Below are positions 1 to 64,000 of a stretch of DNA of 64,000 bases, in pieces. Where the stretch lies: NCBI GenBank assembly GCA_029551395.1, contig JAKPFN010000014.1, forward strand, positions 319 through 64,318. The letters are read 5' to 3'. The notes below the pieces were generated by a model. It did no database searches. It was not told where the DNA came from and saw nothing but the letters and a program-made list of their open reading frames with translations. How positions within the stretch are numbered: position 1 is the first letter of the stretch; the number at the start of each line of letters is the position of its first letter. Both the position numbers and the translations under genes were made by a program. This stretch comes from Armatimonadota bacterium (GTDB lineage: Bacteria; Armatimonadota; UBA5829; DTLH01).

Positions 1-657
1 CTTTACTGTTCTTTCGACCCCAGCATCTATTATCCTGAGGTGCAAGAGCCAATCTGGGACCTTGGCTACCTTGGAACCTATAGTGATGACCGCCAACCAA
101 TGCTCGATGCATTGATGCTCGAATCTGCCCGCAATTGGGCAGATGGCAAGTTCATCGTAGCTGGCCCTCAGTATCCTCAGACAATCCAGTGGCCTTCAAA
201 CGTTCAGAGAGTAGACCATCTTCCACCTTCGGAACACCGCACCTTTTACAACGCCCAAAAGTTTACTCTTAACATCACCAGAGCAGATATGATTCGGGCT
301 GGATATTCTCCCAGTGTGCGGTTGTTTGAGGCTGCCGCATGTGCCACTCCAATCATCAGTGACTGGTGGGAAGGACTGGACACAATCTTCGAACCGGATG
401 TTGAGATTCTGATAAGCAAATCAGCGGAAGATACCATTCATTACCTCTGCGACATACCGGACCAGGAACGGCGCAAATTAAGAGAAAACGCGCGCAAGCG
501 GGTGATGACCTGCCACAGTGCCGCACACAGGGCTGTAGAGTTGGAAAATTACATTCTGGAACTTGTCAGAGGAGGTTCATCCAATAAAGCTGGGAACTGT
601 TTGAAAAAACATCGCATTGCACTTCAGAATACTGCACATGACGTGTTATCTGAATAA
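1..657 (+). CDS. C-terminal part of a glycosyltransferase (CgeB/GT1-like family); the 5' end lies upstream of the window
   Basis: The frame is open from position 1 with no in-frame stop, and the track ORF 40..657 continues it. The motif 'FEAAACATPIISDWWEGL' resembles the C-terminal GT-B glycosyltransferase fold of CgeB-like proteins. Confidence 0.45.
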   Translation, partial: LYCSFDPSIYYPEVQEPIWDLGYLGTYSDDRQPMLDALMLESARNWADGKFIVAGPQYPQTIQWPSNVQRVDHLPPSEHRTFYNAQKFTLNITRADMIRAGYSPSVRLFEAAACATPIISDWWEGLDTIFEPDVEILISKSAEDTIHYLCDIPDQERRKLRENARKRVMTCHSAAHRAVELENYILELVRGGSSNKAGNCLKKHRIALQNTAHDVLSE

Positions 658-1320
658 TTAGTCCAGCCTCATCCGTTCCCTGCCGTACGGGCAAAGTTCC
701 AACACCGGGCAGCGTTCGCACAACGGAGTCGGTGCTTTACAAATCGCTCGCCCATGCGCTACCAACAGATGGTTCAACTCTATCCAATTGCTCTCTGGAA
801 TAACTTCCATCAGGTCAAACTCGATTTTCGTCGGGTCTTTGTGCTTAGTAAAGCCAAGCCGGGCAGATACCCGCTTTACATGGGTATCCACGACTATCGC
901 AGGCTTCTTATACACTATGCCAAGAATCAAGTTTGCCGTCTTGCGTCCGACACCTCTAAGCTGCGTTAGTTCTTCCAACGTATCAGGTACATTTCCGCCA
1001 TACTTAGCAACAATTTCCCTGGCTATCTCCATTATGGCTTTTGTTTTCTGATTAAAGAACCCCGTTGGACGGATAATCTCCCGAAGCTCAGACTCATCAG
1101 CTCCAGCAACTGCCTCAGGTGTTGGATAACGACGGAACAACTCCGGTGTTACCTGGTTTACCCTTTCATCAGTACACTGAGCGGCAAGGATAGTGGCAAC
1201 AAGAAGCTGAAAAGGTGTTTTATAATCGAGTGTAACCATAGCCTGTGGATAGGTTTTCCGCAGGATTTCTATCACCTTCAGAGCACGATTCTTCTTTTGT
1301 TCCAGTGTTTCTTCGCTCAT
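658..1320 (-). CDS. nth: Endonuclease III (DNA glycosylase/AP lyase)
   Basis: 220 aa with the HhH-GPD signature 'LTQLRGVGRKTANLIL' and a C-terminal 4Fe-4S motif 'CKAPTPLCERCPVLELC'. Confidence 0.9.
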   Translation of the reverse strand: MSEETLEQKKNRALKVIEILRKTYPQAMVTLDYKTPFQLLVATILAAQCTDERVNQVTPELFRRYPTPEAVAGADESELREIIRPTGFFNQKTKAIMEIAREIVAKYGGNVPDTLEELTQLRGVGRKTANLILGIVYKKPAIVVDTHVKRVSARLGFTKHKDPTKIEFDLMEVIPESNWIELNHLLVAHGRAICKAPTPLCERCPVLELCPYGRERMRLD

Positions 1321-1514
1321 TTACTTCTGCACGCAATAAACCTGGCAAATGACCGATCGTATGTACGCTCTACATCATCGGGAAAAGCACACGCCGGCAG
1401 TTGATTGTGGCTCAGATGATAACTCAGGCACTCGCAGCATTTGCCTTTTCTCGGACATCCCGGATAACTGCAGTTGCACATATCCATATTCTGTTTCAGA
1501 TTATCACAAGCCAT
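1317..1514 (-). CDS. Small cysteine-rich protein of unknown function, possibly metal- or Fe-S-binding
   Basis: 65 aa with 9 Cys in a 'CNCSYPGCPRKGKCCEC...C' arrangement. Its stop (TGA) overlaps the nth start as ATGA. It sits between mreD and nth on the same strand. Confidence 0.45.
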   Translation of the reverse strand: MACDNLKQNMDMCNCSYPGCPRKGKCCECLSYHLSHNQLPACAFPDDVERTYDRSFARFIACRSK

Positions 1515-1535
1515 GATTTTACCTCGATATAGAAA

Positions 1536-2030
1536 TTATAACCTTGCTTCTGCCATCTTGATTTTTCGCCGAACTTCCATCCAGCGCAGAAACCAGAAGA
1601 TAATCAGTGTAAGCAGGCTGTTATACAGAGATTTTATGAGCAGTACGTTCAGCGACGACCCTAAATCAGCAACAGGGTTAGCCAAAAGAAAAAGTGCTTC
1701 TCCAGAAAATGTCAGTACGCCTGCAGCCAATACAGGCACAACTGGATTATCAGAGAAGAACCGAATCGTTACCGACCCAGCTACAAACCCGATGATTGTC
1801 CGGCTTACGATAAAGCTTCCGACACCTTCTCCTACAATAGACCCATGAATAATGCCGCCAAGAAACCCTAATATTCCACCGGATAGAGGGTCAAGCGTCA
1901 GTGAGGTTGCAATCACTACAACCATCAAAAAATCCGGCCTTGCTCCTCTGATGACCATCCACGAAGGCAGATAGCCTTGCAAAGCTCCAGCCAGAATCAG
2001 CATTATTAACGGGAGAGCATACCGACGCAC
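1536..2030 (-). CDS. mreD: Rod shape-determining protein MreD
   Basis: 164-aa polytopic membrane protein immediately downstream of mreC with no intergenic gap, in the canonical mreBCD order. Confidence 0.7.
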   Translation of the reverse strand: MRRYALPLIMLILAGALQGYLPSWMVIRGARPDFLMVVVIATSLTLDPLSGGILGFLGGIIHGSIVGEGVGSFIVSRTIIGFVAGSVTIRFFSDNPVVPVLAAGVLTFSGEALFLLANPVADLGSSLNVLLIKSLYNSLLTLIIFWFLRWMEVRRKIKMAEARL

Positions 2031-2876
2031 TTACTCCACCTTCCGCAGAACAACAAATGCTTCTTCAACGCTCTCGAACCTGACGCTGGGCTTTACTTTT
2101 GCGCTTTTCATAAACCCACCGCTTTCCACCTGGACTTTTACCACACGTCCAAGCGGCAGGCCCTTTGGAGCTATTCCTCCCTGCCCGGATGTCACCACTA
2201 TATCGCCAGGCTTGACATCTGCATCTTTTGCTAAATACGTCAGATGCAGCAAGCCGGACTCTCCACCCATGCCCTGACACATTCCCATAGCTCTGGAGCG
2301 CTGTACCATTGCGCCTACACCGCTGTGGTTGTCATTGATTCCTCGTATCAGCGCGCTGGTAGGAGATACTTCGAACACCTGCCCGAGCATACCTCTATGA
2401 GTTATAACTGGCTGTCCAGGTTGAATGCCGCTTTTGCTGCCTCTGTCTATTGTAGCTGTTACAAACCATTCACTGGGGTTTCTGGATATGATTCGCACTG
2501 CCAGCAGTTTGTCAGGGGATTGCTGCTTGAGGGCTAATGCTGATCGGAGCCGCTTTGCCTCGGCTGCATCCTCTCTTAGCTGTGCAACTTCCATGTTGAG
2601 CCGCTTTACTTCTTCACGAAGCTGCCGGTTTTCCTTTTGAAGTAACTTGCGAGACCTTAGAGATTTGCTGATGCCATCAAATACCCCGCTCACACAGCTC
2701 AGCGTATTCTGAAAAGGCTTCATGACCACTCGCACGCAGTCTTCCGGGATGAACGGCTTTACTGAAAATACCTTGTCTTCATCCAGGGTGCTGTTGTGTG
2801 CTACACCTGTCAGCGTGCCAAACGCAATCAACGCAATCAGCACGGCTATCTTCCCATTCCGCAGCATGTGGAGCAT
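2031..2876 (-). CDS. mreC: Rod shape-determining protein MreC
   Basis: 281 aa with an N-terminal TM segment, a coiled coil ('LREEVKRLNMEVAQLREDAAEAKRL') and a C-terminal beta domain. It lies directly downstream of mreB. Confidence 0.85.
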   Translation of the reverse strand: MLHMLRNGKIAVLIALIAFGTLTGVAHNSTLDEDKVFSVKPFIPEDCVRVVMKPFQNTLSCVSGVFDGISKSLRSRKLLQKENRQLREEVKRLNMEVAQLREDAAEAKRLRSALALKQQSPDKLLAVRIISRNPSEWFVTATIDRGSKSGIQPGQPVITHRGMLGQVFEVSPTSALIRGINDNHSGVGAMVQRSRAMGMCQGMGGESGLLHLTYLAKDADVKPGDIVVTSGQGGIAPKGLPLGRVVKVQVESGGFMKSAKVKPSVRFESVEEAFVVLRKVE

Positions 2877-2906
2877 TTATGAATCAGCCTCCTCTGGTCA
2901 AGACAA

Positions 2907-3959
2907 CTACCGCATCCGAGTAGAGCTGATGAGTACCTTCTTCAAGGCCGGATTTGTTTCCGATTCCTCAAGCGCTTTCCCGGTGCCTATAACAACCGCG
3001 CTTAAGGGGTCAGGAGCAATATGTACCGGCATCTGTGTCTCAGCAGACAGCAGCCTATCCAATCCTCTCAACAATGCGCCGCCGCCTGCCAGCACTATAC
3101 CTCGGTCCATGATATCTGCAGAAAGCTCAGGAGGAGTTGCCTCCAGCGTCAGTTTGATACTTTCGATGATTGCATAGACCGGATCATTGATTGCCTCGCG
3201 AATTTCCGTAGAGGTAACAGTGGCGCTTCTTGGAAGTCCGGTTACCAGGTCACGTCCTCTCACCTGCATCTCCATCTCTTCTTCGAGCGGATAAGCCGAA
3301 CCTATCTGGATTTTGACTTCCTCTGATGTTCTGTCACCTATGAGCAGGTTATATACCTTGCGAATGTAAGCGATTATTGCCTCATCTATCTCATCACCAG
3401 CAATCCTTACGGACTTTGCAGTAACTATTCCGCCGAGGGATATGACGGCAACTTCCGTAGTTCCACCACCGATATCAACGATCATAGAGCCTGTCGGCTC
3501 GCTCACAGGCAGACCAGACCCTATTGCTGCAGCCATTGGCTCTTCAATAAGGTATGCATCCTGCGCTCCAGCCTTCTTAGCAGCATCTATAACAGCCCGG
3601 CGCTCAACTTCGGTAACTCCTGAAGGTATACCAACTACCACTTCAGGATGTATAAAGGTGTTACGGCGATGGACCTTGCGGATAAAACCGCGAAGCATTT
3701 GTTCAGTGTGGTCGAAATCTGCAATTACTCCATCTTTTAAGGGCCGTATTGCCACTACATTGCCCGGAGTCCTTCCTAACATACGCTTTGCTTCTTCACC
3801 CACAGCAAGCGGTTTGCGAGTTTCCGTCTCTATTGCAATAACTGACGGTTCGCGCAGCAATATGCCTCGTCCGCGCACATGAACCAATGTATTGGCTGTG
3901 CCCAAATCTATTCCTATCGCACGAGAAAACCTGGTGAATACTTTCGAGAAAATGCCCAT
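2907..3959 (-). CDS. mreB: Rod shape-determining actin-like protein MreB
   Basis: 350 aa. Actin/Hsp70-fold motifs '[12 protein letters not shown]' and '[18 protein letters not shown]'. First gene of the mre operon. Confidence 0.95.
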
Positions 3960-4286
3960 TTGTTACGGTTTGTCCCCCAGCCACTTCGGATTTACTTTTT
4001 TCTGCGGGGCTAAAAACTTCCCCACCTCAGCGGCTCAACGATGATAATTATACCAGAGTCGATTAAGTGAGTCGAGTTTAGATGATATTTCCTGTGAGAT
4101 TACGATTATACTTATCGTATTGGTGCCTGTAAGAAATGTAAGTTACAATAAAGCCGGTTGTAGTTTTAGCTTTTTTGATGACTAAGTTGAGGTGATACAC
4201 TTTTGATAGTACATACACATAGAGTTTTGCACCGAAAACGCACGGGTATAGGATTTATGAAGATAGTTGATTGCTGGTGTAAATTT

Positions 4287-5000
4287 ATGCGAGCTTTCGT
4301 TTTGGTGCTGCTTGCGATTCTAGTTTTATTATGTACAGGCTGTGCCGGACGAATAGTCACCGGCAGTGTTGAAAACAGAATAGAGGACCGACTTCCCAGC
4401 CTGATTGGTCCGGCTGAATCTTACGACGTTGAGGTCAAAGGTTCAACAAAACGGATGCTGAGAGGGCAGATTGATAGTGTAGTTATCTTTGGGCGAGAAG
4501 TATGGGTTCTACCCGGACTCCGCCTTGATAGTCTTAATATCAGGATGACGGATGTTGCTGCTAATCCTGATAACGGTACGCTGAAATCTGTAGGCAGTAC
4601 GGAATTCGATGCTGATATCTCTGAGCAATCGCTCAATGAGTATCTGGCCGAGATAAGGATGGACGATCCAAAAGTGGAACTCCTTGATGGAGAACTGATC
4701 GTCCGAACTACTCGAAAGGTGTTAGGGCTGTCTACGAATGTAGTGATGACTGGGACTTTGGTGCCGGAAGGTAAGAAGTTGAACTTCAAACTAAAACGTC
4801 TCAAGGTAGCGGGACTTGGAACCCCTTCCATTGCAACCAAAGTCGTGGAAGATTGGATCAATCCGGTGCTCGACTTGGAATCTACTGACTTTTCACCGGA
4901 GTTGGAGTCGGTGGTCATTTCACCGGGTTCAATACGAGTCACAGGAGAGGCTCATCTGGGTGATGGTGGATCGCCCCGGCGGGCCGATCAGGCAAACTGA
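4287..5000 (+). CDS. Lipoprotein of unknown function (DUF2993/LmeA-like?)
   Basis: Track ORF 4203..5000. The internal Met at 4287 begins a lipoprotein signal peptide 'MRAFVLVLLAILVLLCTGC' with an LCTGC lipobox. The rest is a hydrophilic extracytoplasmic domain. Confidence 0.45.
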   Translation: MRAFVLVLLAILVLLCTGCAGRIVTGSVENRIEDRLPSLIGPAESYDVEVKGSTKRMLRGQIDSVVIFGREVWVLPGLRLDSLNIRMTDVAANPDNGTLKSVGSTEFDADISEQSLNEYLAEIRMDDPKVELLDGELIVRTTRKVLGLSTNVVMTGTLVPEGKKLNFKLKRLKVAGLGTPSIATKVVEDWINPVLDLESTDFSPELESVVISPGSIRVTGEAHLGDGGSPRRADQAN

Positions 5001-5040
5001 AAATGACATTGCGGTAATACCGCTGGATAGGAGTTGAAAA

Positions 5041-5196
5041 ATGTCTACAGTGCTATGGGTAATTATTATAGCCCTGTTCGTGCTGTGGTTGATCGGCCTC
5101 GGTGTGAATTGGGGCAACTGGTTGTGGATTTTGTTTGTTGTTGCAGTTGTCTTGCTGCTTTACAACCTATTCACAGGTAGACGTGTCACAGCTTGA
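5041..5196 (+). CDS. Small membrane protein of the lmo0937 family (51 aa), below the ORF-track length cutoff
   Basis: ATG at 5041 preceded by 'ggagttgaaaa' (SD). It encodes MSTVLWVIIIALFVLWLIGLGVNWGNWLWILFVVAVVLLLYNLFTGRRVTA: two hydrophobic helices and a basic C-terminus, typical of this family. Confidence 0.5.
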   Translation: MSTVLWVIIIALFVLWLIGLGVNWGNWLWILFVVAVVLLLYNLFTGRRVTA

Positions 5197-5212
5197 CGTG
5201 ACTACTAAAATC

Positions 5213-5244
5213 GACAGGCGGGACCGCTTATGGTCCCGCCTGTC
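5213..5244 (+). terminator. Perfect 13-bp stem / 6-nt loop hairpin after the small membrane-protein gene
   Basis: gacaggcgggacc-gcttat-ggtcccgcctgtc. GC-rich stem with no clean U-tract. Its terminator function is inferred from position. Confidence 0.4.
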
Positions 5245-5295
5245 AACATCTATAACATCTACACTTGATTCAGAATAAAATACAGCCTACCCTTG

Positions 5296-5545
5296 GGCTA
5301 AATTTGCAACACCCTCGGGCTAAATTTGCAACACACTCGGGTGCTACACCCATACTCGGGCTAAATTTGCAATTTAGCCCGGAGAAGACAGCCAAGGGAT
5401 TTGCAATCCCGTTTATTGATATTTAAGACAATCATTCAGAATCACAGATTCTTCAGCAATATGTTCGGGAGAGATTGCAAATCCCTCCCGAGACAGGTTT
5501 CTCCCGAGAGATTAATCCCTTCCGAGATAGCTCCCTTCGCTTAAC
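5296..5545. repeat. Complex intergenic repeat element, copy A. It contains TTGCAA-centred palindromes and three tandem units of ~20 bp
   Basis: 'ctcgggctaaatttgcaaca' occurs three times. There are perfect palindromes gggctaaatttgcaatttagccc and gggatttgcaatccc. About 200 bp aligns at ~80% identity to the reverse complement of 13461..13770. Confidence 0.7.
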
Positions 5546-5610
5546 ATCTTCCAGCCTGTAATGGTTTGACCGAGAGACGATAGAATGAGATAATTGCCCT
5601 GGAGGATAAT

Positions 5611-6357
5611 GTGAGCTTCTATGCAATAATCCTTGCTGCCGGCAAGGGCAAAAGAATGAGAGATGAGAACACCCCGGCTGAGTTTCCAAAAGTCCTCAAG
5701 CAGGTAAATGGCCGTCCACTCGTTTCTTACGTAATCGACACCCTAAAGGCATCAGGAATCGACGATATAACTATCATAGTAGGCTTCGGGGCTGATTATG
5801 TTAAGAATGCTCTTGGCAGTGGATTCAGATTTGTTACTCAAAAAGAACAGCTAGGCTCCGGCCATGCCGTCGCCATTGCCAAAGATGCCTTGGCAGACTA
5901 TACCGGACATGTGATTATCATGTGCGGAGATAGCCCACTCTTTAGAAAAGAAACGATATCTGCCCTTAAAAATCAGCATCTAGAATCCGGGGCTGTGATA
6001 ACGCTTGTTTCCGCTGAATTAGCAGACCCCACAGGCTACGGCAGGATAAAACGCCTTCCTTCTGGTGAAATCGCGGGAGTCGTCGAAGAAAAATGCGCGT
6101 CACCTGAAGAAAAGACCATCAAGGAAATCAATGGAGGGGCTTACGCTTTTAATTCTGCATGGCTTTGGTCCAACATTGATAAAATAGAGCGCAATGAAGC
6201 TAACGAGTTTAACCTGACATACCTTGTGAGTGTTGCAGTTTCCCAGGGGCAAAAGGTAGAAGCTGTCCAGGCCGCACCAGAAGAGGTCATGGGTGTCAAC
6301 ACGACGGAAGACCTGCAAAGAGTCGAGGGAATTCTTCTAAAAAGGTCCGGCAGATGA
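5611..6357 (+). CDS. Sugar-phosphate nucleotidyltransferase (GlmU-N-terminal/NTP_transferase-like)
   Basis: 248 aa. N-terminal 'ILAAGKGKRM' (G-x-G-x-R pyrophosphorylase motif). 'GTGYGRI' and Rossmann-like layout. Confidence 0.7.
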   Translation: MSFYAIILAAGKGKRMRDENTPAEFPKVLKQVNGRPLVSYVIDTLKASGIDDITIIVGFGADYVKNALGSGFRFVTQKEQLGSGHAVAIAKDALADYTGHVIIMCGDSPLFRKETISALKNQHLESGAVITLVSAELADPTGYGRIKRLPSGEIAGVVEEKCASPEEKTIKEINGGAYAFNSAWLWSNIDKIERNEANEFNLTYLVSVAVSQGQKVEAVQAAPEEVMGVNTTEDLQRVEGILLKRSGR

Positions 6358-6367
6358 TGGAAATTGC

Positions 6368-7162
6368 TCAAACCTCCAGGTCCTGGTAGTCATCCCGCAG
6401 CCACTTGAGCATTCGCACAAACCCGCCATTTCCGCTCAAGCGGAACTCTACCTCGTCCATCATCGCATGCATCAAACGCAGGCCTAATCCGGCTTCGTTT
6501 AGCAAACTTCCGGAATCATCCGGTGTTGGCTGGCTTATCCCTGGCCCTTCATCCATGACTTCAATGACAAATGCTTTCGGACAGCTCAAGCATCTGAGTA
6601 TAATCTTACTCTTTCCCGGCTCAGGTGAACCATGTTGAAGCGCATTGGCAAGAGCTTCTGTAAGTGCAACCCGGATTTCTGCAATGGACTGATCATCTAT
6701 CTCTGATTCCAATGCAGCATACAGGCCAAGGTCGCGAAGCGAACCAATTACTTCAGCGTCAGCGAGAATAACGGATTCAGTAATCCGCCATTCCTGCCTG
6801 CGAAGATCAGGTTTGTCAGCCTCAGGCTCATCAGACTTCAATGTGAGTACAGACAGCCCCAGCATTGTTGCCAGCCCGCTTACCTGGAGGACTCGCAATA
6901 TTCCCTCATTAGCCCCGGTAACAGCAAACCTTACTCCCAATGCTTGTGCGCGTTTACAAGCAGATGACAGAGTATGCACGGCGCTGGAATCCAGCGATTC
7001 TGCCCTGGAAAGGTCGATGGTAACTTTTGATCCTTTGTCCACAGCACGGGCAAGTACTGACCTGAACTCGCCATTGCAAATAAAATCAATACTGCCCAGC
7101 ACTCGTACAACCTGTTCTTCACCAAGTTCAAGACTGACTATCGGTTTTGGTGCGACTCCCAT
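6368..7162 (-). CDS. Fused anti-sigma-factor antagonist (STAS) / anti-sigma serine kinase (HATPase_c, RsbW-like) protein
   Basis: 264 aa. Residues 1-110 have a STAS fold ('SLDSSAVHTLSSACKRAQALGVRFAVTGA'). The C-terminal half has a GHKL ATPase N-box 'EALANALQHG' and a G-box 'DEGPGI...GLGLRLM'. There is a 14-bp gap to the upstream PP2C gene. Confidence 0.7.
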   Translation of the reverse strand: MGVAPKPIVSLELGEEQVVRVLGSIDFICNGEFRSVLARAVDKGSKVTIDLSRAESLDSSAVHTLSSACKRAQALGVRFAVTGANEGILRVLQVSGLATMLGLSVLTLKSDEPEADKPDLRRQEWRITESVILADAEVIGSLRDLGLYAALESEIDDQSIAEIRVALTEALANALQHGSPEPGKSKIILRCLSCPKAFVIEVMDEGPGISQPTPDDSGSLLNEAGLGLRLMHAMMDEVEFRLSGNGGFVRMLKWLRDDYQDLEV

Positions 7163-7176
7163 CTCCTACCACCTCG

Positions 7177-9933
7177 TTAGCTGGTTCTTGTCAGAGAATT
7201 ATGTACAGCGCTTGGCTCCAATGCAGCCGCAATTATTGCAATATCATCCCTTATTTCTTGATTAGCAAAGTTGGTAGTCTCTTCTATGACCTTTTCAACC
7301 ATTTCACGCGGGCCTACACGTGCATACTTAAAAACAATATCCTGCAGCCCTTCTATAGACAGCATATTACCGGCTTGCTTGGCGTCGATAATGCCATCCG
7401 TATAAAGCAACAGCATATCGCCAGGGTTTAGCATAAGTTCCCTCTCATCATACTCAGAATCCTCCGAGTAACCAACAGGAATACCCGTGCGGTAGAACAT
7501 TATCTGCTGCCTGCCGCCTCTGGTCAGTGCAATCGCTGGCGGATGACCTGCATTTGCATAAGTCATCCATCCTGTATCTGGATCTATCACCGCGCAAAAT
7601 ACCGTTACAACTGCCTTGGATTCAAAATAAGTCATTAGAGCGCGATTTAACAAGTCCAGCACTGCAGCAGGTGAATCTGGCCACTGGAAAAAGAACGCTC
7701 GAATCATATAACGCACCATTGCAGTATGAACGGCTGCCTGAATACCTTTGCCTGTTATATCAGCAACAACAAGAGCTACTTTTTTGTTCGGGAGAGTAAT
7801 CACATCGTAAAGGTCGCCGCCCACACGCGCTTCATCAAGAGCAGGTATATACTTGTGTCCAAACACTAACCTGCCCAACCTGTCAGGAATGACTCCTATC
7901 AGTGTGCTCTGCAGAGTCTCTGCTATCTTATACTCCCTGTGGAACAGCTTCGCATTGGCAATAACCACCGCTGCATGACTCGCAATAGACGCAAGTAAAT
8001 CGATTTCAATAGGCTTGTAATTATGAGGCTGTCTGGTCCATACAGTGATAGTGCCTATTGCTTCTTCACCTACGATTAGAGGCGCAGATATCAGTCCCCG
8101 AAGCTGTTCCCTTTTCACAAGCTCATGCAGACGAATGTCCATCTCACTGCTGATATCCGTCCGATGCACCGGCCGCTTCTCCTGATAAACCACTCCAGAC
8201 CAGCGCTCCCCAGGCTGGATTATTACTTTTTCACAAAACTCCTTGCTGAGATTGTACGCCTCTGCTATTTTCATTCTCCCATCTTTGTCTGCCAAAAATA
8301 TAGCACAGGCATCAACCTCCATTACTTCGCAGGTAGCCCGGACCAGTGAACGCAATACCTGTTTCAAATCCAGCGATGCAGATATCGATTCATCCACTTT
8401 TCTTAGCGAATCCATTACCTTTATTAGCTCTGATGTGCGGCTGTGAGTATAAGCGTTATGAACTGCAATAGCAGCGGTAGAAGCAAATGCACCTAGAAAC
8501 TCTATTTGTTCATGTAACGCCAAATCACCAGCCTGGTCAGTTGGAAAGACTGCCGCAAGCACTCCCACTGGTCTATTGCCGACTACTAATGGCAACATAA
8601 CTGCCGTAAGCCCCTCCAAATCGATATTTGGATACGCAATTGTCGCAGGCACTTCCAGAGACCTAGGAGAATCCAGAGCATGTTCTGCCAGAGGAAGCAT
8701 TGCAGCAACCACACTATCTGTATTTATCTTAGGACTGACAACAGGTTCAAGGGCACCGGTAGTATCGTCCAGGCGGAATATTACTACATATACAGCACCA
8801 AACTGCAGCTTCAATACTTCAGCTATCGACGCTGCAACTCTGCTGATATCAAGGCTTGCTGTAATTGTTCGTGAAACCTCCAGCAAGCTCTGCTGAATAC
8901 GTGTGGTGAACCTCAACGCACGCTGCTGCATCTCAAGACTCTCAGTCATCTGATTGAAACTTTCAGCCAGAGTCTGAAGTTCATCTCTAGTGTTGACATC
9001 CACACGTCGTCTAAGGTCACCAACAGTCACCGCTTCTACTGCATGAGATAACTTCCGAATAGACGAGATTATCCTGTTCCCAATGCCGTAATAAATAGCG
9101 ATTGCAGGCAATACAAGCACCAGCCAAAGTAAATACCAACCTTCTCTGGCAAATGATGGCCCTGGCACTCCTGCCGTACTTATCACTGCAACACGCCAGC
9201 CAAAATCAGGTAAAATCGTAGCCGTGCTATAATCCGATGCATTTCGAAGTTCCACTATCCGGCCTGGCACCAGCATGGAGGCTTTTTCTAAAGCTGCAGT
9301 TGAACTTTTAGATAGATTGTTCCCTGACTTACAGACCAGCTTTCCGTTCCGGTCGATTATTACCGCACTGCGGTTGCCATCCATAACTGATGAAAGCACC
9401 TGACCTATTGCATCTGCTGACACAACTGCATAAATCGTTCCAGTGCCTCCATGGTCAAATGAAACCGGCAGGCTTATGGTAAACACATTCCTCCCTGCCA
9501 GATTATATACAGATGTAACACTCTCATCAGAGCGAAGACTGGATGGAGGTAGTTCTTCCTTTTGCTGACCTGGCTGTAATTCAGGATATCTGTAGTATTT
9601 ATTATTCTCCGTATCTATCAGTCCAGCAGCCAGACATTCGTGGTTATCTGAAACTATTGATTGCAGTAAATTGGAGACCTGCTCAGGATTGTCACTACGT
9701 TGAATCTGACCTAGAGCTTTATAAAGGGAATTGACCAACTCGTCAACAAGAAACTCAACCGAGGTAGCAGCGGCACGAGTTTGTGCAGCCTGCGCACGCG
9801 CGGCAAGGATATCCGCTTGCTTGCAGTAACTTCTGATAATGACATACTGAAGCGCTGCCAGCGGGACAAACGCTGCCAAAAATACAGCCACAAGCCTGCT
9901 TGTGATGCTTTGGAGCCTTGGCCTCAATCCCAT
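7177..9933 (-). CDS. Membrane sensor PP2C-family serine phosphatase (RsbU/SpoIIE-like) with periplasmic sensor, HAMP and two GAF domains
   Basis: 918 aa with two TM segments flanking a ~250-aa extracytoplasmic domain. HAMP ('LRRRVDVNTRDELQTLAESFNQMTESLE'), two GAF-like regions, and a C-terminal PP2C ('DITGKGIQAAV', 'LLLYTDGIIDA'). Confidence 0.85.
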   Translation of the reverse strand: MGLRPRLQSITSRLVAVFLAAFVPLAALQYVIIRSYCKQADILAARAQAAQTRAAATSVEFLVDELVNSLYKALGQIQRSDNPEQVSNLLQSIVSDNHECLAAGLIDTENNKYYRYPELQPGQQKEELPPSSLRSDESVTSVYNLAGRNVFTISLPVSFDHGGTGTIYAVVSADAIGQVLSSVMDGNRSAVIIDRNGKLVCKSGNNLSKSSTAALEKASMLVPGRIVELRNASDYSTATILPDFGWRVAVISTAGVPGPSFAREGWYLLWLVLVLPAIAIYYGIGNRIISSIRKLSHAVEAVTVGDLRRRVDVNTRDELQTLAESFNQMTESLEMQQRALRFTTRIQQSLLEVSRTITASLDISRVAASIAEVLKLQFGAVYVVIFRLDDTTGALEPVVSPKINTDSVVAAMLPLAEHALDSPRSLEVPATIAYPNIDLEGLTAVMLPLVVGNRPVGVLAAVFPTDQAGDLALHEQIEFLGAFASTAAIAVHNAYTHSRTSELIKVMDSLRKVDESISASLDLKQVLRSLVRATCEVMEVDACAIFLADKDGRMKIAEAYNLSKEFCEKVIIQPGERWSGVVYQEKRPVHRTDISSEMDIRLHELVKREQLRGLISAPLIVGEEAIGTITVWTRQPHNYKPIEIDLLASIASHAAVVIANAKLFHREYKIAETLQSTLIGVIPDRLGRLVFGHKYIPALDEARVGGDLYDVITLPNKKVALVVADITGKGIQAAVHTAMVRYMIRAFFFQWPDSPAAVLDLLNRALMTYFESKAVVTVFCAVIDPDTGWMTYANAGHPPAIALTRGGRQQIMFYRTGIPVGYSEDSEYDERELMLNPGDMLLLYTDGIIDAKQAGNMLSIEGLQDIVFKYARVGPREMVEKVIEETTNFANQEIRDDIAIIAAALEPSAVHNSLTRTS

Positions 9934-10300
9934 AGTAGTTCAACTCCTGGACCTTCGAGGCGTCGCAGCTTAGATTGCCACGTAGAGAAGTATAATAGGG
10001 TGTCGCCAGCCTGTCAAGCACTAGTAATTATAAATCTATATATTCATGACTATGACTCTAATGTCTGAAAATGGATTTTTAACTGTTGAATTGATAAGCA
10101 TACTCGTAAATTGTCCTCTGTTTTATTGGTGATATCACTCTGCTGTTGACAGAACCAATGGGTAACATCATCTACAGATTTAATATGCGAGTATGTGTCA
10201 CGATGTTGTCAAAACTGTAGGGCTGTGATAAAGTAGCAGAGTGCCTCTAAAATAGAAGAGAGAATAATTTGCAAGCCGCTGGCACCTAGGAGGATAGTCC

Positions 10301-11788
10301 ATGCAATTTAATGTTCTGCAGAAGTCATTGACTGAAGCTGAGTGTGATGTACTTGTTGTCAATTTGTTTGAAGGCGTCAAGCAGCCTGGTGGTGGAACCG
10401 GAGCTGTAGATAAAGCAGTCGGTGGAGCTATAACTCAACTAATCGAACGTGAAAATTTCGAAGGTAAACTGGGCCAGACTGTAGACCTCACTCCTGCCTC
10501 TGGAGTCAAAGCGCCTAAAATCTTAGTAGTAGGACTTGGCAAGCAAGAAGAATTCAATGCTAACAAAGTCCGAGAAGCATCTTCGGCTGCTGCCAGAAAA
10601 GCAAAAGAATTCTCCGCCAAAAAAGTAGCCACAATCCTGCATGGCGCTGGAACTGGCGGCATTGAACCATCAGCAGCAGCTCGCGCACTAGTTGAAGGTA
10701 CGATTCTTGGCACTTATGAGTATACAAAACATAAAACCAAGGATGTCAAACCTAACCCGCTGGAGCAGATTGACATCATAGAGTTGGACGCTGCTAAAAT
10801 CGATGCCATTAAACAGGGAATTTCTCGTGGACAGATAACAGCAGAAGCAACAAATTTCGCCCGAGACCTGACCAATGAACCAGCCAATATCCTGACACCT
10901 ACGCTTATGGCCGAACAAGCTGCCTCTATAGCCAAAGAAGGTGGGCTTGAGTGCAGAATTATCGGCCAGGAAGAGATGAAGCAGTTAGGCATGAACCTGA
11001 TTCTCGCCGTAGCTAAAGGAAGCATGCAGGAACCGAAGTTCATTATCTTAAAATATACTGCCCCTGGAGCTTCCAAGACCGTTGCGTTTGTTGGAAAAGG
11101 TATCACCTTCGACTCTGGAGGATTGAACCTGAAACAGGGCGAGGGTATGGCGGATATGAAAGACGACATGTCTGGTGCGGGAGTCGTTCTTGCAACTATG
11201 AGTGCCGTTGCAAAACTCAAACCAAAAGTCAATGTGCTTGGCATCATGCCTGCAACTGAGAATATGATTGGCGGAAACGCTACTCATCCAGGCGACGTCA
11301 TTCGTGGATTCTCCGGCAAGACTGTCGAAATCAACAATACAGATGCTGAAGGCAGACTGATACTCGTTGACGGTGTCGCTTTTGCAGAAAAAGAAGGCGC
11401 TGACGAAATTATCGACATTGCAACACTTACCGGAGCCTGTGTAGTTGCACTTGGCAGGCAAATGGCAGGAATTTTAGGCACTGACCAGAGTATGATTGAC
11501 CGCATTATCAGCGCTGGAGAAGAAAGCGGTGAGAAATTCTGGCAGCTTCCGCTTCATGAAGGATATCAGGACACTCTTAAGAGCGATGTAGCTGACATGA
11601 AGAACTCTCCTGGTCATGCCGGCACAATCACGGCCGCTCTTTTCATCAAAGAGCATATCGAAATGAATAACTGGGTACATCTGGACATTGCTGGCCCGTG
11701 CTTATCAGACAAAGAGACACCGATTGGCCCCAAGGGCGGCACTGGATTCGGCGTTGGCACACTCGTCAACTACCTCATGAACCAGTAA
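10301..11788 (+). CDS. pepA: Leucyl aminopeptidase (M17 family)
   Basis: 495 aa with the M17 signature 'NTDAEGRL' plus 'GKGITFDSGG'. SD 'ggagga' upstream. Confidence 0.9.
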   Translation: MQFNVLQKSLTEAECDVLVVNLFEGVKQPGGGTGAVDKAVGGAITQLIERENFEGKLGQTVDLTPASGVKAPKILVVGLGKQEEFNANKVREASSAAARKAKEFSAKKVATILHGAGTGGIEPSAAARALVEGTILGTYEYTKHKTKDVKPNPLEQIDIIELDAAKIDAIKQGISRGQITAEATNFARDLTNEPANILTPTLMAEQAASIAKEGGLECRIIGQEEMKQLGMNLILAVAKGSMQEPKFIILKYTAPGASKTVAFVGKGITFDSGGLNLKQGEGMADMKDDMSGAGVVLATMSAVAKLKPKVNVLGIMPATENMIGGNATHPGDVIRGFSGKTVEINNTDAEGRLILVDGVAFAEKEGADEIIDIATLTGACVVALGRQMAGILGTDQSMIDRIISAGEESGEKFWQLPLHEGYQDTLKSDVADMKNSPGHAGTITAALFIKEHIEMNNWVHLDIAGPCLSDKETPIGPKGGTGFGVGTLVNYLMNQ

Positions 11789-11941
11789 CATCATAACTTA
11801 CTGACCATACAAATAGCCCGGTAGTCCAGTCAGGCTGCCGGGCTTATTTGTTCCTCTAACATCCTCCTTCTTAGCCTCAAACATTCCTACTTACGGGTAA
11901 GTACAGTATGTAGAATAATCTTTCGAATAACGAGGCTGCAG

Positions 11942-12397
11942 ATGTCTATCAGGAATAAATGGAGTTGGGTAGCAGGGCTGGCAACTGCAGGTGTAATAGA
12001 TTCGCTATATCTCCTGCTGTTTCAAACAAAAAAGATAGACCGTATAATCTGTCCCATCTTTGGAGAAGGATGTGAACGGGTATCAAGACATCCTATAGCG
12101 TACCCAAGAGGGATACCGGATGCTATTTTTGGAGTAGCAGGATATACCGCGGCTGCTGCTATAGCGCTTGCAATTCCTCGTACAACCGGGAATACTCAAA
12201 AGACCCTTGCTGCAGCCGCTGCAGGAGGTTCGGTACTGGCTGCTGGGCTTAGCGCGTTCCTTACCTATGCCCAGCCAACCAAAACCGGAGCCTGGTGTTT
12301 TTGGTGCCTGGTGTCGGCTATCATTTCGACAACCATGGCTCCAATAGCAATATCAGGGTCAATAGAAATCCTGCGAAATTCAAACAAACAGGAGTAG
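11942..12397 (+). CDS. Vitamin K epoxide reductase (VKOR)-family membrane thiol oxidoreductase
   Basis: 151 aa with four predicted TM segments. It has the loop Cys pair 'CPIFGEGC' and the TM CXXC active-site motif 'CFWC'. Confidence 0.55.
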   Translation: MSIRNKWSWVAGLATAGVIDSLYLLLFQTKKIDRIICPIFGEGCERVSRHPIAYPRGIPDAIFGVAGYTAAAAIALAIPRTTGNTQKTLAAAAAGGSVLAAGLSAFLTYAQPTKTGAWCFWCLVSAIISTTMAPIAISGSIEILRNSNKQE

Positions 12398-12402
12398 GAA
12401 CT

Positions 12403-13092
12403 ATGTCACAGTTTCCTGAATACGGAGTCCCAGAATCGAAAGTCTCAGATAATTTAATTATTGGTGCTGTAAGAAACGCTCTGGGTGAGAGTGAGGAAGT
12501 CGATACAAGCGATATCGTAGTCGATGCCGCAGACGGCATTATCAGGCTGACCGGTGTTGTCAGCACTTTTTACGAAAAGAGAAAAGCCGGACGCCTCGCA
12601 CGGGCAGCAGAGGGTGTCAAAGGAGTTGATAACTCCCTTGTTGTAGTGCCAGACAAACAACCAACAGACCAGAAGATTTTTGATGCTATAGATAAAGCTC
12701 TTGGTAATTTCCCTGAGGGAAGACCTGCAAGAATTGGAGTGCGTATGGTCGAATCCGGAGTAGCTTATATTTCCGGCAAGGCATCAAATGCCCAGGAAGC
12801 ATGGAATGCTATCGATATAGCCTCCAAAATCCCCGGTGTAAAAGATATTGTAGATGAGATAGATATTGCGCCAGGTGAACCGATAGATGATGTAGAAATC
12901 AAAAATCTGGTAATAGATGCTCTCTCGGAGGATTCAAGAGTCGACCCATTTGAGATTGAGGTAAATGTTCGCAATGCAGAAGTATATCTGGAAGGAGAAG
13001 TAGAAGACGAGGAGGCTATAAGAGCCGCTGGAGAACTGGCAAGCACCGCAGCAGGCGTCAAACGTGTCATCAATCATATTCGCATCAGATAA
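12403..13092 (+). CDS. BON-domain protein (OsmY-like, three BON repeats)
   Basis: Track ORF 12295..13092. The start is reassigned to the ATG at 12403, after SD 'caggagtagg'. There are three repeats of the BON pattern ('...V.V..G.V.L.G.V.S...'). Confidence 0.65.
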   Translation: MSQFPEYGVPESKVSDNLIIGAVRNALGESEEVDTSDIVVDAADGIIRLTGVVSTFYEKRKAGRLARAAEGVKGVDNSLVVVPDKQPTDQKIFDAIDKALGNFPEGRPARIGVRMVESGVAYISGKASNAQEAWNAIDIASKIPGVKDIVDEIDIAPGEPIDDVEIKNLVIDALSEDSRVDPFEIEVNVRNAEVYLEGEVEDEEAIRAAGELASTAAGVKRVINHIRIR

Positions 13093-13460
13093 ACCGGCAC
13101 TGCAACATTGTATTTGAATCTGAAGAAAGGTAGAAATGGGATAAAGATTACTGTCATGCTTTATCCCTTTCCATCTTTCCAACGTTTTAGGTCTCTAGCA
13201 ACAAATTGTTCTACCAGACATCTGATGGATTTAGGATGAATTCATTAACTAAATGCTGCCCCTAACTGGAGCGCAAACCTTTACTATGCCCCTCACCCTC
13301 CGCCCGGAGTACATCCTGCGGCCAAAAGCATTACTATGAGTAGTATAATAGCTTGTATTATTCGATAAATCACACTTACTCACCTCCTCTGCTTAGGAAA
13401 CCCTATTACTTATTCCGATTTTTCCACAGTTTATGGCTATCTTCCTTTTAGTAATATCTG

Positions 13461-13770
13461 ATAGCCTCAGACCTTTATGATTCATCTCTCGGGAAGGCTC
13501 TCACACGGGAGGGATCTTTCTCGGGAGGGCACTCTCTCGGGAGGGCACTCTCTCGGGAGGGCACTCTCTCGGGAGGGCACTCTCTCGGGAGGGCACTCTC
13601 TCGGGAGGGATTTGCAATCCCTCCCGGACATATTGCTGAGGAATCTGTGATTCCGGGTTATGGTCTGAAGCACCAATGACCGGGATTGCAAATCTCAGCT
13701 ATTCTTCCGGGCTAAATTGCAAATTTAGCCCGAGGGTATTGCCTCAGACCTTTATGATTCTACTTGACCG
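13461..13770. repeat. Complex intergenic repeat element, copy B. It is inverted relative to copy A and includes about six tandem copies of a 16-bp unit at ~13517..13612
   Basis: 'ctctcgggagggcact' in tandem. Palindromes gggatttgcaatccc and gggctaaattgcaaatttagccc. The reverse complement aligns to 5296..5545 (e.g. 'cagcaatatgtccgggagggattgcaaatccc' against 'cagcaatatgttcgggagagattgcaaatccc'). Confidence 0.7.
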
Positions 13771-14131
13771 GCTCTCCGTGTACCTTCAACTGACCCGGTT
13801 CCTCAGGAGAATACTCCCTGAAGTAACAAGTGAAGTAGTTTTTATGGCAAGCGGCTACTTTCTGGTCTACCCGTACAAGCAAAGACTTGCCCTCACAGTC
13901 CAAAAAGATGGACTTTACAGCTTGAGTATGGCCTGAAGTCTCTCCTTTCATCATCAATCTGCCTGCGCTTCTCCTAAATACATGGACAAAGCCTGTTTCC
14001 AGCGTCTTATCGAGCGCTTCCTGGTTCATATAACAAAGAGTAAGCACTTGACCAGTAGAATCATCCTGAATAACAGCCGGGATAAGCCCCTGGTCGTTGA
14101 AAACTAAAGAATCTAAGAAACTCAACTCCAA
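13760..14131 (-). CDS. hisI: Phosphoribosyl-AMP cyclohydrolase
   Basis: 123 aa. 'GLIPAVIQD...' and the His/Cys-rich C-terminus 'HTG...SCF'-like region typical of HisI. Overlaps hisF by 10 bp. Confidence 0.85.
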
Positions 14132-14895
14132 ATACTCCTGACAATAACTCCTCGCTCGGAAAGATAGTCTTTTATCTGCTTGATAGTATAAATCTGGTAG
14201 TGGACTATAGATGCAATAAGTGCTGCATCGGCTCCACCGGCAGTCAGTGCGTCATAGATATGCTCAAGCGTACCTGCTCCGCCAGATGCAATTACGGGAA
14301 TACCGATACTGTCTGCCACGGCACGAGTAAGTTCAATATCATAACCTGCCTTAGTGCCATCTGCATCCATACTGGTAAGTAGAATCTCTCCAGCGCCCAA
14401 CTTTTCTGCCTCGATGGCCCATTTTACGGCATCTATACCAGTTGGTGTGCGCCCGCCGTGCGTGTAGACCTCCCATGAAAGGCCATCATCCATTCTCCGT
14501 TTTGCATCTATGGCAACAACCACACATTGAGAGCCGAACATCTCCGCTGCTTCCGAGATTAGCTTCGGATTATGTATAGCCGCCGTATTCACACTGACCT
14601 TATCCGCTCCGGTCTTGAGAATTGCACGGAAGTCCTCTACAGACCTGATACCTCCGCCTACAGTAAACGGAATAAATACCTTTTCTGCTGTTCGGCTGGC
14701 AACATCCAGAATGATATTACGCTTCTCATGACTTGCGGTAATATCTAAAAAGGTTACCTCATCCGCGCCTTCTTTATCATACAGCTCTGCAAGTTCTACC
14801 GGATCACCCGCATCCCGCAGGTTAACAAAATTCGTTCCTTTGACTACTCTACCTTCCTTGACATCGAGACAAGGAATAATTCTTTTAGCTAGCAT
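14122..14895 (-). CDS. hisF: Imidazole glycerol phosphate synthase cyclase subunit
   Basis: 257 aa. '[20 protein letters not shown]' and a (beta/alpha)8 pattern with 'GGGIRS' and 'SGGAG'. Confidence 0.9.
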
Positions 14896-15043
14896 AGCAA
14901 CAGTCTACCGGATCAAGTGCTTGTTGGCAAGGATAGAGAGATGGTCTGATTGTCCAATTTGTGTTCACAACGCATAGATACTGGTCTAAGATAGTTACCA
15001 GGCTCAATAATCTTCCCATATATGACATTTACCTTCATACACA

Positions 15044-15072
15044 AAACTTTGAGTTAACTTTTGTCGTATAAT
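15044..15072 (+). promoter_or_regulatory. Candidate sigma70-type promoter upstream of the ECF sigma operon
   Basis: AAACTT-N17-TATAAT at 15044..15072, about 75 bp upstream of the GTG start. The -35 element is weak. Confidence 0.25.
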
Positions 15073-15146
15073 ACCTATAGCGTGGCTGTAACCAGATACA
15101 GGTCACAGCCGTCTGTAGTAATGGGAAGGCCAAAAGAGGATATCTC

Positions 15147-15803
15147 GTGACCAATGGGTTTATCTATGATTTCGGCATAAGCAATGAAGAATTGCTTAGC
15201 CGATGCAAAGAGAACGACGAGTCTGCACTTCGCGAGTTGCTGCGCAGGCATGAGAAGCCTGTGTACGGCCTTTTATATCGGATGCTCGGGAACCACGAGG
15301 ATGCCGAAGAAGCCCTGGCAGATGTCTTCGTTAAAGTCTGGAGAGCTGCAGGAAGCTTCCGAGGCACAGCGAAGTTCACTACGTGGTTATACCGCATTGC
15401 AGGCAATACTGCTCGGGATGTGCTGAGGTCACGCAAGGCCAGACCGGAAATTGCAATCGAGGACGATATTTTAACAGAGACCGACTTGGTCGGTACAGCA
15501 GCAGTTGATCCTGAAACAACCGTGATCAACGCAGATGAAGTTGCCAGAATCGAGCTGGCAATGCAGAAACTGACACCTGAAGATCGGCTTCTGGTTCACC
15601 TATATCATATACAGGAGTTGGACCTTGAAGAGATTAACAGGATAACCGGTATAAACAGGTCGAACTTAAAAGTGAAACTTTTCAGGGCAAGGCAAAAGTT
15701 GAGAACTCACCTGGAGAGTCTTGACCAGGAGAAAAATAATGAACTGCAACCAGATACAACCGAATCTATTGGACTACAACCGGGGTCTGCTGAATCAGCG
15801 TGA
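15147..15803 (+). CDS. ECF (group IV) RNA polymerase sigma factor
   Basis: 218 aa with a GTG start after SD 'agagga'. Region 2 ('LLRRHEKPVYGLLYRMLGNHEDAEEALADVFVKVW') and region 4 ('LDLEEINRITGINRSNLKVKLFRARQKL'). Confidence 0.85.
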   Translation: MTNGFIYDFGISNEELLSRCKENDESALRELLRRHEKPVYGLLYRMLGNHEDAEEALADVFVKVWRAAGSFRGTAKFTTWLYRIAGNTARDVLRSRKARPEIAIEDDILTETDLVGTAAVDPETTVINADEVARIELAMQKLTPEDRLLVHLYHIQELDLEEINRITGINRSNLKVKLFRARQKLRTHLESLDQEKNNELQPDTTESIGLQPGSAESA

Positions 15804-16203
15804 GGCTGCTGCTGTTCGGGCACACCTCAACGTATGCCCGGAGTGCCGTGCGGTGATGGATGCAGAAATTAAACTTGCGGATAGACTTTCTGCAGCACCA
15901 GCAATAGAGCCGCAATCTGATGTGTGGACGCGCGTGGAAGCTAAAATCAGCACGCACAGGCACAAAAGGTCTGTCTTTGACCTGTTCTTTGCTGGCACTG
16001 CCAGAAAATTAGCGACGGCTGTGACTGCTCTCACTGTCCTGATTGCGGTAATGATAGCCATGTATGAGCCGCCTGCGCCTCCTTCTCAAAAGGAAAGCAT
16101 TAACCAGGCTATCGTTATGATGCAGGTCCAACCGGTCGAACCAGCAGCATCCGTTGGAGATACTACAGACGAAATGATGAAGGTGCTAGAAAATGCACTT
16201 TAA
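15739..16203 (+). CDS. Membrane-anchored zf-HC2 anti-sigma factor
   Basis: Internal ATG at 15739 after SD 'aggag'. 'HLNVCPECRAV' gives an H-x3-C-x2-C zinc motif. A single TM segment, 'LATAVTALTVLIAVMIAMY'. Overlaps the 3' end of the sigma gene. Confidence 0.6.
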   Translation: MNCNQIQPNLLDYNRGLLNQREAAAVRAHLNVCPECRAVMDAEIKLADRLSAAPAIEPQSDVWTRVEAKISTHRHKRSVFDLFFAGTARKLATAVTALTVLIAVMIAMYEPPAPPSQKESINQAIVMMQVQPVEPAASVGDTTDEMMKVLENAL

Positions 16204-16990
16204 TAAAAAACCAGGAAAAATATTTAATCCGGCTGCATTAATCCTGATACTGTTTGCTGTGCTTATGCTGGGCTTTTCAGCAGCTCCTACTCAGGCAAAA
16301 GGCTCAAAAGGCAGACAGGAGATTAATCTGAACAAAGAACAGAGGGACAGACTTCAACGCCACATCGAACAAAACAAAGGTGAAGTGGCTGATGTCAGAC
16401 GGCAGATTCAGGCTGCTCGCTCAGACCTGTCTCAGCAGCTTCGCCAGTATGATGTTGACGAACGCAAAGTCCAGCAGACCATCCGCCGGATCAACGACCT
16501 GCAGACCAGACTTCAGCTAATCCATCTTGAAAATCAGGTCAAGCTGCGCGATATCCTGACCAAAGAGCAGTTTGCCGACCTTCGCGAAGCCGTTGGCAGC
16601 CGAGGAATGGATGGAGACGAAGTTCACGCATGGCCAGAAAGAGACGGCCCACACGCAAGAAACGTTCAGAACCTGGACCTATCAGAACAGCAGCAGGATC
16701 GGATAAACAAGCTGTTTCAACGATCCACTGAATCAATGAACGTACTCATACGCAAGGCCAAAGGCGATGCTGGCAGTCTTCGAGAGCTTTATCTGAGCTA
16801 CAGCCTGGATACAAAACGTGCTAAGGAGATTATCAACCGGCTAAGCAATACCAGGTTGGAAATCTTGAAAACGATGGTGGACCGTCAGGTTGAACTGCGG
16901 AATATCTTGACCAAGAAGCAGTTTGAAGCGCTGGCAAAAAGTATGCCTGGGCATGGCGGTGGATCGGGTAAAGGCCGCGGACGAAGGTAG
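16193..16990 (+). CDS. Periplasmic Spy/CpxP-family (LTXXQ) protein with a duplicated domain
   Basis: Signal peptide 'ILILFAVLMLGFSAAPTQA'. Two LTXXQ motifs ('ILTKEQF', 'ILTKKQF'). Gly-rich basic C-terminus. Start overlaps the anti-sigma stop. Confidence 0.6.
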   Translation: MHFNKKPGKIFNPAALILILFAVLMLGFSAAPTQAKGSKGRQEINLNKEQRDRLQRHIEQNKGEVADVRRQIQAARSDLSQQLRQYDVDERKVQQTIRRINDLQTRLQLIHLENQVKLRDILTKEQFADLREAVGSRGMDGDEVHAWPERDGPHARNVQNLDLSEQQQDRINKLFQRSTESMNVLIRKAKGDAGSLRELYLSYSLDTKRAKEIINRLSNTRLEILKTMVDRQVELRNILTKKQFEALAKSMPGHGGGSGKGRGRR

Positions 16991-17038
16991 CTTTGACTAT
17001 ATATCACGTTACAAAGGCTGATCCTCACGGATTGGCCT

Positions 17039-17302
17039 TTACTTTGTACCTACCCGTTTCCTGATCTCTTCTTCGTCCAGTCCTTCTATCTCAAATGCCT
17101 TGTCCCGGCTTTTTTCACCCGATACAAGCGTCACCTGAGACCGCTTTACGCCTAGAACCTTGGCAAGGAAATCAACACAAGCTTTATTGGCAGCGCCTTC
17201 GACTGGAGGTGCAGTCAGCTTGACGGCAAGAACATCATCCCGCCAGCCTATAACCTCTTCCTTGGACCCTCTGGGAGTGACACGAACCTTGAGCCTTGAC
17301 AT
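17039..17302 (-). CDS. DUF167 (YggU-like) protein
   Basis: 87 aa. 'KVRVTPRGSKEEV...LAVKLTAPPVEGAANKA' is typical of the DUF167/YggU family. Confidence 0.65.
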   Translation of the reverse strand: MSRLKVRVTPRGSKEEVIGWRDDVLAVKLTAPPVEGAANKACVDFLAKVLGVKRSQVTLVSGEKSRDKAFEIEGLDEEEIRKRVGTK

Positions 17303-17306
17303 GAGA

Positions 17307-18236
17307 CTACATCCGCTTCAGGATTACATTCGGCAGTAAGCGGTCGATATCTGCTCTCTTGCCCATCTCTACTCCCGAACTCATTGCAGTTGCCGCACCT
17401 GCTGCAGAGCCTAAGGCAAGCGCCTGAGCCAGAGTCTCACCTCTTGCTATTGCTGCAGCTATACCGGCAACCATCGAATCCCCCGAACCTATCGTGCTGA
17501 TTGTCTCGACTGAAGGTGGAACCGCATGCCAGACCTCATCTTTAGTAGCAGCAACCGCTCCATGCTTCCCCATCGATACTACAACTATCTCAACACCTTG
17601 CTGCACCCGGTTCTTCGCTGCTTCGGCAACATCCTCAGTTGCAGTCAGCTTTTTCCCGCAAATCCGCTCTGCTTCTGCACGATTAGGCTTAATCATTACA
17701 GGATGAGACTCTATACCCAGGATAAGCGGCTCACCATCAGCATCCAAAATTGCCTGGGCACCTTCCTTTTGGGCCATAGCAATCAAATCTCGATAAATGC
17801 CTGTGTCAATCCCCTGCGGAATACTGCCGGCAAAGATCATAATCCGGCTTCTGCCAGCCCAATACTTGATTTTTTCTTTGAGCTGTTCCAATTCCTCCGG
17901 TAAGATTGGCCCGCCTTTTTCATTAAGCGTGGTTGGCGGATTGCCATTCAGGTCTTCAATGGCTACATTGGTGCGGGTTTCTACCCTGGTTTGAACAAAA
18001 TCGGTGGGAATGCCTTCTTCTGCCAGGTCAGATGTGATGAACCTTCCGGCTCGACCGCCGACAAAACCGAGTGCAATCGTCTCTTCTCCAAGGACAGCAA
18101 GCATTCTGGATGCGTTTATCCCTTTACCGCCAGCATCCAGTTCAACTTTTCGGACTCGGTTGGTATCTCCTACTTGCAAACCTTCGACAAAAACGGTCTT
18201 GTCTAATGCTGGATTGAGAGTAACGGTTGCAATCAT
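17307..18236 (-). CDS. PfkB-family sugar kinase (1-phosphofructokinase / tagatose-6-P kinase type)
   Basis: 309 aa. 'TLNPALDKT' at the N-terminus, the 'GGKGIN' motif, and the C-terminal 'GSGDSMVAG' anion hole. Confidence 0.8.
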   Translation of the reverse strand: MIATVTLNPALDKTVFVEGLQVGDTNRVRKVELDAGGKGINASRMLAVLGEETIALGFVGGRAGRFITSDLAEEGIPTDFVQTRVETRTNVAIEDLNGNPPTTLNEKGGPILPEELEQLKEKIKYWAGRSRIMIFAGSIPQGIDTGIYRDLIAMAQKEGAQAILDADGEPLILGIESHPVMIKPNRAEAERICGKKLTATEDVAEAAKNRVQQGVEIVVVSMGKHGAVAATKDEVWHAVPPSVETISTIGSGDSMVAGIAAAIARGETLAQALALGSAAGAATAMSSGVEMGKRADIDRLLPNVILKRM

Positions 18237-18304
18237 ATCAGCGGCCCTTAAACCAAAAAGAGGGATGAAGAGTTACTCTCCATCCCTTACAGTCTTTACC
18301 AAAT

Positions 18305-19261
18305 TTACTCGTGGTATTTTATCTCGCTGGCAGTCAATCCGCTCACAGCACCGTTTCGGCCTGCTTTTCCGTTAGACCCAAACAGTTTGATGTAGTAGCG
18401 AACGACTTCCTTGACTGCGTTCTTTCCGGGGAGCATGATCTTGCGCATATCTTTCTCGCCCGGTCTGGCCTCAAAGGCTTCCTTCATACCACGGAGGTAA
18501 GCCATCGAAAGCTCGGTAGCAACGTTGACTTTGGAGATACCATGCTTGATAGCATCTTCAAGTGTTCCTTGATGGGGCTCAAGCTTCACGCCCTTTTCTG
18601 CAGCGTCCGCGCGAGTGCAGAGAACACCTGATGCACCATGCAGAACGAGTGGAAGACCCGTACGCTGCTTGATCTCATCAAGGCGCTCTATGTTCAACGG
18701 CTGGATGCTTTCCTTCATTCCGTGAACGCTTCCAATAGCAACTGCCATAGAGTCACAGTCGGTTTCCTCTACAAATCTCTGAGCCTGCTCAGGATCTGCC
18801 ATAAGATTATCGACCTGCTCCTGGGTCAGATTATCTTCGACCTTCGGAATCTTACCAAGCTCCGCTTCGACCGGCACGCCTACTGCATGGGCGATTTCGG
18901 TGATCTTGCGGGTGATTTTTATATTCTCATCGAGCGGAAGGCTCGACCCGTCGAACATAAGACTGGTGAATCCGGCACGCAGGCATCGGACATTCTGAAG
19001 GAAGTCCGTGCCATGGTCAAGGTGAAGCACTACAGGAACTGTCGCCAATTCGGCTGCGGTCTTGACTAACATTGTGGCGAACTCAAGTCCTGCATAGGCA
19101 ATTGCACCCTGGCTGACTTGAAGAATTACTGGGGACTGCTCCTCCTCAGCCGTTTCGATAACGGCCTGGACGCACTCCATGTTGTTTGCGTTGAATGCTC
19201 CAACTGCAAAGCCCTCCGCCTGGGCTCGCTTAAGAAGCTCTTTGCTGGTTACGAGAGGCAT
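18305..19261 (-). CDS. fba: Class II fructose-bisphosphate aldolase
   Basis: 318 aa. 'VVLHLDHG', 'LMFDGS' and 'HGASG' metal/substrate motifs of class II FBA/TBP aldolases. Confidence 0.85.
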   Translation of the reverse strand: MPLVTSKELLKRAQAEGFAVGAFNANNMECVQAVIETAEEEQSPVILQVSQGAIAYAGLEFATMLVKTAAELATVPVVLHLDHGTDFLQNVRCLRAGFTSLMFDGSSLPLDENIKITRKITEIAHAVGVPVEAELGKIPKVEDNLTQEQVDNLMADPEQAQRFVEETDCDSMAVAIGSVHGMKESIQPLNIERLDEIKQRTGLPLVLHGASGVLCTRADAAEKGVKLEPHQGTLEDAIKHGISKVNVATELSMAYLRGMKEAFEARPGEKDMRKIMLPGKNAVKEVVRYYIKLFGSNGKAGRNGAVSGLTASEIKYHE

Positions 19262-19469
19262 TAGTGATCGGTGTTAGACGGCATTAAGCCGCACACGTCC
19301 TCCTTCCTGTGATTTCCTGCCTGCCTTCACATCGTTGGGAAAGAGGCAAATGCGTGTGAAAAGCCTGCGGGGCATCGCTCCGCAGGCAAACATAAAATAG
19401 TAATAGAATGAAAAGCAACGAGGTGCATACTGAACTTTAAACTCATTGCTCTTCATCTTTACTGCCTAC

Positions 19470-20042
19470 TTACAATTCCGGTTCAATAAGGCCATAGTTG
19501 CCGTCTTTACGCCGGTAAACGACGTTAAACGACTGCGTATCATCATTCAAGAACACAAAGAAATCATGGTGAAGCAGCTCCATCTGGTTGGCAGCTTCTT
19601 CAGGACTCATCGGCTTCAGTGCAAATCTCTTTGTCCGGACGATTCTTGGAGACTCCTCTTCTTCAGCAGGAACCTCTGCCAGACTCTCTACACCGACAGC
19701 CTCAGCGACCATCTGCTCTCTTTGCGCTTCCTTCTCTTTCGGGCCTTTTTCGGTAGACTTGCCGTAAAGTTTGCCCTTAAACTTCTGCACACGTCTTTCC
19801 AGCTTCTCTACAACTAGGTCTATAGACGCGTACATATCATCAGAACGTTCTTCTCCGCGGATCAGCACTCCATCGCCCTCGAGCTGTACCTCGACTATAT
19901 GCCAGTTCCGCTGAACACTCTGCGTGACCTGTGCTTCTTTAATATCTCTGAAGTACTTCTCCAGCTTCTGGACTTTCTTCTCAGCGTAACGCTTGAGGGC
20001 ATCGGTCACTTCGACATTCTTGCCCTTTACTGTTACGAGCAT
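19470..20042 (-). CDS. hpf: Ribosome hibernation-promoting factor (long form)
   Basis: 190 aa. 'MLVTVKGKNVEVTDALKRYAEKKVQKLEKYF' at the N-terminus, plus the C-terminal dimerisation extension. Confidence 0.9.
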   Translation of the reverse strand: MLVTVKGKNVEVTDALKRYAEKKVQKLEKYFRDIKEAQVTQSVQRNWHIVEVQLEGDGVLIRGEERSDDMYASIDLVVEKLERRVQKFKGKLYGKSTEKGPKEKEAQREQMVAEAVGVESLAEVPAEEEESPRIVRTKRFALKPMSPEEAANQMELLHHDFFVFLNDDTQSFNVVYRRKDGNYGLIEPEL

Positions 20043-20331
20043 ATGAGGTGGAAACTCCTTTCAAATATGGTAGGCGAGCCTCAAAAGCCCTATCCCAAAC
20101 CTATCAAGTCTAACATGAGCGAGGCTAATTGTCAAACTTGAGCTTGCCGTCAGTGCATCAAAGACTCGCATCAGCCGGAATTACCAGCTATTCTTCTTAT
20201 GCCCTTGCCGACAGCTAATATCACATAATAAGCCAGTAGATTTCTGCCCCATCAGCTAATAACAAGGATTAAAACACTCTTGCCGCTAAGTAAGTATTAT
20301 AAACTGACACTATCAAATCTCAGGAGTAAAT

Positions 20332-20757
20332 ATGGCACTACGAACCGCATATGCCCAGTGGACTGGCGATTTCCAGACAGGCAGCGGCACAATCAACTTC
20401 GCCAACGATACCATCAGCGCTGATTACTCGTACGCATCAATCTTCAAAAACGCATCAGGTACGAGTCCGATTGAAATGCTTGGGGCATCGCTTGCAGGAT
20501 GTTTCACTGGAGCGCTGGCAGCGATTCTTACAAAAAACGGCAACGCTCCCAGACAGATAAACACCAAAGCGGAAGTCCACGTAAACCCAATAGAAAAAGG
20601 CTTCACTATCGCCAAAATACACCTTCACACTCAGGTAGAGGCTTCTGACATCAATGAAGCAGCGCTGACCGAATGTGCAGAACGCATCAAATGCAGTTGC
20701 CCAGTCGGCCAGGCTCTTGGAATCGTAGAAATCACAGTTAAGGCAGAATTGGCCTGA
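20332..20757 (+). CDS. osmC: OsmC/Ohr-family peroxiredoxin
   Basis: 141 aa with the two conserved Cys in 'LAGCFTG' and 'CSCPVG'. Confidence 0.85.
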   Translation: MALRTAYAQWTGDFQTGSGTINFANDTISADYSYASIFKNASGTSPIEMLGASLAGCFTGALAAILTKNGNAPRQINTKAEVHVNPIEKGFTIAKIHLHTQVEASDINEAALTECAERIKCSCPVGQALGIVEITVKAELA

Positions 20758-20782
20758 TTAATCTACATCTATATAAAGGCAT

Positions 20783-21385
20783 TTATTTTCTTACAAGTCC
20801 AAAGTCGCCATCTGTCATGGTGAGAGAAAACTGCACACCACACATTCGGCATCTGGACTCGGCACCCGGTGTTGGATTAGCGCCAAACGAAACCGTCCAT
20901 CCGCAGACTGGGCAGAAGAATGCTGTCTCGTGTGTCTTTTCTTCAATGCCTTTAATCAAGCTGCGAAGACCGTTGACATGACCACGCTCGGCTCTGGCAA
21001 GCTCAAGAAACAGCTCTTTTACTTGCTCATCAGACGCCTGTGCAGCAAATCCTGAGTATATCTTTACAGCCTCAGACTCAAACTCAAAATCTGCTCTGAG
21101 CATAGCCAGATTGGTCTTCTGCCCAAAAATCTGATCTCCCGTAAAAATCATCTGCTCCAAAGTCGGTCCTGGAAACGTTTCGGCAACCTTCGGATCACCC
21201 TTGTAACGATCAATCAGCTTGATCAAATCCCTTTCATGCCCGTTTTCATTCCGCATCAGACCTTGAAGAAGCGCAAGGATAAGCGGATCTGATGTTTTAT
21301 TCTGGTGATCCTGATACCGCGCGACGGCAGCAATCTCCAGGTTGAGCGATGTATATAAGTTCTGTAGATCAACGGATGTGGACAT
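20783..21385 (-). CDS. Rubrerythrin-like ferritin-fold protein with a C-terminal zinc-ribbon (rubredoxin-like) domain
   Basis: Track ORF 20783..21451. The start is reassigned to the ATG at 21385, after SD 'aagagga'. Paired E-x-x-H motifs ('NENGHERD', 'RAERGHVNG') and a C-terminal 'CPVCG...CRMCG'. Confidence 0.55.
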   Translation of the reverse strand: MSTSVDLQNLYTSLNLEIAAVARYQDHQNKTSDPLILALLQGLMRNENGHERDLIKLIDRYKGDPKVAETFPGPTLEQMIFTGDQIFGQKTNLAMLRADFEFESEAVKIYSGFAAQASDEQVKELFLELARAERGHVNGLRSLIKGIEEKTHETAFFCPVCGWTVSFGANPTPGAESRCRMCGVQFSLTMTDGDFGLVRK

Positions 21386-21443
21386 TGTCTTAGTTTCCTC
21401 TTTTCTCAATAAAAAGATATGAATAAAATCTGCCTGAGCAACA

Positions 21444-22727
21444 TCAGGCAAAACTGGCTAAAGTAGCTTCAAATCCAGGATAGGAAGTCCTGATGCACTC
21501 GGTATCATGGACTACAGTTTCTCCTGAAGCTGCCATACCTGCAACAGCACAGGACATTGCTATACGATGGTCTCCGTGAGACTGGCACTCAGTTCCTGTA
21601 AGCTCTGACCTGCCGTAGATAACCATACCATCCGGCAGCTCATCTATACTTACCCCAAATTTGGCAAGTTCAACAGCTACCGTAGCAATTCTATCCGTTT
21701 CTTTAACCCGAAGTTCCTTTGCATCGGTGATTACAGTATCTCCCTCAGCAACTGCAGCAGCTACAGCCAGAATCGGCACTTCATCTATCAGCCTCGGGAT
21801 AAGCTCACCCTTGATTTCCGTTCCATGAAGGCTGCTTGTCCTCACAACAATGTCAGCCGCAGACTCTCCTGCTTCTTCGCGGATATTCTCCAGAACAAGG
21901 TTTGCCCCCATTGCCCGAAGAGCATCGATTATCCCTGTCCTTGTGGGATTTATCCCGACATTGGTGATTGTAAGCTCTGAATTCGGGATTATGAGACCTG
22001 CAACCATCCAATATGCAGCCGAGGATATATCGCCAGGAACCTGCACCGACTGTGCGTTAAGCTGCGGCCTTCCAACTACGGTTGCGGTCGTCCTTTCGCT
22101 TCTTACATCTGCCCCAAAGCCTTTAAGCATCAGTTCTGTGTGGTTTCTGGAAAGCGTGGGTTCGGTTACTGATGTCTCGCCTTCAGCAAAAAGTCCTGCC
22201 AGAAGGATTGCCGACTTCACCTGAGCGCTTGCTACGGGAGATTGATAGCTGATAGGCCAAAGCTCGCCGCCGATGATGCTCAGAGGCGCCTTATCTCCGC
22301 CTTCCCGGCCAAAAATCATCGCTCCCATTTCTTTTAACGGCTCTACTACCCGTCCCATAGGCCGCCTGCGGATAGACTCGTCTCCTGTTATGACTGAATA
22401 GAACGATTGACCAGCCAGCACTCCGGTTATAAGCCTGATTCCGGTTCCTGAGTTGCCGACATCTATAACATCTCCCGGTTCCCGAAGCCCATCAAGCCCA
22501 TTTCCGTGGATTTCCAACACATCAGGAAACGGCCAGGAGATGGAAACTCCAAGACGCATAAACGCCCGAGCCGTATTGAGGCAGTCTTCACTTCTGAGGA
22601 ATCCTGTAACCTGTGTTGTTCCCTTAGCAAGCGAACCCAGGATAACCGCCCGGTGGCTGATAGACTTATCCCCCGGTACGCTGACCTCTCCCACAAGCCC
22701 TATTGTACTTTTAACTTTCAATTCCAT
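21444..22727 (-). CDS. aroA: 3-phosphoshikimate 1-carboxyvinyltransferase (EPSP synthase)
   Basis: 427 aa. 'LVGEVSVPGDKSISHRAVILGSLA' and 'NSGTGIRL' signatures. Confidence 0.9.
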   Translation of the reverse strand: MELKVKSTIGLVGEVSVPGDKSISHRAVILGSLAKGTTQVTGFLRSEDCLNTARAFMRLGVSISWPFPDVLEIHGNGLDGLREPGDVIDVGNSGTGIRLITGVLAGQSFYSVITGDESIRRRPMGRVVEPLKEMGAMIFGREGGDKAPLSIIGGELWPISYQSPVASAQVKSAILLAGLFAEGETSVTEPTLSRNHTELMLKGFGADVRSERTTATVVGRPQLNAQSVQVPGDISSAAYWMVAGLIIPNSELTITNVGINPTRTGIIDALRAMGANLVLENIREEAGESAADIVVRTSSLHGTEIKGELIPRLIDEVPILAVAAAVAEGDTVITDAKELRVKETDRIATVAVELAKFGVSIDELPDGMVIYGRSELTGTECQSHGDHRIAMSCAVAGMAASGETVVHDTECIRTSYPGFEATLASFA

Positions 22728-22765
22728 TATCTAGCTCAAAACGGCTGCCTGAAACTTGCTGACTC

Positions 22766-23662
22766 TCATTCAGTCTCGGAATCATCAGGAAAATCTTTCG
22801 CCCAACTATCTCTAATCATCTTGCCTTCTGAGAAGTGCCGCTTGACCACTTTAGCATCGCCGGACTCTATTCCCATTCTGACTTCGGTAAGCAGATCCTC
22901 AAGCTTCTTCAATGCAGAACTGATAGCCTCCTTGCTGGAAAGGCATATATCTACCCATATCTCAGGAGGACTGGAAGCTACCCTCGTCATATCCCTAAAA
23001 CTGCCTGCTGCAAGCTCCAAAACCTGCCCTGACTTTGCTTGTTCCTCTGCTGCAAGCCTCAGGATTGCCGATGCAAGAACGTGAGGCACGTGGCTAATTA
23101 TCGCCACACTTCGGTCATGTTGTTCCGGGTCCATCAGAATAACATTGGAACCAAGCCCTTCAGCAAACCGAACAAGTGTATTCAACGCCATTACATCCGT
23201 CGAAGAGGTTGGAGTGATAACATAGGTAGCATTCAGAAACAGGTAAGGCAGCGCTGCTTCGACTCCATCGGCCTCTGATCCAGCCATTGGATGCCCACCG
23301 ACAAAGAACCTGCCTTCTGGAAGCGCCTCATCTGCCCCGCGAGTAATCTCTGCCTTGGTGCTCCCTACATCAGTTACGATTGCTCCTTCTTTAAGGACTG
23401 GGGCAATTGCTTTGATGGTTGGCACAATAGCAAGGACCGGAGTGCAGATGAATACAATGTCCGCCTCTCGCACTCCGGCAAGAAGATCAGTAGTATAGGC
23501 ATCGACTGCGGCCAGTTCCTGGGCACGATGAAGCTTGCGAGCATCGCGGCCTATCCCGATGACCTTTCTGGCCAATCCTCTGGCCTTCGCTGCCATCCCG
23601 ATTGACCCGCCAATCAGACCAACGCCTATTATGGAGATTGTGTCTACTACTCGCTCGCCCAT
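22766..23662 (-). CDS. tyrA: Prephenate/arogenate dehydrogenase
   Basis: 298 aa. N-terminal Rossmann '[12 protein letters not shown]' and the 'GGHPMAGSE' catalytic motif. Confidence 0.85.
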
Positions 23663-23709
23663 AGTCTTACAGATCGAGGAATGACTGATAAATCGTTAAA
23701 TCCTGATCC

Positions 23710-24732
23710 TTATACAAACCTTCCCACAGCTCGCGCACACAGCCCAATTTCCGTCATAAGAGTGCTGAACATATCCGGCGTAAGTGATTGCGCTCCATCT
23801 TTAAGCGCTTTTTCCGGGCAGGGATGGACTTCTACCATTAAAACATCAGCGCCTGCAACAACCGCTGCCCTTGCTACCGGAGGAACCAGATGCACTCGGC
23901 CAGTGCCATGACTTGGATCTGCGACTATAGGCAAGTGTGTCAGCCCGAAAAGCGCTGGAATGGCGCTTACATCAAAAGTATTCCGGGTGAATGTCTCAAA
24001 CGTGCGTATTCCTCGCTCGCAGAGCATAATATTGTAGTTGCCGCGATTAGCTATATACTCAGCCGCCTGCAGCCACTCCTCAATAGTCGATGCCATACCA
24101 CGCTTTAGCATCACAGGCTTATTGGAATTCCCAATCTCCCTCAAAAGCGAGAAATTGGTCATATTTCTGGTGCCTACCTGTAGAATATCCGCATACTCTG
24201 AGACCAACTCGACATCCCTGGTGTCCATTACCTCGGTAATAAACGGCAGTCCTGTAACTTCCCGCGCTGCTGCAAGAATCTTGAGGGCATCTTCTCCAAG
24301 TCCGTGAAAACTGTAAGGAGATGTGCTTGGTTTGAACGCGCCACCTCGTAGTATCGATGCACCTGCTGCTTTTACTGCCTTGGCTGTCTCGATAGTCTGC
24401 TCTTCGCTCTCAACCGAGCATGGCCCGGCCATTACAACAATCTTTTGACCACCTATATCGACTCCTCCAACCCTGATTATCGACTTATCCGGATGGAACT
24501 CGCGGCTGACTATTTTATACGGCTTCAGGATTGGAATAACACGCTCAACATAGTCAAATGACGAGAGCTGTTCCGCAATAATCGCCTTATCCTGGTCTGG
24601 TGCGCCAATAGCTCCGACTATCGTTTTTTCTACGCCTTTGGATATGTGGACTCCATAACCACGATCCTCCAGGTTTTGGACTAACTCTTGAAGGTCGCCC
24701 TCCGTAGCTGCTGGAGTCAATAGGATGATCAT
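23710..24732 (-). CDS. aroF: 3-deoxy-7-phosphoheptulonate (DAHP) synthase, type I-beta, with an N-terminal regulatory domain
   Basis: 340 aa with a ~75-aa N-terminal ferredoxin-like domain and then a KDO8P/DAHP-synthase core ('MAGPCSVES', '[15 protein letters not shown]', 'ADPSHG'). Confidence 0.85.
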
Positions 24733-24791
24733 AAACTTCCCTTTCCAAGAACACGTGCGGCAAAGATTCTCATCTCAAAAATCCTGCCATT

Positions 24792-25904
24792 TTACCCTTT
24801 ACTACTTATACTCCCTAAAACTTCTTCAAGTGCCTTGATGCACCGTTCATTATCCTGCGGTAGTCCTGTGGAGATGCGGATATGGGTCGGCCAACCAAAA
24901 ACATCTCCCGTGCGGATGATAACCCCGCGCTTGAGCAGTTCAACAAACACCTGCTTGCTGTCTTGTCCAACATCCACCCACACGAAATTAGCCTCGCTTG
25001 GCACGTATTTCAATCCAAGCCGGTCGAACTGGCTGTAGAAATAATTCTTGCCATCACTATTCATCATCCTGCTTTTGATGACCTGGTCCTGGTCTTGAAG
25101 ACTGGCAATTGCAGCCACCTGGGCAATAGAACCTACATTAAACGGCAGTCTGATACGTTCTATTAAGCTTATCAACTCCGGTCTTGCAATAGCATAACCC
25201 AGCCTCAGTCCGGCAAGGCCGTAAATCTTCGAAAAAGTCCTGAGCAGGATGACATTTCTGCCTTCCAATACCCACTTTAACCCGTTTGGATAGTCCGAGC
25301 GTTCAATATACTCATAATACGCTTCATCCAGAACAAGAATCGCACGCTCAGGCAGAGCATCAAGAATCCTCTCAGCATCTTTATGAGGCAGCATATTCCC
25401 TGTCGGATTGTTAGGGTTGGCAATAAAAACCAGCTTGGTATGCTCATTAAATTGGTCAATCAACGCATCTACGTCATAACTGAAGTCCTCATGTAGAGGA
25501 ACCATACAGCATGTGCAATTATTCGAAGTTGCCGCACCTTCATACTGGCTGAATGTCGGATCGCTTTGAATTACGCAATCGCCTTCCTCAAGGAAAACAT
25601 TGCCAATCTCTCTTATCAGCTCATCCGATCCTGCGCCAAATGAAAGGTAATCCGGCTGCACCCCAAGATGACTTGCAAGCGCATTACGCAGCGTAAAGCA
25701 ACTGCCATCTGGATACAGCGCAACATTATCGCAGGCTTTCTTCATAGCCTCGATAGCTTTCGGGCTGGCCCCAAGCGGATTTTCGTTCGAAGCCAGCTTC
25801 ACAATATCCGTCAACCCATATTCCCTCTGGACTTCCTCTATCGGTTTGCCAGGAATATAAGGCTTGAGTCTTAAAACGCATTCTTTACAAAGTCTTGGAG
25901 ACAC
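24792..25904 (-). CDS. hisC: Histidinol-phosphate aminotransferase
   Basis: Track ORF runs to 25946 with a TTG. A likelier start is the GTG at 25904, after 'gaggtg'. 'KLASNENPLG', the class-II aminotransferase fold, and the PLP lysine in 'SKIYGLAGLRLGY'. Confidence 0.85.
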   Translation of the reverse strand: MSPRLCKECVLRLKPYIPGKPIEEVQREYGLTDIVKLASNENPLGASPKAIEAMKKACDNVALYPDGSCFTLRNALASHLGVQPDYLSFGAGSDELIREIGNVFLEEGDCVIQSDPTFSQYEGAATSNNCTCCMVPLHEDFSYDVDALIDQFNEHTKLVFIANPNNPTGNMLPHKDAERILDALPERAILVLDEAYYEYIERSDYPNGLKWVLEGRNVILLRTFSKIYGLAGLRLGYAIARPELISLIERIRLPFNVGSIAQVAAIASLQDQDQVIKSRMMNSDGKNYFYSQFDRLGLKYVPSEANFVWVDVGQDSKQVFVELLKRGVIIRTGDVFGWPTHIRISTGLPQDNERCIKALEEVLGSISSKG

Positions 25905-26143
25905 GTGATTATTCACCTCATCTGTTATAAATGAAGTATAGCACAAAGGTGGGAATCAATAGAAACTCGTAAGGATTAAGTTACTATTAAGGCTGTTTGA
26001 GATACATGGATTAGTCATCCCATACTGCCGGAAACGGGGAGACGAGGAAAGAAAGTAAAAAAACAAAAATACAGAGAACAGACAAAATCTCAATCTCTTT
26101 TTTGCTTTCTCACTTTCGAGCTTTCCTCGTCTATCTCTATCCT

Positions 26144-28288
26144 TCACGCTGAATAGAATCCACTCAGATAATGTTTACAGATGAACTGCTCTACACGCCA
26201 GGTAGACTTGCCATTTTCTGTAAACTCATAAACGCCATTAGCCCGAGTCATAAAGCCGAGTTCCACCATGTAGCGCCTTGTTGCGCAGTAATCAGAACAG
26301 ACCTGGGCAATACCCTCAGTAACATCGCGCTCGCTGTAATTTTTCATCTCAGACAGGCCAAAACGCATCACTGCATCAGGCGATATATTCGCTACCGGAT
26401 TTACCTTCCGGCGCTTCTCAGCCAGTCTCATATCAACATCCGATAGCTTAGGCTCTCTGCGTCGAATTCCTCCGAAAACCGCTTTAGCTGCAATTTTCTG
26501 CAGCTTTGCATCACCATTTCGCATCAATTCCTGCAGTGCGACCTGCGAGCTTACCGTTCCCATCTCACCAAGCGCTGCTGTCGCTGCTTCGCGGACTTGC
26601 CTTTCCTTACTGTTTGTCATCTCGATTAAAAGATGCTCAGCCTGCCCTATTTGCAACCTGCCAAGTGCTGTTATAGCTACAGCCTTTTCCTGCCCTTTGC
26701 TGTTTTGTACAAGGTTTATCAACTCTTCAGCAGATGCAATATCGCCAATCTCCGATAGCGCGAAGACCGCCGCAACCCTGACTGCAGTCTCAGTATCCGA
26801 AAGAAAACCTCTTATAAGGCCCGAGTAATCACCTGCTTGCAGATGTCCCAGTACTCTAACAGCCTGGCTGCGAAGCTCTAAAGGTCCATGTTCCGCAATA
26901 GATGCAGCCTCCTTCGCTAAATCATCTAACAGCCCGCCGCCGATGTCTTCCACACGAAGCGGAGACCACTTTTCACGAGTACGCAGGTCGTTCAGAAACT
27001 GCTCCCGGCTGACTTCATACATTGTTCCTGGACAAAGCGACCTTGCTATATACTCAAGCCCCAGCAGACCGGCAGCCTGTTGCTTCACATCGTTGCTTTT
27101 CAGCATCTTCAGCAACTCATCACCAAAACGCGCTCCAGTTCTGACCAATGCCTGCAGAACCCATGAAGACTGGCTCTCCTTACTACCGTATGTTGCAATA
27201 AAACGCTCCTTCAGAATAGGAAACGCTGCATCAGCATAACACATCAATGTATTCACAAAGAGTACTGCAGGGCAGGAGTGTCTACAAGCCTGAATCATAT
27301 CCAGCAGTATTCCGGCCTTTGCCTGTTCATCCGCAGAATGCATGACGAGCCTGTCCAGAAGCATGTAAGCATCTCGTGACGCCATATTCGACATACCATC
27401 TCTAGGATCAACAATCCCGCACCTGGAAGCATACTGCACCAGGATATCCCGAGCACGCGATGCCCTTGGCTCCTGTCCAGAAAAACAGCAGTCCAGCACA
27501 ATATCTATTGCTTCACTTCCAAGGTGAGGCAGCAGAATGGCAAGATTTCCGATTGCATCTTCTGCTGTTACCATCAACTCTATCAAACGCTCTGGAGACT
27601 TTCTGAGGACTATACTTAACCTCTCCGGCGCATTTGGTTCATCGTTGAACATACGCAAAAGAACTGCAATCTCAGCTTGTACTACTTCTTTGAACCTGTC
27701 ATCCGGGATGGCAGGGATTTCTTGATGTTCGGTCATTTGCTCCATTACCTCTTTCAGTGCTTGACGCGCACGATGCAGGCGGCTCATAACCGTACCCTTG
27801 GATATCTCAAGGAACCTGGAAATCTCGTCATAGGACAACTCTTCATAATAATGCAGGACCAGGACAAGGCGGTGGGACGCTGACAGCGATGCAAGACCAT
27901 AGGACATCCGGGCATAAATAGACCGGTCTTCCATATCATCTTCAGCCGCAGCAATCTGTTCTTCTTCCAGCTCAACAAACTGATGGCTGTTGCGTCGGTA
28001 CCACATCCTGCAGACGTTGAGTGTCAGAGCCTTCAACCAGCCTGCGAACCTCTCCGGGTTGCGAAGCTGCCCCAGCTTCAGGTAGGCTTCCACAAATGAG
28101 TCATGCGCTAACTCCTCAGCATCCGGCACATTGCCGGCCATATTGAGGCATACACGATAAACCATTGTGTAGTACCGGTCCATAAGCAGGCTGAACGCCT
28201 CTTTGTCTCCCTCCAACACTGCTGAAATTAATTTACTATCGTCCACCTTATCTGCTCCTGCACAATGTTGCATTGAGCACCACTGCAT
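26144..28288 (-). CDS. ECF-type sigma factor fused to a long C-terminal extension containing HEAT/PBS-lyase-like repeats
   Basis: Track ORF 26144..28339, of which ~715 aa are used. The N-terminal ~200 aa have sigma region 2 ('DKEAFSLLMDRYYTMVYRVCLNMAG...DSFVEAYLKL') and region 4 ('LSYDEISRFLEISKGTVMSRLHRARQALK'). Residues ~560-650 carry repeats 'AVRVAAVFALSEIGD', 'AVAITALGRLQ' and 'VREAATAALGEMG'. Confidence 0.7.
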   Translation of the reverse strand: MQWCSMQHCAGADKVDDSKLISAVLEGDKEAFSLLMDRYYTMVYRVCLNMAGNVPDAEELAHDSFVEAYLKLGQLRNPERFAGWLKALTLNVCRMWYRRNSHQFVELEEEQIAAAEDDMEDRSIYARMSYGLASLSASHRLVLVLHYYEELSYDEISRFLEISKGTVMSRLHRARQALKEVMEQMTEHQEIPAIPDDRFKEVVQAEIAVLLRMFNDEPNAPERLSIVLRKSPERLIELMVTAEDAIGNLAILLPHLGSEAIDIVLDCCFSGQEPRASRARDILVQYASRCGIVDPRDGMSNMASRDAYMLLDRLVMHSADEQAKAGILLDMIQACRHSCPAVLFVNTLMCYADAAFPILKERFIATYGSKESQSSWVLQALVRTGARFGDELLKMLKSNDVKQQAAGLLGLEYIARSLCPGTMYEVSREQFLNDLRTREKWSPLRVEDIGGGLLDDLAKEAASIAEHGPLELRSQAVRVLGHLQAGDYSGLIRGFLSDTETAVRVAAVFALSEIGDIASAEELINLVQNSKGQEKAVAITALGRLQIGQAEHLLIEMTNSKERQVREAATAALGEMGTVSSQVALQELMRNGDAKLQKIAAKAVFGGIRRREPKLSDVDMRLAEKRRKVNPVANISPDAVMRFGLSEMKNYSERDVTEGIAQVCSDYCATRRYMVELGFMTRANGVYEFTENGKSTWRVEQFICKHYLSGFYSA

Positions 28289-28537
28289 TTTTGCGCTTCC
28301 AAATAGAGGATGCAGCAACTTGCCAAATATTCCATTCATCGGGGAAATTTGTTCTTTATCAGAAAAAAACTCCGCTGTCTTGAATCACTACCCATTGTAT
28401 CCTATGTCGTCCAGCTATTACAGCATCCTGGCTTATTCTGTGTGTTGTCATGCTCTACAGTGGGTATGTTAACTGTAAAGCCTGCAAAATTAAATCAACG
28501 CAGCTTCCGAAAAATGATTGTGCATCAGGAGGTCAAT

Positions 28538-29689
28538 ATGATTCGCGCAGCGATATTTCCAAATAAATACATCCAGGGCCGCAATGCTATCAGAGAAATA
28601 GCAAATTTCATTGAACCAATCGGCGAGTCTGCCGTTTTACTTGTGGACAGAAACGTCCGCAGCTTCATCGAACCTGCAATAATGGATTCTGCCCAAACAA
28701 AAGGCATTAATATCCAGTCCATTGAGTTTGGCGGAGAATGTACATGGGATGAGGTAAACCGAATAGCCGATGTAGCCAGGTCCGTTGATGCACAGATGAT
28801 TATAGGCGCAGGTGGAGGTAAGACTCTCGATACAGCAAAGGCTGCAGCAATAAAATCTGACCGAAGAATGATAGTCCTGCCTACTACAGCTTCCACTGAC
28901 GCTCCAACAAGCGCTCTTTCAGTCATTTATACGGCTCAGGGAGAATTTCAGGAGTATTTCTTCCTGCCAAGAAACCCGGATGTAGTACTTGTAGACACTC
29001 AAATCGTCGCCAATGCACCTGCAAGGTTTCTGTCAGCAGGTATGGGAGATGCTCTTGCCACCTGGTTTGAGGCAGACACTGCTTCCAGGGCTGGTGCTAA
29101 GAACATGGCCGGAGGTTTTACTACCAGTACCGGGCTGACACTGGCTCGACTGTGCTTCGACACATTGATTGAATACGGCCCTTCAGCACTGAAGGCTGCG
29201 GAACAACATGCAATAACTCCAGCACTCGAAAGGGTTGTTGAAGCAAATACGCTGCTTTCAGGTCTTGGCTTTGAAAGCGGTGGACTGGCAGCAGCCCACT
29301 CGATCCACAACGGATTGACGGAACTCAAGCAGACGCATGACTACCTGCACGGCGAAAAGGTCGCATTTGGAACACTGACTCAGCTTATTCTGGAGGACAG
29401 AAGCCAGGATGAGATAATGACAGTGCTCGCTTTCATGACCGCAGTCAGCCTTCCTGCCTGTTTTGAAGGGATAGGTCTGAAAAACGTCTCAAGAGACGAC
29501 CTCCGACGCGCAGCCGAAGCAGCAACTGCAGAAGGTGAAACAATCCACAACTTGCCGTTTGAAGTTAGCGTAGATGATGTGGTAGACGCAATGATTGCCG
29601 CTGATTCGCTTGGAAGGACCATTCCCGGAGCCTGCGGTTGGCAGGAACGCGAAGAGGAATTGGAAAAAGAACCTGCACCAGCGATGTAA
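28538..29689 (+). CDS. Glycerol dehydrogenase-like iron-containing/zinc alcohol dehydrogenase (GldA family)
   Basis: Start reassigned to the ATG at 28538, after 'caggagg'. 'GAGGGKTLDTAKAAA', the 'VLPTTASTDAPTSALSVIY' block and 'AAHSIHNGL' are typical of GldA/Fe-ADH. Confidence 0.8.
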   Translation: MIRAAIFPNKYIQGRNAIREIANFIEPIGESAVLLVDRNVRSFIEPAIMDSAQTKGINIQSIEFGGECTWDEVNRIADVARSVDAQMIIGAGGGKTLDTAKAAAIKSDRRMIVLPTTASTDAPTSALSVIYTAQGEFQEYFFLPRNPDVVLVDTQIVANAPARFLSAGMGDALATWFEADTASRAGAKNMAGGFTTSTGLTLARLCFDTLIEYGPSALKAAEQHAITPALERVVEANTLLSGLGFESGGLAAAHSIHNGLTELKQTHDYLHGEKVAFGTLTQLILEDRSQDEIMTVLAFMTAVSLPACFEGIGLKNVSRDDLRRAAEAATAEGETIHNLPFEVSVDDVVDAMIAADSLGRTIPGACGWQEREEELEKEPAPAM

Positions 29690-29714
29690 AACAGCATCAC
29701 AAGTGTCGATGTTT

Positions 29715-29741
29715 AGGGGACGGCTTATTGAACCGTCCCCT
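29715..29741. terminator. Hairpin between convergent genes: 9-bp stem, 9-nt loop
   Basis: aggggacgg-cttattgaa-ccgtcccct, located between the stop of the gldA-like gene (29689) and the stop of protease paralog 1 (29779). On the plus strand 'ggatttatcat' follows. Confidence 0.45.
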
Positions 29742-29778
29742 GGATTTATCATATAACGAAGTTCTGAAAACCCTTCAG

Positions 29779-32595
29779 CTACTTCACAACCTTCACTTTT
29801 ATGACAACCTGATCGCTTGTCCTCAGCCCATCGATAACAAAGAACCTGTACTCTATCTCCTTTGGTTCATTCGGAGCTGTAGCTTTCAGTATTGGGTCTT
29901 TAGAGAGATCAGCTCTCAGCCAATGTCCATTCTCAGACCATCTGTATATCAGTGGCTGGCCTTCAGGATCGTAGCTCTTTGATCCGTCGATAACATACTC
30001 TTCGCCGCACTTCACTACAATCTCTTCTGGAGCAATAGCCACCGGTTTCAAGTTCTTCTCCTTGATGGCATCCGGGATAACAGGCTTCACTACAGGCGTG
30101 ATGCCTGTCGATGGCTGCAGACTTGTCCGCTTGGTGAATATACCACGAATCCTCTCACCTCTGAAGAATGCTTCGTTCATCTCAGTAAGCGGCAGCCAGT
30201 GGAATTCAGCCTGGTCTCCGCTGACAATCTTCAGAAGGATCAGCCCTTCAACGCTCCAAACATTCGGAGTGAAGGCAGTGTCAGTCTTTGCGGTTCCATA
30301 GGGGTTCCAGACTCCAATCGCACCATCTACGTCATCTGTGTCCGGCGAGTCCCAGGTCGAGTCAGTCTCTCTGGGAATGATAAACCGTCCGTCCTTGTCG
30401 GTATTGCCCATGAACTTCGGTCTATCGGCAAAATATTTGGTCCCAGCATCCTGTGCGCCGGTCTGTGACACATGGTATACATAAACAGCCGCGCCTGAAA
30501 GCGGCTCATCGTTAACATCATATATCTGCAGAACATGCCCAAGGCTTGGAATCAACCTGCCTTGAGTTCCCCAGAACTTCTCTCCCCGATACCCGGCAAA
30601 ATACTGCACTTGACCTGCATGTGCCGGATGCAGCCACATGTGGCAGTAGTCCATAAGCGGGGTATATCCGCCGCCGCAGGGAATAGTCTGCGCTGAAGAG
30701 CACATTACGCTGCCATGCGACACATCCGGTAGAAGCTCTCCACCCGCATAATACTCACCATTCTCATCTTTCAGAAAGATGTTGTCTACCTTTACCGGAT
30801 AGCCATACAGGTCTGGCAGTGCTATGCAGCAGTGACCAAACTCATGAACCAGCCCAGATGATATAACCAATTGATTCCCTGACTTGTTGTCGGCAACAGG
30901 GAAACCTCCGTCATAAAGGTGTGCTTCAAGGTCGTAAGGCTCCTTACTGAGGTCATCCGACGAAAGCGCATAGAACGCATCGGTGCGGATGGCATCTTTA
31001 ACACCAACAGGGCTTGTAGTCGGGTAGACTGCTTCCTGAAGCATCAAAGTGACTCTGTGAGCCTGTGCGTTGAACCAGTCATAGTAGCTGAACGAACCGA
31101 CCATATTGATTTTCTTAGCATCATAGTCGTCATCCAGTACGCATTGCTTATACCCCCAGCGCATAGCACGGGCAGTATTCAACTCGCAGCGTTCGTTGTT
31201 GGCTTCACAGATTTCCCCTATCTTCTTATCAGGGTCTACTGTTACTTTAATCCATACCGGATCATTGGGCCAGGTATAGTTGAAAGTCAATTTGATCTCT
31301 TCCCGCGGCTTCATTGACTTCTCAATGACCTGCTCTTGAGTCTCGACTGGTTTCTCATCCTTATCCAGCCGGAAATTACCGTTTTTATCAGGAATAAGCT
31401 GGAACCGGACTACTGCACCTGCAGGAACGTCTCTATAGCCAAAGTTGGCAATATGCGCCACAGCCTGCACCCGCTCTCCTGGAGCCGGCCACCATTTAGG
31501 ACCATTAGATGAGTAACGAGGAAGCCGCGAAACACAATACAAGTCCAAATCAGGCTGTTCAGGAGAGATAACTTCAATGTTATAGGCGTCTTTCATCCCT
31601 CTGAACTCGGCAGTGAGCTTGCACTTGCCGACTGACTTGCCAGTTACAATACCGTCTTTGTCTACGGTGGCAACTTTCTCATCAGATGTGGACCACTTGA
31701 TAAACGGTTTTGCGTCAAAATCAGACCAGTTGCCATATCCCGCGATATTCTCAGTGATGCGAACCATCTGTCCATCCAGCTTAGCCCGCATGCCAAACTG
31801 CTTGGGACATCCGTTGACGACTCTCTTGTCAGACGGCACATCACACGCATCAGGATCTATCTTTATGGCAGTAAACGGAGCTGTCGCGAAATAATCCCGG
31901 TAAACAACGCTTATCATATCACGAGACAGCTCAGTTTTAGCCTCTTTGCGGATGATAAGTTCGTCCATAGCCGCATCTGAGGTCTCATCGCCGATGTAAA
32001 GCCGCTTATCATCCATCTTCTGAACATCAAAAAACTGGTTGCCGCTTGCAATCGGGCCATCGACAGCAACCTTATCGATCCAAAGCGGCATACCAAGCGG
32101 CTTATTATCTTTACTGAACCACACGATAGCGATATGGTGCCACTGTCCGGCCTTCCAGTCAGAAACATCAGCACGGGATGATGTAACTTTCTTTGGAGAG
32201 GCCATAACATACCGGAGGAATCCCTTTTCAGACTTCTCCACAAGCAGTCCGTTCTTATTCATATCACCAACACGGAGGATAACATGCCTCTTACCATCAT
32301 TCCCATTCCAGTTGGGCTTTATCCAAAAACTGATGTAACCAGATTCCTGCGAAAGATTGACTCCTTCGATGGCTGCAGGTCTTGAAAGCAAGACTCCTTT
32401 TCCCGCAGTGCCTGGAACTTCAGGAAGTCCGGCTGCAGGACTGCTCATTCTAGCGCTATTATCAAAAGCAGCATCACTGAACCAACTAAGCAAGGTTTCT
32501 GCCGACTCCAAATCTGCACAAAACAGCGGAGCAGCAGCCAACAACCCGAGCAGTACAAATAATACAATTAACCTCAAAATGCGGCTCCTTTCCAT
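29779..32595 (-). CDS. Large secreted multidomain zinc metalloprotease-like protein, paralog 1 (LamG-like + BIG2 + M6/InhA-like zincin + C-terminal Ig/PKD-like)
   Basis: 938 aa with a signal peptide 'LIVLFVLLGLLAAAPLFCA'. LamG/ConA-like block ('FWIKPNWNGNDG...QWHHIAIVW'). BIG2 ('VATVDKDGIVTGKSVGKCKLTAEF'). Zincin motif 'LVHEFGHCCIALPDLYGYP'. C-terminal 'SKSYDPEGQPLIYRW'. Confidence 0.6.
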   Translation of the reverse strand: MERSRILRLIVLFVLLGLLAAAPLFCADLESAETLLSWFSDAAFDNSARMSSPAAGLPEVPGTAGKGVLLSRPAAIEGVNLSQESGYISFWIKPNWNGNDGKRHVILRVGDMNKNGLLVEKSEKGFLRYVMASPKKVTSSRADVSDWKAGQWHHIAIVWFSKDNKPLGMPLWIDKVAVDGPIASGNQFFDVQKMDDKRLYIGDETSDAAMDELIIRKEAKTELSRDMISVVYRDYFATAPFTAIKIDPDACDVPSDKRVVNGCPKQFGMRAKLDGQMVRITENIAGYGNWSDFDAKPFIKWSTSDEKVATVDKDGIVTGKSVGKCKLTAEFRGMKDAYNIEVISPEQPDLDLYCVSRLPRYSSNGPKWWPAPGERVQAVAHIANFGYRDVPAGAVVRFQLIPDKNGNFRLDKDEKPVETQEQVIEKSMKPREEIKLTFNYTWPNDPVWIKVTVDPDKKIGEICEANNERCELNTARAMRWGYKQCVLDDDYDAKKINMVGSFSYYDWFNAQAHRVTLMLQEAVYPTTSPVGVKDAIRTDAFYALSSDDLSKEPYDLEAHLYDGGFPVADNKSGNQLVISSGLVHEFGHCCIALPDLYGYPVKVDNIFLKDENGEYYAGGELLPDVSHGSVMCSSAQTIPCGGGYTPLMDYCHMWLHPAHAGQVQYFAGYRGEKFWGTQGRLIPSLGHVLQIYDVNDEPLSGAAVYVYHVSQTGAQDAGTKYFADRPKFMGNTDKDGRFIIPRETDSTWDSPDTDDVDGAIGVWNPYGTAKTDTAFTPNVWSVEGLILLKIVSGDQAEFHWLPLTEMNEAFFRGERIRGIFTKRTSLQPSTGITPVVKPVIPDAIKEKNLKPVAIAPEEIVVKCGEEYVIDGSKSYDPEGQPLIYRWSENGHWLRADLSKDPILKATAPNEPKEIEYRFFVIDGLRTSDQVVIKVKVVK

Positions 32596-32686
32596 TATGA
32601 ATCACTAAAACAAAGGAATGGGATTAGGGGTTTTGACGAACAGCCTTGCCCTGAGATAGAGAGCAGGATTTAACACCTGACCAATT

Positions 32687-33268
32687 CTACTCCTCAATGG
32701 AAAACAGGAATGTACAAGGCAGTTTACCGCTGCTTGCCAGCGCTGAAGTTCTGACTGTGCAAGACACCTTACGCCCCAGCGCGTTTTGGAGATGATGCTT
32801 CACATGTCCGCCGCAGCAGTAGCAGTAAGTAATTGACACACTCTCTTTAGCTTTTGGCAAACAGACACACCTGTAATGCTCCAGCCCTTCAGGTGCAAAG
32901 CTCACAAGCACTTTTCCATCATCCTGCATTGTCACGCTGTGCCCGAAAACAAATCTGGCTTCATTTGCAGCCATTATTCTGTCTTCCAGGCTTTCGTGAG
33001 TCTTAGCTATTCCCTTGCTGATCTCTTCTCTTTTTCCTCCAAGACAACAAGCACAGGCTTCGCGGATCGAATACCGGGTTTTAGGTTCGATCAGCGCATC
33101 CATCCGGCTCATTGCACATCTCAGCCAATCGGCCTTCTTCTCTGGAGAAGTGTTTCTTCTAATCAACTCACCACCTGCCATAATCTCATCCATTACTTCC
33201 CGAGAAACCCCAGCCTGCTCAAGCTTAGCTGCCAGAACCTTTATCCGGCCATACTCGTAATCAGCCAT
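32687..33268 (-). CDS. Cysteine-rich cytoplasmic protein of unknown function (putative metal-binding)
   Basis: 193 aa with no signal peptide. Cys clusters 'CACCLGG', 'CVCLP' and 'CYCCGGHVKHH'. It lies between the two protease paralogs on the same strand. Confidence 0.4.
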   Translation of the reverse strand: MADYEYGRIKVLAAKLEQAGVSREVMDEIMAGGELIRRNTSPEKKADWLRCAMSRMDALIEPKTRYSIREACACCLGGKREEISKGIAKTHESLEDRIMAANEARFVFGHSVTMQDDGKVLVSFAPEGLEHYRCVCLPKAKESVSITYCYCCGGHVKHHLQNALGRKVSCTVRTSALASSGKLPCTFLFSIEE

Positions 33269-33312
33269 TTACCTCATCCCTTTAAAAAGCATTGTTATCG
33301 CAGCTTGCAATG

Positions 33313-33347
33313 AAAAATCAGCCTCCGAAAGCAAATCCGGAGGCTGA
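33313..33347 (-). terminator. Rho-independent terminator downstream of protease paralog 2
   Basis: On the minus strand: stem tcagcctccg, a 10-nt loop, stem cggaggctga, followed by UUUUU (complement of aaaaa at 33313..33317). Confidence 0.6.
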
Positions 33348-33366
33348 CAGTTTTATCGCATAACAA

Positions 33367-36177
33367 TTACTCTACTACATTTACCTTGATGCTTACCGGC
33401 TCGCTCACGCGCAGGCCATCGATTACATACAGCCTGTACCTAACCTCTCCCGGCTTGCCAGGAGCCTTGATAGTGCAGGTGGAATCCGTAGATAGATCAG
33501 GCTTCAGCCATCCTGCCTGCTCTCCCCATCTGTAGGTAAGAGGCTGGCCTTCCGGATCGTAGCTCTTTGACCCATCAAGCGTGAACTCCTCGTTGCACTT
33601 CACTGTCAGTTCCTGCGGGGTTACAACAGCAACCGGCTTCAGATTGGTCTTCCTGATCGATTCAGGAATCTCAGGCCTTACAACCCGCGTTATACCGTTT
33701 GATGGTTGCAAGCTGGTCCTTATGTGGTAGACTCCCCTGTTCTTGTTGCCTTTAAAGAATTGCTCATTGAACTCCGTAAGAGACATCCAGTAGAACTCAG
33801 TCTGATTACCGCTCACAATCTTAATGAGCAACAGCCCTTCCACGGTCCAGACATTGGGGGTGAACGCAGTGTCCGTCTTCACCCGGCCAAACGGGTTCCA
33901 GACGCTGATTGAACCATCTACCTCGTCCGTATCAGGATCATCCCATGACCGATCCGTTTCATTTGGGAACCGCCAGCGGCCGTCTTTATCCGTATTGCCG
34001 ACGAACTTCGGCCTGTCCGGGAAATACTTAGTGCCCGCATCCTGGAGGGATGTGTTAATAACGTGATACACATATACCGCAGCACCGGAAAGAGGTTGAT
34101 CGTTGATGTCATAAATCTTCAACCAGTTCTCGAACGCAGGAATCAACCTGCCCTGAATTCCCCAAAACCTGTTGCCTCTGTAACCGGCAAAGTACTGAAT
34201 CTCTCCAGCATGTGCCGGATGCAGCCACATATGGCAGTGATTCATAAGCGAATCATAACTCACGCCACATGGCACGCCGTTAGCTGATGAGAGCGGCACG
34301 ATGTTGTCTCTATCTCGAATGAGCGGCATCAGTTCGCTGCCTGCATACGGTTTACCATTCTCATCCTTCAAGAGCACCGACCAGTAGTTCACCGGATAAC
34401 CGTAAAGGTCCGGCAGAGCCACACAGGTATGCCCGAACTCATGCAGGATTGCCGCATCTATCGCCATCAGGTCGATAGGCTCTCTGACAGGGAATCCTCC
34501 ATCATAGTAAGGACCTTCTTTTTCCCAAGGCTCATCTTCCCACCTGGTATCTCCAAGCTTCAGTGCATATGTTTTATCGTTCCGCAGTGTTTCCCGCACC
34601 CCATCAGGGCTTGTGGTAGGCAATACGGTCTGCCGCAGCAGTGCCTCGAACCTGTAGAGCTGACCATTGATCCAGTCATACTCGCTGAACGATCCTACAT
34701 GATTGATCTTCCGATTGTTGTAGAAATCCTCGAGTTGCGCCGGATCGTAACCCATGTGAAGCGCGCGGGCTATGTTCATCTCACAGCGCTCGTTGTTAGC
34801 TTCGCAAATCTCTGCAATCTTGTTTGCCGGGTCTACGGTCACGCGAACCCATATAGGATCATCAGACCATGTCCAGTCAAACTCTACAGATTCCTCTTCC
34901 CTGGGCTTCAACGCTTTGGAGATGACCTTGCGCTGGGTAGCGATGGGTGTTTCGCTTCTGTCCAGCCTTAAATTGTTGTTGGAGTCTGGAATCAGCTCAA
35001 AAACAACCTCAACTCCCGCCGGAGCAGTCTTGTAACCAAAGTTGATAATCCGCGCAACGAACCTGACCTTCTCACCAGGAGATGGTCTGTCCTTGTCATC
35101 GCCGTCCTTGTACTTAGGGAATCTCTCCACATACACCAGATCCAGGTCCGGCTGCTCGATTGGAATAACCTCAAGCTGATAGGTTGCCTTCATCCCTCTG
35201 AACTCGGCTGTTAAGGTGCATTTCCCGAGAGATTTACCTGTCACCCGTCCATTGGCATTCACGGTAGCAATCTTCGGGTCGGATGTAGTCCATTTGATAA
35301 ACGGCTTTGCATCGAATTCTGACCATTGGCCGTAACGAACGGCAAAATCGGTGACTCTGGTCATCACCCCGTTCATCTCAGCCATCAGACCATACTGCTT
35401 CTCGCATCCAATGACCACACGTGGATCCATTGGGCCATACATCGGTCTCAAGTCTATTGCAACCCTGGTATAAGGCGCAGAGCGGAAGAAATCCCGATAT
35501 ACCGTGGCAATCTGCCCATGAGGACCTTCAGTATCGAACCTGTCCCGCATGATCAGCTCATCGATCACACAGTCTGACGTAGCATCTCCGATAATTACCC
35601 GCTTATCTGCCATCTTGTCTGGATTCATGAACTCGCTTCCGCCAAAGATTGGACCAGCAACAGCCCATTTGTCTATCCAGAGCGGCAGTCCGAGCGGCTT
35701 ACCTCTTACTGACATCCATGCTATTGCAACATGGTGCCACTGTCCGGCTTTCCAGTTAGAGACATCAGCACGAGCAGCAGTAACTTTCGTCGGGCTAGCC
35801 ATCACATAGCGCAGCATGCCTTTGTCCGACTTCTCAACCAAAAGACCATTCGTAGCCGGGTCACCGATTGTAAGTATTCGGTGAGTCTTTCCATCATTTC
35901 CATTCCAGTTCGGCTTGATCCAGAACGTTATAAGCCCGTTGTCCTGCTTGAGAAGCGGATTTTCGATGGCTGCAGACCTACTGAGTACAACTCCTTTGCC
36001 TGCTGTGCCTGGAGCTTCAGGAAGTCCGGCAACAGGCTTCGCTGTGCGGACACTCTTCGGCACGGTTGAATCGGTAAACCAGGCTACAACCGCCTCAGTC
36101 GTGTCCTGCGCAGTCGCGAGAGATGGCGCAAGAAGCACTGCAGATACCAGTACTATAGACAACACTAATTTCAACAA
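33367..36177 (-). CDS. Large secreted multidomain zinc metalloprotease-like protein, paralog 2
   Basis: 936 aa. Same architecture as 29779..32595 at roughly 50-55% identity by eye. Signal peptide, 'FWIKPNWNGNDG', and the zincin motif 'ILHEFGHTCVALPDLYGYP'. Confidence 0.6.
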   Translation of the reverse strand: MLKLVLSIVLVSAVLLAPSLATAQDTTEAVVAWFTDSTVPKSVRTAKPVAGLPEAPGTAGKGVVLSRSAAIENPLLKQDNGLITFWIKPNWNGNDGKTHRILTIGDPATNGLLVEKSDKGMLRYVMASPTKVTAARADVSNWKAGQWHHVAIAWMSVRGKPLGLPLWIDKWAVAGPIFGGSEFMNPDKMADKRVIIGDATSDCVIDELIMRDRFDTEGPHGQIATVYRDFFRSAPYTRVAIDLRPMYGPMDPRVVIGCEKQYGLMAEMNGVMTRVTDFAVRYGQWSEFDAKPFIKWTTSDPKIATVNANGRVTGKSLGKCTLTAEFRGMKATYQLEVIPIEQPDLDLVYVERFPKYKDGDDKDRPSPGEKVRFVARIINFGYKTAPAGVEVVFELIPDSNNNLRLDRSETPIATQRKVISKALKPREEESVEFDWTWSDDPIWVRVTVDPANKIAEICEANNERCEMNIARALHMGYDPAQLEDFYNNRKINHVGSFSEYDWINGQLYRFEALLRQTVLPTTSPDGVRETLRNDKTYALKLGDTRWEDEPWEKEGPYYDGGFPVREPIDLMAIDAAILHEFGHTCVALPDLYGYPVNYWSVLLKDENGKPYAGSELMPLIRDRDNIVPLSSANGVPCGVSYDSLMNHCHMWLHPAHAGEIQYFAGYRGNRFWGIQGRLIPAFENWLKIYDINDQPLSGAAVYVYHVINTSLQDAGTKYFPDRPKFVGNTDKDGRWRFPNETDRSWDDPDTDEVDGSISVWNPFGRVKTDTAFTPNVWTVEGLLLIKIVSGNQTEFYWMSLTEFNEQFFKGNKNRGVYHIRTSLQPSNGITRVVRPEIPESIRKTNLKPVAVVTPQELTVKCNEEFTLDGSKSYDPEGQPLTYRWGEQAGWLKPDLSTDSTCTIKAPGKPGEVRYRLYVIDGLRVSEPVSIKVNVVE

Positions 36178-36191
36178 CGCACAACTCCTTC

Positions 36192-37211
36192 TTATTGTTC
36201 TATTTCAACACCCTTGCCAGTCTCAGCAGACTTGTAGAGTGCATCAAGTATCTGCATGATGTGCAGGCCATGCTCTCCCGTAGAAATGCATTCAGTCTCA
36301 CCTTTTATGCACGAAATAAAGTGCTTGATCTCCATTTCATGCCCGGAGAGGTTCGGGAACTGCGGCTGAATGTCAACGGATGTGCCGCGAACATCCTTGT
36401 AAATCCTCAGTGGATCGAACTCAGCTCCGCCTTCGGTTCCCATAAGCTGCGTATAGATTTTCTCTTTGTCAATATGAGACTCCCAGCTTGCTTCCAGCAT
36501 CACAGTCGCGCCATTTTCCAGCTTAACAAAACCTGCAGCAAGGTCTTCTACATCATAAATGCGGCCCGGTTCGTTGGCTCGCTTGGCTCTGAGCATCGAA
36601 TATGTCGATCCCATTACATAAACCGGCTTCGGATTGCCCATTAACCACAATGCAAGGTCCAGCACGTGTACACCAAGATCAATCAATGGACCTCCACCTG
36701 CAAGTTTCTTGTTGGTAAACCAGCCGCTCAGGAATTTGCAGCAAGACCTTCTGACCCATCCTGTCTTGGCATAGTAGATCTCTCCAAGATCCCCATTCTG
36801 AATGAACTCCTTCAGAAGCTGAGAATCGCCTCTGAAACGGTTGTTGAAGCCCATCATGAACAGCTTGCCGGACTTCTTTCCTGCCTCTACCATCCGAGCG
36901 CCTTCCACCGCGTTCATGGCAAGTGGTTTCTCACATAAAACGTGTTTTCCTGCTTCAAACGCTGCCACTGCTATTTCCGCGTGGGTTGAATTTGGGGTGG
37001 AAACAATGACTGCATCGATCTCATCCATTTTCATGAGATCTTTGTAATCAGTAATAACATGGGGCACGGAAAAGTCGTTGGCCAATCTATTCGCGCGTTC
37101 TTCGTTGATGTCGCATATCGCGGTTATCTCTGCATCAGATACTTTTGCCAAACCTCGTGCATGCACCGTTCCTATGCCGGCGCCAATAATCCCGACTTTG
37201 ACCTTCTTCAT
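36192..37211 (-). CDS. Gfo/Idh/MocA-family NAD(P)-dependent oxidoreductase
   Basis: 339 aa. N-terminal 'VGIIGAGIGTVHARG' Rossmann fold and the 'EKPLA' motif. 14 bp upstream of protease paralog 2. Confidence 0.85.
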   Translation of the reverse strand: MKKVKVGIIGAGIGTVHARGLAKVSDAEITAICDINEERANRLANDFSVPHVITDYKDLMKMDEIDAVIVSTPNSTHAEIAVAAFEAGKHVLCEKPLAMNAVEGARMVEAGKKSGKLFMMGFNNRFRGDSQLLKEFIQNGDLGEIYYAKTGWVRRSCCKFLSGWFTNKKLAGGGPLIDLGVHVLDLALWLMGNPKPVYVMGSTYSMLRAKRANEPGRIYDVEDLAAGFVKLENGATVMLEASWESHIDKEKIYTQLMGTEGGAEFDPLRIYKDVRGTSVDIQPQFPNLSGHEMEIKHFISCIKGETECISTGEHGLHIMQILDALYKSAETGKGVEIEQ

Positions 37212-37457
37212 TTCGACTCCTAAACCTATTGAATTGTTTTGGTAAGGAAGAATACTTCCTATCGTACCTTACGACATCCAGGTACATTCGTCCTGCTTAA
37301 GAGATAAAATTTGTAATTTATTGTTTGCTGATTACTGATCAGTGTAGAGGTTAAGACCACTTCGCAGTCAGATGTAAGAGAATACGAGGCTGCTGCTTAA
37401 CCGGGAAGTACACTTCTACTTCACCTGAAACATGATATGGCAGCAGTTAAACATCGA

Positions 37458-37501
37458 GCAATGAAGTACAGCAATGATAAGCCTTACTGCACTTCATTGC
37501 T
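37458..37501. terminator. 11-bp-stem hairpin just downstream of apt
   Basis: agcaatgaagt...(22-nt loop)...acttcattgct. It begins 15 bp after the apt stop. Confidence 0.35.
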
Positions 37502-37515
37502 TATATAATCAGATA

Positions 37516-38040
37516 TTAATACGACACCAGGGTATCTGTAAAATAGCCTTTTAACCTGTCCCGGCCATTCAAGAAGGTAAGCTCTACCAGGAACACTACT
37601 CCTGCCACTTCACCGCCCAGTTCCTCAACCAATTGGACAGAAGCAGACGCTGTACCTCCGGTAGCCAGCAGGTCATCCACAATAACCACCTTCTGACCGG
37701 GTCGGATTGCGTCTTTGTGGATTTCTACAACATTGGTTCCATACTCCAGCGCGTATTCAGCCTTAATCGTCTCGGCAGGCAGTTTTCCGATTTTACGGAC
37801 TGGCACGAATCCTACACCAAGTTCAAGTGAAATCGGCGCTCCAAGGACGAATCCCCTGGACTCGATACCTACTACAACATCCGGTTTGAGAGCACGAACC
37901 TTATCAGCCATAGCACAAACTACTTCTTTGAATGCTTTGGCATCCTGCAATACCGGTGTTATATCCCGGAAGAGAATACCGTCCGTTGGGAAGTCCGGTA
38001 TATCGCGGATAAGCTCCTTAAGGGTCTGTTCCTGTATCAC
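37516..38040 (-). CDS. apt: Adenine phosphoribosyltransferase
   Basis: 174 aa with the PRPP-binding motif 'VVIVDDLLATGGT'. Confidence 0.9.
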   Translation of the reverse strand: MIQEQTLKELIRDIPDFPTDGILFRDITPVLQDAKAFKEVVCAMADKVRALKPDVVVGIESRGFVLGAPISLELGVGFVPVRKIGKLPAETIKAEYALEYGTNVVEIHKDAIRPGQKVVIVDDLLATGGTASASVQLVEELGGEVAGVVFLVELTFLNGRDRLKGYFTDTLVSY

Positions 38041-38117
38041 TTTTACCTCCGGAAATCAGTGTGTGGCGCAGTATAACGGGAAAAGGCATTATAATCCAGC
38101 TTTCGGACTTCAGTACC

Positions 38118-39182
38118 TCATCCCTCGCCTTTTAGTAACTTCAACGTCTTCTCAAACGTTGGGCGGACAACACCTTTCTCGGTTATTATAGCAGAGATGT
38201 ACTCGGCGGGCGTGACATCAAACGATGGATTCATCACCGGTACGCCTTCTGGAGCTATTCTATGCCCGTCAACGTGCGTCATCTCTTCAGACGACCGTTC
38301 TTCTATAGGAATTTCTTCACCTGAAGCAATCTGGAAGTCAACAGTAGACATCGGCGCAGCAACATAAAACGGCACGCCATGAGCCTTTGCCGCCAGCGCA
38401 ACCGAGTAAGTGCCGATCTTGTTAGCAGTATCGCCGTTAGCGGTTATTCTATCTGCTCCGACCACGCATGCATCGATCATCCCTTTTCGCATCAGCGACG
38501 CGGCCATGTTATCAGCGATGATCGTCACATCTATCCCATCCTGAGCAAGCTCCCAGGCCGTCAACTTCATCCCCTGTAGTCTGGGACGAGTCTCATCTGC
38601 AAAAACCCGAATACGTTTTCCGCTTTCGACAGCCGCCCGGATGACACCCAGCGCCGTTCCATACCCAACACAAGCAAGTCCGCCCGCATTGCAGTGAGTG
38701 AGCACCGTATCACCATCTTTTAGTAGCTCGGCGCCGTTTCTGCCAAGCCTTCGGCAGGTATCCTCATCTTCCTGTACCATCGATCTTGCCAGTTCGTTAA
38801 GCTCTTCCTTGATCTGCTCGATAGGCTTACCATCTGCCTGCCTTGCTGCTGCCAGTATCCTGTCAACACCCCAGAACAGGTTGACCGCAGTTGGCCTGGT
38901 GGCACGGATCTCTGAAGCTACCTGCTCCAGCTTGCTCATAAATTCCTGATGGTCCGCTGTTTCTATCTCCTGCGCGCCAAGTGCAACCCCGATAGCTGCC
39001 GTAACACCCAATGCAGGCGCTCCTCGGACTTTCATCGTTTTGATGGCATCGGCTACTTCGCGATAATCGAACAATTCGATTGTCACAAGCTGATGAGGCA
39101 GCCTGTTCTGGTCTATTAGGACGACTTTACCATCTAAGTAGTCTACGGTGCGTATCATTCTGTTACAGCCTTGCATGTTCAA
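38118..39182 (-). CDS. mtnA: S-methyl-5-thioribose-1-phosphate isomerase (eIF-2B alpha/beta/delta family)
   Basis: 354 aa. 'RGAPALGVTAAIGVALG' and a C-terminal 'GADRITANGDTANKIGTY'. Confidence 0.85.
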   Translation of the reverse strand: MNMQGCNRMIRTVDYLDGKVVLIDQNRLPHQLVTIELFDYREVADAIKTMKVRGAPALGVTAAIGVALGAQEIETADHQEFMSKLEQVASEIRATRPTAVNLFWGVDRILAAARQADGKPIEQIKEELNELARSMVQEDEDTCRRLGRNGAELLKDGDTVLTHCNAGGLACVGYGTALGVIRAAVESGKRIRVFADETRPRLQGMKLTAWELAQDGIDVTIIADNMAASLMRKGMIDACVVGADRITANGDTANKIGTYSVALAAKAHGVPFYVAAPMSTVDFQIASGEEIPIEERSSEEMTHVDGHRIAPEGVPVMNPSFDVTPAEYISAIITEKGVVRPTFEKTLKLLKGEG

Positions 39183-39963
39183 GTGCAGTTGCGCACTTGC
39201 AGTCCCTGACAGGAGACATCCGCTTGATCATCTCAAGTATCACATCCCTCACGCGCTCGTTGTTTGCGTGGAAAACTTCCATAACCTCGGCTGCGCTTAC
39301 CGGCTCTACTCCTTCTTCAGCAACAAGGCCGGTGTCGTAATCGGTGACCAATGCGATGTTTACGTAGCAAAGCTCCTGTTCCAGCGCCAGTATAGCTTCT
39401 GGATACTGGGTCATACTGATTACTTCCCAGCCCATGCTTGTAAACCATCGGCTCTCAGCTTTGGTAGAAAACCTCGGCCCCTGGATAACCACATTAGTTC
39501 CCCGCTCATGCCCGGATATGCCTTGCTCTTTGATGATTGTGTTTGCCAGTTTGCGAAGTTCGGGGCAATATGGATCAGCCGAAGATATATGAACGGCTGT
39601 AGGACCATCATAAAAAGTATCCTTGCGGCCGCTGGTCCTGTCTACAAACTGGTCGCAGACAACAAAATCTCCGGGTTTTATGTGCGGTTGAAGGCTTCCT
39701 ACAGCACTTGGCCCGATAATCCGCGTCACTCCAAGCGATTTCATTGCCCAAACATTGGCCCTGTAGGGGATTGTATGCGGCGGCCACTGATGCTGCCTGC
39801 CATGACGGGGCAGAAATGCCACATTTTTACCTTCGTATGTGCCAATGGTGATGACATCACTTGGCGGCCCGTAAGGTGTGTCTACCTTGATCTCTACGGC
39901 GTTCTCAAGAAGCGAATAGAATCCTGATCCTCCAAATACTCCTATCTCTGCACTCGTGCTCAT
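39163..39963 (-). CDS. mtnP: S-methyl-5'-thioadenosine phosphorylase
   Basis: 266 aa. 'IGVFGGSGFY' and 'FLPRHG' PNP/MTAP motifs. Overlaps mtnA by 20 bp. Confidence 0.9.
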   Translation of the reverse strand: MSTSAEIGVFGGSGFYSLLENAVEIKVDTPYGPPSDVITIGTYEGKNVAFLPRHGRQHQWPPHTIPYRANVWAMKSLGVTRIIGPSAVGSLQPHIKPGDFVVCDQFVDRTSGRKDTFYDGPTAVHISSADPYCPELRKLANTIIKEQGISGHERGTNVVIQGPRFSTKAESRWFTSMGWEVISMTQYPEAILALEQELCYVNIALVTDYDTGLVAEEGVEPVSAAEVMEVFHANNERVRDVILEMIKRMSPVRDCKCATALEHARL

Positions 39964-40027
39964 TGTTTATGCATCTCCCAGGAAGGTGCAGGATACAAAA
40001 AAGCAACTGCGCCTCCCTTCCCCTTTA

Positions 40028-40750
40028 TTATTCTTTAGCGTGCTCCGATTGAAGCTGTGTTCTGCATTTTTCCAGTGCTTCCAGGGCAGCAGCCTGTTCT
40101 GCCTGCTTTTTGCTCTTTCCGGTTCCAACACCCAGCACGTCTCCGTCCAGTCTGGCCTCAACCAGGAAGGTCTTATCGTGGTCAGCGCCCTGCTCTTTTA
40201 TGACAACATAGCGCGGGGCCTTTTTGAACCTGCCTTGTGTCAACTCCTGCAGCAGTGATTTATAATCCCTTATGTGTTCCTGACGCTCGATATCTATCAG
40301 TATCGACTCCAACGCCCGAAGACAGAACTCCTTGGCATTGTCCAGACCTGAATCAAGATACACTACTGCTACGATAGCCTCGAAAGTATCAGCCAGAATC
40401 GAAAGCCGGTCTCTGCCTCCCGATGCCTCTTCTCCAGCGCTCATCAAAATCATCTTGTCAAGCCCAAGATGCTTCGACGCATCTGCAAGCACCGGTTCAC
40501 TGACCGCTACAGCTTTAGCCTTGGCAAGTTCGCCTTCCGTGCGGTCTTCATACGTCCTGTAAAGGTATTCGCAGACTACCAGACCAAGCACTGCGTCTCC
40601 AAGAAACTCAAGCCGCTCATTGCTGCGAGTACCGTTAGATTCACCTAGAAATGACCTATGGGTCAATGCCTGCTCGAGCAGGTTGAGATTACCAATATTT
40701 ATCTGCAGCTTCTTTGCCCATGCCCGAAGCCGCCTTTTATCGATTGCCAT
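40028..40750 (-). CDS. rnc: Ribonuclease III
   Basis: Track ORF runs to 40840. The start is reassigned to Met31 (40750), giving the canonical spacing to 'LEQALTHRSF'. 'ERLEFLGDAVLGLVV' is the RNase III signature, and there is a C-terminal dsRBD. Confidence 0.85.
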   Translation of the reverse strand: MAIDKRRLRAWAKKLQINIGNLNLLEQALTHRSFLGESNGTRSNERLEFLGDAVLGLVVCEYLYRTYEDRTEGELAKAKAVAVSEPVLADASKHLGLDKMILMSAGEEASGGRDRLSILADTFEAIVAVVYLDSGLDNAKEFCLRALESILIDIERQEHIRDYKSLLQELTQGRFKKAPRYVVIKEQGADHDKTFLVEARLDGDVLGVGTGKSKKQAEQAAALEALEKCRTQLQSEHAKE

Positions 40751-40894
40751 GAGTGAGTGGAGAAAGTCGAGTGAGTCGAGAAAGTCGAAGAGAATGCCAA
40801 TTGCTGATTGTTGATTGCCAGGTAAACCCGCAACCATCAAACGGCAATCTGCCTTCCCTCGGCCCTCTCGACTCCCCCCTCTCGCTCTGCCTCC

Positions 40895-42088
40895 TTACTT
40901 TAGTTTATTAATCGCCTCCGCCATCCGGTCGAGGCCGTTGGTAATTGCTGACATGCTTGTTGCATAAGACAAACGGATATAGTCCGGTGCGCCAAATCCG
41001 CTGCCTGGAACTACGGCAACATTCGCTTCATCTAGCAGGAATTCAGCAAACGTATCCGAACTGTCGATTGCCCTGCCACCGTAAGACATGCCGAAAAGTT
41101 TGCTCACATTAGGAAATACGTAAAAAGCTCCACCAGGCATCGCACAGGACACTCCAGGGATGCCGTTCAACCGTTCCACAATGACTTTTCGCCGATTATC
41201 GAACTCGGCTATCATCTTCAAAACATCATCCTGTGGCCCTGTCAGCGCTTCAACTCCGCCTTTTTGCGCGAAAGACACAGGATTGGATGTGCTGTGGTCC
41301 TGGATTCTAGTCATCGCTGCAGCAATCTCCGGTTCGGCTGCCGCATAGCCTAACCGCCACCCTGTCATAGAATAACTCTTGGAAAATCCGTTGATGGTGA
41401 CTGTCAGCTTCTTGATTTCCGGCCCCAGAGAAGCTATGGACACATGTTTCTGTCCATCGTAGATTATTTTCTCGTAGATTTCGTCCGAAAGAACGTAGAT
41501 TTGCTTGTTGACAGCAAGTTCTGCTATCTCCTCAAGCTGCTTTCGGCTATAGATACCGCCGGTAGGGTTGCTTGGACTGTTTAAAACAAGCAGTTTGGTC
41601 TTCGGAGTAATTGCCTCGGCAATCATATCTGCTGTTGCCACAAACCCGGTGGATTCATCTGTCTTTACAAATACAGACGACGCTCCAGCGAGCTTTGCTT
41701 GTTCAGGATAACTCACCCAGTAGGGTGATGGTATTATAACCTCGTCCCCAGGATTTACAAGCGCCAGAACAGCGTTATACAGCGAATGTTTGGCCCCGTT
41801 GGATACTACGATTTGAGATTTCTCGTATTCCAGCCCGTTATCTTGGGCAAATTTGCTGACTATAGCCTCTTTAAGAGCATCTATGCCAGAAGTAGCAGTA
41901 TATCTAGTGAAACCTGCTTCGATGGATTTTATCGCAGCTGCTTTGATGTTGGCAGGGGTATCAAAATCCGGCTCACCCGCACCAAACGAGATCACGTCAA
42001 TGCCTTCAGCCTTCATTTTGGCAGCCTTAGCTGTTATTGCCAGAGTTGGTGAGGGGCTTACATTCTTTGCTCGTTCTGAAATTGCCAT
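40895..42088 (-). CDS. PLP-dependent class I/II aminotransferase (aspartate aminotransferase-like)
   Basis: 397 aa. 'NSPSNPTG' and the 'SKSYSMTGWRLGY' PLP-lysine block. Confidence 0.85.
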   Translation of the reverse strand: MAISERAKNVSPSPTLAITAKAAKMKAEGIDVISFGAGEPDFDTPANIKAAAIKSIEAGFTRYTATSGIDALKEAIVSKFAQDNGLEYEKSQIVVSNGAKHSLYNAVLALVNPGDEVIIPSPYWVSYPEQAKLAGASSVFVKTDESTGFVATADMIAEAITPKTKLLVLNSPSNPTGGIYSRKQLEEIAELAVNKQIYVLSDEIYEKIIYDGQKHVSIASLGPEIKKLTVTINGFSKSYSMTGWRLGYAAAEPEIAAAMTRIQDHSTSNPVSFAQKGGVEALTGPQDDVLKMIAEFDNRRKVIVERLNGIPGVSCAMPGGAFYVFPNVSKLFGMSYGGRAIDSSDTFAEFLLDEANVAVVPGSGFGAPDYIRLSYATSMSAITNGLDRMAEAINKLK

Positions 42089-42202
42089 ACTACTCTCCAG
42101 TGGAAAGGTGAAGCTCTACATAAAAAGTGTCAGGCCGACAGGCCATACGCCCTTTACTAAAGTGCGGAGCCGCATTGCAACTCCGCACCACACAATTCTT
42201 TA

Positions 42203-43447
42203 CTACGCTTTCTTGAGCACAATCGTCGCGTTGTGGCCTCCGAAACCAAAGGAGTTGGAGATTGCTATCTCCAGGTCGGCTTTTCGGGCGACGTTAGGCA
42301 CATAATCAAGATCACAATTGGGATCAGGGAACTCATAATTGATGGTCGGTGGGATAATACCTTCCTCAAGCGCTTTCACGCAGGCGATTGCCTCTATTGC
42401 CCCAGCAGCCCCAAGCAGATGACCGGTCATAGACTTTGTGGAACTGACCGGTACCTTATAAGCATAATCACCGAAGACAGCTTTTATTGCCATTGTCTCC
42501 AGCTTATCGTTAAGCTCTGTGGATGTGCCGTGTGCGTTGATATAGCTGACATCTTCAGGTTTGATGCCTGCGCTGTCCAATGCGGCCTTTATACATCTGG
42601 CTGCGCCGTTTCCTGTTGGGTCCGGGGCAGTCATATGATAAGCATCACCGCTCATTCCATAACCAATGATCTCCGCATGTATCTTCGCGCCGCGAGCTTT
42701 TGCGTGCTCCATTTCCTCAAGAACCAGTATGCCTGCGCCTTCGCCTATTACAAATCCGTCTCTTTGCTCATCAAACGGCCGACTGGCTTTTTCAGGTTCA
42801 TCGTTGCGTGTAGAAAACGCTTGGGCATTACAGAAACCTGCGCAGGAAAGCGGACAAATCGCCGCCTCTGCACCACCAGCAATCATAGCATCGGCATCAC
42901 CACGAACAATTACCTCGTAAGCATCACCAATAGCGTTCGTTCCTGTTGTACAAGCAGTTACCACTGTTGTATTAGGCCCTTTGGCTCCAAACATTATGGA
43001 AATCTGGCCTGAACCCATATTGGCAATCAGCATCGGCACGAAGAACGGGCTAACGCGACCGGGGCCTTTTTCAAGCAGCGTCTTATGCTGTGTTTCCCAC
43101 GTATGCACACCACCAATACCGGAACCAACCAACACTCCCACTCTGGCAGCATTCTCCGGGGTTACCTGCAGACCGCTCGATTCCATCGCCATCTTGGCTG
43201 CCGCAACAGCATACTGAACGAATGGGTCCATCCTCCGGGCTTCTCTTGGATCGATATAGTTGCTGATATCGAATCCCTTCAACTCCGCGGCTATCTTCGA
43301 CGCATGATTCGATGCATCAAAACGGGTAATCAATCCAACGCCGCCCTTACCCGCTACAAGCGATGCCCAGAACTCCTCTACACTGTTTCCGACAGGCGTC
43401 AGTGCGCCCATCCCGGTTATAACAACCCTTCTTTCTAGCATTATCAC
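42203..43447 (-). CDS. fabF: Beta-ketoacyl-ACP synthase II
   Basis: 414 aa with the active-site Cys in '[10 protein letters not shown]' and the His-His dyad in 'INAHGTST' / 'GHLLGAAG'. Confidence 0.9.
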
Positions 43448-43550
43448 CTCAGAACTAGACTACTGATGATAAGGAACAGGCAACAGTACGATGTAGTCTC
43501 ATATTTGAACTTCCGCCTGTTACCTGTCTCTTAATTGCCGCTATCTGCTG

Positions 43551-43784
43551 TTAGCTTCCTGCTTTTTCATCGATGTAAGCAACAGCCTGCTCGACGGTCT
43601 GGATCTTCTCTGCATCCTCATCCGGTATTTCTACGTTGAACTCTTCCTCAAGTCCCATTACCAGATCCACAACGTCCAGAGAATCGGCTCCAAGATCATC
43701 TACGAATGATGCTGTCTCAGTAACCTCATCATCGCTTACTTTCAGGCGGTCTACCACAACCTTCTTCACCCGATCAAATGTTGA
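43551..43784 (-). CDS. acpP: Acyl carrier protein (copy 1)
   Basis: 78 aa from a TTG after 'aggagg'. '[19 protein letters not shown]' contains the phosphopantetheine Ser. Confidence 0.8.
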
Positions 43785-43850
43785 CAATTTTGCACCTCCT
43801 TGCAAATAACTACCACTATTTTTAGTAACGGTTGCCAATCCGATTGGCTG

Positions 43851-44087
43851 CTATGCTATTCTCCGGTCGATATAAGCTACTGCCTCGCCGACCGTTCCAA
43901 TTGTCTCCGCGTCTTCGTCCGGGATTTCAACATCAAATTCTTCCTCAAGTCCCATGACGAGTTCTACTATTTCAAGAGAATCAGCTCCGAGGTCGTCCTT
44001 GAATGACGCTCCCTCTGTAACTTCGTGTTCATCTACCTTCAGCGTAGCCAACACGACATTCTTTACTCGCTCATAAGTCGTCGGCAT
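43851..44087 (-). CDS. acpP: Acyl carrier protein (copy 2)
   Basis: 78 aa. '[19 protein letters not shown]'. About 65-70% identical to copy 1. Confidence 0.85.
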
Positions 44088-44097
44088 ATTAGCCTCC

Positions 44098-44871
44098 TTA
44101 CATTACCATTCCGCCATCGATATTAATGACCTGGCCTGTTACGTAGCTGGATGCCTCACTGCAAAGGAACAGGATCACATCAGCCACATCATCAGGTGTG
44201 CCTTGCCTGCCAAGTGGAATCCGGCTCTCGATGCTTTCCTTAGCTTGCTCTGTCATCTCATCTGTCATAGCCGTTTGAATAAAGCCCGGAGCTACTGCGT
44301 TCACATTAACCCCTCTCGGGCCAAGTTCTCTGGCTGTTGTTTTCGTCAGAGCAATCACGCCTCCTTTGGAAGCTGAGTAGTTAGCCTGACCTACGTTGCC
44401 GATGACTCCCATCACTGATGCAACATTTACGATCCTGCCGCTTCTCTGCCGAAACATCAGTTTTGATACGGCTTTAGTACAGTTAAACGTGCCTTTCAGG
44501 TTGGTGTCAAGCACGGAATCCCACTGATCTTCAGTCATTTTAAGTATCAGACTATCTCGCGTGATGCCTGCATTGTTCACGAGTATATCGACTTTACCGA
44601 ACTTGTCAACTGCTGAGTTTACCATACGTTCTACATCTGCTGGATCAGCTACGTTTGCCTGCACCGCAAGTGCTTCTCCACCTGCGGCCTCTACTTCCTT
44701 TGCCACCGCTTCAGCAGCCTCTACAACGTAGTCGGCAATCACTATCTTTGCGCCGGATTTGGCCAGCTTCAGGGCTATTGATCTTCCGATCCCTTTCCCT
44801 TCTCTGCCTGCACCTGTTACAAGCGCTACTTTCCCATCAAGTTCCACTACAACCTCCCTAAAAAACGCCAT
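44098..44871 (-). CDS. fabG: 3-oxoacyl-ACP reductase
   Basis: 257 aa SDR. '[11 protein letters not shown]' and the 'YSASKGG' catalytic motif. Confidence 0.9.
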
Positions 44872-44882
44872 CAGTTGACAGC

Positions 44883-45821
44883 TTAACTCTCTTTAAGCAG
44901 TGCCTCAAGAGAGTTGGTATCGCCTACGCTTACTACGTAGACATCTTTCACAATTCTTTTAACGAGACCAGCAAGCACAGTGCCGGACCCCAGTTCAACA
45001 AAGCTTTCCACACCGTCTGCAGCCATCTTCTGCACAGATTCATCCCATCTTACACTACCTGTAATCTGGTCTGCCAGTGCTTTTCTGACATCCTCGGCTG
45101 TTCTAACATAATCCGCCGTCACATTGGCAACTACTGGAACGGATGGATCAGAAATCTGCGCCTTCTCAAGCTCGAGCCTCATCGATTCAGCAGCAGGAGC
45201 CATCAATCTTGAATGAAACGCTCCACTTACTTTAAGAGGCATCACCCGTTTTGCGCCTCGCTCTTTTGCGATTCTTCCGGCTTCTTCTACACCTTCCGGT
45301 GTTCCAGAAATCACTATCTGACCTGGTGAGTTGAAATTAGCGACATCGACTATCCCGGCTGACTGAGCCTGTTCGACTGCACTCTTTACATCTTCATCCG
45401 ATAATCCAAGCACCGCCGCCATTGTACCGGGCACAGAAGAACCGACCTCATGCATCAACTCGCCTCTTCTTCGCACAAGGCGCACTGCTTCGCTCAGATC
45501 AAGCGCTCCTGCAGCAACAAGCGCGGCATATTCGCCAACGCTGTGACCTGCTGTGACATCTGGACGGATTCCCTTGGACTCAACAACCTTTAGAGCAGCT
45601 ACGCTGACCGTAAGCAGCGCTGGTTGTGTATTGACTGTTCGAGTTAGCTCATCTTCAGGCCCTTCAAACATTAACCTGGACAGCTCGAACCCCAAAACAG
45701 CATCGGCAGTCTCAAAAACTTTTCTTGCCTCTGGGAATGACTCGTACAAGTCGCGCCCCATTCCAACACACTGCGCGCCCTGCCCTGGAAATATAAATGC
45801 AACCTTAGACGGAATTGCCAT
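44883..45821 (-). CDS. fabD: Malonyl-CoA:ACP transacylase
   Basis: 'FIFPGQGAQ' and 'GHSVGEY' active-site motifs. Start taken at the internal Met at 45821. Confidence 0.9.
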   Translation of the reverse strand: MAIPSKVAFIFPGQGAQCVGMGRDLYESFPEARKVFETADAVLGFELSRLMFEGPEDELTRTVNTQPALLTVSVAALKVVESKGIRPDVTAGHSVGEYAALVAAGALDLSEAVRLVRRRGELMHEVGSSVPGTMAAVLGLSDEDVKSAVEQAQSAGIVDVANFNSPGQIVISGTPEGVEEAGRIAKERGAKRVMPLKVSGAFHSRLMAPAAESMRLELEKAQISDPSVPVVANVTADYVRTAEDVRKALADQITGSVRWDESVQKMAADGVESFVELGSGTVLAGLVKRIVKDVYVVSVGDTNSLEALLKES

Positions 45822-46824
45822 TATTTGCGCTGATCCCCCACTTGACCACACTTGCAGCCCATGTCAGACCTGCTCCGAATCCTACCATTACAACTACATC
45901 ACCAGGCTTCAGCCTGCCTTCTTGCATCGCTTCGCTCATTGCAATCGGTATGGATGCAGCAGATGTGTTGCCGTACTTTTGGACATTAACAAATATCTTC
46001 TCAGGCGGCAGGTTCAATCTTCTCGCGGCTGATTCGATGATTCGGATATTTGCCTGATGCGGAATGAAAATATCAACATCTTCTGGTGTCAAACCACACT
46101 TCTCAAGCGCCTGGAGAGAAGCATCTCCCATAATCCTTACAGCAAACTTGAATACTTCTGATCCGGCCATCTTGATACAATGCTGGCGTGTTTCAATCGC
46201 TTCCACTGTGATCGGCATGCGTGACCCGCCAGCCTCGATCTTCAGCAGTTCCGCGCCTGCCCCATCAGAACCAAGCACCGTGGAAAGAATTCCGTGACTG
46301 CCGTCTGTTGGAGCCACTATAACTGCACCTGCCCCATCGCCAAAGAGTATGCATGTAGTCCTGTCAGTATAATCCGTCACCTTGCTGAGGAGATCTACCC
46401 CCACAACAAGAACTTTGTTGTAGGTTCCCGAACATACAAAAGAGTTAGCTGTGGTAAGAGCATATACAAATCCAGAACAGCCTGCAGACAAGTCAAACGC
46501 TGCCGCTTTTTTCGCCCCAATCTTCTCCTGGACAATCGATGCTGTTGCAGGAAAAGGCATATCTCCACTTATCGTTGCGCAGATGATCAAATCCAGTTCT
46601 TCTGCCGATATTCCAGCGTTGTTAAGTGCTTGCTCTGCTGCTCTTGCGGCCAGTTGTGAAGCGCACTCTCCGTCAACCGCTACTCTTCTTTCTTTTATGC
46701 CGGTCCGGGTGACAATCCATTCGTCACTCGTATCGACTATCGACTCAAAATACTCGTTATTGAGTACCTTCTCAGGTAATGCTGAGCCTATTCCGACGAT
46801 ACCAGCCCTTCTTACGCTATTCAT
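45805..46824 (-). CDS. fabH: Beta-ketoacyl-ACP synthase III
   Basis: The track start at 46881 is a TTG. The ATG at 46824 gives 'MNSVRRAGIVGIGSALPEKV'. Active-site Cys in 'SAGCSGFVYAL'. Confidence 0.9.
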   Translation of the reverse strand: MNSVRRAGIVGIGSALPEKVLNNEYFESIVDTSDEWIVTRTGIKERRVAVDGECASQLAARAAEQALNNAGISAEELDLIICATISGDMPFPATASIVQEKIGAKKAAAFDLSAGCSGFVYALTTANSFVCSGTYNKVLVVGVDLLSKVTDYTDRTTCILFGDGAGAVIVAPTDGSHGILSTVLGSDGAGAELLKIEAGGSRMPITVEAIETRQHCIKMAGSEVFKFAVRIMGDASLQALEKCGLTPEDVDIFIPHQANIRIIESAARRLNLPPEKIFVNVQKYGNTSAASIPIAMSEAMQEGRLKPGDVVVMVGFGAGLTWAASVVKWGISANNGNSV

Positions 46825-46852
46825 AGAACTTACCGAATGAGTCCTTCCTGCC

Positions 46853-47860
46853 CTAGCTTCTAACAGCCGGGCTTCTTTCAACGCTTGGCAGCGATGTCTT
46901 GATGCAGTTAATTATATCGTGGTCTACCGCTTCTTTAGCAGCTCTGATTGCACTTGATACGGCCTTCGCATTTGATCGGCCATGCCCAATTATGCATACT
47001 CCATTTACACCAAGAAGCGGCGCTCCTCCATACTGGGTGTAGTCAAACCGTCGTTTGACCTGCATGAGTGCTGGCTTGAGGCAAAGAAGCGAAATCTTTA
47101 GTATTGGGTTCTTGCTCATCTCCCTGAACTGTCCCAGTAGCAGATCTGCAAGCCCCTCTGCTACTTTTAATGCTACATTTCCAACAAAACCATCTGCAAC
47201 AACAACATCTGCTCCTCCCGAAAACAGATCACGTCCTTCTACATTACCTATGAAGTTGATATCCATCTCGCGAAGAACAGGATGTGTTGCCTTGGTCAGT
47301 TCGTTACCCTTGCTTGACTCTTCTCCAATGGAAAGCAATCCCACACGAGGCTGCGGTTTCTTCAAGACTTTTTCTGCATAGATGCTGCCCATTATTGCAA
47401 ACTGCAAAAGGTTATTTACTGAACAATCAGCAGTCGCACCTGCATCCAACAGAATAGTATTGCCTCCCTTGCTGGGTAGTATCGTTGCGATTGCAGGTCT
47501 ATCGATACCCGGAATCCTTCCAAGTTTAAGGGTAGCAACGGCCATCGCAGCCGCAGTATTGCCGACACTAATCATTGCCTGGGCTTCTCGAGATCTGACC
47601 ATCCCAGCAGCGATGACAACAGACGCACCTGGTTTTGTCCGAATGCTGTCCACATGGTCATCCATTCGGATGCAGTCAGGCGTATGATGAACCTCGACTC
47701 GGCCATTCATATCCATCCGCTTGGGCAGATGACTTTTTATGGCCTGCTCATCTCCCACAAGCACTATATCCACGTCGTACAAAGCAGCAGCCCCGACTGC
47801 ACCCTTTACGATTTCGGCCGGGGCATAATCACCGCCCATTGCATCGACGGCAATCCTCAT
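46853..47860 (-). CDS. plsX: Phosphate:acyl-ACP acyltransferase
   Basis: 335 aa. 'MRIAVDAMGGDYAP' N-terminus typical of PlsX. Confidence 0.9.
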   Translation of the reverse strand: MRIAVDAMGGDYAPAEIVKGAVGAAALYDVDIVLVGDEQAIKSHLPKRMDMNGRVEVHHTPDCIRMDDHVDSIRTKPGASVVIAAGMVRSREAQAMISVGNTAAAMAVATLKLGRIPGIDRPAIATILPSKGGNTILLDAGATADCSVNNLLQFAIMGSIYAEKVLKKPQPRVGLLSIGEESSKGNELTKATHPVLREMDINFIGNVEGRDLFSGGADVVVADGFVGNVALKVAEGLADLLLGQFREMSKNPILKISLLCLKPALMQVKRRFDYTQYGGAPLLGVNGVCIIGHGRSNAKAVSSAIRAAKEAVDHDIINCIKTSLPSVERSPAVRS

Positions 47861-47963
47861 CTAGGTAGAACCCTCTCCTGAAAATAGAACCTCAGGTTAT
47901 GGGTGTTAGGTCATGGGTCACAAGAAAACCCAACACCCAACACCCATTACCCAGTAAAAAACC

Positions 47964-48158
47964 TTATTCTTCGGTCTTTTTCTCTTTCTTCTCGATTACA
48001 AGCCGACCGTTATAGAACCCGCAAGATGGACATGCATGATGCGGCAAACGCGGTGCATGGCAGCGCGGACAATTTACTACATTCGGCGCTTCTAGTTTCC
48101 AATTAGCTCTTCGCTTGGCCTGCCTGGCCCTGGAATGTCTTCTTTTTGGCAGTGGCAT
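47964..48158 (-). CDS. rpmF: 50S ribosomal protein L32
   Basis: 64 aa. 'PKRRHSRARQAKRRANWKL' and a C4 zinc ribbon 'CPRCH...CPSCG'. Confidence 0.85.
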   Translation of the reverse strand: MPLPKRRHSRARQAKRRANWKLEAPNVVNCPRCHAPRLPHHACPSCGFYNGRLVIEKKEKKTEE

Positions 48159-48317
48159 TATTTTAACTCCTATATACCGATAGTCGAATCACACTTATGG
48201 GTCGTAATAATTTAGAAGACCCTGCATAATATAACAAAAGTGATGGGTAATGAGCAACCACCCTCTGCCTAGACCGTATCCGGCGAGGCATAGGCGATGG
48301 TGGTTTCTCACCACACA

Positions 48318-48854
48318 TCACTCTTTTTCTTCAGTATCTTCCTCTTCAAGCATACTTGCAAGTGCTGCAAAAGGAGATGCCTCCACATCAACCGGACAGT
48401 TGCATAGTCCCTGGTTCAGATTAGTACCGCACGTAGGACATAGCCCTTTACAGGTATCACTGCACAGCGGTTGTATCGGAACCTCCACAAGAACTACTTG
48501 CCTTATATACTCTGAAAGGTCGAATACATTATCCCGAAAAAGAGGCTCTTCCTCTTCTTCATCCACATCTTCCTGCTCAACAAACGCTGTCTGGAACACT
48601 GGAATAGGCAACTGCTCATCGATTTTTACGTTGACAGGAATCGTCAGCTTCTCCAAACACCTGCTGCATTCCAGTTCTATCTCCGTTTCAAGTTTGCCCC
48701 GAGCAACGATAAGGTTGCCTGTATTTGTGAAGTTAATGCTGCCCACAATTGGCTTGGTGCAGCGCAGATCCTCACTCTCAGCGCACTCTTCCCGGATTTC
48801 GTAATTATAACTCTTGCCTACATTACTGGCAATTTCCCTTAGATCCAGTTTCAT
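48318..48854 (-). CDS. yceD: YceD/DUF177-family protein (large ribosomal subunit accumulation)
   Basis: 178 aa with an acidic stretch and a C-terminal 'CKGLCPTCGTNLNQGLCNC' zinc ribbon. Conserved position upstream of rpmF-plsX. Confidence 0.8.
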   Translation of the reverse strand: MKLDLREIASNVGKSYNYEIREECAESEDLRCTKPIVGSINFTNTGNLIVARGKLETEIELECSRCLEKLTIPVNVKIDEQLPIPVFQTAFVEQEDVDEEEEEPLFRDNVFDLSEYIRQVVLVEVPIQPLCSDTCKGLCPTCGTNLNQGLCNCPVDVEASPFAALASMLEEEDTEEKE

Positions 48855-48864
48855 TGTAATAGAC

Positions 48865-50094
48865 TCATACAGATGCAGCAGCCTTGCTTGTTACCACTTC
48901 TACAGTATCCCGAGCAATCATGCGCTCTTCGTTTGTTGGGATAACCAGTATCCGCGCTGAAGAATCGGCAGCGCTGATGTCAGCTTCCTCGCCTCGCTTC
49001 GCTGTATCGTTCTTCCGGGTATCAAGCTTAACTCCCATAAATTCCAATCCACGGGTAGACTTTTCTCGAATGATTGGACCATTTTCGCCGATACCGCCGG
49101 TAAAGACAATTGCATCGAGCCCGCCCATTGCAGCAGCATACGCGCCGATATATTTCTTTACGCGATAGCAGAACATCTCAAGTGCCAGAGCAGCTCTTTC
49201 ATTACCTGATTCCGTAAGCTCCTCTATATCTCGCATATCGCTTGACTTACCCGAAATACCAAGCAGACCGCTCTTCTTGTTTATCAGGTTATCTGCCTGC
49301 TCTGGAGTCATCCCAAGCGCCTTTTGGACATAGACCATTATAGCCGGATCCATATCACCAGCTCTTGTGCCCATCATAAGCCCTTCTGCCGGAGTCATAC
49401 CCATACTGGTATCTATTACTTTCCCTCCGACGATAGCTGTCATGCTGCATCCATTGCCCAGATGGCAAGTAACGAGCTTCAAAGACTCGGGTTTAACGCC
49501 ATTTTCAGCCATGATCTTGCTTGCTCTTCCGCTGACATAACGGTGAGAAGTGCCATGGAACCCATATCGGCGGACACCGTGCTCAGTATACAACTCATAA
49601 GGTAGAGCATACATATAAGCATGCTGCGGAATAGTCGCATGGAACGCTGTATCGAACACCGCAACCTGCGGTACACCAGGCATAAGCTTCATGCAAGCAT
49701 GGATGCCCATCAGATTGGGCGGATTGTGCAGCGGAGCAAGATGGCTGACCTTATCTATCTCGGCAAGCGTCTCATCCGTGATGAGTGTCGATTCCGAAAA
49801 CCTTTCTCCGCCATGAACTACCCTGTGGCCAACCGCACTGATCTCTGAAACATCCGAAATAGCTCCGCCTTCAGGGTCTGTCAGGACCTTGAAGACCAGA
49901 TCCATTGCTGCATAGTAATCCGGTATCGGAGACTCGATTACTTTCTTGCCTTTACCCGATGTCTCATACTTCAGTGCTCCCATTTCCAGCCCGATTCGCT
50001 CTGCAAGTCCTTTGGCGAGCACTTCCTCTGTTTCTGACTCGATCAACTGATACTTTAGGGATGAACTCCCGCTATTCAGGACGAGAATCTTCAT
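48865..50094 (-). CDS. ackA: Acetate kinase
   Basis: 409 aa. 'KILVLNSGSSSLKYQL' and the 'VVHGG' and 'HLGNG' motifs. Confidence 0.9.
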   Translation of the reverse strand: MKILVLNSGSSSLKYQLIESETEEVLAKGLAERIGLEMGALKYETSGKGKKVIESPIPDYYAAMDLVFKVLTDPEGGAISDVSEISAVGHRVVHGGERFSESTLITDETLAEIDKVSHLAPLHNPPNLMGIHACMKLMPGVPQVAVFDTAFHATIPQHAYMYALPYELYTEHGVRRYGFHGTSHRYVSGRASKIMAENGVKPESLKLVTCHLGNGCSMTAIVGGKVIDTSMGMTPAEGLMMGTRAGDMDPAIMVYVQKALGMTPEQADNLINKKSGLLGISGKSSDMRDIEELTESGNERAALALEMFCYRVKKYIGAYAAAMGGLDAIVFTGGIGENGPIIREKSTRGLEFMGVKLDTRKNDTAKRGEEADISAADSSARILVIPTNEERMIARDTVEVVTSKAAASV

Positions 50095-50108
50095 TGAATT
50101 CTCCTAGA

Positions 50109-51110
50109 TTATTCTTCTATCGCTTGAACTGCCGTTATGGCAGTAACATTCACTATATCGCTTGCGTTGCAGCCTCTGGACAGATCGTTGACAGGCTTTC
50201 GCAGTCCTTGAAGCACCGGGCCGTAAGCTTCTGCCTTCGCAAGCCGTTCCGTAAGCTTGTAAGCTATATTGCCTGCGTTCAAATCAGGGAATATAAGCAC
50301 GTTGGCTTTACCAGCAACTTCACTTCCCGGAGCTTTCCGCTCTCCAATCCAAGGCACCAAAGCTGCATCTCCCTGAAGTTCTCCATCTATGAGAAGATGC
50401 GGCGCCCGCTCTTTAGCGATTCTGGTTGCTTCAACCACCTTATCTATGAGCGGATCAGATGCGCTTCCCTTGGTCGAGAATGAAAGCATTGCCACTCTCG
50501 GTTCAACATCGAATAGCTGCCGCATTGTTTTCGCGCTCGTAATGGCAATTTCAGCCAGTTCATTTGAGTTCGGATTGATTACAAGGCCTGAATCGCTGTA
50601 GATGAACAGTCCTTTCTCCCCGTACTCGCAGTCTGGAACGATCATTACAAAGAAACTCGATACAATAGACGTACCTGGAGCGCATTTAAGCACCTGGAGT
50701 GCCGGACGAACCGTATCAGCCGTCGAATGGATGGCTCCTGATACCTGCCCGTCTGCTTCTCCGGTGTAGACCATCATAACACCAAAGTAAAGCGGATCTT
50801 TAACTGTTTCCAGTGCTTTTTCTTCGGTTATTCCTTTGGATTTTCTAAGCTCATAAAACAGTTTGGCATACTCTTCGAGTTTCGGAGATGTCTCAGGATC
50901 TATCACTGTGACCTTGGACAAGTCCGCGCCACTCTCTCTGACAGCCTTCTCTATATCGCTTTTTTTGTCAACAACTATGATCTTTCCCAGGTTCTGAGCT
51001 GCTGCATCTGCTGCCGCCTGCACAACCCGGGGGTCACGACCTTCCGGAAGCACGATTGTTTTCTGGGCCGCCCGTGCTTTAGCATAAATGCCCTCCATAA
51101 CGTTCATCAT
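50109..51110 (-). CDS. pta: Phosphate acetyltransferase
   Basis: 333 aa of the PTA_PTB family ('SGAIHSTADTVRPALQ', 'GDAALVP'). Confidence 0.9.
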   Translation of the reverse strand: MMNVMEGIYAKARAAQKTIVLPEGRDPRVVQAAADAAAQNLGKIIVVDKKSDIEKAVRESGADLSKVTVIDPETSPKLEEYAKLFYELRKSKGITEEKALETVKDPLYFGVMMVYTGEADGQVSGAIHSTADTVRPALQVLKCAPGTSIVSSFFVMIVPDCEYGEKGLFIYSDSGLVINPNSNELAEIAITSAKTMRQLFDVEPRVAMLSFSTKGSASDPLIDKVVEATRIAKERAPHLLIDGELQGDAALVPWIGERKAPGSEVAGKANVLIFPDLNAGNIAYKLTERLAKAEAYGPVLQGLRKPVNDLSRGCNASDIVNVTAITAVQAIEE

Positions 51111-51555
51111 CGTCGAGATTAACTCCCACGCTTAGATTTTAGATTTTACCTAATCAGCAATTACTGCATCAAATAAAAAGGCAATTTCAGCCATTCCAAG
51201 ACCCGTTTACTTCCTCAACTGCTTCAATGGCAGACAAAAACCGGTCTCAGTTAAAATACCATTTATTCCCCAATACTTCTCGCTGACAGACGTGGCAAAA
51301 CACGGCAAACACTCTATATCAGCATCAAAGGCTGATGCTGTAGGGAAAGGCCTGCCGTTAACTGTATAGCCATAGAGTTTTACCAATAGATGTCAACAAA
51401 CATCCAGAGCTTCTATAGCGCGCTTGCGCGCTACTTCTAACTGGCAAAACTCTTCCGAGAGTCTCAGGCGCAAATCAACATCTGAAACTCAATAAGAGAT
51501 TCATCTGGTTAATTACAGGTTAAAAATCCAAAATCCGGAACGCCAGGAGATGCGA

Positions 51556-52149
51556 TTAACGTCGTCCCATCTCACGAACAGGCGGCAACACAGGCTCTTC
51601 TTCCGGTTTGGTATACTCTATCCGCTGTTCCAGCTTCTCTCTGCCACGCTGAATAGTCCCCATCAGCTTGGCTGTGAAGTTCTCCAGATTAGCCAATACT
51701 TCTCTTGCATATTCATCAGCGCCTCGTCTGATCTCACGAGCTGATGCTTCAGCGCTCGCAACGATCTCGCGTGCCTGTGCAGTAGCCATTCTATTGATTT
51801 CACTGGTCTCCACAAGCTGACTGGCCTGTACTTTTGCCTCTTCTACAATGCTGGCTGCTTCCTGTCTGGCGTTTTCGACAAAAATTCTAGCTTCTTCCTT
51901 TGCAGCGCTAACAATCTTGTCAGTATCGCTTGCCAGCCTGGTAGCAGTCCTGACTTCATCCGGCAGCGAAGCCCGGATTTTATTTATGAGCATGGTGACT
52001 TCTTCTATCTGCACTCCCCATGCTCGACCCATAAACTCTCTTACATCTACTGCATCCTCGATTTTGTCGAGTAGCTTAAGTATGTCTACTTCAGGTCCGC
52101 GGTTATTAAGAAATGGATACCTAGGTATAGGTGTCTGCTCTTGGCTCAT
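51556..52149 (-). CDS. Coiled-coil protein of uncertain function (ATP-synthase b/E-subunit-like or DivIVA-like helical protein)
   Basis: 197 aa. Almost entirely predicted alpha-helical, with an Ala/Glu/Arg-rich heptad pattern ('AKEEARIFVENARQEAASIVEEAKVQASQL'). Confidence 0.35.
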   Translation of the reverse strand: MSQEQTPIPRYPFLNNRGPEVDILKLLDKIEDAVDVREFMGRAWGVQIEEVTMLINKIRASLPDEVRTATRLASDTDKIVSAAKEEARIFVENARQEAASIVEEAKVQASQLVETSEINRMATAQAREIVASAEASAREIRRGADEYAREVLANLENFTAKLMGTIQRGREKLEQRIEYTKPEEEPVLPPVREMGRR

Positions 52150-52158
52150 TTAAATGTA

Positions 52159-52647
52159 TTAACCTCCTGCAGCTTGCGAAAACTTTTCCCTCAGGCGATA
52201 CTCTACGGTCTTCGGCACTAAACCGTTGACCGATCCCCCCAAAGCAGCAATCTCCCTAACGATGCTGGAACTCAAGTAAGAGTATTCTGCTCCAGTCATC
52301 ATAAATACCGTCTCAACCCCAGGATTGAGATTCCGGTTCATTAGTGCCATCTGAAATTCGAACTCGAAATCAGATACGGCTCGCAGTCCTTTTACAATCA
52401 CATTTGCTCCAAGGCTCTGGACATAATCGACCAGCAGTCCTTCGAAGGCATCGACACGTACATTCGGCAGGTGGCTTGTCGCCTCGCGAAGCATCTGGAC
52501 CCGCTCCTCTACTGTAAATAATGTCCGCTTCGAAAGGTTTGGCGCCACTGCGACAATTACCTCTCCGAAAACCCTCGCAGCACGCTCGATTACATCGATG
52601 TGTCCGCTGGTCACCGGATCGAAACTACCAGGAACAACAGCTTTCAT
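52159..52647 (-). CDS. coaD: Phosphopantetheine adenylyltransferase
   Basis: 'KAVVPGSFDPVTSGHIDVIERA' (the H-x-G-H nucleotidyltransferase motif). Start taken at the internal Met. Confidence 0.9.
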   Translation of the reverse strand: MKAVVPGSFDPVTSGHIDVIERAARVFGEVIVAVAPNLSKRTLFTVEERVQMLREATSHLPNVRVDAFEGLLVDYVQSLGANVIVKGLRAVSDFEFEFQMALMNRNLNPGVETVFMMTGAEYSYLSSSIVREIAALGGSVNGLVPKTVEYRLREKFSQAAGG

Positions 52648-52737
52648 TGTTCTTAGCAACAACAGGCAAGAAGTAACTGCTTAAAGTAATACGTCTCATC
52701 ACACATTACTTGTCACTTCTCCCTGCACACTCCCTTC

Positions 52738-54927
52738 TCAGCTTACTGCTGCAAGCTGGAAGTCTTTATATTTCTTGAGCATATCCTTCTTAAGCGCCCG
52801 AAGTGACGGATCTGTTAGCTTCGGGTCACGTTTAATTATCTCAAAAGCTTCTTTTCTTGCCAATTCCAAAATTGGAATATCTCTGAAAATGTCCGTGACA
52901 TTCAGTGCAGGCATTCCACTCTGTCTGGTTCCGTAGAACTCTCCTGGTCCTCGGATTTTCAAATCTTCTTCGGCTATGGTAAACCCATCGTTTGTTTGGG
53001 TCATCACTCGAAGTCTGGCTGCGGAGTCATCGCTGTTCGCATCCGCAACAAGCACGCAATAAGATTGATACTCCCCACGGCCTACGCGGCCTCTCAACTG
53101 GTGCATCTGGGCAAGCCCGAATCTGTGCGCGTCTTCTATTACCATTACGGAAGCATTCGGCACATCTACGCCCACTTCTATCACCGTGGTCGACACCAAT
53201 ATGTCCGTTTCACCAGCCCGGAAGGATTTCATCACCATTTCCTTCTCCCAGGTCTTCATCTGGCCATGAAGAAGGCTGACACGAAGGTCAGGAAAGACCT
53301 CCGATGCCAGGTGTTCATAAATCTCCGTCGCCGCTTTGACCTGCAGCTTTTCGGACTCTTCGATAAGCGGACATACTACATAAGCCTGCCTGCCTTCTGC
53401 TATGAGCTTGCGCACACCTTGATAAACTCTGTCCCGTTCGTCTGCTGTCTTCCAGTGTGTCTTGATAGGCTTGCGCCCCGGAGGCAGTTCATCGATGATA
53501 GAAATCTCCAAATCTCCGTAGACGGTAAGCGTCAGCGTCCTTGGAATAGGGGTTGCTGTCATCACCAAAACATCCGGGTTCAGCCCTTTTCCCTTCAGTG
53601 CAGCCCGCTGCAGCACACCAAAACGATGCTGCTCGTCAACTATCACCAGGCCGAGCTTTGCAAACTCCACGCTTTCCTGTATCAACGCGTGAGTTCCTAT
53701 CACAAGACTGGTCTCGCCTGAGGCAATTCGCTTCAGAGCGGCACGCTTCTCCCGTGCAGTCATGCTTCCAATCAACAAATCCACCTTGATATCAATGCTT
53801 GAAAGCATCTCCGACAGCCCCAGATAATGCTGCTCTGCAAGAATTTCCGTCGGAGCCATCAACGCAGACTGATAGCCATTCCCAGCAGCAATAAGTATTG
53901 CCGCCAGTGCAACAACCGTCTTGCCGGATCCGACATCACCCTGCAGCAGCCGGTTCATGCAGTCTGGACGCGCCATGTCTGATGCTATCTCATTGATAAC
54001 CCTCTGCTGTGCGCCGGTCAACTCGAACGGCAGGACAGAACGCAGCGTCTCTTTCCAATTGTCAGGGATCACGAACGATATCCCATGCCCAGGAGTATCG
54101 ATCTCTCGTTTTCTGAGCGCAAGAGCAAGCTGCAGCAAGTAGAGTTCTTCGAAAACATGCCGCCTTCTAGCAGCTTCGAGCGCTTCCATACTCTCGGGAA
54201 AGTGCATATTCCTGAGAGCTTCCTTAATATCCATAAGGTCCAGCCGGTCACGCAAATCTTCCGGCAGGACTTCCGGCACCAAATCTATGTAACCATCCAG
54301 GGCATTGGTAACAATCTTCCGCATCGTGCCCTGGAAAAGCCCCTCTGTGAGCGGGTAAACGGGAACAACCCTTTTTGCAGACAGCGGGTCAGTATCCTCT
54401 TTAAACTCCTCCCACTCCGGGGATTGAATCTCGATTCCCCACCGTCCAACCTGCGCTGTCCCGTAGGCAATAATCTCTCGGCCCCTCATCTTGAAGAACC
54501 GGTCTTTGAGATAATGCTGGTTGAACCAGGAAAGCGTGGCAACTCCAGAACCGTCATCTATGGCAACCTTGGTTATCACTAGCCCGGTCCGCGGCCGAAC
54601 ATTATCTACTGCCACAATCGTACCGGCTACAGTAACCTCTTCGCCGCCGCGCAAGTTGCCAATACGCGCCAGACGCGACCTGTCTTCATGCCTGCGAGGG
54701 AAGTGATAGAGCAAATCGCGTACGTCAAAAATACCCAGCTTTCCGAGCACGCGGGACATACGCTCGCCGACGCCCTTCACATACTGCACTGGCGAATCGA
54801 GTGTCTTATACGTGGACACGGAGCTGGGTCCCTTTTTGTGCGTTGCAAGGCCGTGGGCCGGTTTTGTTGCCATTCGGAGCTCCCGCTCGTCCTTCAGATT
54901 GTACTTGCCGACGGGCCGCTTTGTCAA
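52738..54927 (-). CDS. recG: ATP-dependent DNA helicase RecG
   Basis: 729 aa. N-terminal wedge domain and then SF2 helicase motifs ('GDVGSGKT', 'DEQHRFG', 'LRGRVGRG'). Confidence 0.9.
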   Translation of the reverse strand: MTKRPVGKYNLKDERELRMATKPAHGLATHKKGPSSVSTYKTLDSPVQYVKGVGERMSRVLGKLGIFDVRDLLYHFPRRHEDRSRLARIGNLRGGEEVTVAGTIVAVDNVRPRTGLVITKVAIDDGSGVATLSWFNQHYLKDRFFKMRGREIIAYGTAQVGRWGIEIQSPEWEEFKEDTDPLSAKRVVPVYPLTEGLFQGTMRKIVTNALDGYIDLVPEVLPEDLRDRLDLMDIKEALRNMHFPESMEALEAARRRHVFEELYLLQLALALRKREIDTPGHGISFVIPDNWKETLRSVLPFELTGAQQRVINEIASDMARPDCMNRLLQGDVGSGKTVVALAAILIAAGNGYQSALMAPTEILAEQHYLGLSEMLSSIDIKVDLLIGSMTAREKRAALKRIASGETSLVIGTHALIQESVEFAKLGLVIVDEQHRFGVLQRAALKGKGLNPDVLVMTATPIPRTLTLTVYGDLEISIIDELPPGRKPIKTHWKTADERDRVYQGVRKLIAEGRQAYVVCPLIEESEKLQVKAATEIYEHLASEVFPDLRVSLLHGQMKTWEKEMVMKSFRAGETDILVSTTVIEVGVDVPNASVMVIEDAHRFGLAQMHQLRGRVGRGEYQSYCVLVADANSDDSAARLRVMTQTNDGFTIAEEDLKIRGPGEFYGTRQSGMPALNVTDIFRDIPILELARKEAFEIIKRDPKLTDPSLRALKKDMLKKYKDFQLAAVS

Positions 54928-55228
54928 GCAGGACCGAAGTGTGATTAATTATGGTTATCTATAGTATATCAGAATGACGACCCTATGTCGATTCGTTGAG
55001 GAACCTCAAGTAAGTTCGGAATTGCCCAATAAACACTTCCTGTGCTAGATGTTTCAGACTCACATACTTAAACACAGTATTCAAAAGCAAATTCGGTTTT
55101 TCCTTTCCAAGTTTATCCGCCATACCCTGCGGGTAACAGTTATCCTTAGACATTTGCGGGCAAATAGTTGCGCTTGTTGTATACTTTGAGGTAATCTACC
55201 ATCGTACTGCTTGGGTAAAGGGTGGAAA

Positions 55229-57271
55229 ATGAGAGACTCAGAGATTCCGGTAGATGCTCGAAATGATTCCGTTATGGCTTCCCGGTCTGAAGTTCTTTGG
55301 ATGCTGGATTGGGCCGCAAACGCCTTTGCTGAGACAAAAATCCCCCATGACAAGACCTTTCTAAGCACCACCTATCCCTTTTCATTTATCTACGATGGCC
55401 ACTCGTCTTCAAGACTTCTGAAAAGCTGGAAATATGCATCAGAAACCCAGGAAAAAGCAGACAGAATAGAAAAACTGGTTACCTGGAAAGACCCTGTTAC
55501 CGGATTAAAAGTTAGCGCAACTATCACTGCTTATAAACACTATCCGGCAGTTGACTGGATACTCCATTTCGAAAACGAAGGCAGCCATGACACGCCGATT
55601 ATCGAAGACATTCAAGCTCTGGACATCACTCTACACCCGGATAACCTCGGCGCACCTGCCGTTCTACACCAGATAAAGGGAGATACAGAAAAAGAAGATG
55701 CCTTCCTGCCGTTTGATACCGCGCTTGCCCCAGGAGACCATTTTTGCATAGCGCCTGCTGGTGGTAAGTCTTCTTCGGGTGCATTCCCGTTCTTCAATTT
55801 CCAATACGGCAGGCGAGGGATAATCACCGCTATCGGATGGACAGGCCAGTGGGCAGCTTCATTCAATCACATTGACTCAGATGCATTACAGATAAAAGCC
55901 GGGATGGAGAGAACTCACCTTCGCCTTCATCCAGGCGAACGAATCCGCAGCCCAAGAATCCTCATCATGGCCTGGAATAACGACCTGTACACGGCACACA
56001 ACAGGTTCCGCAGATTGATGCTATTCAACTACTTGCCCAAGCCTAATGGCAGACCTGCCAGAATACCGGTTGCCCTTCAGTGTTTCGACCGCTACAGCCT
56101 GAGACCTGATTGGGCCAGTGAGTCAGGACAGATGAAAGCTGCGCGGGTTGCAGATGAATTGGGCTGTGACACACTTTGGCTGGATGCGGCATGGTTTCCA
56201 GGAGACTTCCCTTCAGGAGTCGGCAACTGGTTCGCGAAACCTGATGCTTTTCCAAGAGGATTGAAACCCGTAAGTGACCTTTGTCACGATTTAGGGCTTC
56301 AGTTTATGCTCTGGTTCGAGCCTGAGCGGGCAGATTCCAATTCTTCCATTGCAAAAGAACATCCTGAGTTCCTTTACCCACGGACAACAGTCGAGTTTGG
56401 CGGAACCAGCCACTTAGTAAATTTGGGAGACCCGAACACCCGGTTCTTCATGACCGATCTGCTTTCCAAGTGCATCCATGATTACGGAATTGATATCTAC
56501 CGGCTGGATTTCAACATCAGTCCGCTCAGGTTCTGGAGAGAAAATGACGAACCTGACAGACAGGGAATGAGCGAAATACGGCACATCGAGGGATTATACG
56601 CGATGTGGGATGATCTATTGGCACACCATCCGGGGCTTTTGATAGACAATGTCGCCGGCGGCGGCCGCAGGATAGACCTGGAAACATGTATGCGCTCTAT
56701 CCCCATGTGGCGAAGCGACACCGCTTGCGGAACCAATCCGCCGGACTGGAATCAGACTCAAAGTTATGGCCTGAGTCTCTATATCCCGCTGCATTCCATA
56801 GCTTTCTGGTCGCCTGACGCCTATGAATGCCGCAGCACAGCTACTGTAGGCGTCATCTGTCAGTTGGATTACTTGAAAGAAGGCTTCCCGATGGACGAAG
56901 CCGAAGCTTCCATTGACGAAGCAAAAGAAAACCAGAAATATTGGTACGGCGATTTTTATCCGCTTACTCCTGCCTCTGCGGCGATGGACAAATTCATTGC
57001 ATACCAGTTCCATCGGCCAGACCTGAACGAAGGTATGATTCTAGCCTTCCGGCGCTGTGAATGCACTGCCGACAATCTTGTGGTCAAAGCACAGGGGCTT
57101 AGTGCGGAGTGCATATTCCAGGTGGAAATCATCGACGACAACCGAAACAAGATCGAAAAGACTCTAACCGGCCGTCAGTTGATGTCAGGACTGGGCTTAC
57201 ACTTCGATAGAAAGCCTGGCAGCCTGCTGGTGAGATACAAGCGGATCATCCCCAGGGGAAATCTCGCCTGA
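55229..57271 (+). CDS. Glycoside hydrolase, GH36-like alpha-galactosidase family
   Basis: Track ORF 55211..57271. A likelier start is the ATG at 55229, after 'aagggtgga'. 'DTLWLDAAWF' and 'LWFEPE' are characteristic of the GH36/GH27 (clan GH-D) catalytic barrel. Confidence 0.55.
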   Translation: MRDSEIPVDARNDSVMASRSEVLWMLDWAANAFAETKIPHDKTFLSTTYPFSFIYDGHSSSRLLKSWKYASETQEKADRIEKLVTWKDPVTGLKVSATITAYKHYPAVDWILHFENEGSHDTPIIEDIQALDITLHPDNLGAPAVLHQIKGDTEKEDAFLPFDTALAPGDHFCIAPAGGKSSSGAFPFFNFQYGRRGIITAIGWTGQWAASFNHIDSDALQIKAGMERTHLRLHPGERIRSPRILIMAWNNDLYTAHNRFRRLMLFNYLPKPNGRPARIPVALQCFDRYSLRPDWASESGQMKAARVADELGCDTLWLDAAWFPGDFPSGVGNWFAKPDAFPRGLKPVSDLCHDLGLQFMLWFEPERADSNSSIAKEHPEFLYPRTTVEFGGTSHLVNLGDPNTRFFMTDLLSKCIHDYGIDIYRLDFNISPLRFWRENDEPDRQGMSEIRHIEGLYAMWDDLLAHHPGLLIDNVAGGGRRIDLETCMRSIPMWRSDTACGTNPPDWNQTQSYGLSLYIPLHSIAFWSPDAYECRSTATVGVICQLDYLKEGFPMDEAEASIDEAKENQKYWYGDFYPLTPASAAMDKFIAYQFHRPDLNEGMILAFRRCECTADNLVVKAQGLSAECIFQVEIIDDNRNKIEKTLTGRQLMSGLGLHFDRKPGSLLVRYKRIIPRGNLA

Positions 57272-57312
57272 TTATACCGCAGCATCTACGCTAATATCTA
57301 GACTGTTGCCTG

Positions 57313-58131
57313 ATGAAGACACTAAGAGACAAAACAGTCGTTATCACCGGGGCATCGAGCGGAATAGGCCGTGCAGCGGCAGTTGCGTTCGCAAAACGTG
57401 GGTCCAACCTGGTGCTTGCAGCTCGACGAACCGAGCTTTTGGAAAAGGTAAAAGCTGAGGTAGAAGGTCTTGGTGTAAAGGCTTTGACCGTTCCAACTGA
57501 TGTAACTGCCCCAAGGCAGTCTCAAGGGCTGATAGATGCTTCCATAGAACACTTCGGGCAGATAGATGTTCTGGTCAATAACGCAGGCCGAGGCATTTTA
57601 GGCGCATTTCCCGAACTAACAATTGAAGATGTCAAAAGCCTCTTTGATGTCAACTTCTTCGGCGCAGTCAAAGTGATGCAGTCAACCCTGGAAGCAATGG
57701 AACGGCAGGGCTGGGGTGTGATTATTAACGTTGCATCCGTCGCCGGACTGGTTTCTGCCCCGTATACCTCAGCTTATAACGCTACCAAAGCTGCTCTGAT
57801 TGCTCTCTCGGAATCCGCCAGCGCCGAGTATTTCGGAACGAGAATTGAAATAGTTGCATTTTGTCCCGCTTCGACAGTTTCGGAGTTTGACCAGTCCATG
57901 CAAAAGGTAGGACGGTTCCAGAAATGGATTCATCCGCTTAAAAAAGCATCTCCAGAATGGGTTGCGGAAAGATTAGTCCGTGCTGCACTCAAACCAAAAC
58001 CTCTTATTCTGCTAGGAACTTACTCAAGGACAGGTGTTATAGCCAAATTCCTCACTCCATCGCTCTACTACCGGGCTATCAGGTGGTACAGAGATGTGAT
58101 GCAAGAAGCAAATCCTCCTTTGGATGAATAG
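57313..58131 (+). CDS. Short-chain dehydrogenase/reductase (SDR)
   Basis: 272 aa. 'VITGASSGIG' and 'YNATKAA' (the Y-x3-K motif). Confidence 0.85.
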   Translation: MKTLRDKTVVITGASSGIGRAAAVAFAKRGSNLVLAARRTELLEKVKAEVEGLGVKALTVPTDVTAPRQSQGLIDASIEHFGQIDVLVNNAGRGILGAFPELTIEDVKSLFDVNFFGAVKVMQSTLEAMERQGWGVIINVASVAGLVSAPYTSAYNATKAALIALSESASAEYFGTRIEIVAFCPASTVSEFDQSMQKVGRFQKWIHPLKKASPEWVAERLVRAALKPKPLILLGTYSRTGVIAKFLTPSLYYRAIRWYRDVMQEANPPLDE

Positions 58132-58373
58132 TTTGAGCTTAATACTGCCAAAGGCGCTGCAAACACCGGATAACCGTCATATTATTGCCCACAATCACAC
58201 CATTTATCTCACATTAACCGGTTTGGCGATGTGTTGAGCGGGTATATACGAGCCGAGCAATGATGAAGAAGATGCTGTTTACAGACTCGTTTCTCAAAAC
58301 CGGGGCGCCGGCTGGTGGGGACGCAGTGCGTGCCGCTTCTCACCCGGTATGTAAGGAGGTAAGGGAAGAGCAA

Positions 58374-59702
58374 ATGAATATTTGTGTGATTGGTACGGGC
58401 TATGTTGGGCTGGTCACTGGCGCTGTATTTGCCGACCTGGGCAACGATGTCATCTGTGTGGACAAGGATGAGTCCAAAATCGAGATGCTGAAGCAGAGTG
58501 AGATGCCCATTTATGAGCCGGGACTGGAAGAAATGGTTGTCCGTAATGTCGAAGATAGTAGGCTCGCATTCAGCACTGATATTGGCGAAGGTGTCAGAAA
58601 GTCCGAAGTTGTGTTCATCGCTGTAGGTACTCCGCCTGCTGAGGATGGTTACGCAGACCTCTCTGCAGTCACTGATGTCGCAAAAATAATAGCCCGTAAT
58701 CTCGACCGCTACAAGGTTATCGTCAACAAAAGCACCGTGCCTGTTGGCACAGGAGACCTGGTACGGGAGGTCATAGACCGCAACAAAATCCGCGATGTAG
58801 AGTTCGACGTTGTCTCAAACCCGGAATTCCTGCGTGAAGGCTCTGCCATAACCGACACTCTGTATCCCGATAGAATAGTTATCGGCGCTCCGAATGGCAA
58901 CGTTGCCATGAGAATAGTAGAACTGTATGCGCCGCTTGAAAGACCGATGCTGATAACAGACGTGCACTCCGCAGAGATGATAAAATATGCCTCCAACGCA
59001 TTCCTGGCAACGAAAATCTCCTTCATCAACGCAGTTGCCAACATCTGTGAACGCGCTGGAGCAGATATTGTGCAGGTTATTAAGGGAATGGGCTTCGACA
59101 GCCGCATCGGGCCTCAATTCCTGAATGCCGGGTTAGGTTATGGTGGTTCTTGCTTCGGAAAAGATGCAAGCTGCCTCATACATACGGCTGACAGATTAGG
59201 TTACGATTTCAAGCTGCTTCGCACAGTTGTAGACATCAATTCAGAGCAGCCTCTGCGCTTCGTCGATAAAATCAGAAATGCGCTGGGAGACCTTGAAGGC
59301 AAGACTATCGGAATACTCGGGCTGGCGTTCAAACCAAATACAGACGATATGCGTGATGCAAAGTCCATAGACGTAATAGGTGCGCTTATTGCTGATGGAG
59401 CTGCCGTAAAGGCATACGACCCGATAGCTATAGACAACGCGAAGAAAATTTTCCCGCAAATCCAATACAGTTCGAACGCCTATGACACTGCTGAAGACTC
59501 TGATGCCCTGGTAATTATCACGGAATGGAATGAATTTAAACTTTTAAACCTGGAAAGACTCAAGGAACGGATGAAAAGGCCGATAATCTTTGATGGCAGG
59601 AATATGTACGACCCACAGCGTATGAAGCGGCTGGGGTTCGAATATCACTGCATCGGCAGGTGCGATAACGCAAAAGGCTCGAACGGAATAAACGGGCATT
59701 GA
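58374..59702 (+). CDS. ugd: UDP-glucose 6-dehydrogenase
   Basis: Start reassigned to the ATG at 58374, after 'ggaggtaag'. 'MNICVIGTGYVGLVTG', the catalytic 'GGSCFGKD', and 'GLAFKPNTDDMRDA'. Confidence 0.9.
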   Translation: MNICVIGTGYVGLVTGAVFADLGNDVICVDKDESKIEMLKQSEMPIYEPGLEEMVVRNVEDSRLAFSTDIGEGVRKSEVVFIAVGTPPAEDGYADLSAVTDVAKIIARNLDRYKVIVNKSTVPVGTGDLVREVIDRNKIRDVEFDVVSNPEFLREGSAITDTLYPDRIVIGAPNGNVAMRIVELYAPLERPMLITDVHSAEMIKYASNAFLATKISFINAVANICERAGADIVQVIKGMGFDSRIGPQFLNAGLGYGGSCFGKDASCLIHTADRLGYDFKLLRTVVDINSEQPLRFVDKIRNALGDLEGKTIGILGLAFKPNTDDMRDAKSIDVIGALIADGAAVKAYDPIAIDNAKKIFPQIQYSSNAYDTAEDSDALVIITEWNEFKLLNLERLKERMKRPIIFDGRNMYDPQRMKRLGFEYHCIGRCDNAKGSNGINGH

Positions 59703-60667
59703 TGCGTAAAATGCTCCTGCCGGGCAATAACCCGAGGGGAGCTGAAGCATCAACCGTGTCATCTGTGCGAGAGCTTAACGAACATTACAGTAAGGGAATC
59801 GAGTTCTTCGATCAAGGCCTGTATAGAGAAGCGATATCTGAGTTTGAAATCATCATTCAGACTGTCGACTCATCTGACCCGGCCTGCAAGCTTGCGAAAT
59901 TTTACCTTGGTGAAGCGCATGCCCAGTTGGGCCTTGAACGCGCATACCGGGGCGCATCTGTCCAGGCTGAAGGAGATTTGCGCAGGGCTATCGATATAAA
60001 TCCGAAATACCCTGACCTGCATTATCACTTGGCCCGTGTGTACATCCAGAAGGGAGAGTATCAACAAGCTGTTTCCGAATTCGAGACGGCTCTAGCGCTT
60101 AATCCACGCTATGCCAGGGCACTTTTCGAACTTGGAATGCTTCGCTACAGGATGGGTGAGCGAGAGTTGGGTATGGAAATGGTCAGCCGCGCAGTAGATA
60201 TTGAGCCGGGCTACTCCAATAAGCTCTACAGAGAGGCACTTGCTGCTCATAAGACACGGCACTGGAACAAAACACTCTCCAAGCTCGAAGAACTGTCTGA
60301 GACAAATGTAGACGATATCTCTTACCACTTCCGGCTTGGTAAAGACCATTATAAACGGGGAGATTATCAATCAGCCATTGGAGATTTCGAAAGGGCGCTC
60401 AGCATACAACCAGGTTATGCGGACATCAGAAACTGGCTGGGACTTGCATATCTGGCTGCAGAGGAACCTTCCAAAGCTCTTATCGAATTCAGCCGGGCGC
60501 TTGAAATCAATCCTAACTTCATTGCTGCGCGCATAAATGCCGGTGCTGCGTTCACCAAGCTGGATTGCCTGGAAGAAGCTTCCCAATGCTACCGCCGGGT
60601 GCTTGAAATCGACCCTGACAACACAGAGGCAAGAGAAAGACTGGCAGAATTGCAGCTTAGAGGTTGA
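59702..60667 (+). CDS. Tetratricopeptide-repeat (TPR) protein
   Basis: About 8 TPR units ('YHLARVYIQKGEYQQAVSEFETALALNP' and others). The ATG overlaps the ugd stop as tgATG. Confidence 0.7.
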   Translation: MRKMLLPGNNPRGAEASTVSSVRELNEHYSKGIEFFDQGLYREAISEFEIIIQTVDSSDPACKLAKFYLGEAHAQLGLERAYRGASVQAEGDLRRAIDINPKYPDLHYHLARVYIQKGEYQQAVSEFETALALNPRYARALFELGMLRYRMGERELGMEMVSRAVDIEPGYSNKLYREALAAHKTRHWNKTLSKLEELSETNVDDISYHFRLGKDHYKRGDYQSAIGDFERALSIQPGYADIRNWLGLAYLAAEEPSKALIEFSRALEINPNFIAARINAGAAFTKLDCLEEASQCYRRVLEIDPDNTEARERLAELQLRG

Positions 60668-60716
60668 TTATCAGAATTGTAAGGCCCTCCCATAGTTCAA
60701 AGGGAGGGCCTTATTG

Positions 60717-61508
60717 TTAATCCAGCCTTAATGTCAGGCACTTTGACGAACCACCGGCTTTAATAAACTCGGACATATCAACTGGAACGCATTTTATACC
60801 CCGCTCAGCCAGCGTTGCACTTAACCTGTCGCTCGGCCTATGCAGCACGAACATATCATCAATTACAACCGTATTGCAGGCAAACCGGACTGCTTCTTCC
60901 TCAGTTACCTCAACCGCATCAGGGAACCGATTACGAAGCAGCCTGAGAGAGTAATCATCAAACGCTCCGGGATAATAAAGAGCAGAGTCCTTCAGCCTGC
61001 AAAGGCACGTATCCAGATGATAAAACCGTTCATCTTTCAACCTGAGCGGCAGGACTGCCTCTTCCATAAGCTGCGAGACTACTGCCAGTGCCTGCGGATC
61101 GCTTCTGAAGTAGTAGCCGCCAAACCAGGTGTCCCCTATCTTCAACAAATCGCCGGCGCCTTCAAAAAACAGCCCTTTTGGCAGGACTTCGACACGGTAT
61201 CCGTGCTCTCTGAACCATTTCTCGAAGAATTCAGATTCGCCCTGCCTCTCAGGATGCCTGAAGTTGGATGGAATAAACAAGTCACCCTTCACGACTCCTG
61301 CATTGGCTGTGAAGACCATATCGGGAAGACCTTCCTGTGGTTCAATTAGCTCGACCTGCACTCCCGGTATCGATGCAAGTGTATCATGCAGGTCCTGCCA
61401 CTGTTTACTGGCAAGGTCTTTGTCCACCGGCTGGCCCTGAGCCATCCATGGGTTTATCTGATACATAACTCCGTAGTAAGTAGGAGGACACATCAGGAAG
61501 CGCGCCAC
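60717..61508 (-). CDS. Guanidino-group-modifying enzyme superfamily protein (amidinotransferase / DDAH / arginine dihydrolase-like)
   Basis: 263 aa with a C-terminal catalytic Cys in 'GGSSKCLTL'. The pentein beta/alpha-propeller fold is suggested by 'FTANAGVV' and 'LDTCLC'. Overlaps the upstream gene by 16 bp. Confidence 0.6.
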   Translation of the reverse strand: MARFLMCPPTYYGVMYQINPWMAQGQPVDKDLASKQWQDLHDTLASIPGVQVELIEPQEGLPDMVFTANAGVVKGDLFIPSNFRHPERQGESEFFEKWFREHGYRVEVLPKGLFFEGAGDLLKIGDTWFGGYYFRSDPQALAVVSQLMEEAVLPLRLKDERFYHLDTCLCRLKDSALYYPGAFDDYSLRLLRNRFPDAVEVTEEEAVRFACNTVVIDDMFVLHRPSDRLSATLAERGIKCVPVDMSEFIKAGGSSKCLTLRLD

Positions 61509-62722
61509 GGGCCTGCCTCCTTCAGTTCATCTGCAAGCTCACTCATAAAGAGCGCAGCATCGGTTACAACACCGACTGCCTGGTGCGTACCCCGGTCAGC
61601 CAGCTTGGTTACTACGGCAGTGTTGATATCGACGCACACCACTTCCACTGAAGCAGGCAGCAGGTTGCCGGTTGCTACGGAGTGAAGCGTTGTGGCAACC
61701 ATCAGAGCCATGCCAACCTCAGAAAGCTGGGCACGCATCGCGTCCTGTGCCTCCATAACATCCGTAATGACATCGGGAAGCGGGCCGTCATCTCGGATAG
61801 ACCCGGCCAGAACATACGAAACACCAGCCTTGACAGCTTCATACATAATCCCTTTGGTCAGCACGCCTTGTTTGACAGCCTCAGCTATGCTTCCAACCCG
61901 GCGGATCTCATTGATTGCCCTCAAGTGATTCTCATGCCCGTGTGGAGCCGGTTTACCTTCTTCAATGTAAACTCCAAGAGCCGTCCCATACAGCGCGGAC
62001 TCGATATCGTGGGTCGCAAGCGCATTCCCGGCGAAGATGACATCGATCCATCCATCCCGGATCATCCTTGCGACTGCTTCACCTGCACCAGCATGAACAA
62101 TTGCAGGGCCGCCAACAAGTAAAACCTTCTTGCCAGCTTTCTTCGTATCCCTGATTTGCCGGGCTACTTCGGCAACCATCAACGCTTTAGGCTTTTCACT
62201 TGAGACAGTGCTGGTCATGAACTCAAATGTCCCAACACTCTCGCGCCGTTCCGGAGTCTCTACCTTGATCCCATCATGTCCAACTACCACCATCTGTCCA
62301 GCTCTGACATCGTTCATAGGGGTAGTCCGGGCCTGACCGTTCTCAATCACTATGCCGCAGTCCATCTCTACCCGGTCAACGGGTATCCACTTGCCGGAAA
62401 CCTTCACGCTTGTCGGCAGGTTGGTTGTGCAGTAGAAATGCTCCGGGAAAACTCCATCCTTAGGGGCTGGCACAAGCTCAGCATCCTGTTGCTCCAGCCG
62501 ATTTGCCCCTTCCTGTTCGATGTATGCCAGCACTGCATTCAGCTTATCATCATTTGGAGCTTGTATGCGGATGAGTGCGCGGCTCTGATCATCGCGAGTC
62601 TTACCGACGGTCATCTCTAATATCTCAAACTCGCCACCTTGAGCCAGGATGCTGTCCAACACCCGTGGCAGGCTCAATGAATCAATAATATGTCCTTTTA
62701 GTTCAACAAGTTCAGACGGCAT
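61493..62722 (-). CDS. LOR/SDH-conserved-region (TIGR00300-like) protein, homologous to archaeal-type ornithine cyclodeaminase
   Basis: 409 aa with a Rossmann-like core 'KKVLLVGGPAIVHAGAGEAVARMIRDGWIDVIFAGNALATHD'. Its size and motifs fit the conserved family that includes the M. jannaschii ornithine cyclodeaminase and the C-terminal domain of cyanobacterial ArgZ/AgrE. Confidence 0.5.
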   Translation of the reverse strand: MPSELVELKGHIIDSLSLPRVLDSILAQGGEFEILEMTVGKTRDDQSRALIRIQAPNDDKLNAVLAYIEQEGANRLEQQDAELVPAPKDGVFPEHFYCTTNLPTSVKVSGKWIPVDRVEMDCGIVIENGQARTTPMNDVRAGQMVVVGHDGIKVETPERRESVGTFEFMTSTVSSEKPKALMVAEVARQIRDTKKAGKKVLLVGGPAIVHAGAGEAVARMIRDGWIDVIFAGNALATHDIESALYGTALGVYIEEGKPAPHGHENHLRAINEIRRVGSIAEAVKQGVLTKGIMYEAVKAGVSYVLAGSIRDDGPLPDVITDVMEAQDAMRAQLSEVGMALMVATTLHSVATGNLLPASVEVVCVDINTAVVTKLADRGTHQAVGVVTDAALFMSELADELKEAGPWRAS

Positions 62723-62779
62723 TGTCTACCTCCAGATACTTATCCGTTACCAATACGGTTACTTTAACGAGATTATCGC

Positions 62780-62803
62780 CCTGTACATCGTTTCCTGTAC
62801 AGG
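62780..62803. promoter_or_regulatory. Palindromic operator-like site in a divergent promoter region
   Basis: CCTGTACA-tcgtttcc-TGTACAGG. Each half contains a TGTACA palindrome. It lies ~60-80 bp upstream of the 62722 start and ~190 bp upstream of the 62996 start. Confidence 0.3.
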
Positions 62804-62995
62804 TTCACTCGCTTTCTCTATTTCTTTAGTTTAACAGCCAGTCTTTACGTTCCTCTACATTGTTATAACTGTTTTAAATCACGTTGTCCAATAATCAGCG
62901 ACAATTGAACTAAGCAGTCATATTAACTGACATCGATGGGTAACATACATAAGACTAAAATGAGCACATCAATGGATTGATGGAGGTATATCTTA

Positions 62996-63610
62996 ATGGC
63001 AGACAAGGCACTTGTTATCATAGATGTCCAAAAGTGTTTCCTACCAGGCGGACCGCTTGCAGTAGAAGAAGGAGACAAGGTTGTTCCTGTACTGAATGAA
63101 TATATTAAGATATTCAAAAACCGAGGACTTCCAATTTTCGCAACCAGAGACTGGCATCCACCTGTCACAAAACACTTCAAGGAATACGGCGGACTTTGGC
63201 CGCCTCACTGCATCAGAGACACTCCCGGTGCGGAATTTGCGCCTGGTCTGGAACTACCGGAAGATACGGAAATCATATCTGCAGGTGTTGGCCCTGAGGA
63301 AGAAGGTTATTCCTCTTTTGAAGGCGCCAACGAAGATGGCGAAAGCTTCGAAGAAGTACTGCGGTCCCAGGGAATTTTGCATCTTTATGTCGGTGGAATA
63401 GCAACAGATTACTGCGTAAAAGAAACAACCCTGGATGCTCTACGGAAAGGATTCAAGGCGACACTGCTTCAAGATGCCGTAAAGGCCGTAAACTTGAAGC
63501 CTGGAGATGACAAAAGGGCAATAGACGATATGGTAGAAGCCGGAGCTAAAGTATCTGAGCTGGAAGAGGTAAGAAAAGAACTGGAATCCACTGTCAGGAC
63601 GCAGATTTAA
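62996..63610 (+). CDS. pncA: Isochorismatase-family cysteine hydrolase (nicotinamidase/pyrazinamidase-like)
   Basis: 204 aa. 'ALVIIDVQKCF', 'TRDWHPP', the catalytic Cys in 'IATDYCVKET', and a conserved Lys. SD 'ggaggt'. Confidence 0.75.
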   Translation: MADKALVIIDVQKCFLPGGPLAVEEGDKVVPVLNEYIKIFKNRGLPIFATRDWHPPVTKHFKEYGGLWPPHCIRDTPGAEFAPGLELPEDTEIISAGVGPEEEGYSSFEGANEDGESFEEVLRSQGILHLYVGGIATDYCVKETTLDALRKGFKATLLQDAVKAVNLKPGDDKRAIDDMVEAGAKVSELEEVRKELESTVRTQI

Positions 63611-64000
63611 TCCGGCACATACGGCACTACATTGGGAATCAACATAGGCACATGTTCGCGGTAGTGCTCGTATTCTATTCCAAAGCGCTTGACAAGAGTC
63701 TTCTCTTCAAAAAACCGGATGTATCCGGCGGAAATCAAGGCTGCGACTGGCAACAGCGCAACACCTGCTACAGAGTTCACCAGAAACGCTGCTCCCAGAA
63801 AGATGAATTGCAGCCCGAATACCATCGGATTACGCACATAAGCGTAGGGGCCGGTTATCACTAGCTGCTTGGTAGGTTCCAGAGCATAACCAAATATCTC
63901 TGAAGGTGATCCCTGTCCTATAAAGACCAACGCTGAGTAAGCCCATAATATCCAGAACAAACCCCAGGTCCATACTACACCGGTAAGCAGCAGGTTTGCA
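63607..64000 (-). CDS. Isoprenylcysteine carboxyl methyltransferase / phospholipid methyltransferase-family membrane protein; the 5' end lies beyond the window
   Basis: C-terminal 117 aa are visible. 'ITGPYAYVRNPMVFGLQFIFLGAAF' followed by 'EEKTLVKRFGIEYEHYREHVP' is the ICMT/PEMT signature. Confidence 0.6.
   Translation of the reverse strand, partial: ANLLLTGVVWTWGLFWILWAYSALVFIGQGSPSEIFGYALEPTKQLVITGPYAYVRNPMVFGLQFIFLGAAFLVNSVAGVALLPVAALISAGYIRFFEEKTLVKRFGIEYEHYREHVPMLIPNVVPYVPD

Follow-up and report, generated by a model that had tools for sequence, protein, structure and literature searches.

Two inverted repeat elements flanking an 8-kb gene block are probably members of a new REP/RAYT family in an uncultured Armatimonadota bacterium

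Architecture of the locus

The window, the 64,000-nt (64-kb) stretch of Armatimonadota DNA analysed here, contains an 8-kb block of six genes bounded by two related elements, copy A (5289-5540) and copy B (13484-13737). These are homologous, inverted in orientation and rich in hairpins, and each carries a different tandem array. Pfam returns the gene content given in the original prediction, namely a partner-switching phosphatase/kinase pair, a nucleotidyltransferase (NTP-transferase), pepA, VKOR and a BON protein, and agrees with it that the block holds no transposase; recombinases are likewise absent. The inverted homology of the two copies is real, with 83% identity over 114 nt in the alignment of the arms at 5398-5511 and 13581-13694 and 100% over 29 nt between 5355-5383 and 13706-13734, and palindromes of the TTGCAA type occur in both copies as previously described. 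The arrays do differ, but the unit counts first proposed (three copies of a ~20-mer in A, about six of a 16-mer in B) were slightly off: for A, TRF reports a 22-nt unit x2.4 (5289-5341), and for B a 16-nt unit x7.8.

Copy A and the start of the adjacent gene comprise the following features:
5289-5354, + strand: left (5') array of copy A, unit (T)AC(A/C)C-TCGGGCTAAATTTGCAA, a tag plus the 5' half of H1
5355-5381, + strand: hairpin H1, CTCGGGCTAAATTTGCAATTTAGCCCG, 11-bp stem with a TGC loop, identified by template match
5396-5410, + strand: hairpin H2, GGGATT-TGC-AATCCC
5438-5452, + strand: hairpin H3, AGAATC-ACA-GATTCT, assigned by alignment
5466-5492, - strand: hairpin H4, minus-strand template CTCGGGAGGGATTTGCAATCTCTCCCG, with one G.T pair
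5483-5540, + strand: right array, degenerate CCCTCCCGAG-type units, assigned from sequence, inverted matches and the family rule
5566-5594, + strand: promoter-like site of the NTP-transferase gene, TTGACC-17-TG-GATAAT, by consensus match only

The 27-mer of H1 occurs at least 83 times across metagenome loci. In H3 the outer pair is A-T, a compensated change from the G-C of the family, and on the minus strand the right-array units correspond to 5' half-stems of H4. The promoter-like site lies downstream of copy A, which would thus sit upstream of the putative NTP-transferase promoter.

Copy B lies between convergent gene 3' ends, with these features:
13293-13373, - strand: truncated lipoprotein ORF with a signal peptide, lipobox LAAGC, a stop 5 residues later and a strong SD
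13461-13483, + strand: left copy of the direct repeat bracketing B, 23 nt, ATAGCCTCAGACCTTTATGATTC
13485-13609, + strand: array of the 16-nt unit TCTCTCGGGAGGGCAC, x7.8 by TRF
13600-13626, + strand: hairpin H4, CTCGGGAGGGATTTGCAATCCCTCCCG, perfect stem
13640-13654, - strand: hairpin H3, GGAATC-ACA-GATTCC
13682-13696, - strand: hairpin H2, GAGATTTGCAATCCC, one mismatch, assigned by alignment
13708-13734, - strand: hairpin H1, identical to H1 of A, preceded by TAC-C on its own strand
13738-13760, + strand: right copy of the direct repeat, 23 nt, ATTGCCTCAGACCTTTATGATTC, abutting the hisI stop codon

The truncated lipoprotein ORF is present in both strain types. The 23-nt direct repeat is unique to the B site, where the duplication is intact. 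The array unit of B combines the 5' half stem of H4 with a linker, and its number differs by strain: 8 units in the window, 12 in one contig (L166), and a 32-nt (two-unit) deletion in another (L016).

A dispersed family of four-hairpin modules

Within the 64-kb window the signature motifs of the family are confined to A and B (0 of 100 shuffles reach the observed count), and a profile search with nhmmer finds these two as its sole matches. Beyond the window the picture is very different. A degenerate hairpin template retrieves at least 182 hairpins on at least 117 metagenome contigs, at no fewer than 89 distinct sites. The matched contigs come chiefly from samples in which contigs identical to the window are also present, and have a GC content close to that of the window (48.5% vs 48.7%); the template search found none of these hairpins in viral contigs. 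Among the matches listed, just 39 of 182 hairpins fall in long open frames, although such frames make up 85% of bases. The sites are many and mostly intergenic, the result that the original prediction had named as refuting a specific tie to the 8-kb block; their neighbours are unrelated genes and no strong gene-orientation bias is seen. Of the options first entertained for A and B, a MITE/REP-like dispersed repeat family was the right one.

The family unit is a module of ~138 nt folding into four local hairpins, H1 to H4. The outer two are mutually inverted 11-bp stems built on CTCGGG-N4-ATTTGCAAT-N4-CCCG and enclose the short hairpins H2 and H3. The free N4 positions of the template pair in 128 of 144 cells (36 variants). 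Under the four-hairpin model 99.1% of cells are paired and 10 pairs have changed on both sides, a fit equalled by none of 500 shuffles and falling to 19-63% in slid controls. Pairing reaches 99.6% in helix 1 and 98.5% in helix 2, and helix 3 shows two-sided changes in 3 of its 6 pairs. Since the stems covary, it is structure rather than sequence that is conserved. The elements fold as single-stranded DNA with z ~ -6.5, and the hairpins are predicted to be stable on both strands.

Arrays of 5' half-stems flank the hairpins family-wide, and their unit number varies between strains. Counted per 120 nt, the frequency of the motif CTCGGG is 0.90 in the 5' flank, 0.10 in the 3' flank and 0.05 in background sequence; an array is found next to a hairpin in 54 of 118 loci. 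Strains differ by 14 indels of at least 10 nt, every one of them within an element, and 13 of the 14 comprise whole units.

As members of this family, A and B have no special relationship. Their core identity of 85% compares with a family median of 83%, they rank 7 and 11 of 21 as each other's partners, and the best match of B is an unrelated site at 96%. A and B are thus not closest to one another within the family.

A transposase nested in one copy

One copy of the family, between def and fmt, contains an ORF exactly in its H2-H3 spacer. The encoded protein is a REP-associated tyrosine transposase (RAYT) by NCBIfam NF047646 (86 bits against a cutoff of 80). It carries the HAH and YLHNNPIRKGLV motifs, and H60, H62 and Y142 are invariant. 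A profile of its clade finds PDB 4ER8 (TnpA-REP) at 7e-11, ahead of ISDra2 TnpA (5e-3); a single-sequence search with the RAYT does not reach E. coli TnpA-REP, which only the clade profile does. Its accessions, HOM71613 and HPP74585, carry the name Armatimonadota and belong to the same accession series as the proteins of the window. The RAYT is attributed to the genome bins that also contain the window, a link that rests on metagenome binning and identical repeats. Once the ORF is removed, 139 nt of this copy remain, and they align colinearly to the doublets at 92.8 bits. A and B thus resemble miniature versions of that unit that lack the gene. In another organism, the flanks of a 63%-identical RAYT carry the same template, with another stem that is again self-complementary; element stems are lineage-specific and track RAYT relatives.

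The original prediction had also raised reiterated binding sites for a regulator, which would bind the TTGCAA-centred palindromes and co-regulate flanking genes. The apex ATTTGCAAT and the CGGG/CCCG foot are invariant while the middle of the stem varies, so that some protein presumably reads those bases, and a promoter-like site follows shortly after A. However, the compensatory changes in the stem middle conserve the hairpin and not the duplex sequence, and the sites are spread over unrelated intergenic regions in all orientations, including the convergent gene ends at B. Because the same hairpins flank the RAYT in two organisms, the RAYT is the obvious reader of the invariant bases. The operator proposal is unsupported, and we consider it highly improbable.

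It is also very unlikely that the elements are simply host-useful RNA or DNA structures, such as bidirectional terminators, stabilisers of mRNA 3' ends or nucleoid-protein sites, to which the RAYT is irrelevant today. Hairpin stability on both strands, the convergent setting of B and, on one strand, a slight surplus of G.T over A.C would suit such a role, and comparable roles are documented for E. coli REP/BIME (PMC3733652, PMC3479197). Yet this would leave unexplained why a RAYT lies exactly in the spacer of a copy and why lineage-specific stems track its relatives. Moreover, the sites have no 3'-end bias, and no H1 or H4 hairpin is followed by a T-run; only H2 of A is terminator-like, with its GTTTATTGAT tail. 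A host role is nonetheless compatible with a RAYT-associated family as a secondary effect.

Flanking duplications bear on a further alternative, that of classical MITEs derived by deletion from a DDE-type IS, which end in terminal inverted repeats and have target-site duplications of fixed size. The elements are symmetrical dyads overall, measure 140-300 bp, lie between genes and have no coding capacity, all of which fits, as do the direct repeats at B and at one other site, L143. But in 28 of 30 doublets target duplication does not rise above chance, and the two exceptions are 19-23 nt long; no regular duplication is seen. The Y1/HUH RAYT is the only transposase bearing these ends, and no DDE transposase was noticed in the examined contigs, which were screened for the RAYT only. 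The likelihood of a classical MITE is close to negligible.

Rearrangements at the block boundaries

Compared with three relatives, synteny places the six-gene block in inverted orientation relative to mreB-LmeA-smallORF. Doublets occupy both boundary intergenic regions of the block (p ~0.002 under uniform placement), and A and B, themselves inverted, share identical stretches of 29 and 21 nt. These observations would be expected if A and B had served as recombination substrates of an 8-kb inversion, whether of a programmed segment or as a one-off homologous event. Nevertheless, such an inversion is already largely refuted and we regard it as very unlikely. Neither the block nor its vicinity encodes a recombinase, and contigs from more than 10 samples contain none of the junctions of the opposite orientation (LmeA-...-BON or hisI-...-NTP). 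A crossover inside B would split its 23-nt duplication, of which both copies are kept. The right breakpoint, an older rearrangement interval at ~13165-13293, is 190-320 nt from B; it truncates a lipoprotein gene, and the remnant ORF is its right limit. A simple inversion further predicts miaA at the right flank, where hisI is found, and A and B are no special pair. Of the invertible-segment boundaries suggested earlier, what stands is that the block is inverted relative to LmeA and that the left array of A is polymorphic.

A recent rearrangement, polymorphic among strains, has its junction in the left array of A. The outer flank of A is the sole polymorphic side, with the switch at 5313/5314: two contigs (L004 and L079) match the window from 5314 onward only and retain the ancestral miaA-hfq-dapF side beside A-NTP, although repeat-induced mis-assembly of these contigs is possible in principle. 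The BON/B-side junction is common to all strains of the species in both configurations. As the strain that keeps the ancestral miaA flank at A has an identical BON-remnant-B junction, the two junctions are separate events. No strain polymorphism for presence or absence of a whole element was seen, and empty orthologous sites occur only in distant relatives.

Comparison with known systems

REPIN-RAYT systems, or REPtrons, are known from Pseudomonas fluorescens SBW25 and from E. coli (TnpA-REP), in the work of Nunvar (2010), Bertels and Rainey (2011; PMC3116915), Ton-Hoang (2012) and Messing (2012; PMC3479197). As in those systems, the family consists of short extragenic palindromes in high copy number, arranged predominantly as inverted doublets whose spacer is fixed. 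Copies cluster around what appears to be the only RAYT gene, whose product combines HUH with a catalytic Tyr and has 4ER8 as its best solved relative; the same palindromes lie on either side of this gene, and there are no regular target duplications. Several features set it apart. The host is an Armatimonadota bacterium; the canonical 5' GTAG tag is missing, with CTAC before H1 only and H4 untagged; the outer REPs have unlike stems and fold locally rather than into one long REPIN hairpin, and two additional inner hairpins bring the module to four; the RAYT ORF lies precisely within the doublet spacer; and each hairpin has a hypervariable array of 5' half-stems. In the mosaic BIMEs of E. coli, Y and Z REPs alternate in orientation and are joined by specific linkers. 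The present family similarly has two REP types in opposite orientation (the CTAA-stem H1 and AGGG-stem H4), conserved internal linker motifs and a repeat number that varies across loci and strains, but BIME-2 amplifies whole Y-Z pairs, whereas here only half-stems plus linker (10-39 nt) are repeated.

TIRtrons, as described by Di Nocera et al. 2013 (PMC3733652), are also similar: RAYT-like genes (TIRYTs) lie between longer 'double palindromic' inverted repeats that are in part self-complementary and lack GTAG, in moderately abundant families of dimers or clusters. This RAYT, however, passes the NCBI RAYT equivalog model, and the GGGGWSAS of many TIRs is not evident on informal inspection of the element consensus. 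The name Armatimonadota is absent from PMC3733652. With IS200/IS605 elements and PATEs the family shares an HUH/Y1 transposase, subterminal hairpins at both ends, gene-less derivatives and the lack of target duplication. Its RAYT is nonetheless nearer to TnpA-REP than to ISDra2 TnpA, and an apparently single-copy transposase with an abundant gene-less form is the RAYT pattern, not the IS pattern.

Implications

Taken together, A and B are best explained, with a probability of roughly 0.85, as two independent copies of a non-autonomous REP/REPIN-type family. The REP/RAYT family is new and is not an invertible cassette, composite transposon or operator array. The RAYT, which belongs to the HUH/Y1 enzymes and is a relative of E. 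coli TnpA-REP, would recognise the hairpins in single-stranded DNA and mobilise the elements by cutting and rejoining at the hairpin feet, so that gene-less copies could spread to intergenic sites without regular target duplications. The 19-23-nt repeats at B and L143 are unexpected for an HUH/Y1 mechanism. The half-stem arrays beside the hairpins may grow and shrink locally, either by slippage or by repeated nicking and rejoining by the RAYT.

That A and B stand inverted at the two ends of the 8-kb block is incidental, and the block is neither mobile nor switchable. As dispersed homologies, the elements would provide substrates for ectopic REP-REP recombination, the left array of A probably being one such junction.

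Two homologous hairpin-rich elements flank the block

The two hairpin-rich elements at ~5289-5540 (copy A) and ~13484-13737 (copy B) are homologous, non-coding and inverted with respect to each other, and they are two members of a REP/REPIN-type family with a REP-associated tyrosine transposase (RAYT), newly documented here in an uncultured Armatimonadota bacterium. Their arms align at 83% identity over 114 nt (5398-5511 with 13581-13694) and at 100% over 29 nt (5355-5383 with 13706-13734), and TRF delimits a tandem array in each: a 22-nt unit repeated 2.4 times in A (5289-5341) and a 16-nt unit repeated 7.8 times in B (13485-13609). The inverted homologous pair recognized in the original prediction is therefore real. 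Within the 64-kb window the signature motifs are confined to A and B, at counts unmatched by any shuffle, and a profile search finds these two copies as its sole matches. No part of the window reaches an Rfam 15 gathering threshold, and a tRNA scan of it is likewise empty.

Between the copies lie genes for an NTP-transferase, a STAS-anti-sigma-kinase fusion, a HAMP-GAF-PP2C phosphatase, PepA, VKOR and a BON protein, flanked by MreB, LmeA and a 51-aa ORF on the left and by HisI/HisF on the right. Pfam bears out the predicted gene list and its lack of a transposase: among the genes at 2.9-14.9 kb (MreB, LmeA, the block genes, HisI and HisF only) there is no recombinase or transposase. Copy A occupies the gap between two transcription units, as indicated by a terminator upstream and a promoter-like site downstream, and copy B lies downstream of hisI. 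On either side of B stands a direct repeat of 23 nt, identical over 20 nt and with one mismatch over the full 23, which encloses B alone and not the 8-kb block.

Features beside the two copies
5214-5245, terminator hairpin of the small ORF, upstream of A
5566-5594, promoter-like site of the NTP-transferase gene, downstream of A
13461-13483 and 13738-13760, 23-nt direct repeat bracketing B

Two neighbouring genes deserve a separate remark. The HAMP-GAF-PP2C phosphatase followed by the fused STAS and anti-sigma-kinase (HATPase_c_2) occurs in the window (6368-9933, minus strand) and in two compared loci, L161 (7122-10771) and L163 (7235-10744); this gene pair is kept across Armatimonadota and represents an unusual fused partner-switching module. 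The 51-aa hydrophobic ORF (5041-5196, plus strand) always directly follows LmeA; in Armatimonadota MAGs its identity is 84% from end to end, compared with only ~49% for LmeA itself. It has the look of a small membrane protein under strong conservation, with no precomputed Pfam hit in the contig tables.

Four hairpins maintained as structures

A template of the form CTCGGG-N4-ATTTGCAAT-N4-CCCG fits both large palindromes of A and of B, and occurs exactly four times in the window, as one inverted pair per copy with the partners 81-84 nt apart. Alignment of 22 family copies resolves a core of ~138 nt with four local hairpins, two outer (H1, H4) and two inner (H2, H3).

Hairpins of the ~138-nt core
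H1, 11-bp stem with TGC loop, middle usually CTAA/TTAG
H2, GGGATT-TGC-AATCCC
H3, GGAATC-ACA-GATTCC
H4, 11-bp stem, inverted, middle usually AGGG/CCCT

These hairpins are under selection as structures. Both N4 blocks were left unconstrained in the search and H2 and H3 lie outside its pattern; among the matches listed, 36 distinct variants, which include 23 different left blocks, show complementarity between the free blocks in 128 of 144 cells. When the four-hairpin model is applied to the alignment, 99.1% of cells are paired and 10 pairs have changed on both sides, a result equalled by none of 500 shuffles, and sliding the pairing partners as a control lowers pairing to 19-63%. The folding of each copy had been called for beforehand; as single-stranded DNA either strand of either copy is stable, with a z-score of about -6.5. 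Minimum free energy folds also proposed a long-range H2:H4 pairing, which was rejected because H2 does not track a changed H4 stem and covariation backs the local hairpins. The H1 and H4 stems differ, and the doublet they form does not fold as one long REPIN hairpin. No T-run follows the H1 or H4 hairpins of A or B, the one terminator-like match arising from the short H2 of A (5396-5410).

A dispersed, mostly intergenic family

Scanning a metagenome collection with the degenerate template recovers at least 182 hairpins on at least 117 contigs, at no fewer than 89 distinct sites. Most of the matches listed come from anaerobic-digester samples (ERZ795045/46/60 and Ga0116165-168) in which contigs matching the window at 100% identity are found too, and the hairpin contigs have a GC content of 48.5%, compared with 48.7% for the window. 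One sample alone contributes at least 25 contigs with 43 hairpins. No viral contig matches the template. In a species-representative genome collection the 18-mer CTCGGGCTAAATTTGCAA appears as seven singletons in unrelated taxa, which is chance level; on this measure the organism's repeats appear to be absent from that collection.

Among the matches listed, 39 of 182 hairpins fall in open frames of at least 120 codons, frames that make up 85% of the bases, and crude gene calls place the occupied intergenic regions in convergent, tandem and divergent settings in similar proportions. Adjacent hairpins are of the inverted type in 36 of 58 pairs among these matches, mostly with a spacer of 81-84 nt, so an inverted doublet with fixed spacer is the predominant unit. 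Orthologous sites in relatives are empty, and no presence/absence polymorphism of whole elements was found among strains in the orthologous contigs compared.

Of the readings first offered for A and B, a MITE/REP-like dispersed family is the one that fits, given at least 89 mostly intergenic sites. Their suggested role as operators for a regulator gives way to membership in the genome's REP family, and a specific relation to the 8-kb block is contradicted by dispersed intergenic sites in all gene orientations, a pattern that the original prediction had set as its refutation. The cores of A and B share 85% identity, where the family has a mean of 81% and a median of 83%; as relatives of each other they rank only 7th and 11th of 21, and the closest relative of B is a copy at an unrelated site (96%, contig L091). 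By sequence similarity, A and B are not a special pair.

The family also leaves its mark on assemblies. When this organism is assembled from short reads, contigs in many studies end within an element, mostly in H1 or an array (contig ends L001, L002, L006-L010, L012-L020, L148-L156, L179 and L180). As a result, MAGs of this lineage should be fragmented at every REP copy, with REP copies under-represented in them.

A RAYT gene within a family doublet

Screening the metagenome DNA for an HUH motif (HAH) combined with a C-terminal YLHNNPIRKGLV returned one gene, on two contigs (L057, L071) and again on a third (L145). Its product scores 86 bits with NF047646, the curated NCBI equivalog model for RAYTs, above the cutoff of 80 (E = 2e-24), matches Pfam Y1_Tnp weakly, and has homologs that JGI names 'REP element-mobilizing transposase RayT'. 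The single sequence finds no match in the PDB and a profile is needed: the clade profile matches E. coli TnpA-REP (4ER8) at 7e-11, ahead of ISDra2 TnpA at 5e-3. Residues H60, H62 and Y142 are invariant in the clade.

The gene lies between def and fmt within a family doublet, with H1 and H2 on one side and H3 and an H4-type hairpin with array on the other. When the 561-nt ORF is excised exactly, the remaining 139 nt align colinearly with gene-less doublets over their whole length (92.8 bits, E = 2e-30), which makes A and B miniature versions of the RAYT-bearing unit. On this sequence evidence, the RAYT may be what mobilizes the elements. The window itself contains no RAYT. Proteins of the window are deposited at NCBI as 'MAG TPA ... 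[Armatimonadota bacterium]' in the accession series HOK, HOM, HOP and HPP, and the RAYT as 'transposase [Armatimonadota bacterium]' (HOM71613.1, HPP74585.1); the shared series places it in the same genome bins as the window. A tblastn search over the metagenome DNA analysed finds the def-fmt locus only, with one accession per MAG (draft bins).

In another organism (contig L146), a RAYT 63% identical to this one is flanked by CGGGTCAGATTTGCAATCTGACCCG and its inverse, each beside an H3-type mini-hairpin, and hairpins with other stems (TGTG, CGCG and others) occur on contigs of different GC from other environments. The template thus travels with the RAYT clade, and the middle of the stem is lineage-specific. 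As a separate observation, on one JGI contig (L145, 4646-6187) the def gene is split into ORFs of 117 and 41 aa beside a RAYT called at only 125 aa; frameshifts from sequencing or assembly may be the cause, or the genes may be decaying in that strain.

Tags, flanking repeats and half-stem arrays

The H1 hairpin carries a conserved 5' flank, C-T-A-C-(A/C), with A in 97% at position -3; CTAC is the reverse complement of GTAG, in mirror position. No conserved tag was found at H4-type hairpins, and the canonical GTAG or CGTC tetranucleotide is absent from the 5' foot of the palindromes. A flanking direct repeat above chance is lacking at 28 of 30 doublets, so there is no fixed-length target-site duplication of the kind left by a DDE-transposon MITE. 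In the two exceptions, B and a doublet on contig L143 (19 nt), the flanking repeat encloses the arrays too. HUH/Y1 transposition would not be expected to leave such long duplications. The L143 repeat, TTTTTTGCGCCGACGCCCA, stands at ~1730 and ~2100 and brackets its element including arrays, like that of B.

Tandem arrays of period 10-39 adjoin the hairpins in 54 of 118 loci (TRF), and each unit joins the 5' half-stem of the neighbouring hairpin to a linker particular to that locus. CTCGGG occurs 0.90 times per 120 nt on the 5' side of hairpins, compared with 0.10 on the 3' side and 0.05 in the background, a 17-fold 5' enrichment. The expansion of a different tandem unit in each copy, predicted for A and B, holds as a family-wide rule. 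The arrays are also variable: when orthologous, nearly identical contigs are compared across samples, every one of the 14 indels of at least 10 nt falls inside an element, and 13 comprise whole units. For instance, the array of B, the largest seen, has 8 units in the window and 12 in contig L166, and a 32-nt (two-unit) deletion in contig L016.

The arrays, built of tag, CTCGGG, half-stem and locus-specific linker, might record repeated rounds in which the RAYT nicks and rejoins DNA at the foot of the hairpin ('stuttering') rather than simple slippage, an idea we regard as rather unlikely.

Several elements are abutted by tandem heptamers (GAGTGAC, GAGTGAT, GAGTAAT and similar), with runs at L004 2100-2185 (equivalent to L079 ~1000-1075), in flanks on L112, L117 and L144, and at L146 9760-9890. 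They look like a second, unrelated short-repeat type co-located with the REP family. The window has an 18-nt tandem repeat, GAGTGAGTCGAGAAAGTC, present 2.1 times at 40751-40788 with an internal 9-nt period, which is reminiscent of these heptamers.

Gene order around the 8-kb block

In two Armatimonadota MAG loci (L157 and L159; BON 61% identical), the order is VKOR, BON, a convergent small ORF (84% identical) and LmeA, and the 71-88 nt spacer between BON and the small ORF holds one terminator and no family hairpins. The NTP-transferase of L159 is a 25%-identical paralog and was rejected as an ortholog. A closer relative, L161, reads from the left mreC, mreB, LmeA, small ORF, two extra genes, BON, VKOR, pepA, PP2C, STAS-kinase and NTP-transferase, then miaA, hfq, dapF and an aminotransferase. 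Its proteins match those of the window at 87% (MreB), 73% (PepA), 66% (NTP-transferase and VKOR), 60% (BON), 53% (LmeA and PP2C) and 52% (STAS-kinase). Relative to the mreB-LmeA anchor, its six-gene block has the opposite orientation and is free of family hairpins. The two doublets of the window occupy exactly the two boundary intergenic regions (p ~0.002 for uniform placement over 30 regions).

From 5314 as far as the NTP-transferase gene, contigs from two assemblies (L004/L137 and L079) match the window at 99.6-100% identity. On the outer side of A they carry an ANTAR regulator, a GAF-HWE kinase, miaA, hfq, dapF and the aminotransferase, not LmeA, and this miaA-hfq-dapF side is the ancestral neighbour as in L161. 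The junction (L004/L079) falls inside the left array of A, at a unit boundary. A repeat-induced mis-join could in principle produce L079 and L004; chance would, however, have had to hit on the ancestral gene order (at most 1 in 89), and to do so in two assemblies. The window-type junction, from the small ORF into A, is found again in ERZ795046 and an NCBI MAG, which places both configurations within one sample series. For the reciprocal LmeA-side junction in L079-type strains, contigs end before or inside the element.

The right-hand boundary has a different history. ERZ795060, a sample that also has the miaA-side configuration at A, carries BON followed by a remnant, the 23-nt repeat and the B array as in the window (99.6%), so the B-side junction is common to both configurations. 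Between BON and B, co-directional with hisI and present in all strains examined, lies a short reading frame.

13293-13373, minus strand, truncated lipoprotein ORF of 26 codons with a strong SD, a signal peptide and lipobox (LLAAGC), then a stop

This is probably a gene stump truncated by an old rearrangement beside BON. It would place an older breakpoint at ~13165-13293, 190-320 nt from B, a position at which no REP remnant was found. The paired 23-nt repeats indicate that both flanks of B derive from one formerly contiguous hisI-side spacer, since a crossover within B would separate them. To the right of B the window continues into hisI/hisF, not miaA, and it contains none of miaA, hfq and dapF. 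A simple inversion between A and B, first suggested by the block orientation in the relatives, was rejected on three grounds: the shared B-side junction, the intact repeats around B and the hisI flank.

From this evidence, at least two separate events are needed. The older would have taken place on the BON side and be common to the species, and the recent one at the left array of A, where it would be polymorphic among strains; recombination is the mechanism suggested at A. The proposal that A and B bound an invertible segment is not supported: there is no recombinase at 2.9-14.9 kb, no opposite orientation between A and B appears in junction-spanning assembled contigs, and two separate events are involved.

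Relation to known systems and significance

The Armatimonadota family resembles the REP/REPIN-RAYT systems of Pseudomonas and E. coli in its short, repeated, mostly extragenic palindromes, kept as structures by compensatory changes, in an inverted doublet with fixed spacer as the predominant unit, and in a RAYT (HUH plus catalytic Tyr) that belongs to the same genome bins and has these REPs on both sides. In contrast to those systems, it lacks the canonical GTAG tag, folds into four local hairpins rather than one long REPIN hairpin, and carries hypervariable half-stem arrays. The two REP studies consulted describe tandem clusters of whole REPs or REPINs, not half-stem arrays, and as known forms GTAG- or CGTC-tagged REPs and TIR-flanked RAYT-like genes (PMC3116915; PMC3733652). 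According to Bertels et al., association with REPINs is limited to RAYT groups 2 and 3 (PMC5581495; bioRxiv 10.1101/2021.07.10.451892).

The inverted pair that surrounds these signalling and housekeeping genes is neither a switch nor a transposon nor an array of operators; it consists of two copies of the genome's REP family. Hin/Gin/Fim-type switches differ in that here no recombinase lies in or beside the segment and assembled contigs show one orientation. A composite transposon differs in that A and B are non-coding, the window is without a RAYT and the 23-nt repeat brackets B alone; a DDE-transposon MITE differs in the 28 of 30 doublets without a flanking repeat above chance. The pair is real but ordinary in kind. 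The points worth following are the arrays and the strain-level junction, where one element coincides with a structural difference between near-identical strains.

Taken together, the results bring to light a complete REP-plus-RAYT system in an uncultured phylum that has received little study; the elements break short-read assemblies of this organism, and their arrays serve as strain markers. If the stuttering idea were true, it would be an undescribed activity of REP transposases that makes every REP border a fast-evolving VNTR. Stuttering, together with dispersed 138-nt homologies, would then drive strain-level chromosome rearrangements in this Armatimonadota lineage, and active REPIN-RAYT biology would extend far outside Proteobacteria, with a non-GTAG recognition code.

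Follow-up and report, generated by a model that had tools for sequence, protein, structure and literature searches.

Gene pair and sensor phosphatase

Two genes lie on the reverse strand of the 64-kb window (the whole stretch of DNA that was analysed, from an Armatimonadota bacterium), and all features below are on this strand unless marked otherwise. A sensor phosphatase gene of 918 aa (7177-9933) is followed downstream by a fused STAS-kinase gene of 264 aa (6368-7162), and the 14-nt spacer between them (7163-7176) contains a GGAGG/AGGAG ribosome-binding site for the second gene. Both reading frames and the size of the gap agreed with the original prediction. A consensus scan and reading of the sequence gave one sigma-70-like promoter candidate (TTGACA-17-TATACT, 11/12, 9989-10017), about 55 nt 5' of the sensor start codon, which is a consensus match alone. 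In two related loci (L003 and L007), the sensor and STAS-kinase genes overlapped by 4 nt (start/stop); these overlaps fit one operon and indicate translational coupling. The two genes form a conserved unit and, judged from sequence, probably one operon.

The sensor had been described as a periplasmic domain, HAMP, two GAF domains and a C-terminal PP2C. This architecture was borne out by hydropathy and by Pfam matches to SpoIIE/PP2C (1.7e-47), GAF/GAF_2 (1.6e-24, in two stretches) and HAMP (4.1e-14), the fold of the periplasmic part being only tentatively Cache-like. The order of parts was TM, Cache-like domain, TM, HAMP, GAF, GAF and PP2C. TM segment 1 (residues 14-33, 9835-9894) was found by Kyte-Doolittle analysis with a 19-residue window (peak 2.39), and TM segment 2 (residues 266-285, 9079-9138) likewise by hydropathy. 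The extracytoplasmic sensing region of about 230 aa between them (residues 34-265, 9139-9834) matched dCache_1 with an E-value of 2.9e-6 and 27.5 bits, below the cutoff of 45, and is probably Cache-like. HAMP (residues 284-334, 8932-9084) was followed by GAF domain 1 (residues ~361-493, 8455-8853), which was detected by Pfam GAF at 1e-6 when the segment was searched in isolation and which was absent from the triple-fusion relative L034. GAF domain 2 was matched by Pfam GAF_2, GAF and GAF_3, with residues 521-658 (7960-8373) as the best stretch. A linker helix and the PP2C/SpoIIE domain (residues ~668-906, 7216-7932) completed the protein. The PP2C metal-binding motifs were GGD707, D725-ITGKG, TD846G and D896-D897, and the ligands D707, D725, D846, D896 and D897 were invariant in the aligned orthologous sensors (7/7).

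HAMP- or GAF-linked PPM phosphatases that act via a coiled-coil linker have been documented (PMC12143880). In C. difficile RsbZ (tandem GAF-PP2C) and in HAMP-PP2C proteins, a helical linker connects HAMP or GAF domains with a PP2C of the SpoIIE family, as in the window sensor. However, the window sensor adds a two-TM extracytoplasmic domain, and its substrate would, by analogy, be the fused STAS-kinase protein rather than a stand-alone RsbV.

Fused STAS-kinase protein

The 264-aa protein matched Pfam STAS (4.7e-15, residues 18-101) and HATPase_c_2 (3.3e-21, residues 151-253), showed sub-cutoff NCBIfam matches to anti-sigma antagonist, SpoIIAB and RsbW, and matched RsbW 6m36 (1.3e-6) and TM1442 (1.1e-5) among PDB sequences. 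Its RsbV/SpoIIAA-like STAS domain (6860-7111) was matched by RsbV, SpoIIAA and TM1442 in Foldseek. When the domain was aligned to TM1442, D58-S59-S60-A61 fell on the DS(A/S)G motif, the site of the phospho-acceptor serine in that protein, and S59 opened a helix (residues 59-74) according to DSSP on the AF2 model. D26, D50, D58 and S59 were invariant among close homologues (n=14), and Ser or Thr stood at position 59 in 87/100 fused proteins. From the alignment and this conservation, Ser59 (codon 6986-6988, motif D58-S59-S60) is the predicted phospho-acceptor, the residue that the original prediction had left to be located.

An interdomain linker (residues 102-125, 6788-6859) ended in an R-R-Q-[DE]-W motif conserved in the alignment of close homologues. 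It led into an RsbW/SpoIIAB-type GHKL serine kinase domain (residues 126-254, 6401-6787), assigned by HATPase_c_2, RsbW 6m36 and Foldseek matches to SpoIIAB, RsbW and UsfX. The N-box (E169, N173, H177), G1 box (D204-E-G-P-G208) and G2 box (G225-L-G227) were all found, and the proposed GHKL identity of the C-terminal half survived this check. Kinase motifs were intact in 73/100 fused proteins. In the close family, the invariant non-catalytic residues of the kinase domain were W125, I127, E129-S130-V131, R143, C191, C194 and K253-W254. R143 aligned with an Arg that is conserved in helix 1 of RsbW, and it was almost invariant across a set of 54 diverse fused proteins; its equivalent in SpoIIAB, R20, contacts both SpoIIAA and sigma-F. 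The AF2 model of the fused protein had a pLDDT of 91.3 and a pTM of 0.89, with an ordered linker (pLDDT 79-85), which predicts a defined packing of the STAS and kinase domains.

The claim that STAS and kinase share one polypeptide held, both in the domain calls and in the uninterrupted reading frame of homologues. The same continuous ORF was present in 14/14 close homologues drawn from independent assemblies (NCBI, JGI, ENA and Logan). An artefactual merger of separate rsbV-like and rsbW-like genes by a sequencing or assembly frameshift was refuted by these 14 ORFs together with about 100 diverged proteins; the linker sequence was also conserved and modelled as ordered, and nothing in favour of such a merger was found. 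The cassette is a fused form of a well-known partner-switching system; this form recurs in metagenomes, and all parts of the cassette are real and appear intact.

The order of the two domains had been put forward as unusual, which did not hold. Among 161 proteins collected by two protein searches, 100 had the STAS-kinase order and 26 the kinase-STAS order, and the STAS-GHKL proteins CapK and VapK provide a precedent. In the canonical gene orders rsbV-rsbW, spoIIAA-spoIIAB and rsbS-rsbT, the STAS gene comes first and the kinase gene second. The order in the window protein is collinear with these and is therefore the expected product of a fusion by stop-codon loss, and the novelty claimed for it is overstated.

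Since rsbS-rsbT also runs from STAS to kinase, the protein could be read as a stressosome-like RsbS-RsbT fusion, whose released kinase domain would bind back to the sensor phosphatase and activate it as RsbT activates RsbU, so that the pair would form a feedback loop acting upstream of a further partner-switching module encoded at another site. RsbT activates RsbU via the RsbU linker, which would suit this reading. However, the window sensor carries HAMP and GAF domains in place of the RsbU-type N-terminal domain, neither an RsbR-like co-antagonist nor a second STAS gene was found nearby, and the best NCBIfam matches of the fused protein were SpoIIAB and RsbW. In addition, RsbS is dephosphorylated in the stressosome system by RsbX, a small PP2C without a sensor domain. 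We consider a stressosome-like arrangement highly improbable.

Genomic context and known systems

When upstream DNA was available, a sensor-PP2C was directly upstream of the STAS-kinase or fused to it in 11/12 contexts. In related loci, sensors of the same architecture stood directly 5' of the fused gene, and the linkage extended to relatives at about 25-30% identity, in which the sensors had PAS or GAF/PAS modules. One relative (P0028, 998 aa) was a single ORF with the order HAMP-GAF-PP2C-STAS-kinase, a 'Rosetta stone' for the pair. Other paralogous sensor/switch pairs occur in Armatimonadota. No third gene was conserved beside the pair among related loci, no second STAS gene stood beside it there, and the 64-kb window held no other STAS, RsbW-like or PP2C gene. 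The neighbours in the window were the housekeeping genes M17 peptidase, NTP transferase, LmeA and MreBCD, and a PADLOC defence search returned no match.

The absence of an adjacent sigma gene, as originally predicted, was confirmed at this locus and in all related loci examined, and no SigF-like gene was found in the window or in 37 related loci. The nearest ECF sigma gene (15147-15803, forward strand) was 5.2 kb away, in line with the predicted separation of about 5 kb, and had its own zf-HC2 anti-sigma gene.

RsbU/RsbV/RsbW and SpoIIE/SpoIIAA/SpoIIAB share with the window pair both the three activities and their gene order (PP2C, STAS, GHKL kinase). Their acceptor motif, GHKL boxes and PP2C ligands matched those of the window pair, and the solved structures nearest to each half of the fused protein come from these systems. 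However, STAS and kinase form one polypeptide in the window, no sigma gene follows, and where those systems use an RsbT-activated or sporulation-specific phosphatase, the window pair has a membrane sensor with Cache-like, HAMP and two GAF domains. The classical encoding of the target sigma (group-3) in the operon was absent here and at related loci. In sequence, the pair is collinear with rsbU-rsbV-rsbW, except that the putative RsbV and RsbW parts are a single polypeptide and a sigma gene is missing.

Mycobacterium tuberculosis Rv1364c (PAS-PP2C-kinase-STAS) resembles the window pair in that its kinase and STAS share a polypeptide and are paired with a cognate PP2C, and it has no adjacent sigma gene either, acting on SigF in trans. 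Its kinase domain phosphorylates the fused STAS at S600, and its PP2C domain reverses this. In contrast to the window pair, Rv1364c has the reversed order (kinase then STAS), has its PP2C in the same chain instead of in a separate gene, and carries different sensor modules. The relative P0028 fuses all three parts as Rv1364c does, but in the order PP2C-STAS-kinase.

CapK (HTH-STAS-GHKL) and VapK (STAS-GHKL) have been characterised experimentally (EMBO J 2026, PMC13373217) and have the same STAS-then-GHKL order as the window protein, at similar size. They sense ssDNA in a groove made up of the internal STAS and GHKL domains, to which the internal STAS contributes an aromatic ssDNA-stacking residue (CapK W68, VapK F54) and not a phospho-acceptor; the STAS protein that these kinases phosphorylate (CapS or VapS) is a separate one encoded next to them, and the kinases regulate immune or toxin operons (PMC13373217). 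On this model, the internal STAS of the window protein would be a regulatory, ligand-binding or pseudo-substrate module that packs against the kinase, and the kinase would act on a separate substrate elsewhere (a STAS protein or another protein), with the PP2C reversing the reaction. These two are the only characterised proteins found with the STAS-GHKL order, the high pTM of the model would fit a fixed regulatory packing equally well, and the fused-family profile was collinear with VapK across both domains in hhalign (E 9e-4). However, this similarity was marginal, with an hhalign probability of 22.5% and no BLASTP match (VapK residues 1-286). In the same low-confidence alignment, window D58-S59 fell opposite VapK R56-P57, leaving no acceptor serine in VapK, whereas D58 and S59 were invariant in the close family of the window protein. 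CapS and VapS always adjoin their kinases, whereas neither the window nor the flanks of the pair in related loci had a separate STAS gene; the conserved neighbour was instead a phosphatase, fused to the switch in one relative. No phosphatase partner has been described for CapK or VapK, and the window pair, with its housekeeping neighbours and no PADLOC match, stands outside an immune or toxin operon context. The window family differs from CapK/VapK in keeping the phospho-serine, in having a dedicated phosphatase and in having no separate STAS substrate, and we regard a CapK/VapK-like role as quite improbable.

Proposed switch and its output

In its sequence motifs, the pair lacks none of the catalytic and acceptor features that a working RsbU/V/W cycle needs. 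By analogy, the pair is somewhat more probably than not a tethered RsbV-RsbW-like switch, in which the kinase would reset the switch, the sensor phosphatase would trigger it, and an unlinked partner would be acted upon. The cycle was built by analogy with RsbUVW and SpoIIE/AA/AB, from which we infer what phosphorylates what, which way the signal runs, and both that there is a target and what kind it is. With ATP, the GHKL domain would phosphorylate Ser59 of its own STAS or that of its dimer mate. The phospho-STAS would then leave the partner-binding face of the kinase (around R143), freeing it for an unlinked target, either a sigma factor or some other protein whose gene lies elsewhere. A signal sensed via the extracytoplasmic Cache-like domain and the cytoplasmic HAMP and two GAF domains would pass through the helical linker and activate a PP2C dimer, which would strip the phosphate from Ser59. 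The dephospho-STAS would re-dock on the kinase domain and displace the target, helped by the very high local concentration of STAS that the 24-residue tether would give. Re-phosphorylation of Ser59 by the kinase would reset the switch. The tether would also impose a 1:1 stoichiometry and would insulate the module from the paralogous sensor/switch pairs of Armatimonadota.

Self-phosphorylation cannot be universal in the family. The members of one subclade, P0011, P0014, L010 and P0028 (the triple fusion), have lost the G1 box and the Asn of the N-box, yet they retain Ser59 together with an intact partner PP2C. The decay of kinase motifs in these pseudokinases, with the STAS and its serine conserved, would also fit a reading in which the STAS is the output: the dephospho-STAS, either freed from the fusion or exposed on it, would bind and regulate an effector, as SypA, HsbA and the All4160 STAS do, and the kinase would be no more than a built-in off-switch. 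The invariance of STAS residues D26, D50, D58 and S59 agrees with this, and in documented systems such as SypE/SypA and HenR/All4160 the output runs through a STAS protein. However, many invariant non-catalytic residues of the kinase domain were retained even by pseudokinase members, which suggests that this domain serves in binding, and no linked effector gene was found. We consider the STAS an unlikely output of the pair, although the sequence data are compatible with this reading as well as with the tethered switch.

SypE/SypA and HenR/All4160 are partner-switching systems with no adjacent sigma gene and non-sigma outputs. SypE/SypA, HsbR/HsbA and HenR/All4160 are, like the window pair, kinase/phosphatase/STAS modules without an adjacent sigma gene, and their output runs via protein-protein interaction. 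Their fusions differ from that in the window: SypE and HsbR join kinase and phosphatase, All4160 joins STAS and an enzyme, and none joins STAS and kinase. Sigma-less partner switching with a non-sigma output is already well documented. It is doubtful that sensor-PP2C plus STAS-kinase make up a distinct two-gene signalling class, with several paralogous Armatimonadota families, in which the fused protein is a self-contained phospho-switch controlling a non-sigma target. If such a class existed, some lineages would work with a dead kinase domain, by a mechanism independent of their own kinase activity, and the fused protein would be a 'response-regulator equivalent' whose open and closed states might also be gated by a clade-specific CxxC. 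This motif (C191-L-S-C194, 6581-6592) lies in a beta-hairpin after the N-box helix; it was invariant in the 14 close homologues and present in 25/100 fused proteins, and C191 alone was present in 71/100.

Organization of the gene pair and its products

Two open reading frames with ATG starts lie on the reverse strand, encoding a sensor phosphatase of 918 aa (9933-7177) and a STAS-kinase of 264 aa (7162-6368); the 14-nt spacer between them contains a GGAGG/AGGAG ribosome-binding site. The ORF coordinates and domain matches confirmed both frames, their domains and the 14-nt gap as originally described. A strong sigma-70-like consensus (TTGACA-17-TATACT), located ~55 nt before the sensor start codon, is a candidate promoter. 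The upstream neighbor (M17 aminopeptidase) is divergent and the downstream neighbor (NTP transferase) is convergent, with 10 nt between its end and the STAS-kinase stop codon, indicating that the pair is a two-gene operon.

In the sensor, two hydrophobic segments (residues 14-33 and 266-285) bracket a region of ~230 aa that matched dCache_1 only below threshold. A HAMP domain (residues 284-334), two GAF domains (~361-493 and 521-658) and a C-terminal SpoIIE-family PP2C domain (Pfam) were identified. The PP2C motifs GGD707, D725-ITGKG, TD846G and D896-D897 were invariant across seven orthologous sensors.

The second protein consists of a STAS domain (residues 18-101) and a HATPase_c_2 domain (residues 151-253) according to Pfam. 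NCBIfam gave sub-cutoff matches to anti-sigma antagonist, SpoIIAB and RsbW models, and the PDB sequence matches were RsbW (6m36) and the antagonist TM1442. D58-S59-S60 corresponded in the alignment to the TM1442 acceptor motif, DS(A/S)G, and helix 59-74 begins at this motif in the AF2 model; S59 is thus the predicted phosphorylatable serine, a residue the original prediction had left to be named. The N-box (E169, N173, H177), G1 (D204-E-G-P-G208) and G2 (G225-L-G227) were all found in the C-terminal half, bearing out its earlier assignment as a GHKL kinase. R143 aligned with the helix-1 Arg that is conserved in RsbW, and 54 diverse fused proteins kept it almost without exception; its SpoIIAB counterpart, R20, contacts both SpoIIAA and sigma-F.

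The AF2 model of the STAS-kinase, built with 54 sequences, had a pLDDT of 91.3 and a pTM of 0.89, and its linker scored pLDDT 79-85. For domains of ~110 and ~130 residues, so high a pTM indicates that their mutual packing is confidently defined in the model. When searched against the PDB with Foldseek, the C-terminal half matched SpoIIAB, RsbW and UsfX, and the N-terminal half matched RsbV, SpoIIAA and TM1442; no solved chain in that search spanned both halves. The linker ends with a conserved R-R-Q-[DE]-W-R-I-T-E-S-V motif in the close family. Its 24 residues, at most ~80 Å when extended, would be enough for canonical docking of the two domains, either in cis or across a dimer.

Distribution and genomic context of the cassette

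The window belongs to an Armatimonadota MAG, and a protein 100% identical to the STAS-kinase carries an NCBI organism name. A word-indexed search returned 14 homologues (245-266 aa, 43-54% identity) from NCBI, JGI, ENA and Logan assemblies, all of them fused likewise. The same architecture in these independent homologues, the conserved linker and the occurrence of the fusion in 100 of the 161 collected proteins ruled out a frameshift; the fusion is genuine, and there is practically no chance that separate genes were merged by error. Exhaustive searching of 1.84 billion cluster representatives with a profile yielded 1,127 matches at E<=1e-10; among the top matches, clustered at 50% identity, the fused unit spanned at least ~86 clusters. 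When the 161 collected proteins were assigned to architecture classes with purpose-made STAS and kinase HMMs, 100 were STAS-kinase, 26 kinase-STAS and 22 kinase only. The STAS-then-kinase order had been considered unusual, a view that did not hold: it was the majority arrangement among the matches (100 vs 26), and CapK/VapK are characterised examples. It is also the canonical gene order of partner-switching operons. Among the STAS-kinase proteins, position 59 was Ser/Thr in 87/100, N and G1 boxes were both kept in 73/100, and 62/100 combined the two features. C191-x-x-C194 (window 6581-6592, reverse strand), located in the kinase domain on a beta-hairpin that follows the N-box helix, was invariant in the close clade and specific to it; CxxC occurred in 25/100 fused proteins, whereas C191 alone was widespread (71/100). 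Redox sensing or metal binding at this motif may serve as an input.

All six NCBI-named clusters (P0001, P0008, P0011, P0041, P0048 and P0038/P0185) came from Armatimonadota. Some of these clusters shared no more than 24-28% identity with the window protein, suggesting that the phylum holds several paralogous families. A genome scan with the close-family alignment (A1) detected the close family in only three Armatimonadota species representatives, the remaining matches being stand-alone or differently fused kinases. Little was gained from a profile search of a 5.8-billion-protein database with the diverse alignment (A2), in which candidates were limited by shared words. No homologues were found on plasmids.

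We compared 12 distinct contexts, window included, with DNA available upstream of the fused gene. A sensor-PP2C gene ended immediately upstream of the STAS-kinase gene in the window and in loci L001, L010, L003, L005, L007, L035, L032, L036 and L037, and in L034 the PP2C was fused with the STAS-kinase in one ORF; the sole exception was L033, where an adjacent PP2C was absent. The order was kept down to ~25% identity and over genomic GC of 47 to 66%, with sensor modules that differed among contexts (HAMP-GAF-GAF, a 1,239-aa GAF/PAS sensor, PAS-PAS). Both genes overlapped by 4 nt in L003 and L007. The metagenomic ORF in L034 (P0028, 998 aa, 7001-9997) encodes HAMP-GAF-PP2C-STAS and a degenerate kinase, and connects the two window genes in Rosetta-stone fashion; being a single sequence, it may be an indel artefact at a 4-nt gene overlap. 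No conserved third gene was observed beside the pair across the 12 contexts. Flanking M17 peptidase and NTP transferase genes recurred among close relatives only, and other flanks varied. The pairing of a tethered antagonist-kinase with a sensor phosphatase of its own recurs and is conserved as a unit, and the cassette appears so far to be typical of Armatimonadota.

Additional signaling genes were seen at two loci. In an Armatimonadota MAG (L005 401-4109, same contig as L008), three same-strand genes for a PAS-rich sensor, a stand-alone receiver and a REC-PAS-HATPase_c_2 protein directly precede the pair, and may provide a second input or an alternative kinase. In L037, a divergent gene for a second phosphatase, RsbRD_N-SpoIIE (2368-3549, reverse strand), adjoins the PAS-PAS-SpoIIE sensor of a distant relative; this arrangement would give two phosphatases per fused switch.

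Proposed phosphorylation cycle and competing mechanisms

Partner switching is among the main non-two-component signaling mechanisms in bacteria. To our knowledge, nearly all mechanistic insight into it comes from systems with a separate antagonist and kinase and an operon-encoded sigma factor, and we know of almost no experimental signaling work in Armatimonadota. The simplest reading of the window pair, which we favor by a modest degree, is a tethered RsbV-RsbW acting on an unlinked target. The kinase domain would phosphorylate Ser59 of the STAS domain, and phospho-STAS would leave the partner face of the kinase, freeing this face to hold the target. The sensor phosphatase, activated via HAMP, GAF and a helical linker in the manner documented for PPM phosphatases (PMC12143880), would strip the phosphate from Ser59, so that the tethered STAS docks again on the kinase and the target is expelled. 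Rv1364c offers a precedent: its kinase domain phosphorylates the fused STAS, the cognate PP2C reverses this, and the protein acts on a sigma factor in trans. Within the tethered-switch reading, support is better for the closed phosphorylation cycle on Ser59 than for any particular output. Should tethering render the switch intramolecular, STAS/kinase exchange and its kinetics could be studied in a simple system made of a single protein.

In a pseudokinase subclade (P0011, P0014, L010 and P0028), the N-box Asn was missing, with N173 replaced by Q, H or R, and so was the G1 box; members of this subclade lie at L001 10001-10744, L006 31-768, L010 ~7989-8729 and L034 7001-9997. D/S was kept at 58/59 in this subclade, and the metal ligands of the partner PP2C were all intact. 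That the STAS domain is itself the output, as in SypA or All4160, is rather unlikely for the window protein, although the sequence fits this reading as well as the tethered switch; a feedback loop like that of RsbS-RsbT is very improbable.

CapK/VapK share the STAS-then-GHKL order with the window protein, but their internal STAS is part of a ssDNA-binding groove and they phosphorylate a separate, adjacent STAS protein (characterised 2026; PMC13373217). The window protein had no BLASTP similarity to VapK (residues 1-286, from the paper's supplement), and hhalign of A2 against VapK gave a collinear but weak match (probability 22.5%) that placed D58-S59 opposite VapK R56-P57. Moreover, the partner of the window protein is a phosphatase, no second STAS, kinase or PP2C gene was found within the 64-kb window, and no second STAS gene lay beside the pair in related loci. 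There was no defense context or PADLOC match at the window, and a defense-system reading was also rejected. Together, these results indicate that membership in CapK/VapK is unlikely, leaving their mechanism as a minority option of low probability.

The cassette is no new principle: its components and general logic are known, orphan partner switches and non-sigma outputs have been found before, and single-chain kinase/STAS proteins (Rv1364c, CapK/VapK) are described. In our literature search, no two-domain STAS-kinase partner switch was described except CapK/VapK. What is new is the combination of a dedicated sensor PP2C with a STAS-kinase keeping its own acceptor serine, for which literature searches returned no characterised representative.

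Candidate targets and other genes of the window

No sigma gene adjoined the pair in the window or in any related locus compared, in agreement with the original prediction. The ECF sigma gene 5.2 kb from the pair (15147-15803, forward strand) overlaps its own zf-HC2 anti-sigma gene (15721-16203, forward strand) and is accompanied by a Metal_resist/LTXXQ (Spy/CpxP-like) gene (16193-16990, forward strand), together a self-contained envelope-stress-type operon (15147-16990). This sigma factor is therefore an unlikely target of the STAS-kinase module and was rejected; in syntenic loci, moreover, it was not retained close to the pair. A search with an approximate SigF query, a weak test, revealed no SigF-like gene in the window, and Rfam and tRNA scans of the window returned nothing. 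The target's identity would reveal what such orphan modules control.

The other window genes were housekeeping, save an ECF-sigma/HEAT/DUF2087 fusion 16 kb from the pair. This 731-aa protein (26144-28339, reverse strand), a second sigma-type gene absent from the original prediction, has ECF-type sigma-70 regions 2 and 4 at its N-terminus (residues ~35-198), followed by an extended C-terminal part that contains HEAT repeats (~520-620) and DUF2087 (663-705); its layout resembles a sigma factor carrying a regulatory extension of its own. Two paralogous proteins of ~937 aa with Laminin_G_3, Big_2 and CARDB domains (29779-32595 and 33367-36177, both reverse strand), with a DUF6144 gene between them, are probably surface or secreted proteins.

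Follow-up and report, generated by a model that had tools for sequence, protein, structure and literature searches.

How is an ECF sigma factor controlled when no anti-sigma gene lies beside it and some 500 residues are fused behind its sigma core? This question is raised by one gene in the window analysed here (the whole 64-kb stretch of DNA). Among sigma factors, ECF proteins that carry a fused regulatory extension play the part of "one-component systems", and they are valued as orthogonal switches in synthetic biology because no partner protein is needed. Few types of extension have been described (SnoaL, TPR, Cys-rich, WD40 and fused membrane anti-sigma), and fewer still are understood.

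Gene boundaries and the sigma core

The gene lies on the minus strand, as do all of its features and those of its upstream region described below. The first-pass annotation had placed it at 26144..28339; this interval is indeed a single unbroken ORF of 731 codons, but the start requires correction. Codons 1-31 are noncoding and hold a conserved promoter and leader, the family consensus N-terminus begins in the alignment at V32 (GTG 28246), and ATG 28339 was ruled out as the start codon on these grounds. The corrected CDS (26144..28246) encodes a protein of 700 aa, with a GTG start at 28246..28244 and a TGA stop at 26146..26144. A Shine-Dalgarno sequence, AGGAG (28255..28259), is located 8 nt 5' of this GTG; in close homologs the start codon is GTG or TTG after a GGAG at the same place. 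Residues 1-30 of the AlphaFold model are disordered (pLDDT <50). Residue numbers in this work follow the 731-codon ORF, in which the true protein starts at residue 32.

The protein is a genuine ECF-type (group 4) sigma factor. Its N-terminal part had been read as an ECF module, with the detection of region 4 as the point on which that assignment could fail, and both regions are found clearly by Pfam. Sigma-70 region 2 (σ2; residues 52-118, 27986..28186) matches PF04542 (Sigma70_r2) with 38.1 bits against a cut-off of 24 (E 1.3e-9), and region 4 (σ4; residues 149-197, 27749..27895) matches both PF08281 (Sigma70_r4_2, residues 149-195; 50.9 bits against 25.7, E 1.2e-13) and PF04545 (49.1 bits against 24.1, E 4e-13). 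TIGR02937, a model for ECF sigma factors in general, also matches above its cut-off (81 bits against 42.9). Region 2 and region 4 models are the only sigma models that match, with no region 1.1 or region 3, and the two regions are joined by a short linker (residues 120-139) that is disordered in the model. Across 82 family members, L77, H79, W101, N108, R111 and R115 of σ2 are invariant or near-invariant, and G182, T183, S186, R187 and R190 of σ4 are invariant (82/82). The closest PDB matches by sequence are SigW and SigE; no NCBIfam equivalog or subfamily model passes its cut-off, the best being SigY PRK09638 (96.7 bits against 194). As expected of an ECF sigma factor, the protein should bind core RNA polymerase and direct transcription from a bipartite -35/-10 promoter.

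Homologs and gene neighborhood

At least 82 full-length homologs share the architecture at 33-70% identity, mostly from uncultivated lineages; one homology search alone gave about 50 full-length proteins in this identity range. Where members are named, they are MAGs under the labels Armatimonadota and Desulfobacterales; a shorter relative bears the label Latescibacterota. In at least 57 cluster representatives (50% identity) the tail is matched end to end from residue ~175, and invariant residues are distributed along the whole tail and across the sigma-tail junction; the family length is ~700 aa. Public data include a protein identical to the one studied here (P0001), which belongs to a cluster of 10 sequences. 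Comparative sequence data indicate that the sigma-tail fusion is real and under selection.

The gene is flanked upstream by a divergent Fe-ADH gene and downstream by genes for an aminotransferase and a DAHP synthase. In accordance with the first-pass annotation, no anti-sigma gene is adjacent to it in the window, nor is one adjacent to the family gene in eight independent homolog contexts, and no neighbour gene is common to the window and these eight contexts. The canonical sigma/zf-HC2 pair with which the gene had been contrasted, at 15.1-16.2 kb of the same window, is real. A free-standing tail beside a separate sigma gene, which would prove an anti-sigma origin, was not found among four candidates; P0010, P0078 and P0096 were rejected as free-standing tail proteins and are contig-edge truncations. 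Outside the family, the most similar sigma cores (33-37% identity over the sigma part) are fused to WD40, BNR or peptidase-like extensions.

Domain organization of the C-terminal extension

The tail of ~500 residues consists of an ARM/HEAT alpha-solenoid of ~410 residues, a basic linker and a DUF2087 winged helix. Both the fused extension of about this length and its HEAT/PBS-lyase repeats had been noticed at first reading; the former is conserved among the at least 82 full-length homologs and the latter are supported by profile matches above cut-off. The proximal solenoid (residues 213-486, 26882..27703) is family-specific and all-helical, with pLDDT values mostly of 85-98. It opens with a highly conserved helix, DDRFKEVVQAEIAVLL, that contains E223 (present in 82/82); E223, P249 and L376 are the invariant or near-invariant residues of this part. 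Pfam returned zero matches on residues 200-490 even at E 10, and no similarity of the proximal tail to anti-sigma domains was detected with it. The distal solenoid (residues 487-622, 26474..26881) is built of 4-5 PBS-lyase-type HEAT repeats. HEAT_2 (PF13646; E 1.1e-15, 58.2 bits against a cut-off of 27.7) and HEAT_PBS (PF03130; E 8e-9, 35.6 bits against 20.9) span residues 520-619, and 4-5 consecutive repeats of alphaRep align over residues 487-620 (E 9e-31). Foldseek neighbours of the solenoid are alphaRep, armadillo and PP2A-A, and the non-family proteins in the profile search match the HEAT part only. The basic linker (residues 632-653, 26381..26446; LSDVDMRLAEKRRKVNPVANIS) has a conserved K/R-x-R-G-x-A-x-P pattern and lower pLDDT, and residues 626-653 carry a net charge of +5. 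No convincing transmembrane segment is present in the protein: the Kyte-Doolittle 19-residue maximum of 1.63 falls inside solenoid helices with pLDDT ~97. The protein is predicted to be soluble and cytoplasmic.

The C-terminal domain (residues 654-728, 26156..26380) had been described as a unique Cys-containing domain. It is instead the known Pfam domain DUF2087 (PF09860), a winged helix-turn-helix with a long C-terminal helix, which scores 40.9 bits in the whole protein and 44 bits as an isolated domain against a cut-off of 22.4; the match spans profile positions 24-68 of 69, and DUF2087 is also found in homologs. A model of the isolated domain (pLDDT 89.9) has the topology H-H-H-beta-beta-H, with elements H23-30, H39-47, H53-62, E66-69, E72-75 and H77-98. 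The best 50 Foldseek neighbours of the domain in the PDB are all winged-helix DNA-binding proteins. The best of them is Sso10a (TM 0.57/0.62, rmsd 3.0, 80 residues), and the E-values, 5.6e-3 or worse, support membership of a fold class but no homologous relationship with any characterised DNA binder; searches of the PDB with the domain sequence and its profile gave nothing significant. D683, R688, R689, R699, G710, W714 and E717 are invariant in 82/82 members. R688 and R689 open the recognition helix, R699 lies at the wing, and the net charge of the domain is about -1. By its winged-helix fold, its invariant R688, R689 and R699 and the basic linker ahead of it, the DUF2087 domain may be a DNA binder; these features fit such a role no less well than that of a sensor. 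The analogy with Cys-rich extensions drawn in the first-pass annotation fails, since only C681 (76/82) of the cysteines quoted there is conserved, C685 and C721 being present in 17/82 and 8/82 members. With one conserved Cys in the C-terminal domain, its reading as a Cys-rich metal sensor was rejected.

The full-length AlphaFold model (pLDDT 85.5, pTM 0.84) is all-alpha except for the wing hairpin and a short loop. As the solenoid makes up only ~56% of the chain, we infer from the pTM of 0.84 that σ2, σ4 and the winged helix are confidently placed relative to the solenoid. Superposed with Foldseek, the sigma part of the model resembles anti-sigma-bound SigW (TMt 0.60-0.64, rmsd 8.2) and fits RNAP-bound SigE more poorly (TMt 0.39, rmsd 22.8). 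The pTM and this one comparison, in which the rmsd is poor, suggest that the tail may dock onto σ2/σ4. Covariation analysis (APC-corrected mutual information; 82 sequences, Meff 67) gave no more than two small clusters, one pairing residues 318-320 with 655/693 and the other 76/114 with 221/231.

A conserved promoter upstream of the family genes

The conserved ECF-type promoter ahead of the corrected start comprises a -35 element GGAATA (28328..28333) and a -10 element GCATC (28309..28313), separated by a 14-nt spacer (28314..28327). In the 64-kb window there is a single exact match to GGAATA-N14/15-GCATC, where 0.11 would be expected. The motif is found once, on the correct strand and directly upstream, at every family gene with upstream DNA (the window and eight independent loci; nine family loci were scanned, eight of them independent). 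It is absent from 82 other loci, with no match in ~0.86 Mb of such DNA; the negative control was a set of 80 unrelated ordinary ECF loci from the genome-collection scan that match residues ~20-250. No second copy was found in the window or in the homolog flanks, and a one-mismatch scan of the window gave matches at chance level, all of them intragenic.

The core promoter is flanked by further conserved sequence. A T-rich ATTTYC patch precedes the -35 element, and a leader or initial-transcribed element, TTGGAAGCGCA (28292..28302), stands out as conserved columns downstream of the -10 element in an alignment of seven promoters, reading GTGGAA[A/G]CGCAC in close homologs. These flanking elements are kept among closer homologs only and are degenerate at two of the homolog loci, L085 and L086; the leader has zero matches in Rfam. 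Motifs conserved upstream of ECF genes are an accepted basis for predicting target promoters because ECFs usually autoregulate (PMC7826278). The occurrence of the motif upstream of all family genes and of none of the unrelated ECF loci indicates autoregulation, which would be positive, the sigma factor using its own GGAATA-N14/15-GCATC promoter.

Comparison with known ECF groups

The extension types named in the main text of the ECF 2.0 classification (PMC7826278) and in the 2022 review of non-canonical ECFs are SnoaL, TPR, WD40, Cys-rich, DUF1835 and transmembrane. A HEAT/ARM solenoid extension appears in neither, and the initial statement that a HEAT extension is not among the characterised groups holds for these two texts. 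Compared with the known groups by their published descriptions, the tail is probably of an undescribed type, and the family is apparently unclassified among ECF groups.

ECF42 (Sven_0747 of Streptomyces venezuelae, ECF-10 of Pseudomonas putida) likewise joins a soluble all-alpha repeat extension to an ECF core and has no anti-sigma factor, and contacts between the core and the proximal part of the extension have been predicted for it (PMC8999054), as are proposed here. However, the extension of ECF42 is a TPR domain of ~200 aa, whereas the present one is a ~410-aa ARM/HEAT solenoid followed by a winged helix; TPR_19 falls below its cut-off of 25 bits (13.9 bits, E 0.069), and the YCII-related neighbour typical of ECF42 is missing. 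ECF41 (e.g. SigJ of M. tuberculosis) has the same one-component logic and no anti-sigma gene: its SnoaL-like C-terminal domain bends back to the linker region between σ2 and σ4 and modulates activity by a conformational change. The tail described here is 4-5 times longer than that of ECF41, differs in fold and has no SnoaL domain; this trait of ECF41, ECF56, ECF205, ECF294 and ECF295 gave no Pfam match at E up to 1. The ECF57 or "ECF01-Gob"-type proteins of Planctomycetes also bear a very long C-terminal repeat extension on an ECF core, but theirs are large WD40 beta-propellers without DUF2087, in contrast to the alpha-solenoid found here, in which Pfam has no WD40 match. The Cys-rich trait of ECF238 (CorE-like), ECF287 and ECF288 is absent, with C681 the sole conserved Cys of the tail and no Cys in the linker 120-139, where CorE-like proteins have CxC. 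Neither is the protein a membrane anti-sigma fusion of the ECF48/52/53 or IutY type, as there is no zf-HC2, RskA or FecR match and no convincing transmembrane helix.

Two further comparisons concern the ends of the tail. BtmL, from the bottromycin cluster, and other putative regulators with DUF2087 are ~20 kDa proteins with an ArsR-like N-terminus, whereas here DUF2087 ends a 700-aa sigma factor. The class I anti-sigma factors, exemplified by SigW-RsiW (5wuq/5wur), are comparable in that the arrangement of σ2 and σ4 in the model is closest to the sequestered state and the same function is proposed for the proximal tail; they differ in that no sequence or profile similarity, zinc motif or membrane anchor is found here, and the inhibitor would share a polypeptide with the sigma factor.

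Proposed mode of action and alternatives

We propose, at a probability of roughly 60%, that the protein is a one-component cytoplasmic ECF sigma factor whose fused ~500-residue tail replaces a separate anti-sigma factor. By frequency, C-terminal extensions rank second among the modes of ECF regulation, and they correlate with the lack of an anti-sigma factor (PMC7826278, PMC8999054). The sigma part would bind core RNA polymerase and recognise GGAATA-N14/15-GCATC promoters, that of its own gene included, resulting in positive autoregulation. In the resting state the solenoid, beginning with the invariant helix right after σ4, would pack on σ2 and σ4 and hold them compact, as in an anti-sigma-bound sigma factor. 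A cytoplasmic cue, for which a protein or ligand on the HEAT surface or a nucleic acid on the winged helix are candidates, would shift the packing of the solenoid and thereby set sigma activity. The tail would be a cis-regulatory domain, and the direction of its regulation may be inhibitory, or the tail may be required as in ECF42.

Alternatively, the tail may be a fused activator or second DNA reader: the solenoid would position the winged helix upstream of σ4, where it binds a further promoter element (the ATTTYC patch or the GTGGAA[A/G]CGCAC leader element), and the tail would stabilise or gate the holoenzyme at target promoters with no sequestration of σ2/σ4. We regard this as possible, though unlikely. 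The structural neighbours of the DUF2087 domain include Sso10a, an AspA-DNA complex, MarR, PadR and ZitR, but at E-values that speak for the fold class only, and winged helices also make protein contacts, O-methyltransferase dimerisation domains being among the matches. The arginines R688, R689 and R699, invariant in 82/82, and the basic linker (+5) ahead of the winged helix would suit DNA binding, whereas the net charge of the domain itself is about -1. Conserved sequence does lie on both sides of the core promoter, albeit only in closer homologs, and it is degenerate in L085 and L086. DUF2087 has been proposed as a nucleic-acid binder, and the DUF2087 protein BtmL modulates the expression of a specific gene (PMC7113386). 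What this explanation would leave unaccounted for is the 410-residue solenoid.

A combined model, which seems to us quite unlikely, would unite in one polypeptide three roles usually divided over separate proteins, those of a sigma factor, of the anti-sigma factor acting on it (the solenoid clamp on σ2/σ4) and of a second, sequence- or structure-specific nucleic-acid reader (DUF2087), with the clamp released when the winged helix binds a promoter-proximal element or a nucleic-acid signal. If true, activation would come from DNA or RNA and not from an extracytoplasmic cue, a new ECF control logic, and DUF2087 would have its first function.

It is less probable again that the tail is a protein-interaction platform, as has been suggested for ECF42 (TPR) and ECF57 (WD40), in which the HEAT solenoid is needed for activity and binds an unlinked partner that turns the sigma factor on or off, with no inhibition by the tail. 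In ECF42, activity depends on the TPR extension, of which only the proximal part is predicted to touch σ4 (PMC8999054). HEAT/ARM solenoids are classical protein-binding scaffolds, as the matches to alphaRep, PP2A-A and beta-catenin illustrate, and the nearest outside sigma cores bear protein-interaction extensions (WD40 and BNR propellers); however, the zero conserved neighbours in the window and the eight homolog contexts leave such a partner without a candidate gene, and the high pTM suggests that the solenoid surface is already filled by the protein's own domains.

Very little probability is assigned to a redox or metal sensor, in which C64, H79 and C110 of σ2 would act together with C681 of the winged helix as a switch based on thiols or a metal and so connect the tail with σ2, much as in zinc-binding anti-sigma factors or CorE-type sigma factors. 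The four residues are well kept (C64 in 79/82, H79 in 81/82, C110 in 74/82 and C681 in 76/82 members), and H79 replaces what we take to be a Gln at this position of region 2.2 in SigW. SigW presumably also has a Cys at the position of C64, however, so C64 may simply be a core residue; there is moreover no CxxC, CxC or HxxxCxxC motif, no zf-HC2 match and no Cys in the σ2-σ4 linker, and C685 and C721 are not conserved. Finally, a frameshift or assembly error joining a sigma gene to a separate HEAT-repeat gene, an artefact which the first-pass annotation had considered and for which only the unusual length and one possibly split homolog (P0129) could speak, is effectively refuted because the same single ORF is kept in at least 82 independent full-length sequences from many samples and lineages with invariant junction residues, the identical protein P0001 sits in a 10-member cluster, and three of the four extension-only proteins examined are contig-edge truncations.

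Implications

To the known extensions of ECF sigma factors this family, which is spread across poorly studied lineages, adds a large soluble ARM/HEAT solenoid with a winged helix at its end. It extends a known theme and overturns no principle. Since the predicted cognate promoter, GGAATA-N14/15-GCATC, is readable from comparative data, the system is directly testable. The finding also ties DUF2087, which occurs in thousands of putative regulators and lacks an established function, directly to the machinery of transcription.

The sigma gene and its product

The minus-strand reading frame 26144..28339 is uninterrupted over 731 codons, whose numbering is used here for residues. Its product has Pfam matches above the curated cut-offs to Sigma70_r2 (residues 52-118), Sigma70_r4_2/Sigma70_r4 (residues 149-197), HEAT_2/HEAT_PBS/HEAT (residues 520-619) and DUF2087 (PF09860; residues 663-705). 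The generic ECF superfamily model TIGR02937 is the sole NCBIfam model passing (81 bits against a cut-off of 42.9), and the named equivalogs, including SigY, SigW, SigM, SigE and RpoE, all score far under cut-off. A PDB sequence search matched the N-terminus to SigW and SigE and residues 487-620 to four to five consecutive repeats of designed alphaRep proteins, in line with the first-pass annotation of an ECF sigma factor running without a stop into a long HEAT-repeat tail. The gene span of 26144-28339 given there holds in that the frame is open throughout, but its 5ˊ end is too long, because the first 31 codons hold the promoter. The homolog N-terminal consensus M-x-D-x-x-L-x-x-A-V aligns with V32, a GTG start at 28246..28244 (minus strand) that lies 8 nt past AGGAG (28259..28255, minus strand); the closest homologs start at GTG or TTG, 7-9 nt past GGAG, and residues 1-30 are disordered in the AlphaFold2 model. 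The real gene is 26144..28246, encoding 700 aa. For the homolog P0013 (locus L084, GCA_054604175.1), the deposited start at 6001 falls within the promoter motif (5987-6012), and its annotated N-terminus is probably too long by the same error.

The C-terminal domain, previously described as a unique Cys-containing domain, matches DUF2087. Among the cysteines quoted in that description, C681 is the lone conserved one (76 of 82 family members); the second Cys of CSDYCATRR is a Cys in 17 members and that of FICKHY in eight. A Cys-cluster domain of the CorE/ECF238 type was rejected, since only C681 is conserved among the 82 members.

A conserved family with a solenoid and winged-helix tail

Searching 5.8 billion proteins gave about 50 relatives of full length (33-70% identity, about 700 aa) with the same Pfam domain set, drawn from many samples. 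The few named ones are annotated as "sigma-70 family RNA polymerase sigma factor" and come from metagenome-assembled genomes labelled Armatimonadota, Desulfobacterales or "bacterium"; a shorter relative of 504 aa that has just the sigma domains carries the label Candidatus Latescibacterota. A profile of the extension by itself (residues 208-731), searched exhaustively, recovered at least 57 proteins of 680-735 aa, each representing a cluster at 50% identity, in which the extension aligns end to end, beginning at residue ~175-185. The remaining strong matches come from giant proteins with HEAT repeats, whose similarity is confined to the HEAT part of the profile (positions ~250-450), indicating that the proximal ~260 tail residues are specific to this sigma family. 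Conserved positions are spread along the entire protein in an alignment of 82 sequences, with E223, L376, D683, R688, R689, R699, G710, W714 and E717 invariant, as are G182, T183, S186, R187 and R190 in the recognition helix of σ4. The relatives and the conservation along the whole length dispose of both doubts raised in the first-pass annotation, namely a frameshift or sequencing error joining two genes and a missing sigma region 4: the single-ORF fusion is kept in full-length homologs, and region 4 is present. An artefactual origin of the long frame was likewise rejected, as the fusion is conserved across the family.

An ancestral split sigma/anti-sigma pair was sought among four "extension-only" proteins and not found. 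Three of the four are contig-edge truncations; P0129 (542 aa; JGI sample 3300072015, 2188-bp contig) is an extension-only gene away from the contig edge that begins 228 nt past a partial ORF of 36 residues in the same orientation, and may reflect either a true split of sigma and tail into two genes or a frameshift. Two further variants concern the tail. The extension profile also found P0103 (895 aa), which carries the solenoid and DUF2087 module (profile positions 40-523) behind a different N-terminal region of ~430 aa, composed of extra HEAT_2 repeats and ~290 residues with no Pfam match, and has no sigma domains, suggesting that the tail is a portable module. P0024 (405 aa; one sequence only) joins the sigma part and ~170 proximal tail residues straight to DUF2087, without the remaining solenoid and HEAT repeats, through either an internal deletion or misassembly.

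AlphaFold2 with a 49-sequence alignment gave a model with a mean pLDDT of 85.5 and a pTM of 0.84, in which, besides the untranslated residues 1-30, only residues 120-139 (the σ2-σ4 linker) and 626-629 are disordered. Helices are unbroken from 213 to 622, and the Foldseek neighbours of this part (designed armadillo and alphaRep proteins, PP2A-A and beta-catenin) identify it as an ARM/HEAT alpha-solenoid; Pfam matches nothing in residues 200-490, even with the threshold relaxed to E 10. The C-terminal domain modelled alone (pLDDT 89.9) has the topology H-H-H-beta-beta followed by a long helix. Its best 50 PDB neighbours in Foldseek are all winged-helix DNA-binding proteins, the closest being Sso10a (TM 0.57/0.62, rmsd 3.0 Å over 80 residues), followed by Sso10a-2, an AspA-DNA complex, Rv0880, CouR, SarZ, PadR and ZitR. 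With E-values no better than 5.6e-3, these modest matches assign a winged-helix fold but are no evidence of homology. DUF2087, which is carried by the regulator BtmL, has been proposed to bind nucleic acids (PMC7113386), and the predicted fold agrees with that proposal.

No transmembrane segment was found in the protein, which is thus soluble and cytoplasmic. The solenoid makes up ~56% of the chain, which together with the pTM suggests that σ2, σ4 and the winged helix are confidently placed relative to it. The sigma part of the model superposes on anti-sigma-bound SigW (5wur/5wuq) with TMt 0.60-0.64 and rmsd 8.2, fits AlgU-MucA less well (TMt 0.48), and gives TMt 0.39 and rmsd 22.8 against RNAP-bound SigE (9m9e_F). 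The pTM and this superposition would fit a compact, sequestered-like arrangement of σ2 and σ4.

Neighbouring genes

The surroundings of the gene were compared between the window and eight independent homolog loci (L001, L002, L084, L085, L086, L089, L090 and L091). Neighbouring genes are wholly different between loci, even where the proteins are 64-68% identical, and no adjacent anti-sigma gene exists in the window or the eight loci, as the first-pass annotation had noted for the window. The canonical sigma/zf-HC2 pair that it placed at 15.1-16.2 kb is also real: a second ECF sigma factor with regions 2 and 4 (15147..15803, plus), sharing only 28% identity with the sigma portion of the studied protein, overlaps a zf-HC2 anti-sigma gene (15721..16203, plus), directly downstream of which lies a Metal_resist/LTXXQ (Spy/CpxP-like) gene (16193..16990, plus). 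Upstream of the studied gene, the mechanical plus-strand ORF 28310..29689, which runs into the 5ˊ end of the sigma ORF, is too long; this Fe-ADH (glycerol-dehydrogenase-like) gene starts at ATG 28538 (plus) behind GGAGG, leaving a divergent intergenic region of ~290 bp from the corrected sigma gene. Directly downstream on the minus strand, an aromatic amino-acid biosynthesis cluster (20783..25946) encodes a class I/II aminotransferase, a DAHP synthase with a ferredoxin-like domain, a 298-aa ORF and EPSP synthase, an arrangement that is not kept next to the homologs.

Elsewhere in the window, 18 kb from the studied gene, 7177..9933 (minus) encodes a 918-aa HAMP-GAF-SpoIIE (PP2C phosphatase) protein of the kind that typically provides the input to partner-switching regulation of sigma factors. 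Two large proteins of 938 and 936 aa (29779..32595 and 33367..36177, both minus), with a DUF6144 gene between them, show only weak domain matches (Laminin_G_3; CARDB plus Big_2) and may be paralogous surface proteins.

A conserved candidate promoter

The upstream regions of family genes share the bipartite motif GGAATA-N14/15-GCATC. It occurs exactly once in the window, at 28333..28309 on the strand of the studied gene (0.11 expected by chance), and once per family locus with upstream DNA, always just 5ˊ of the family gene and on its strand; there is no exact copy in 82 other loci (~0.86 Mb), 80 of them unrelated ECF sigma loci. The motif is kept down to 33-35% protein identity (L085 and L086), where the flanking DNA is otherwise unalignable, and its geometry is that of ECF promoters, in which a -35 of GGAA(C/T) type is followed, roughly 15-17 nt further on, by a short -10. 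ECF target promoters are customarily predicted from motifs conserved 5ˊ of the ECF genes themselves, and ECFs usually autoregulate (PMC7826278), which together point to positive autoregulation from this promoter. Copies with one mismatch are no more frequent in the window than expected by chance and lie inside genes, so no further regulon member is visible there. Two more minus-strand elements are conserved among the closer homologs (L001, L002, L084, L089, L090 and L091): a T-rich ATTTYC patch (about 28337..28350) precedes the -35 by 9-16 nt, and GTGGAA[A/G]CGCAC, which in the window reads TTGGAAGCGCA (28302..28292), follows the -10 after 6-8 nt. The leader has no Rfam match.

Proposed mode of regulation

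We propose, with a probability of roughly 0.6, that the protein is a one-component ECF sigma factor in which the fused solenoid and winged-helix tail fills the role of the missing anti-sigma factor. The tail would pack on σ2/σ4 and, upon a cytoplasmic cue, change conformation; the sigma factor would then drive GGAATA-N14/15-GCATC promoters, its own among them. The main alternative, unlikely but the best of the rest, is that the winged helix serves as a second DNA reader that contacts an extra conserved promoter element and acts positively. Nucleic-acid binding is favoured by the basic linker (residues 632-653) and by three invariant arginines, R688, R689 and R699, and the ATTTYC patch and GTGGAA[A/G]CGCAC could be targets of the winged helix; such a function is compatible with replacement of the anti-sigma factor. 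Control through a partner protein, as in ECF42/ECF57, is less probable still, since no neighbour of the sigma gene is conserved. A switch based on thiols or a metal and formed by the nearly invariant C64 (79/82; about 28148-28150), H79 (81/82; about 28103-28105) and C110 (74/82; about 28010-28012) of σ2 and C681 of DUF2087 (about 26297-26299) is highly improbable given the lack of a canonical motif.

Fused C-terminal tails have precedents. Such extensions rank second in frequency among the modes of ECF regulation, being found in 19 groups of ECF classification 2.0, and correlate with the lack of an anti-sigma factor (PMC7826278). Known types are SnoaL-like (ECF41, 56, 205, 294 and 295), TPR (ECF42), WD40 (ECF57), Cys-rich (ECF238, 287 and 288) and DUF1835 (ECF264) extensions, multi-transmembrane or fused anti-sigma domains (ECF263, 48, 52, 53 and IutY) and some short motifs (PMC7826278, PMC8999054). 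Membership in ECF41, ECF42, ECF57, ECF238 or the fused-membrane types was tested and rejected. The nearest in working principle are ECF42, whose tail is a soluble alpha-repeat, and ECF41, whose regulatory domain folds back; the most similar sigma cores found outside the family are fused to giant tails of other kinds (WD40, BNR/Sortilin and peptidase M61-like). HEAT repeats, "armadillo" and "DUF2087" are absent from the main text of the classification paper (PMC7826278), as are "HEAT", "winged" and "solenoid" from the 2022 review of non-canonical ECFs (PMC8999054), and full-text literature searches turned up nothing relevant on an ECF sigma factor with a HEAT-repeat or winged-helix extension. 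The earlier failure to recognise such an extension among characterised groups is thus upheld for these sources, and the ARM/HEAT-solenoid plus DUF2087 tail appears to be a type undescribed in the searched literature, though these proteins may belong to an existing small or ungrouped subgroup of the ECF Hub. Ungrouped ECFs are concentrated in underrepresented phyla (PMC7826278), where this family also occurs.

The studied gene is a real, conserved ECF sigma factor with a C-terminal extension of a regulatory type, presumably regulatory in role, that extends a known theme. Yet another extension type will be no great surprise to specialists; what is unusual is a sigma factor bearing a further domain of DNA-binding type. 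Members of the family are widespread among lineages that have received little study, and recovery of its candidate cognate promoter makes the regulatory hypothesis open to direct testing.
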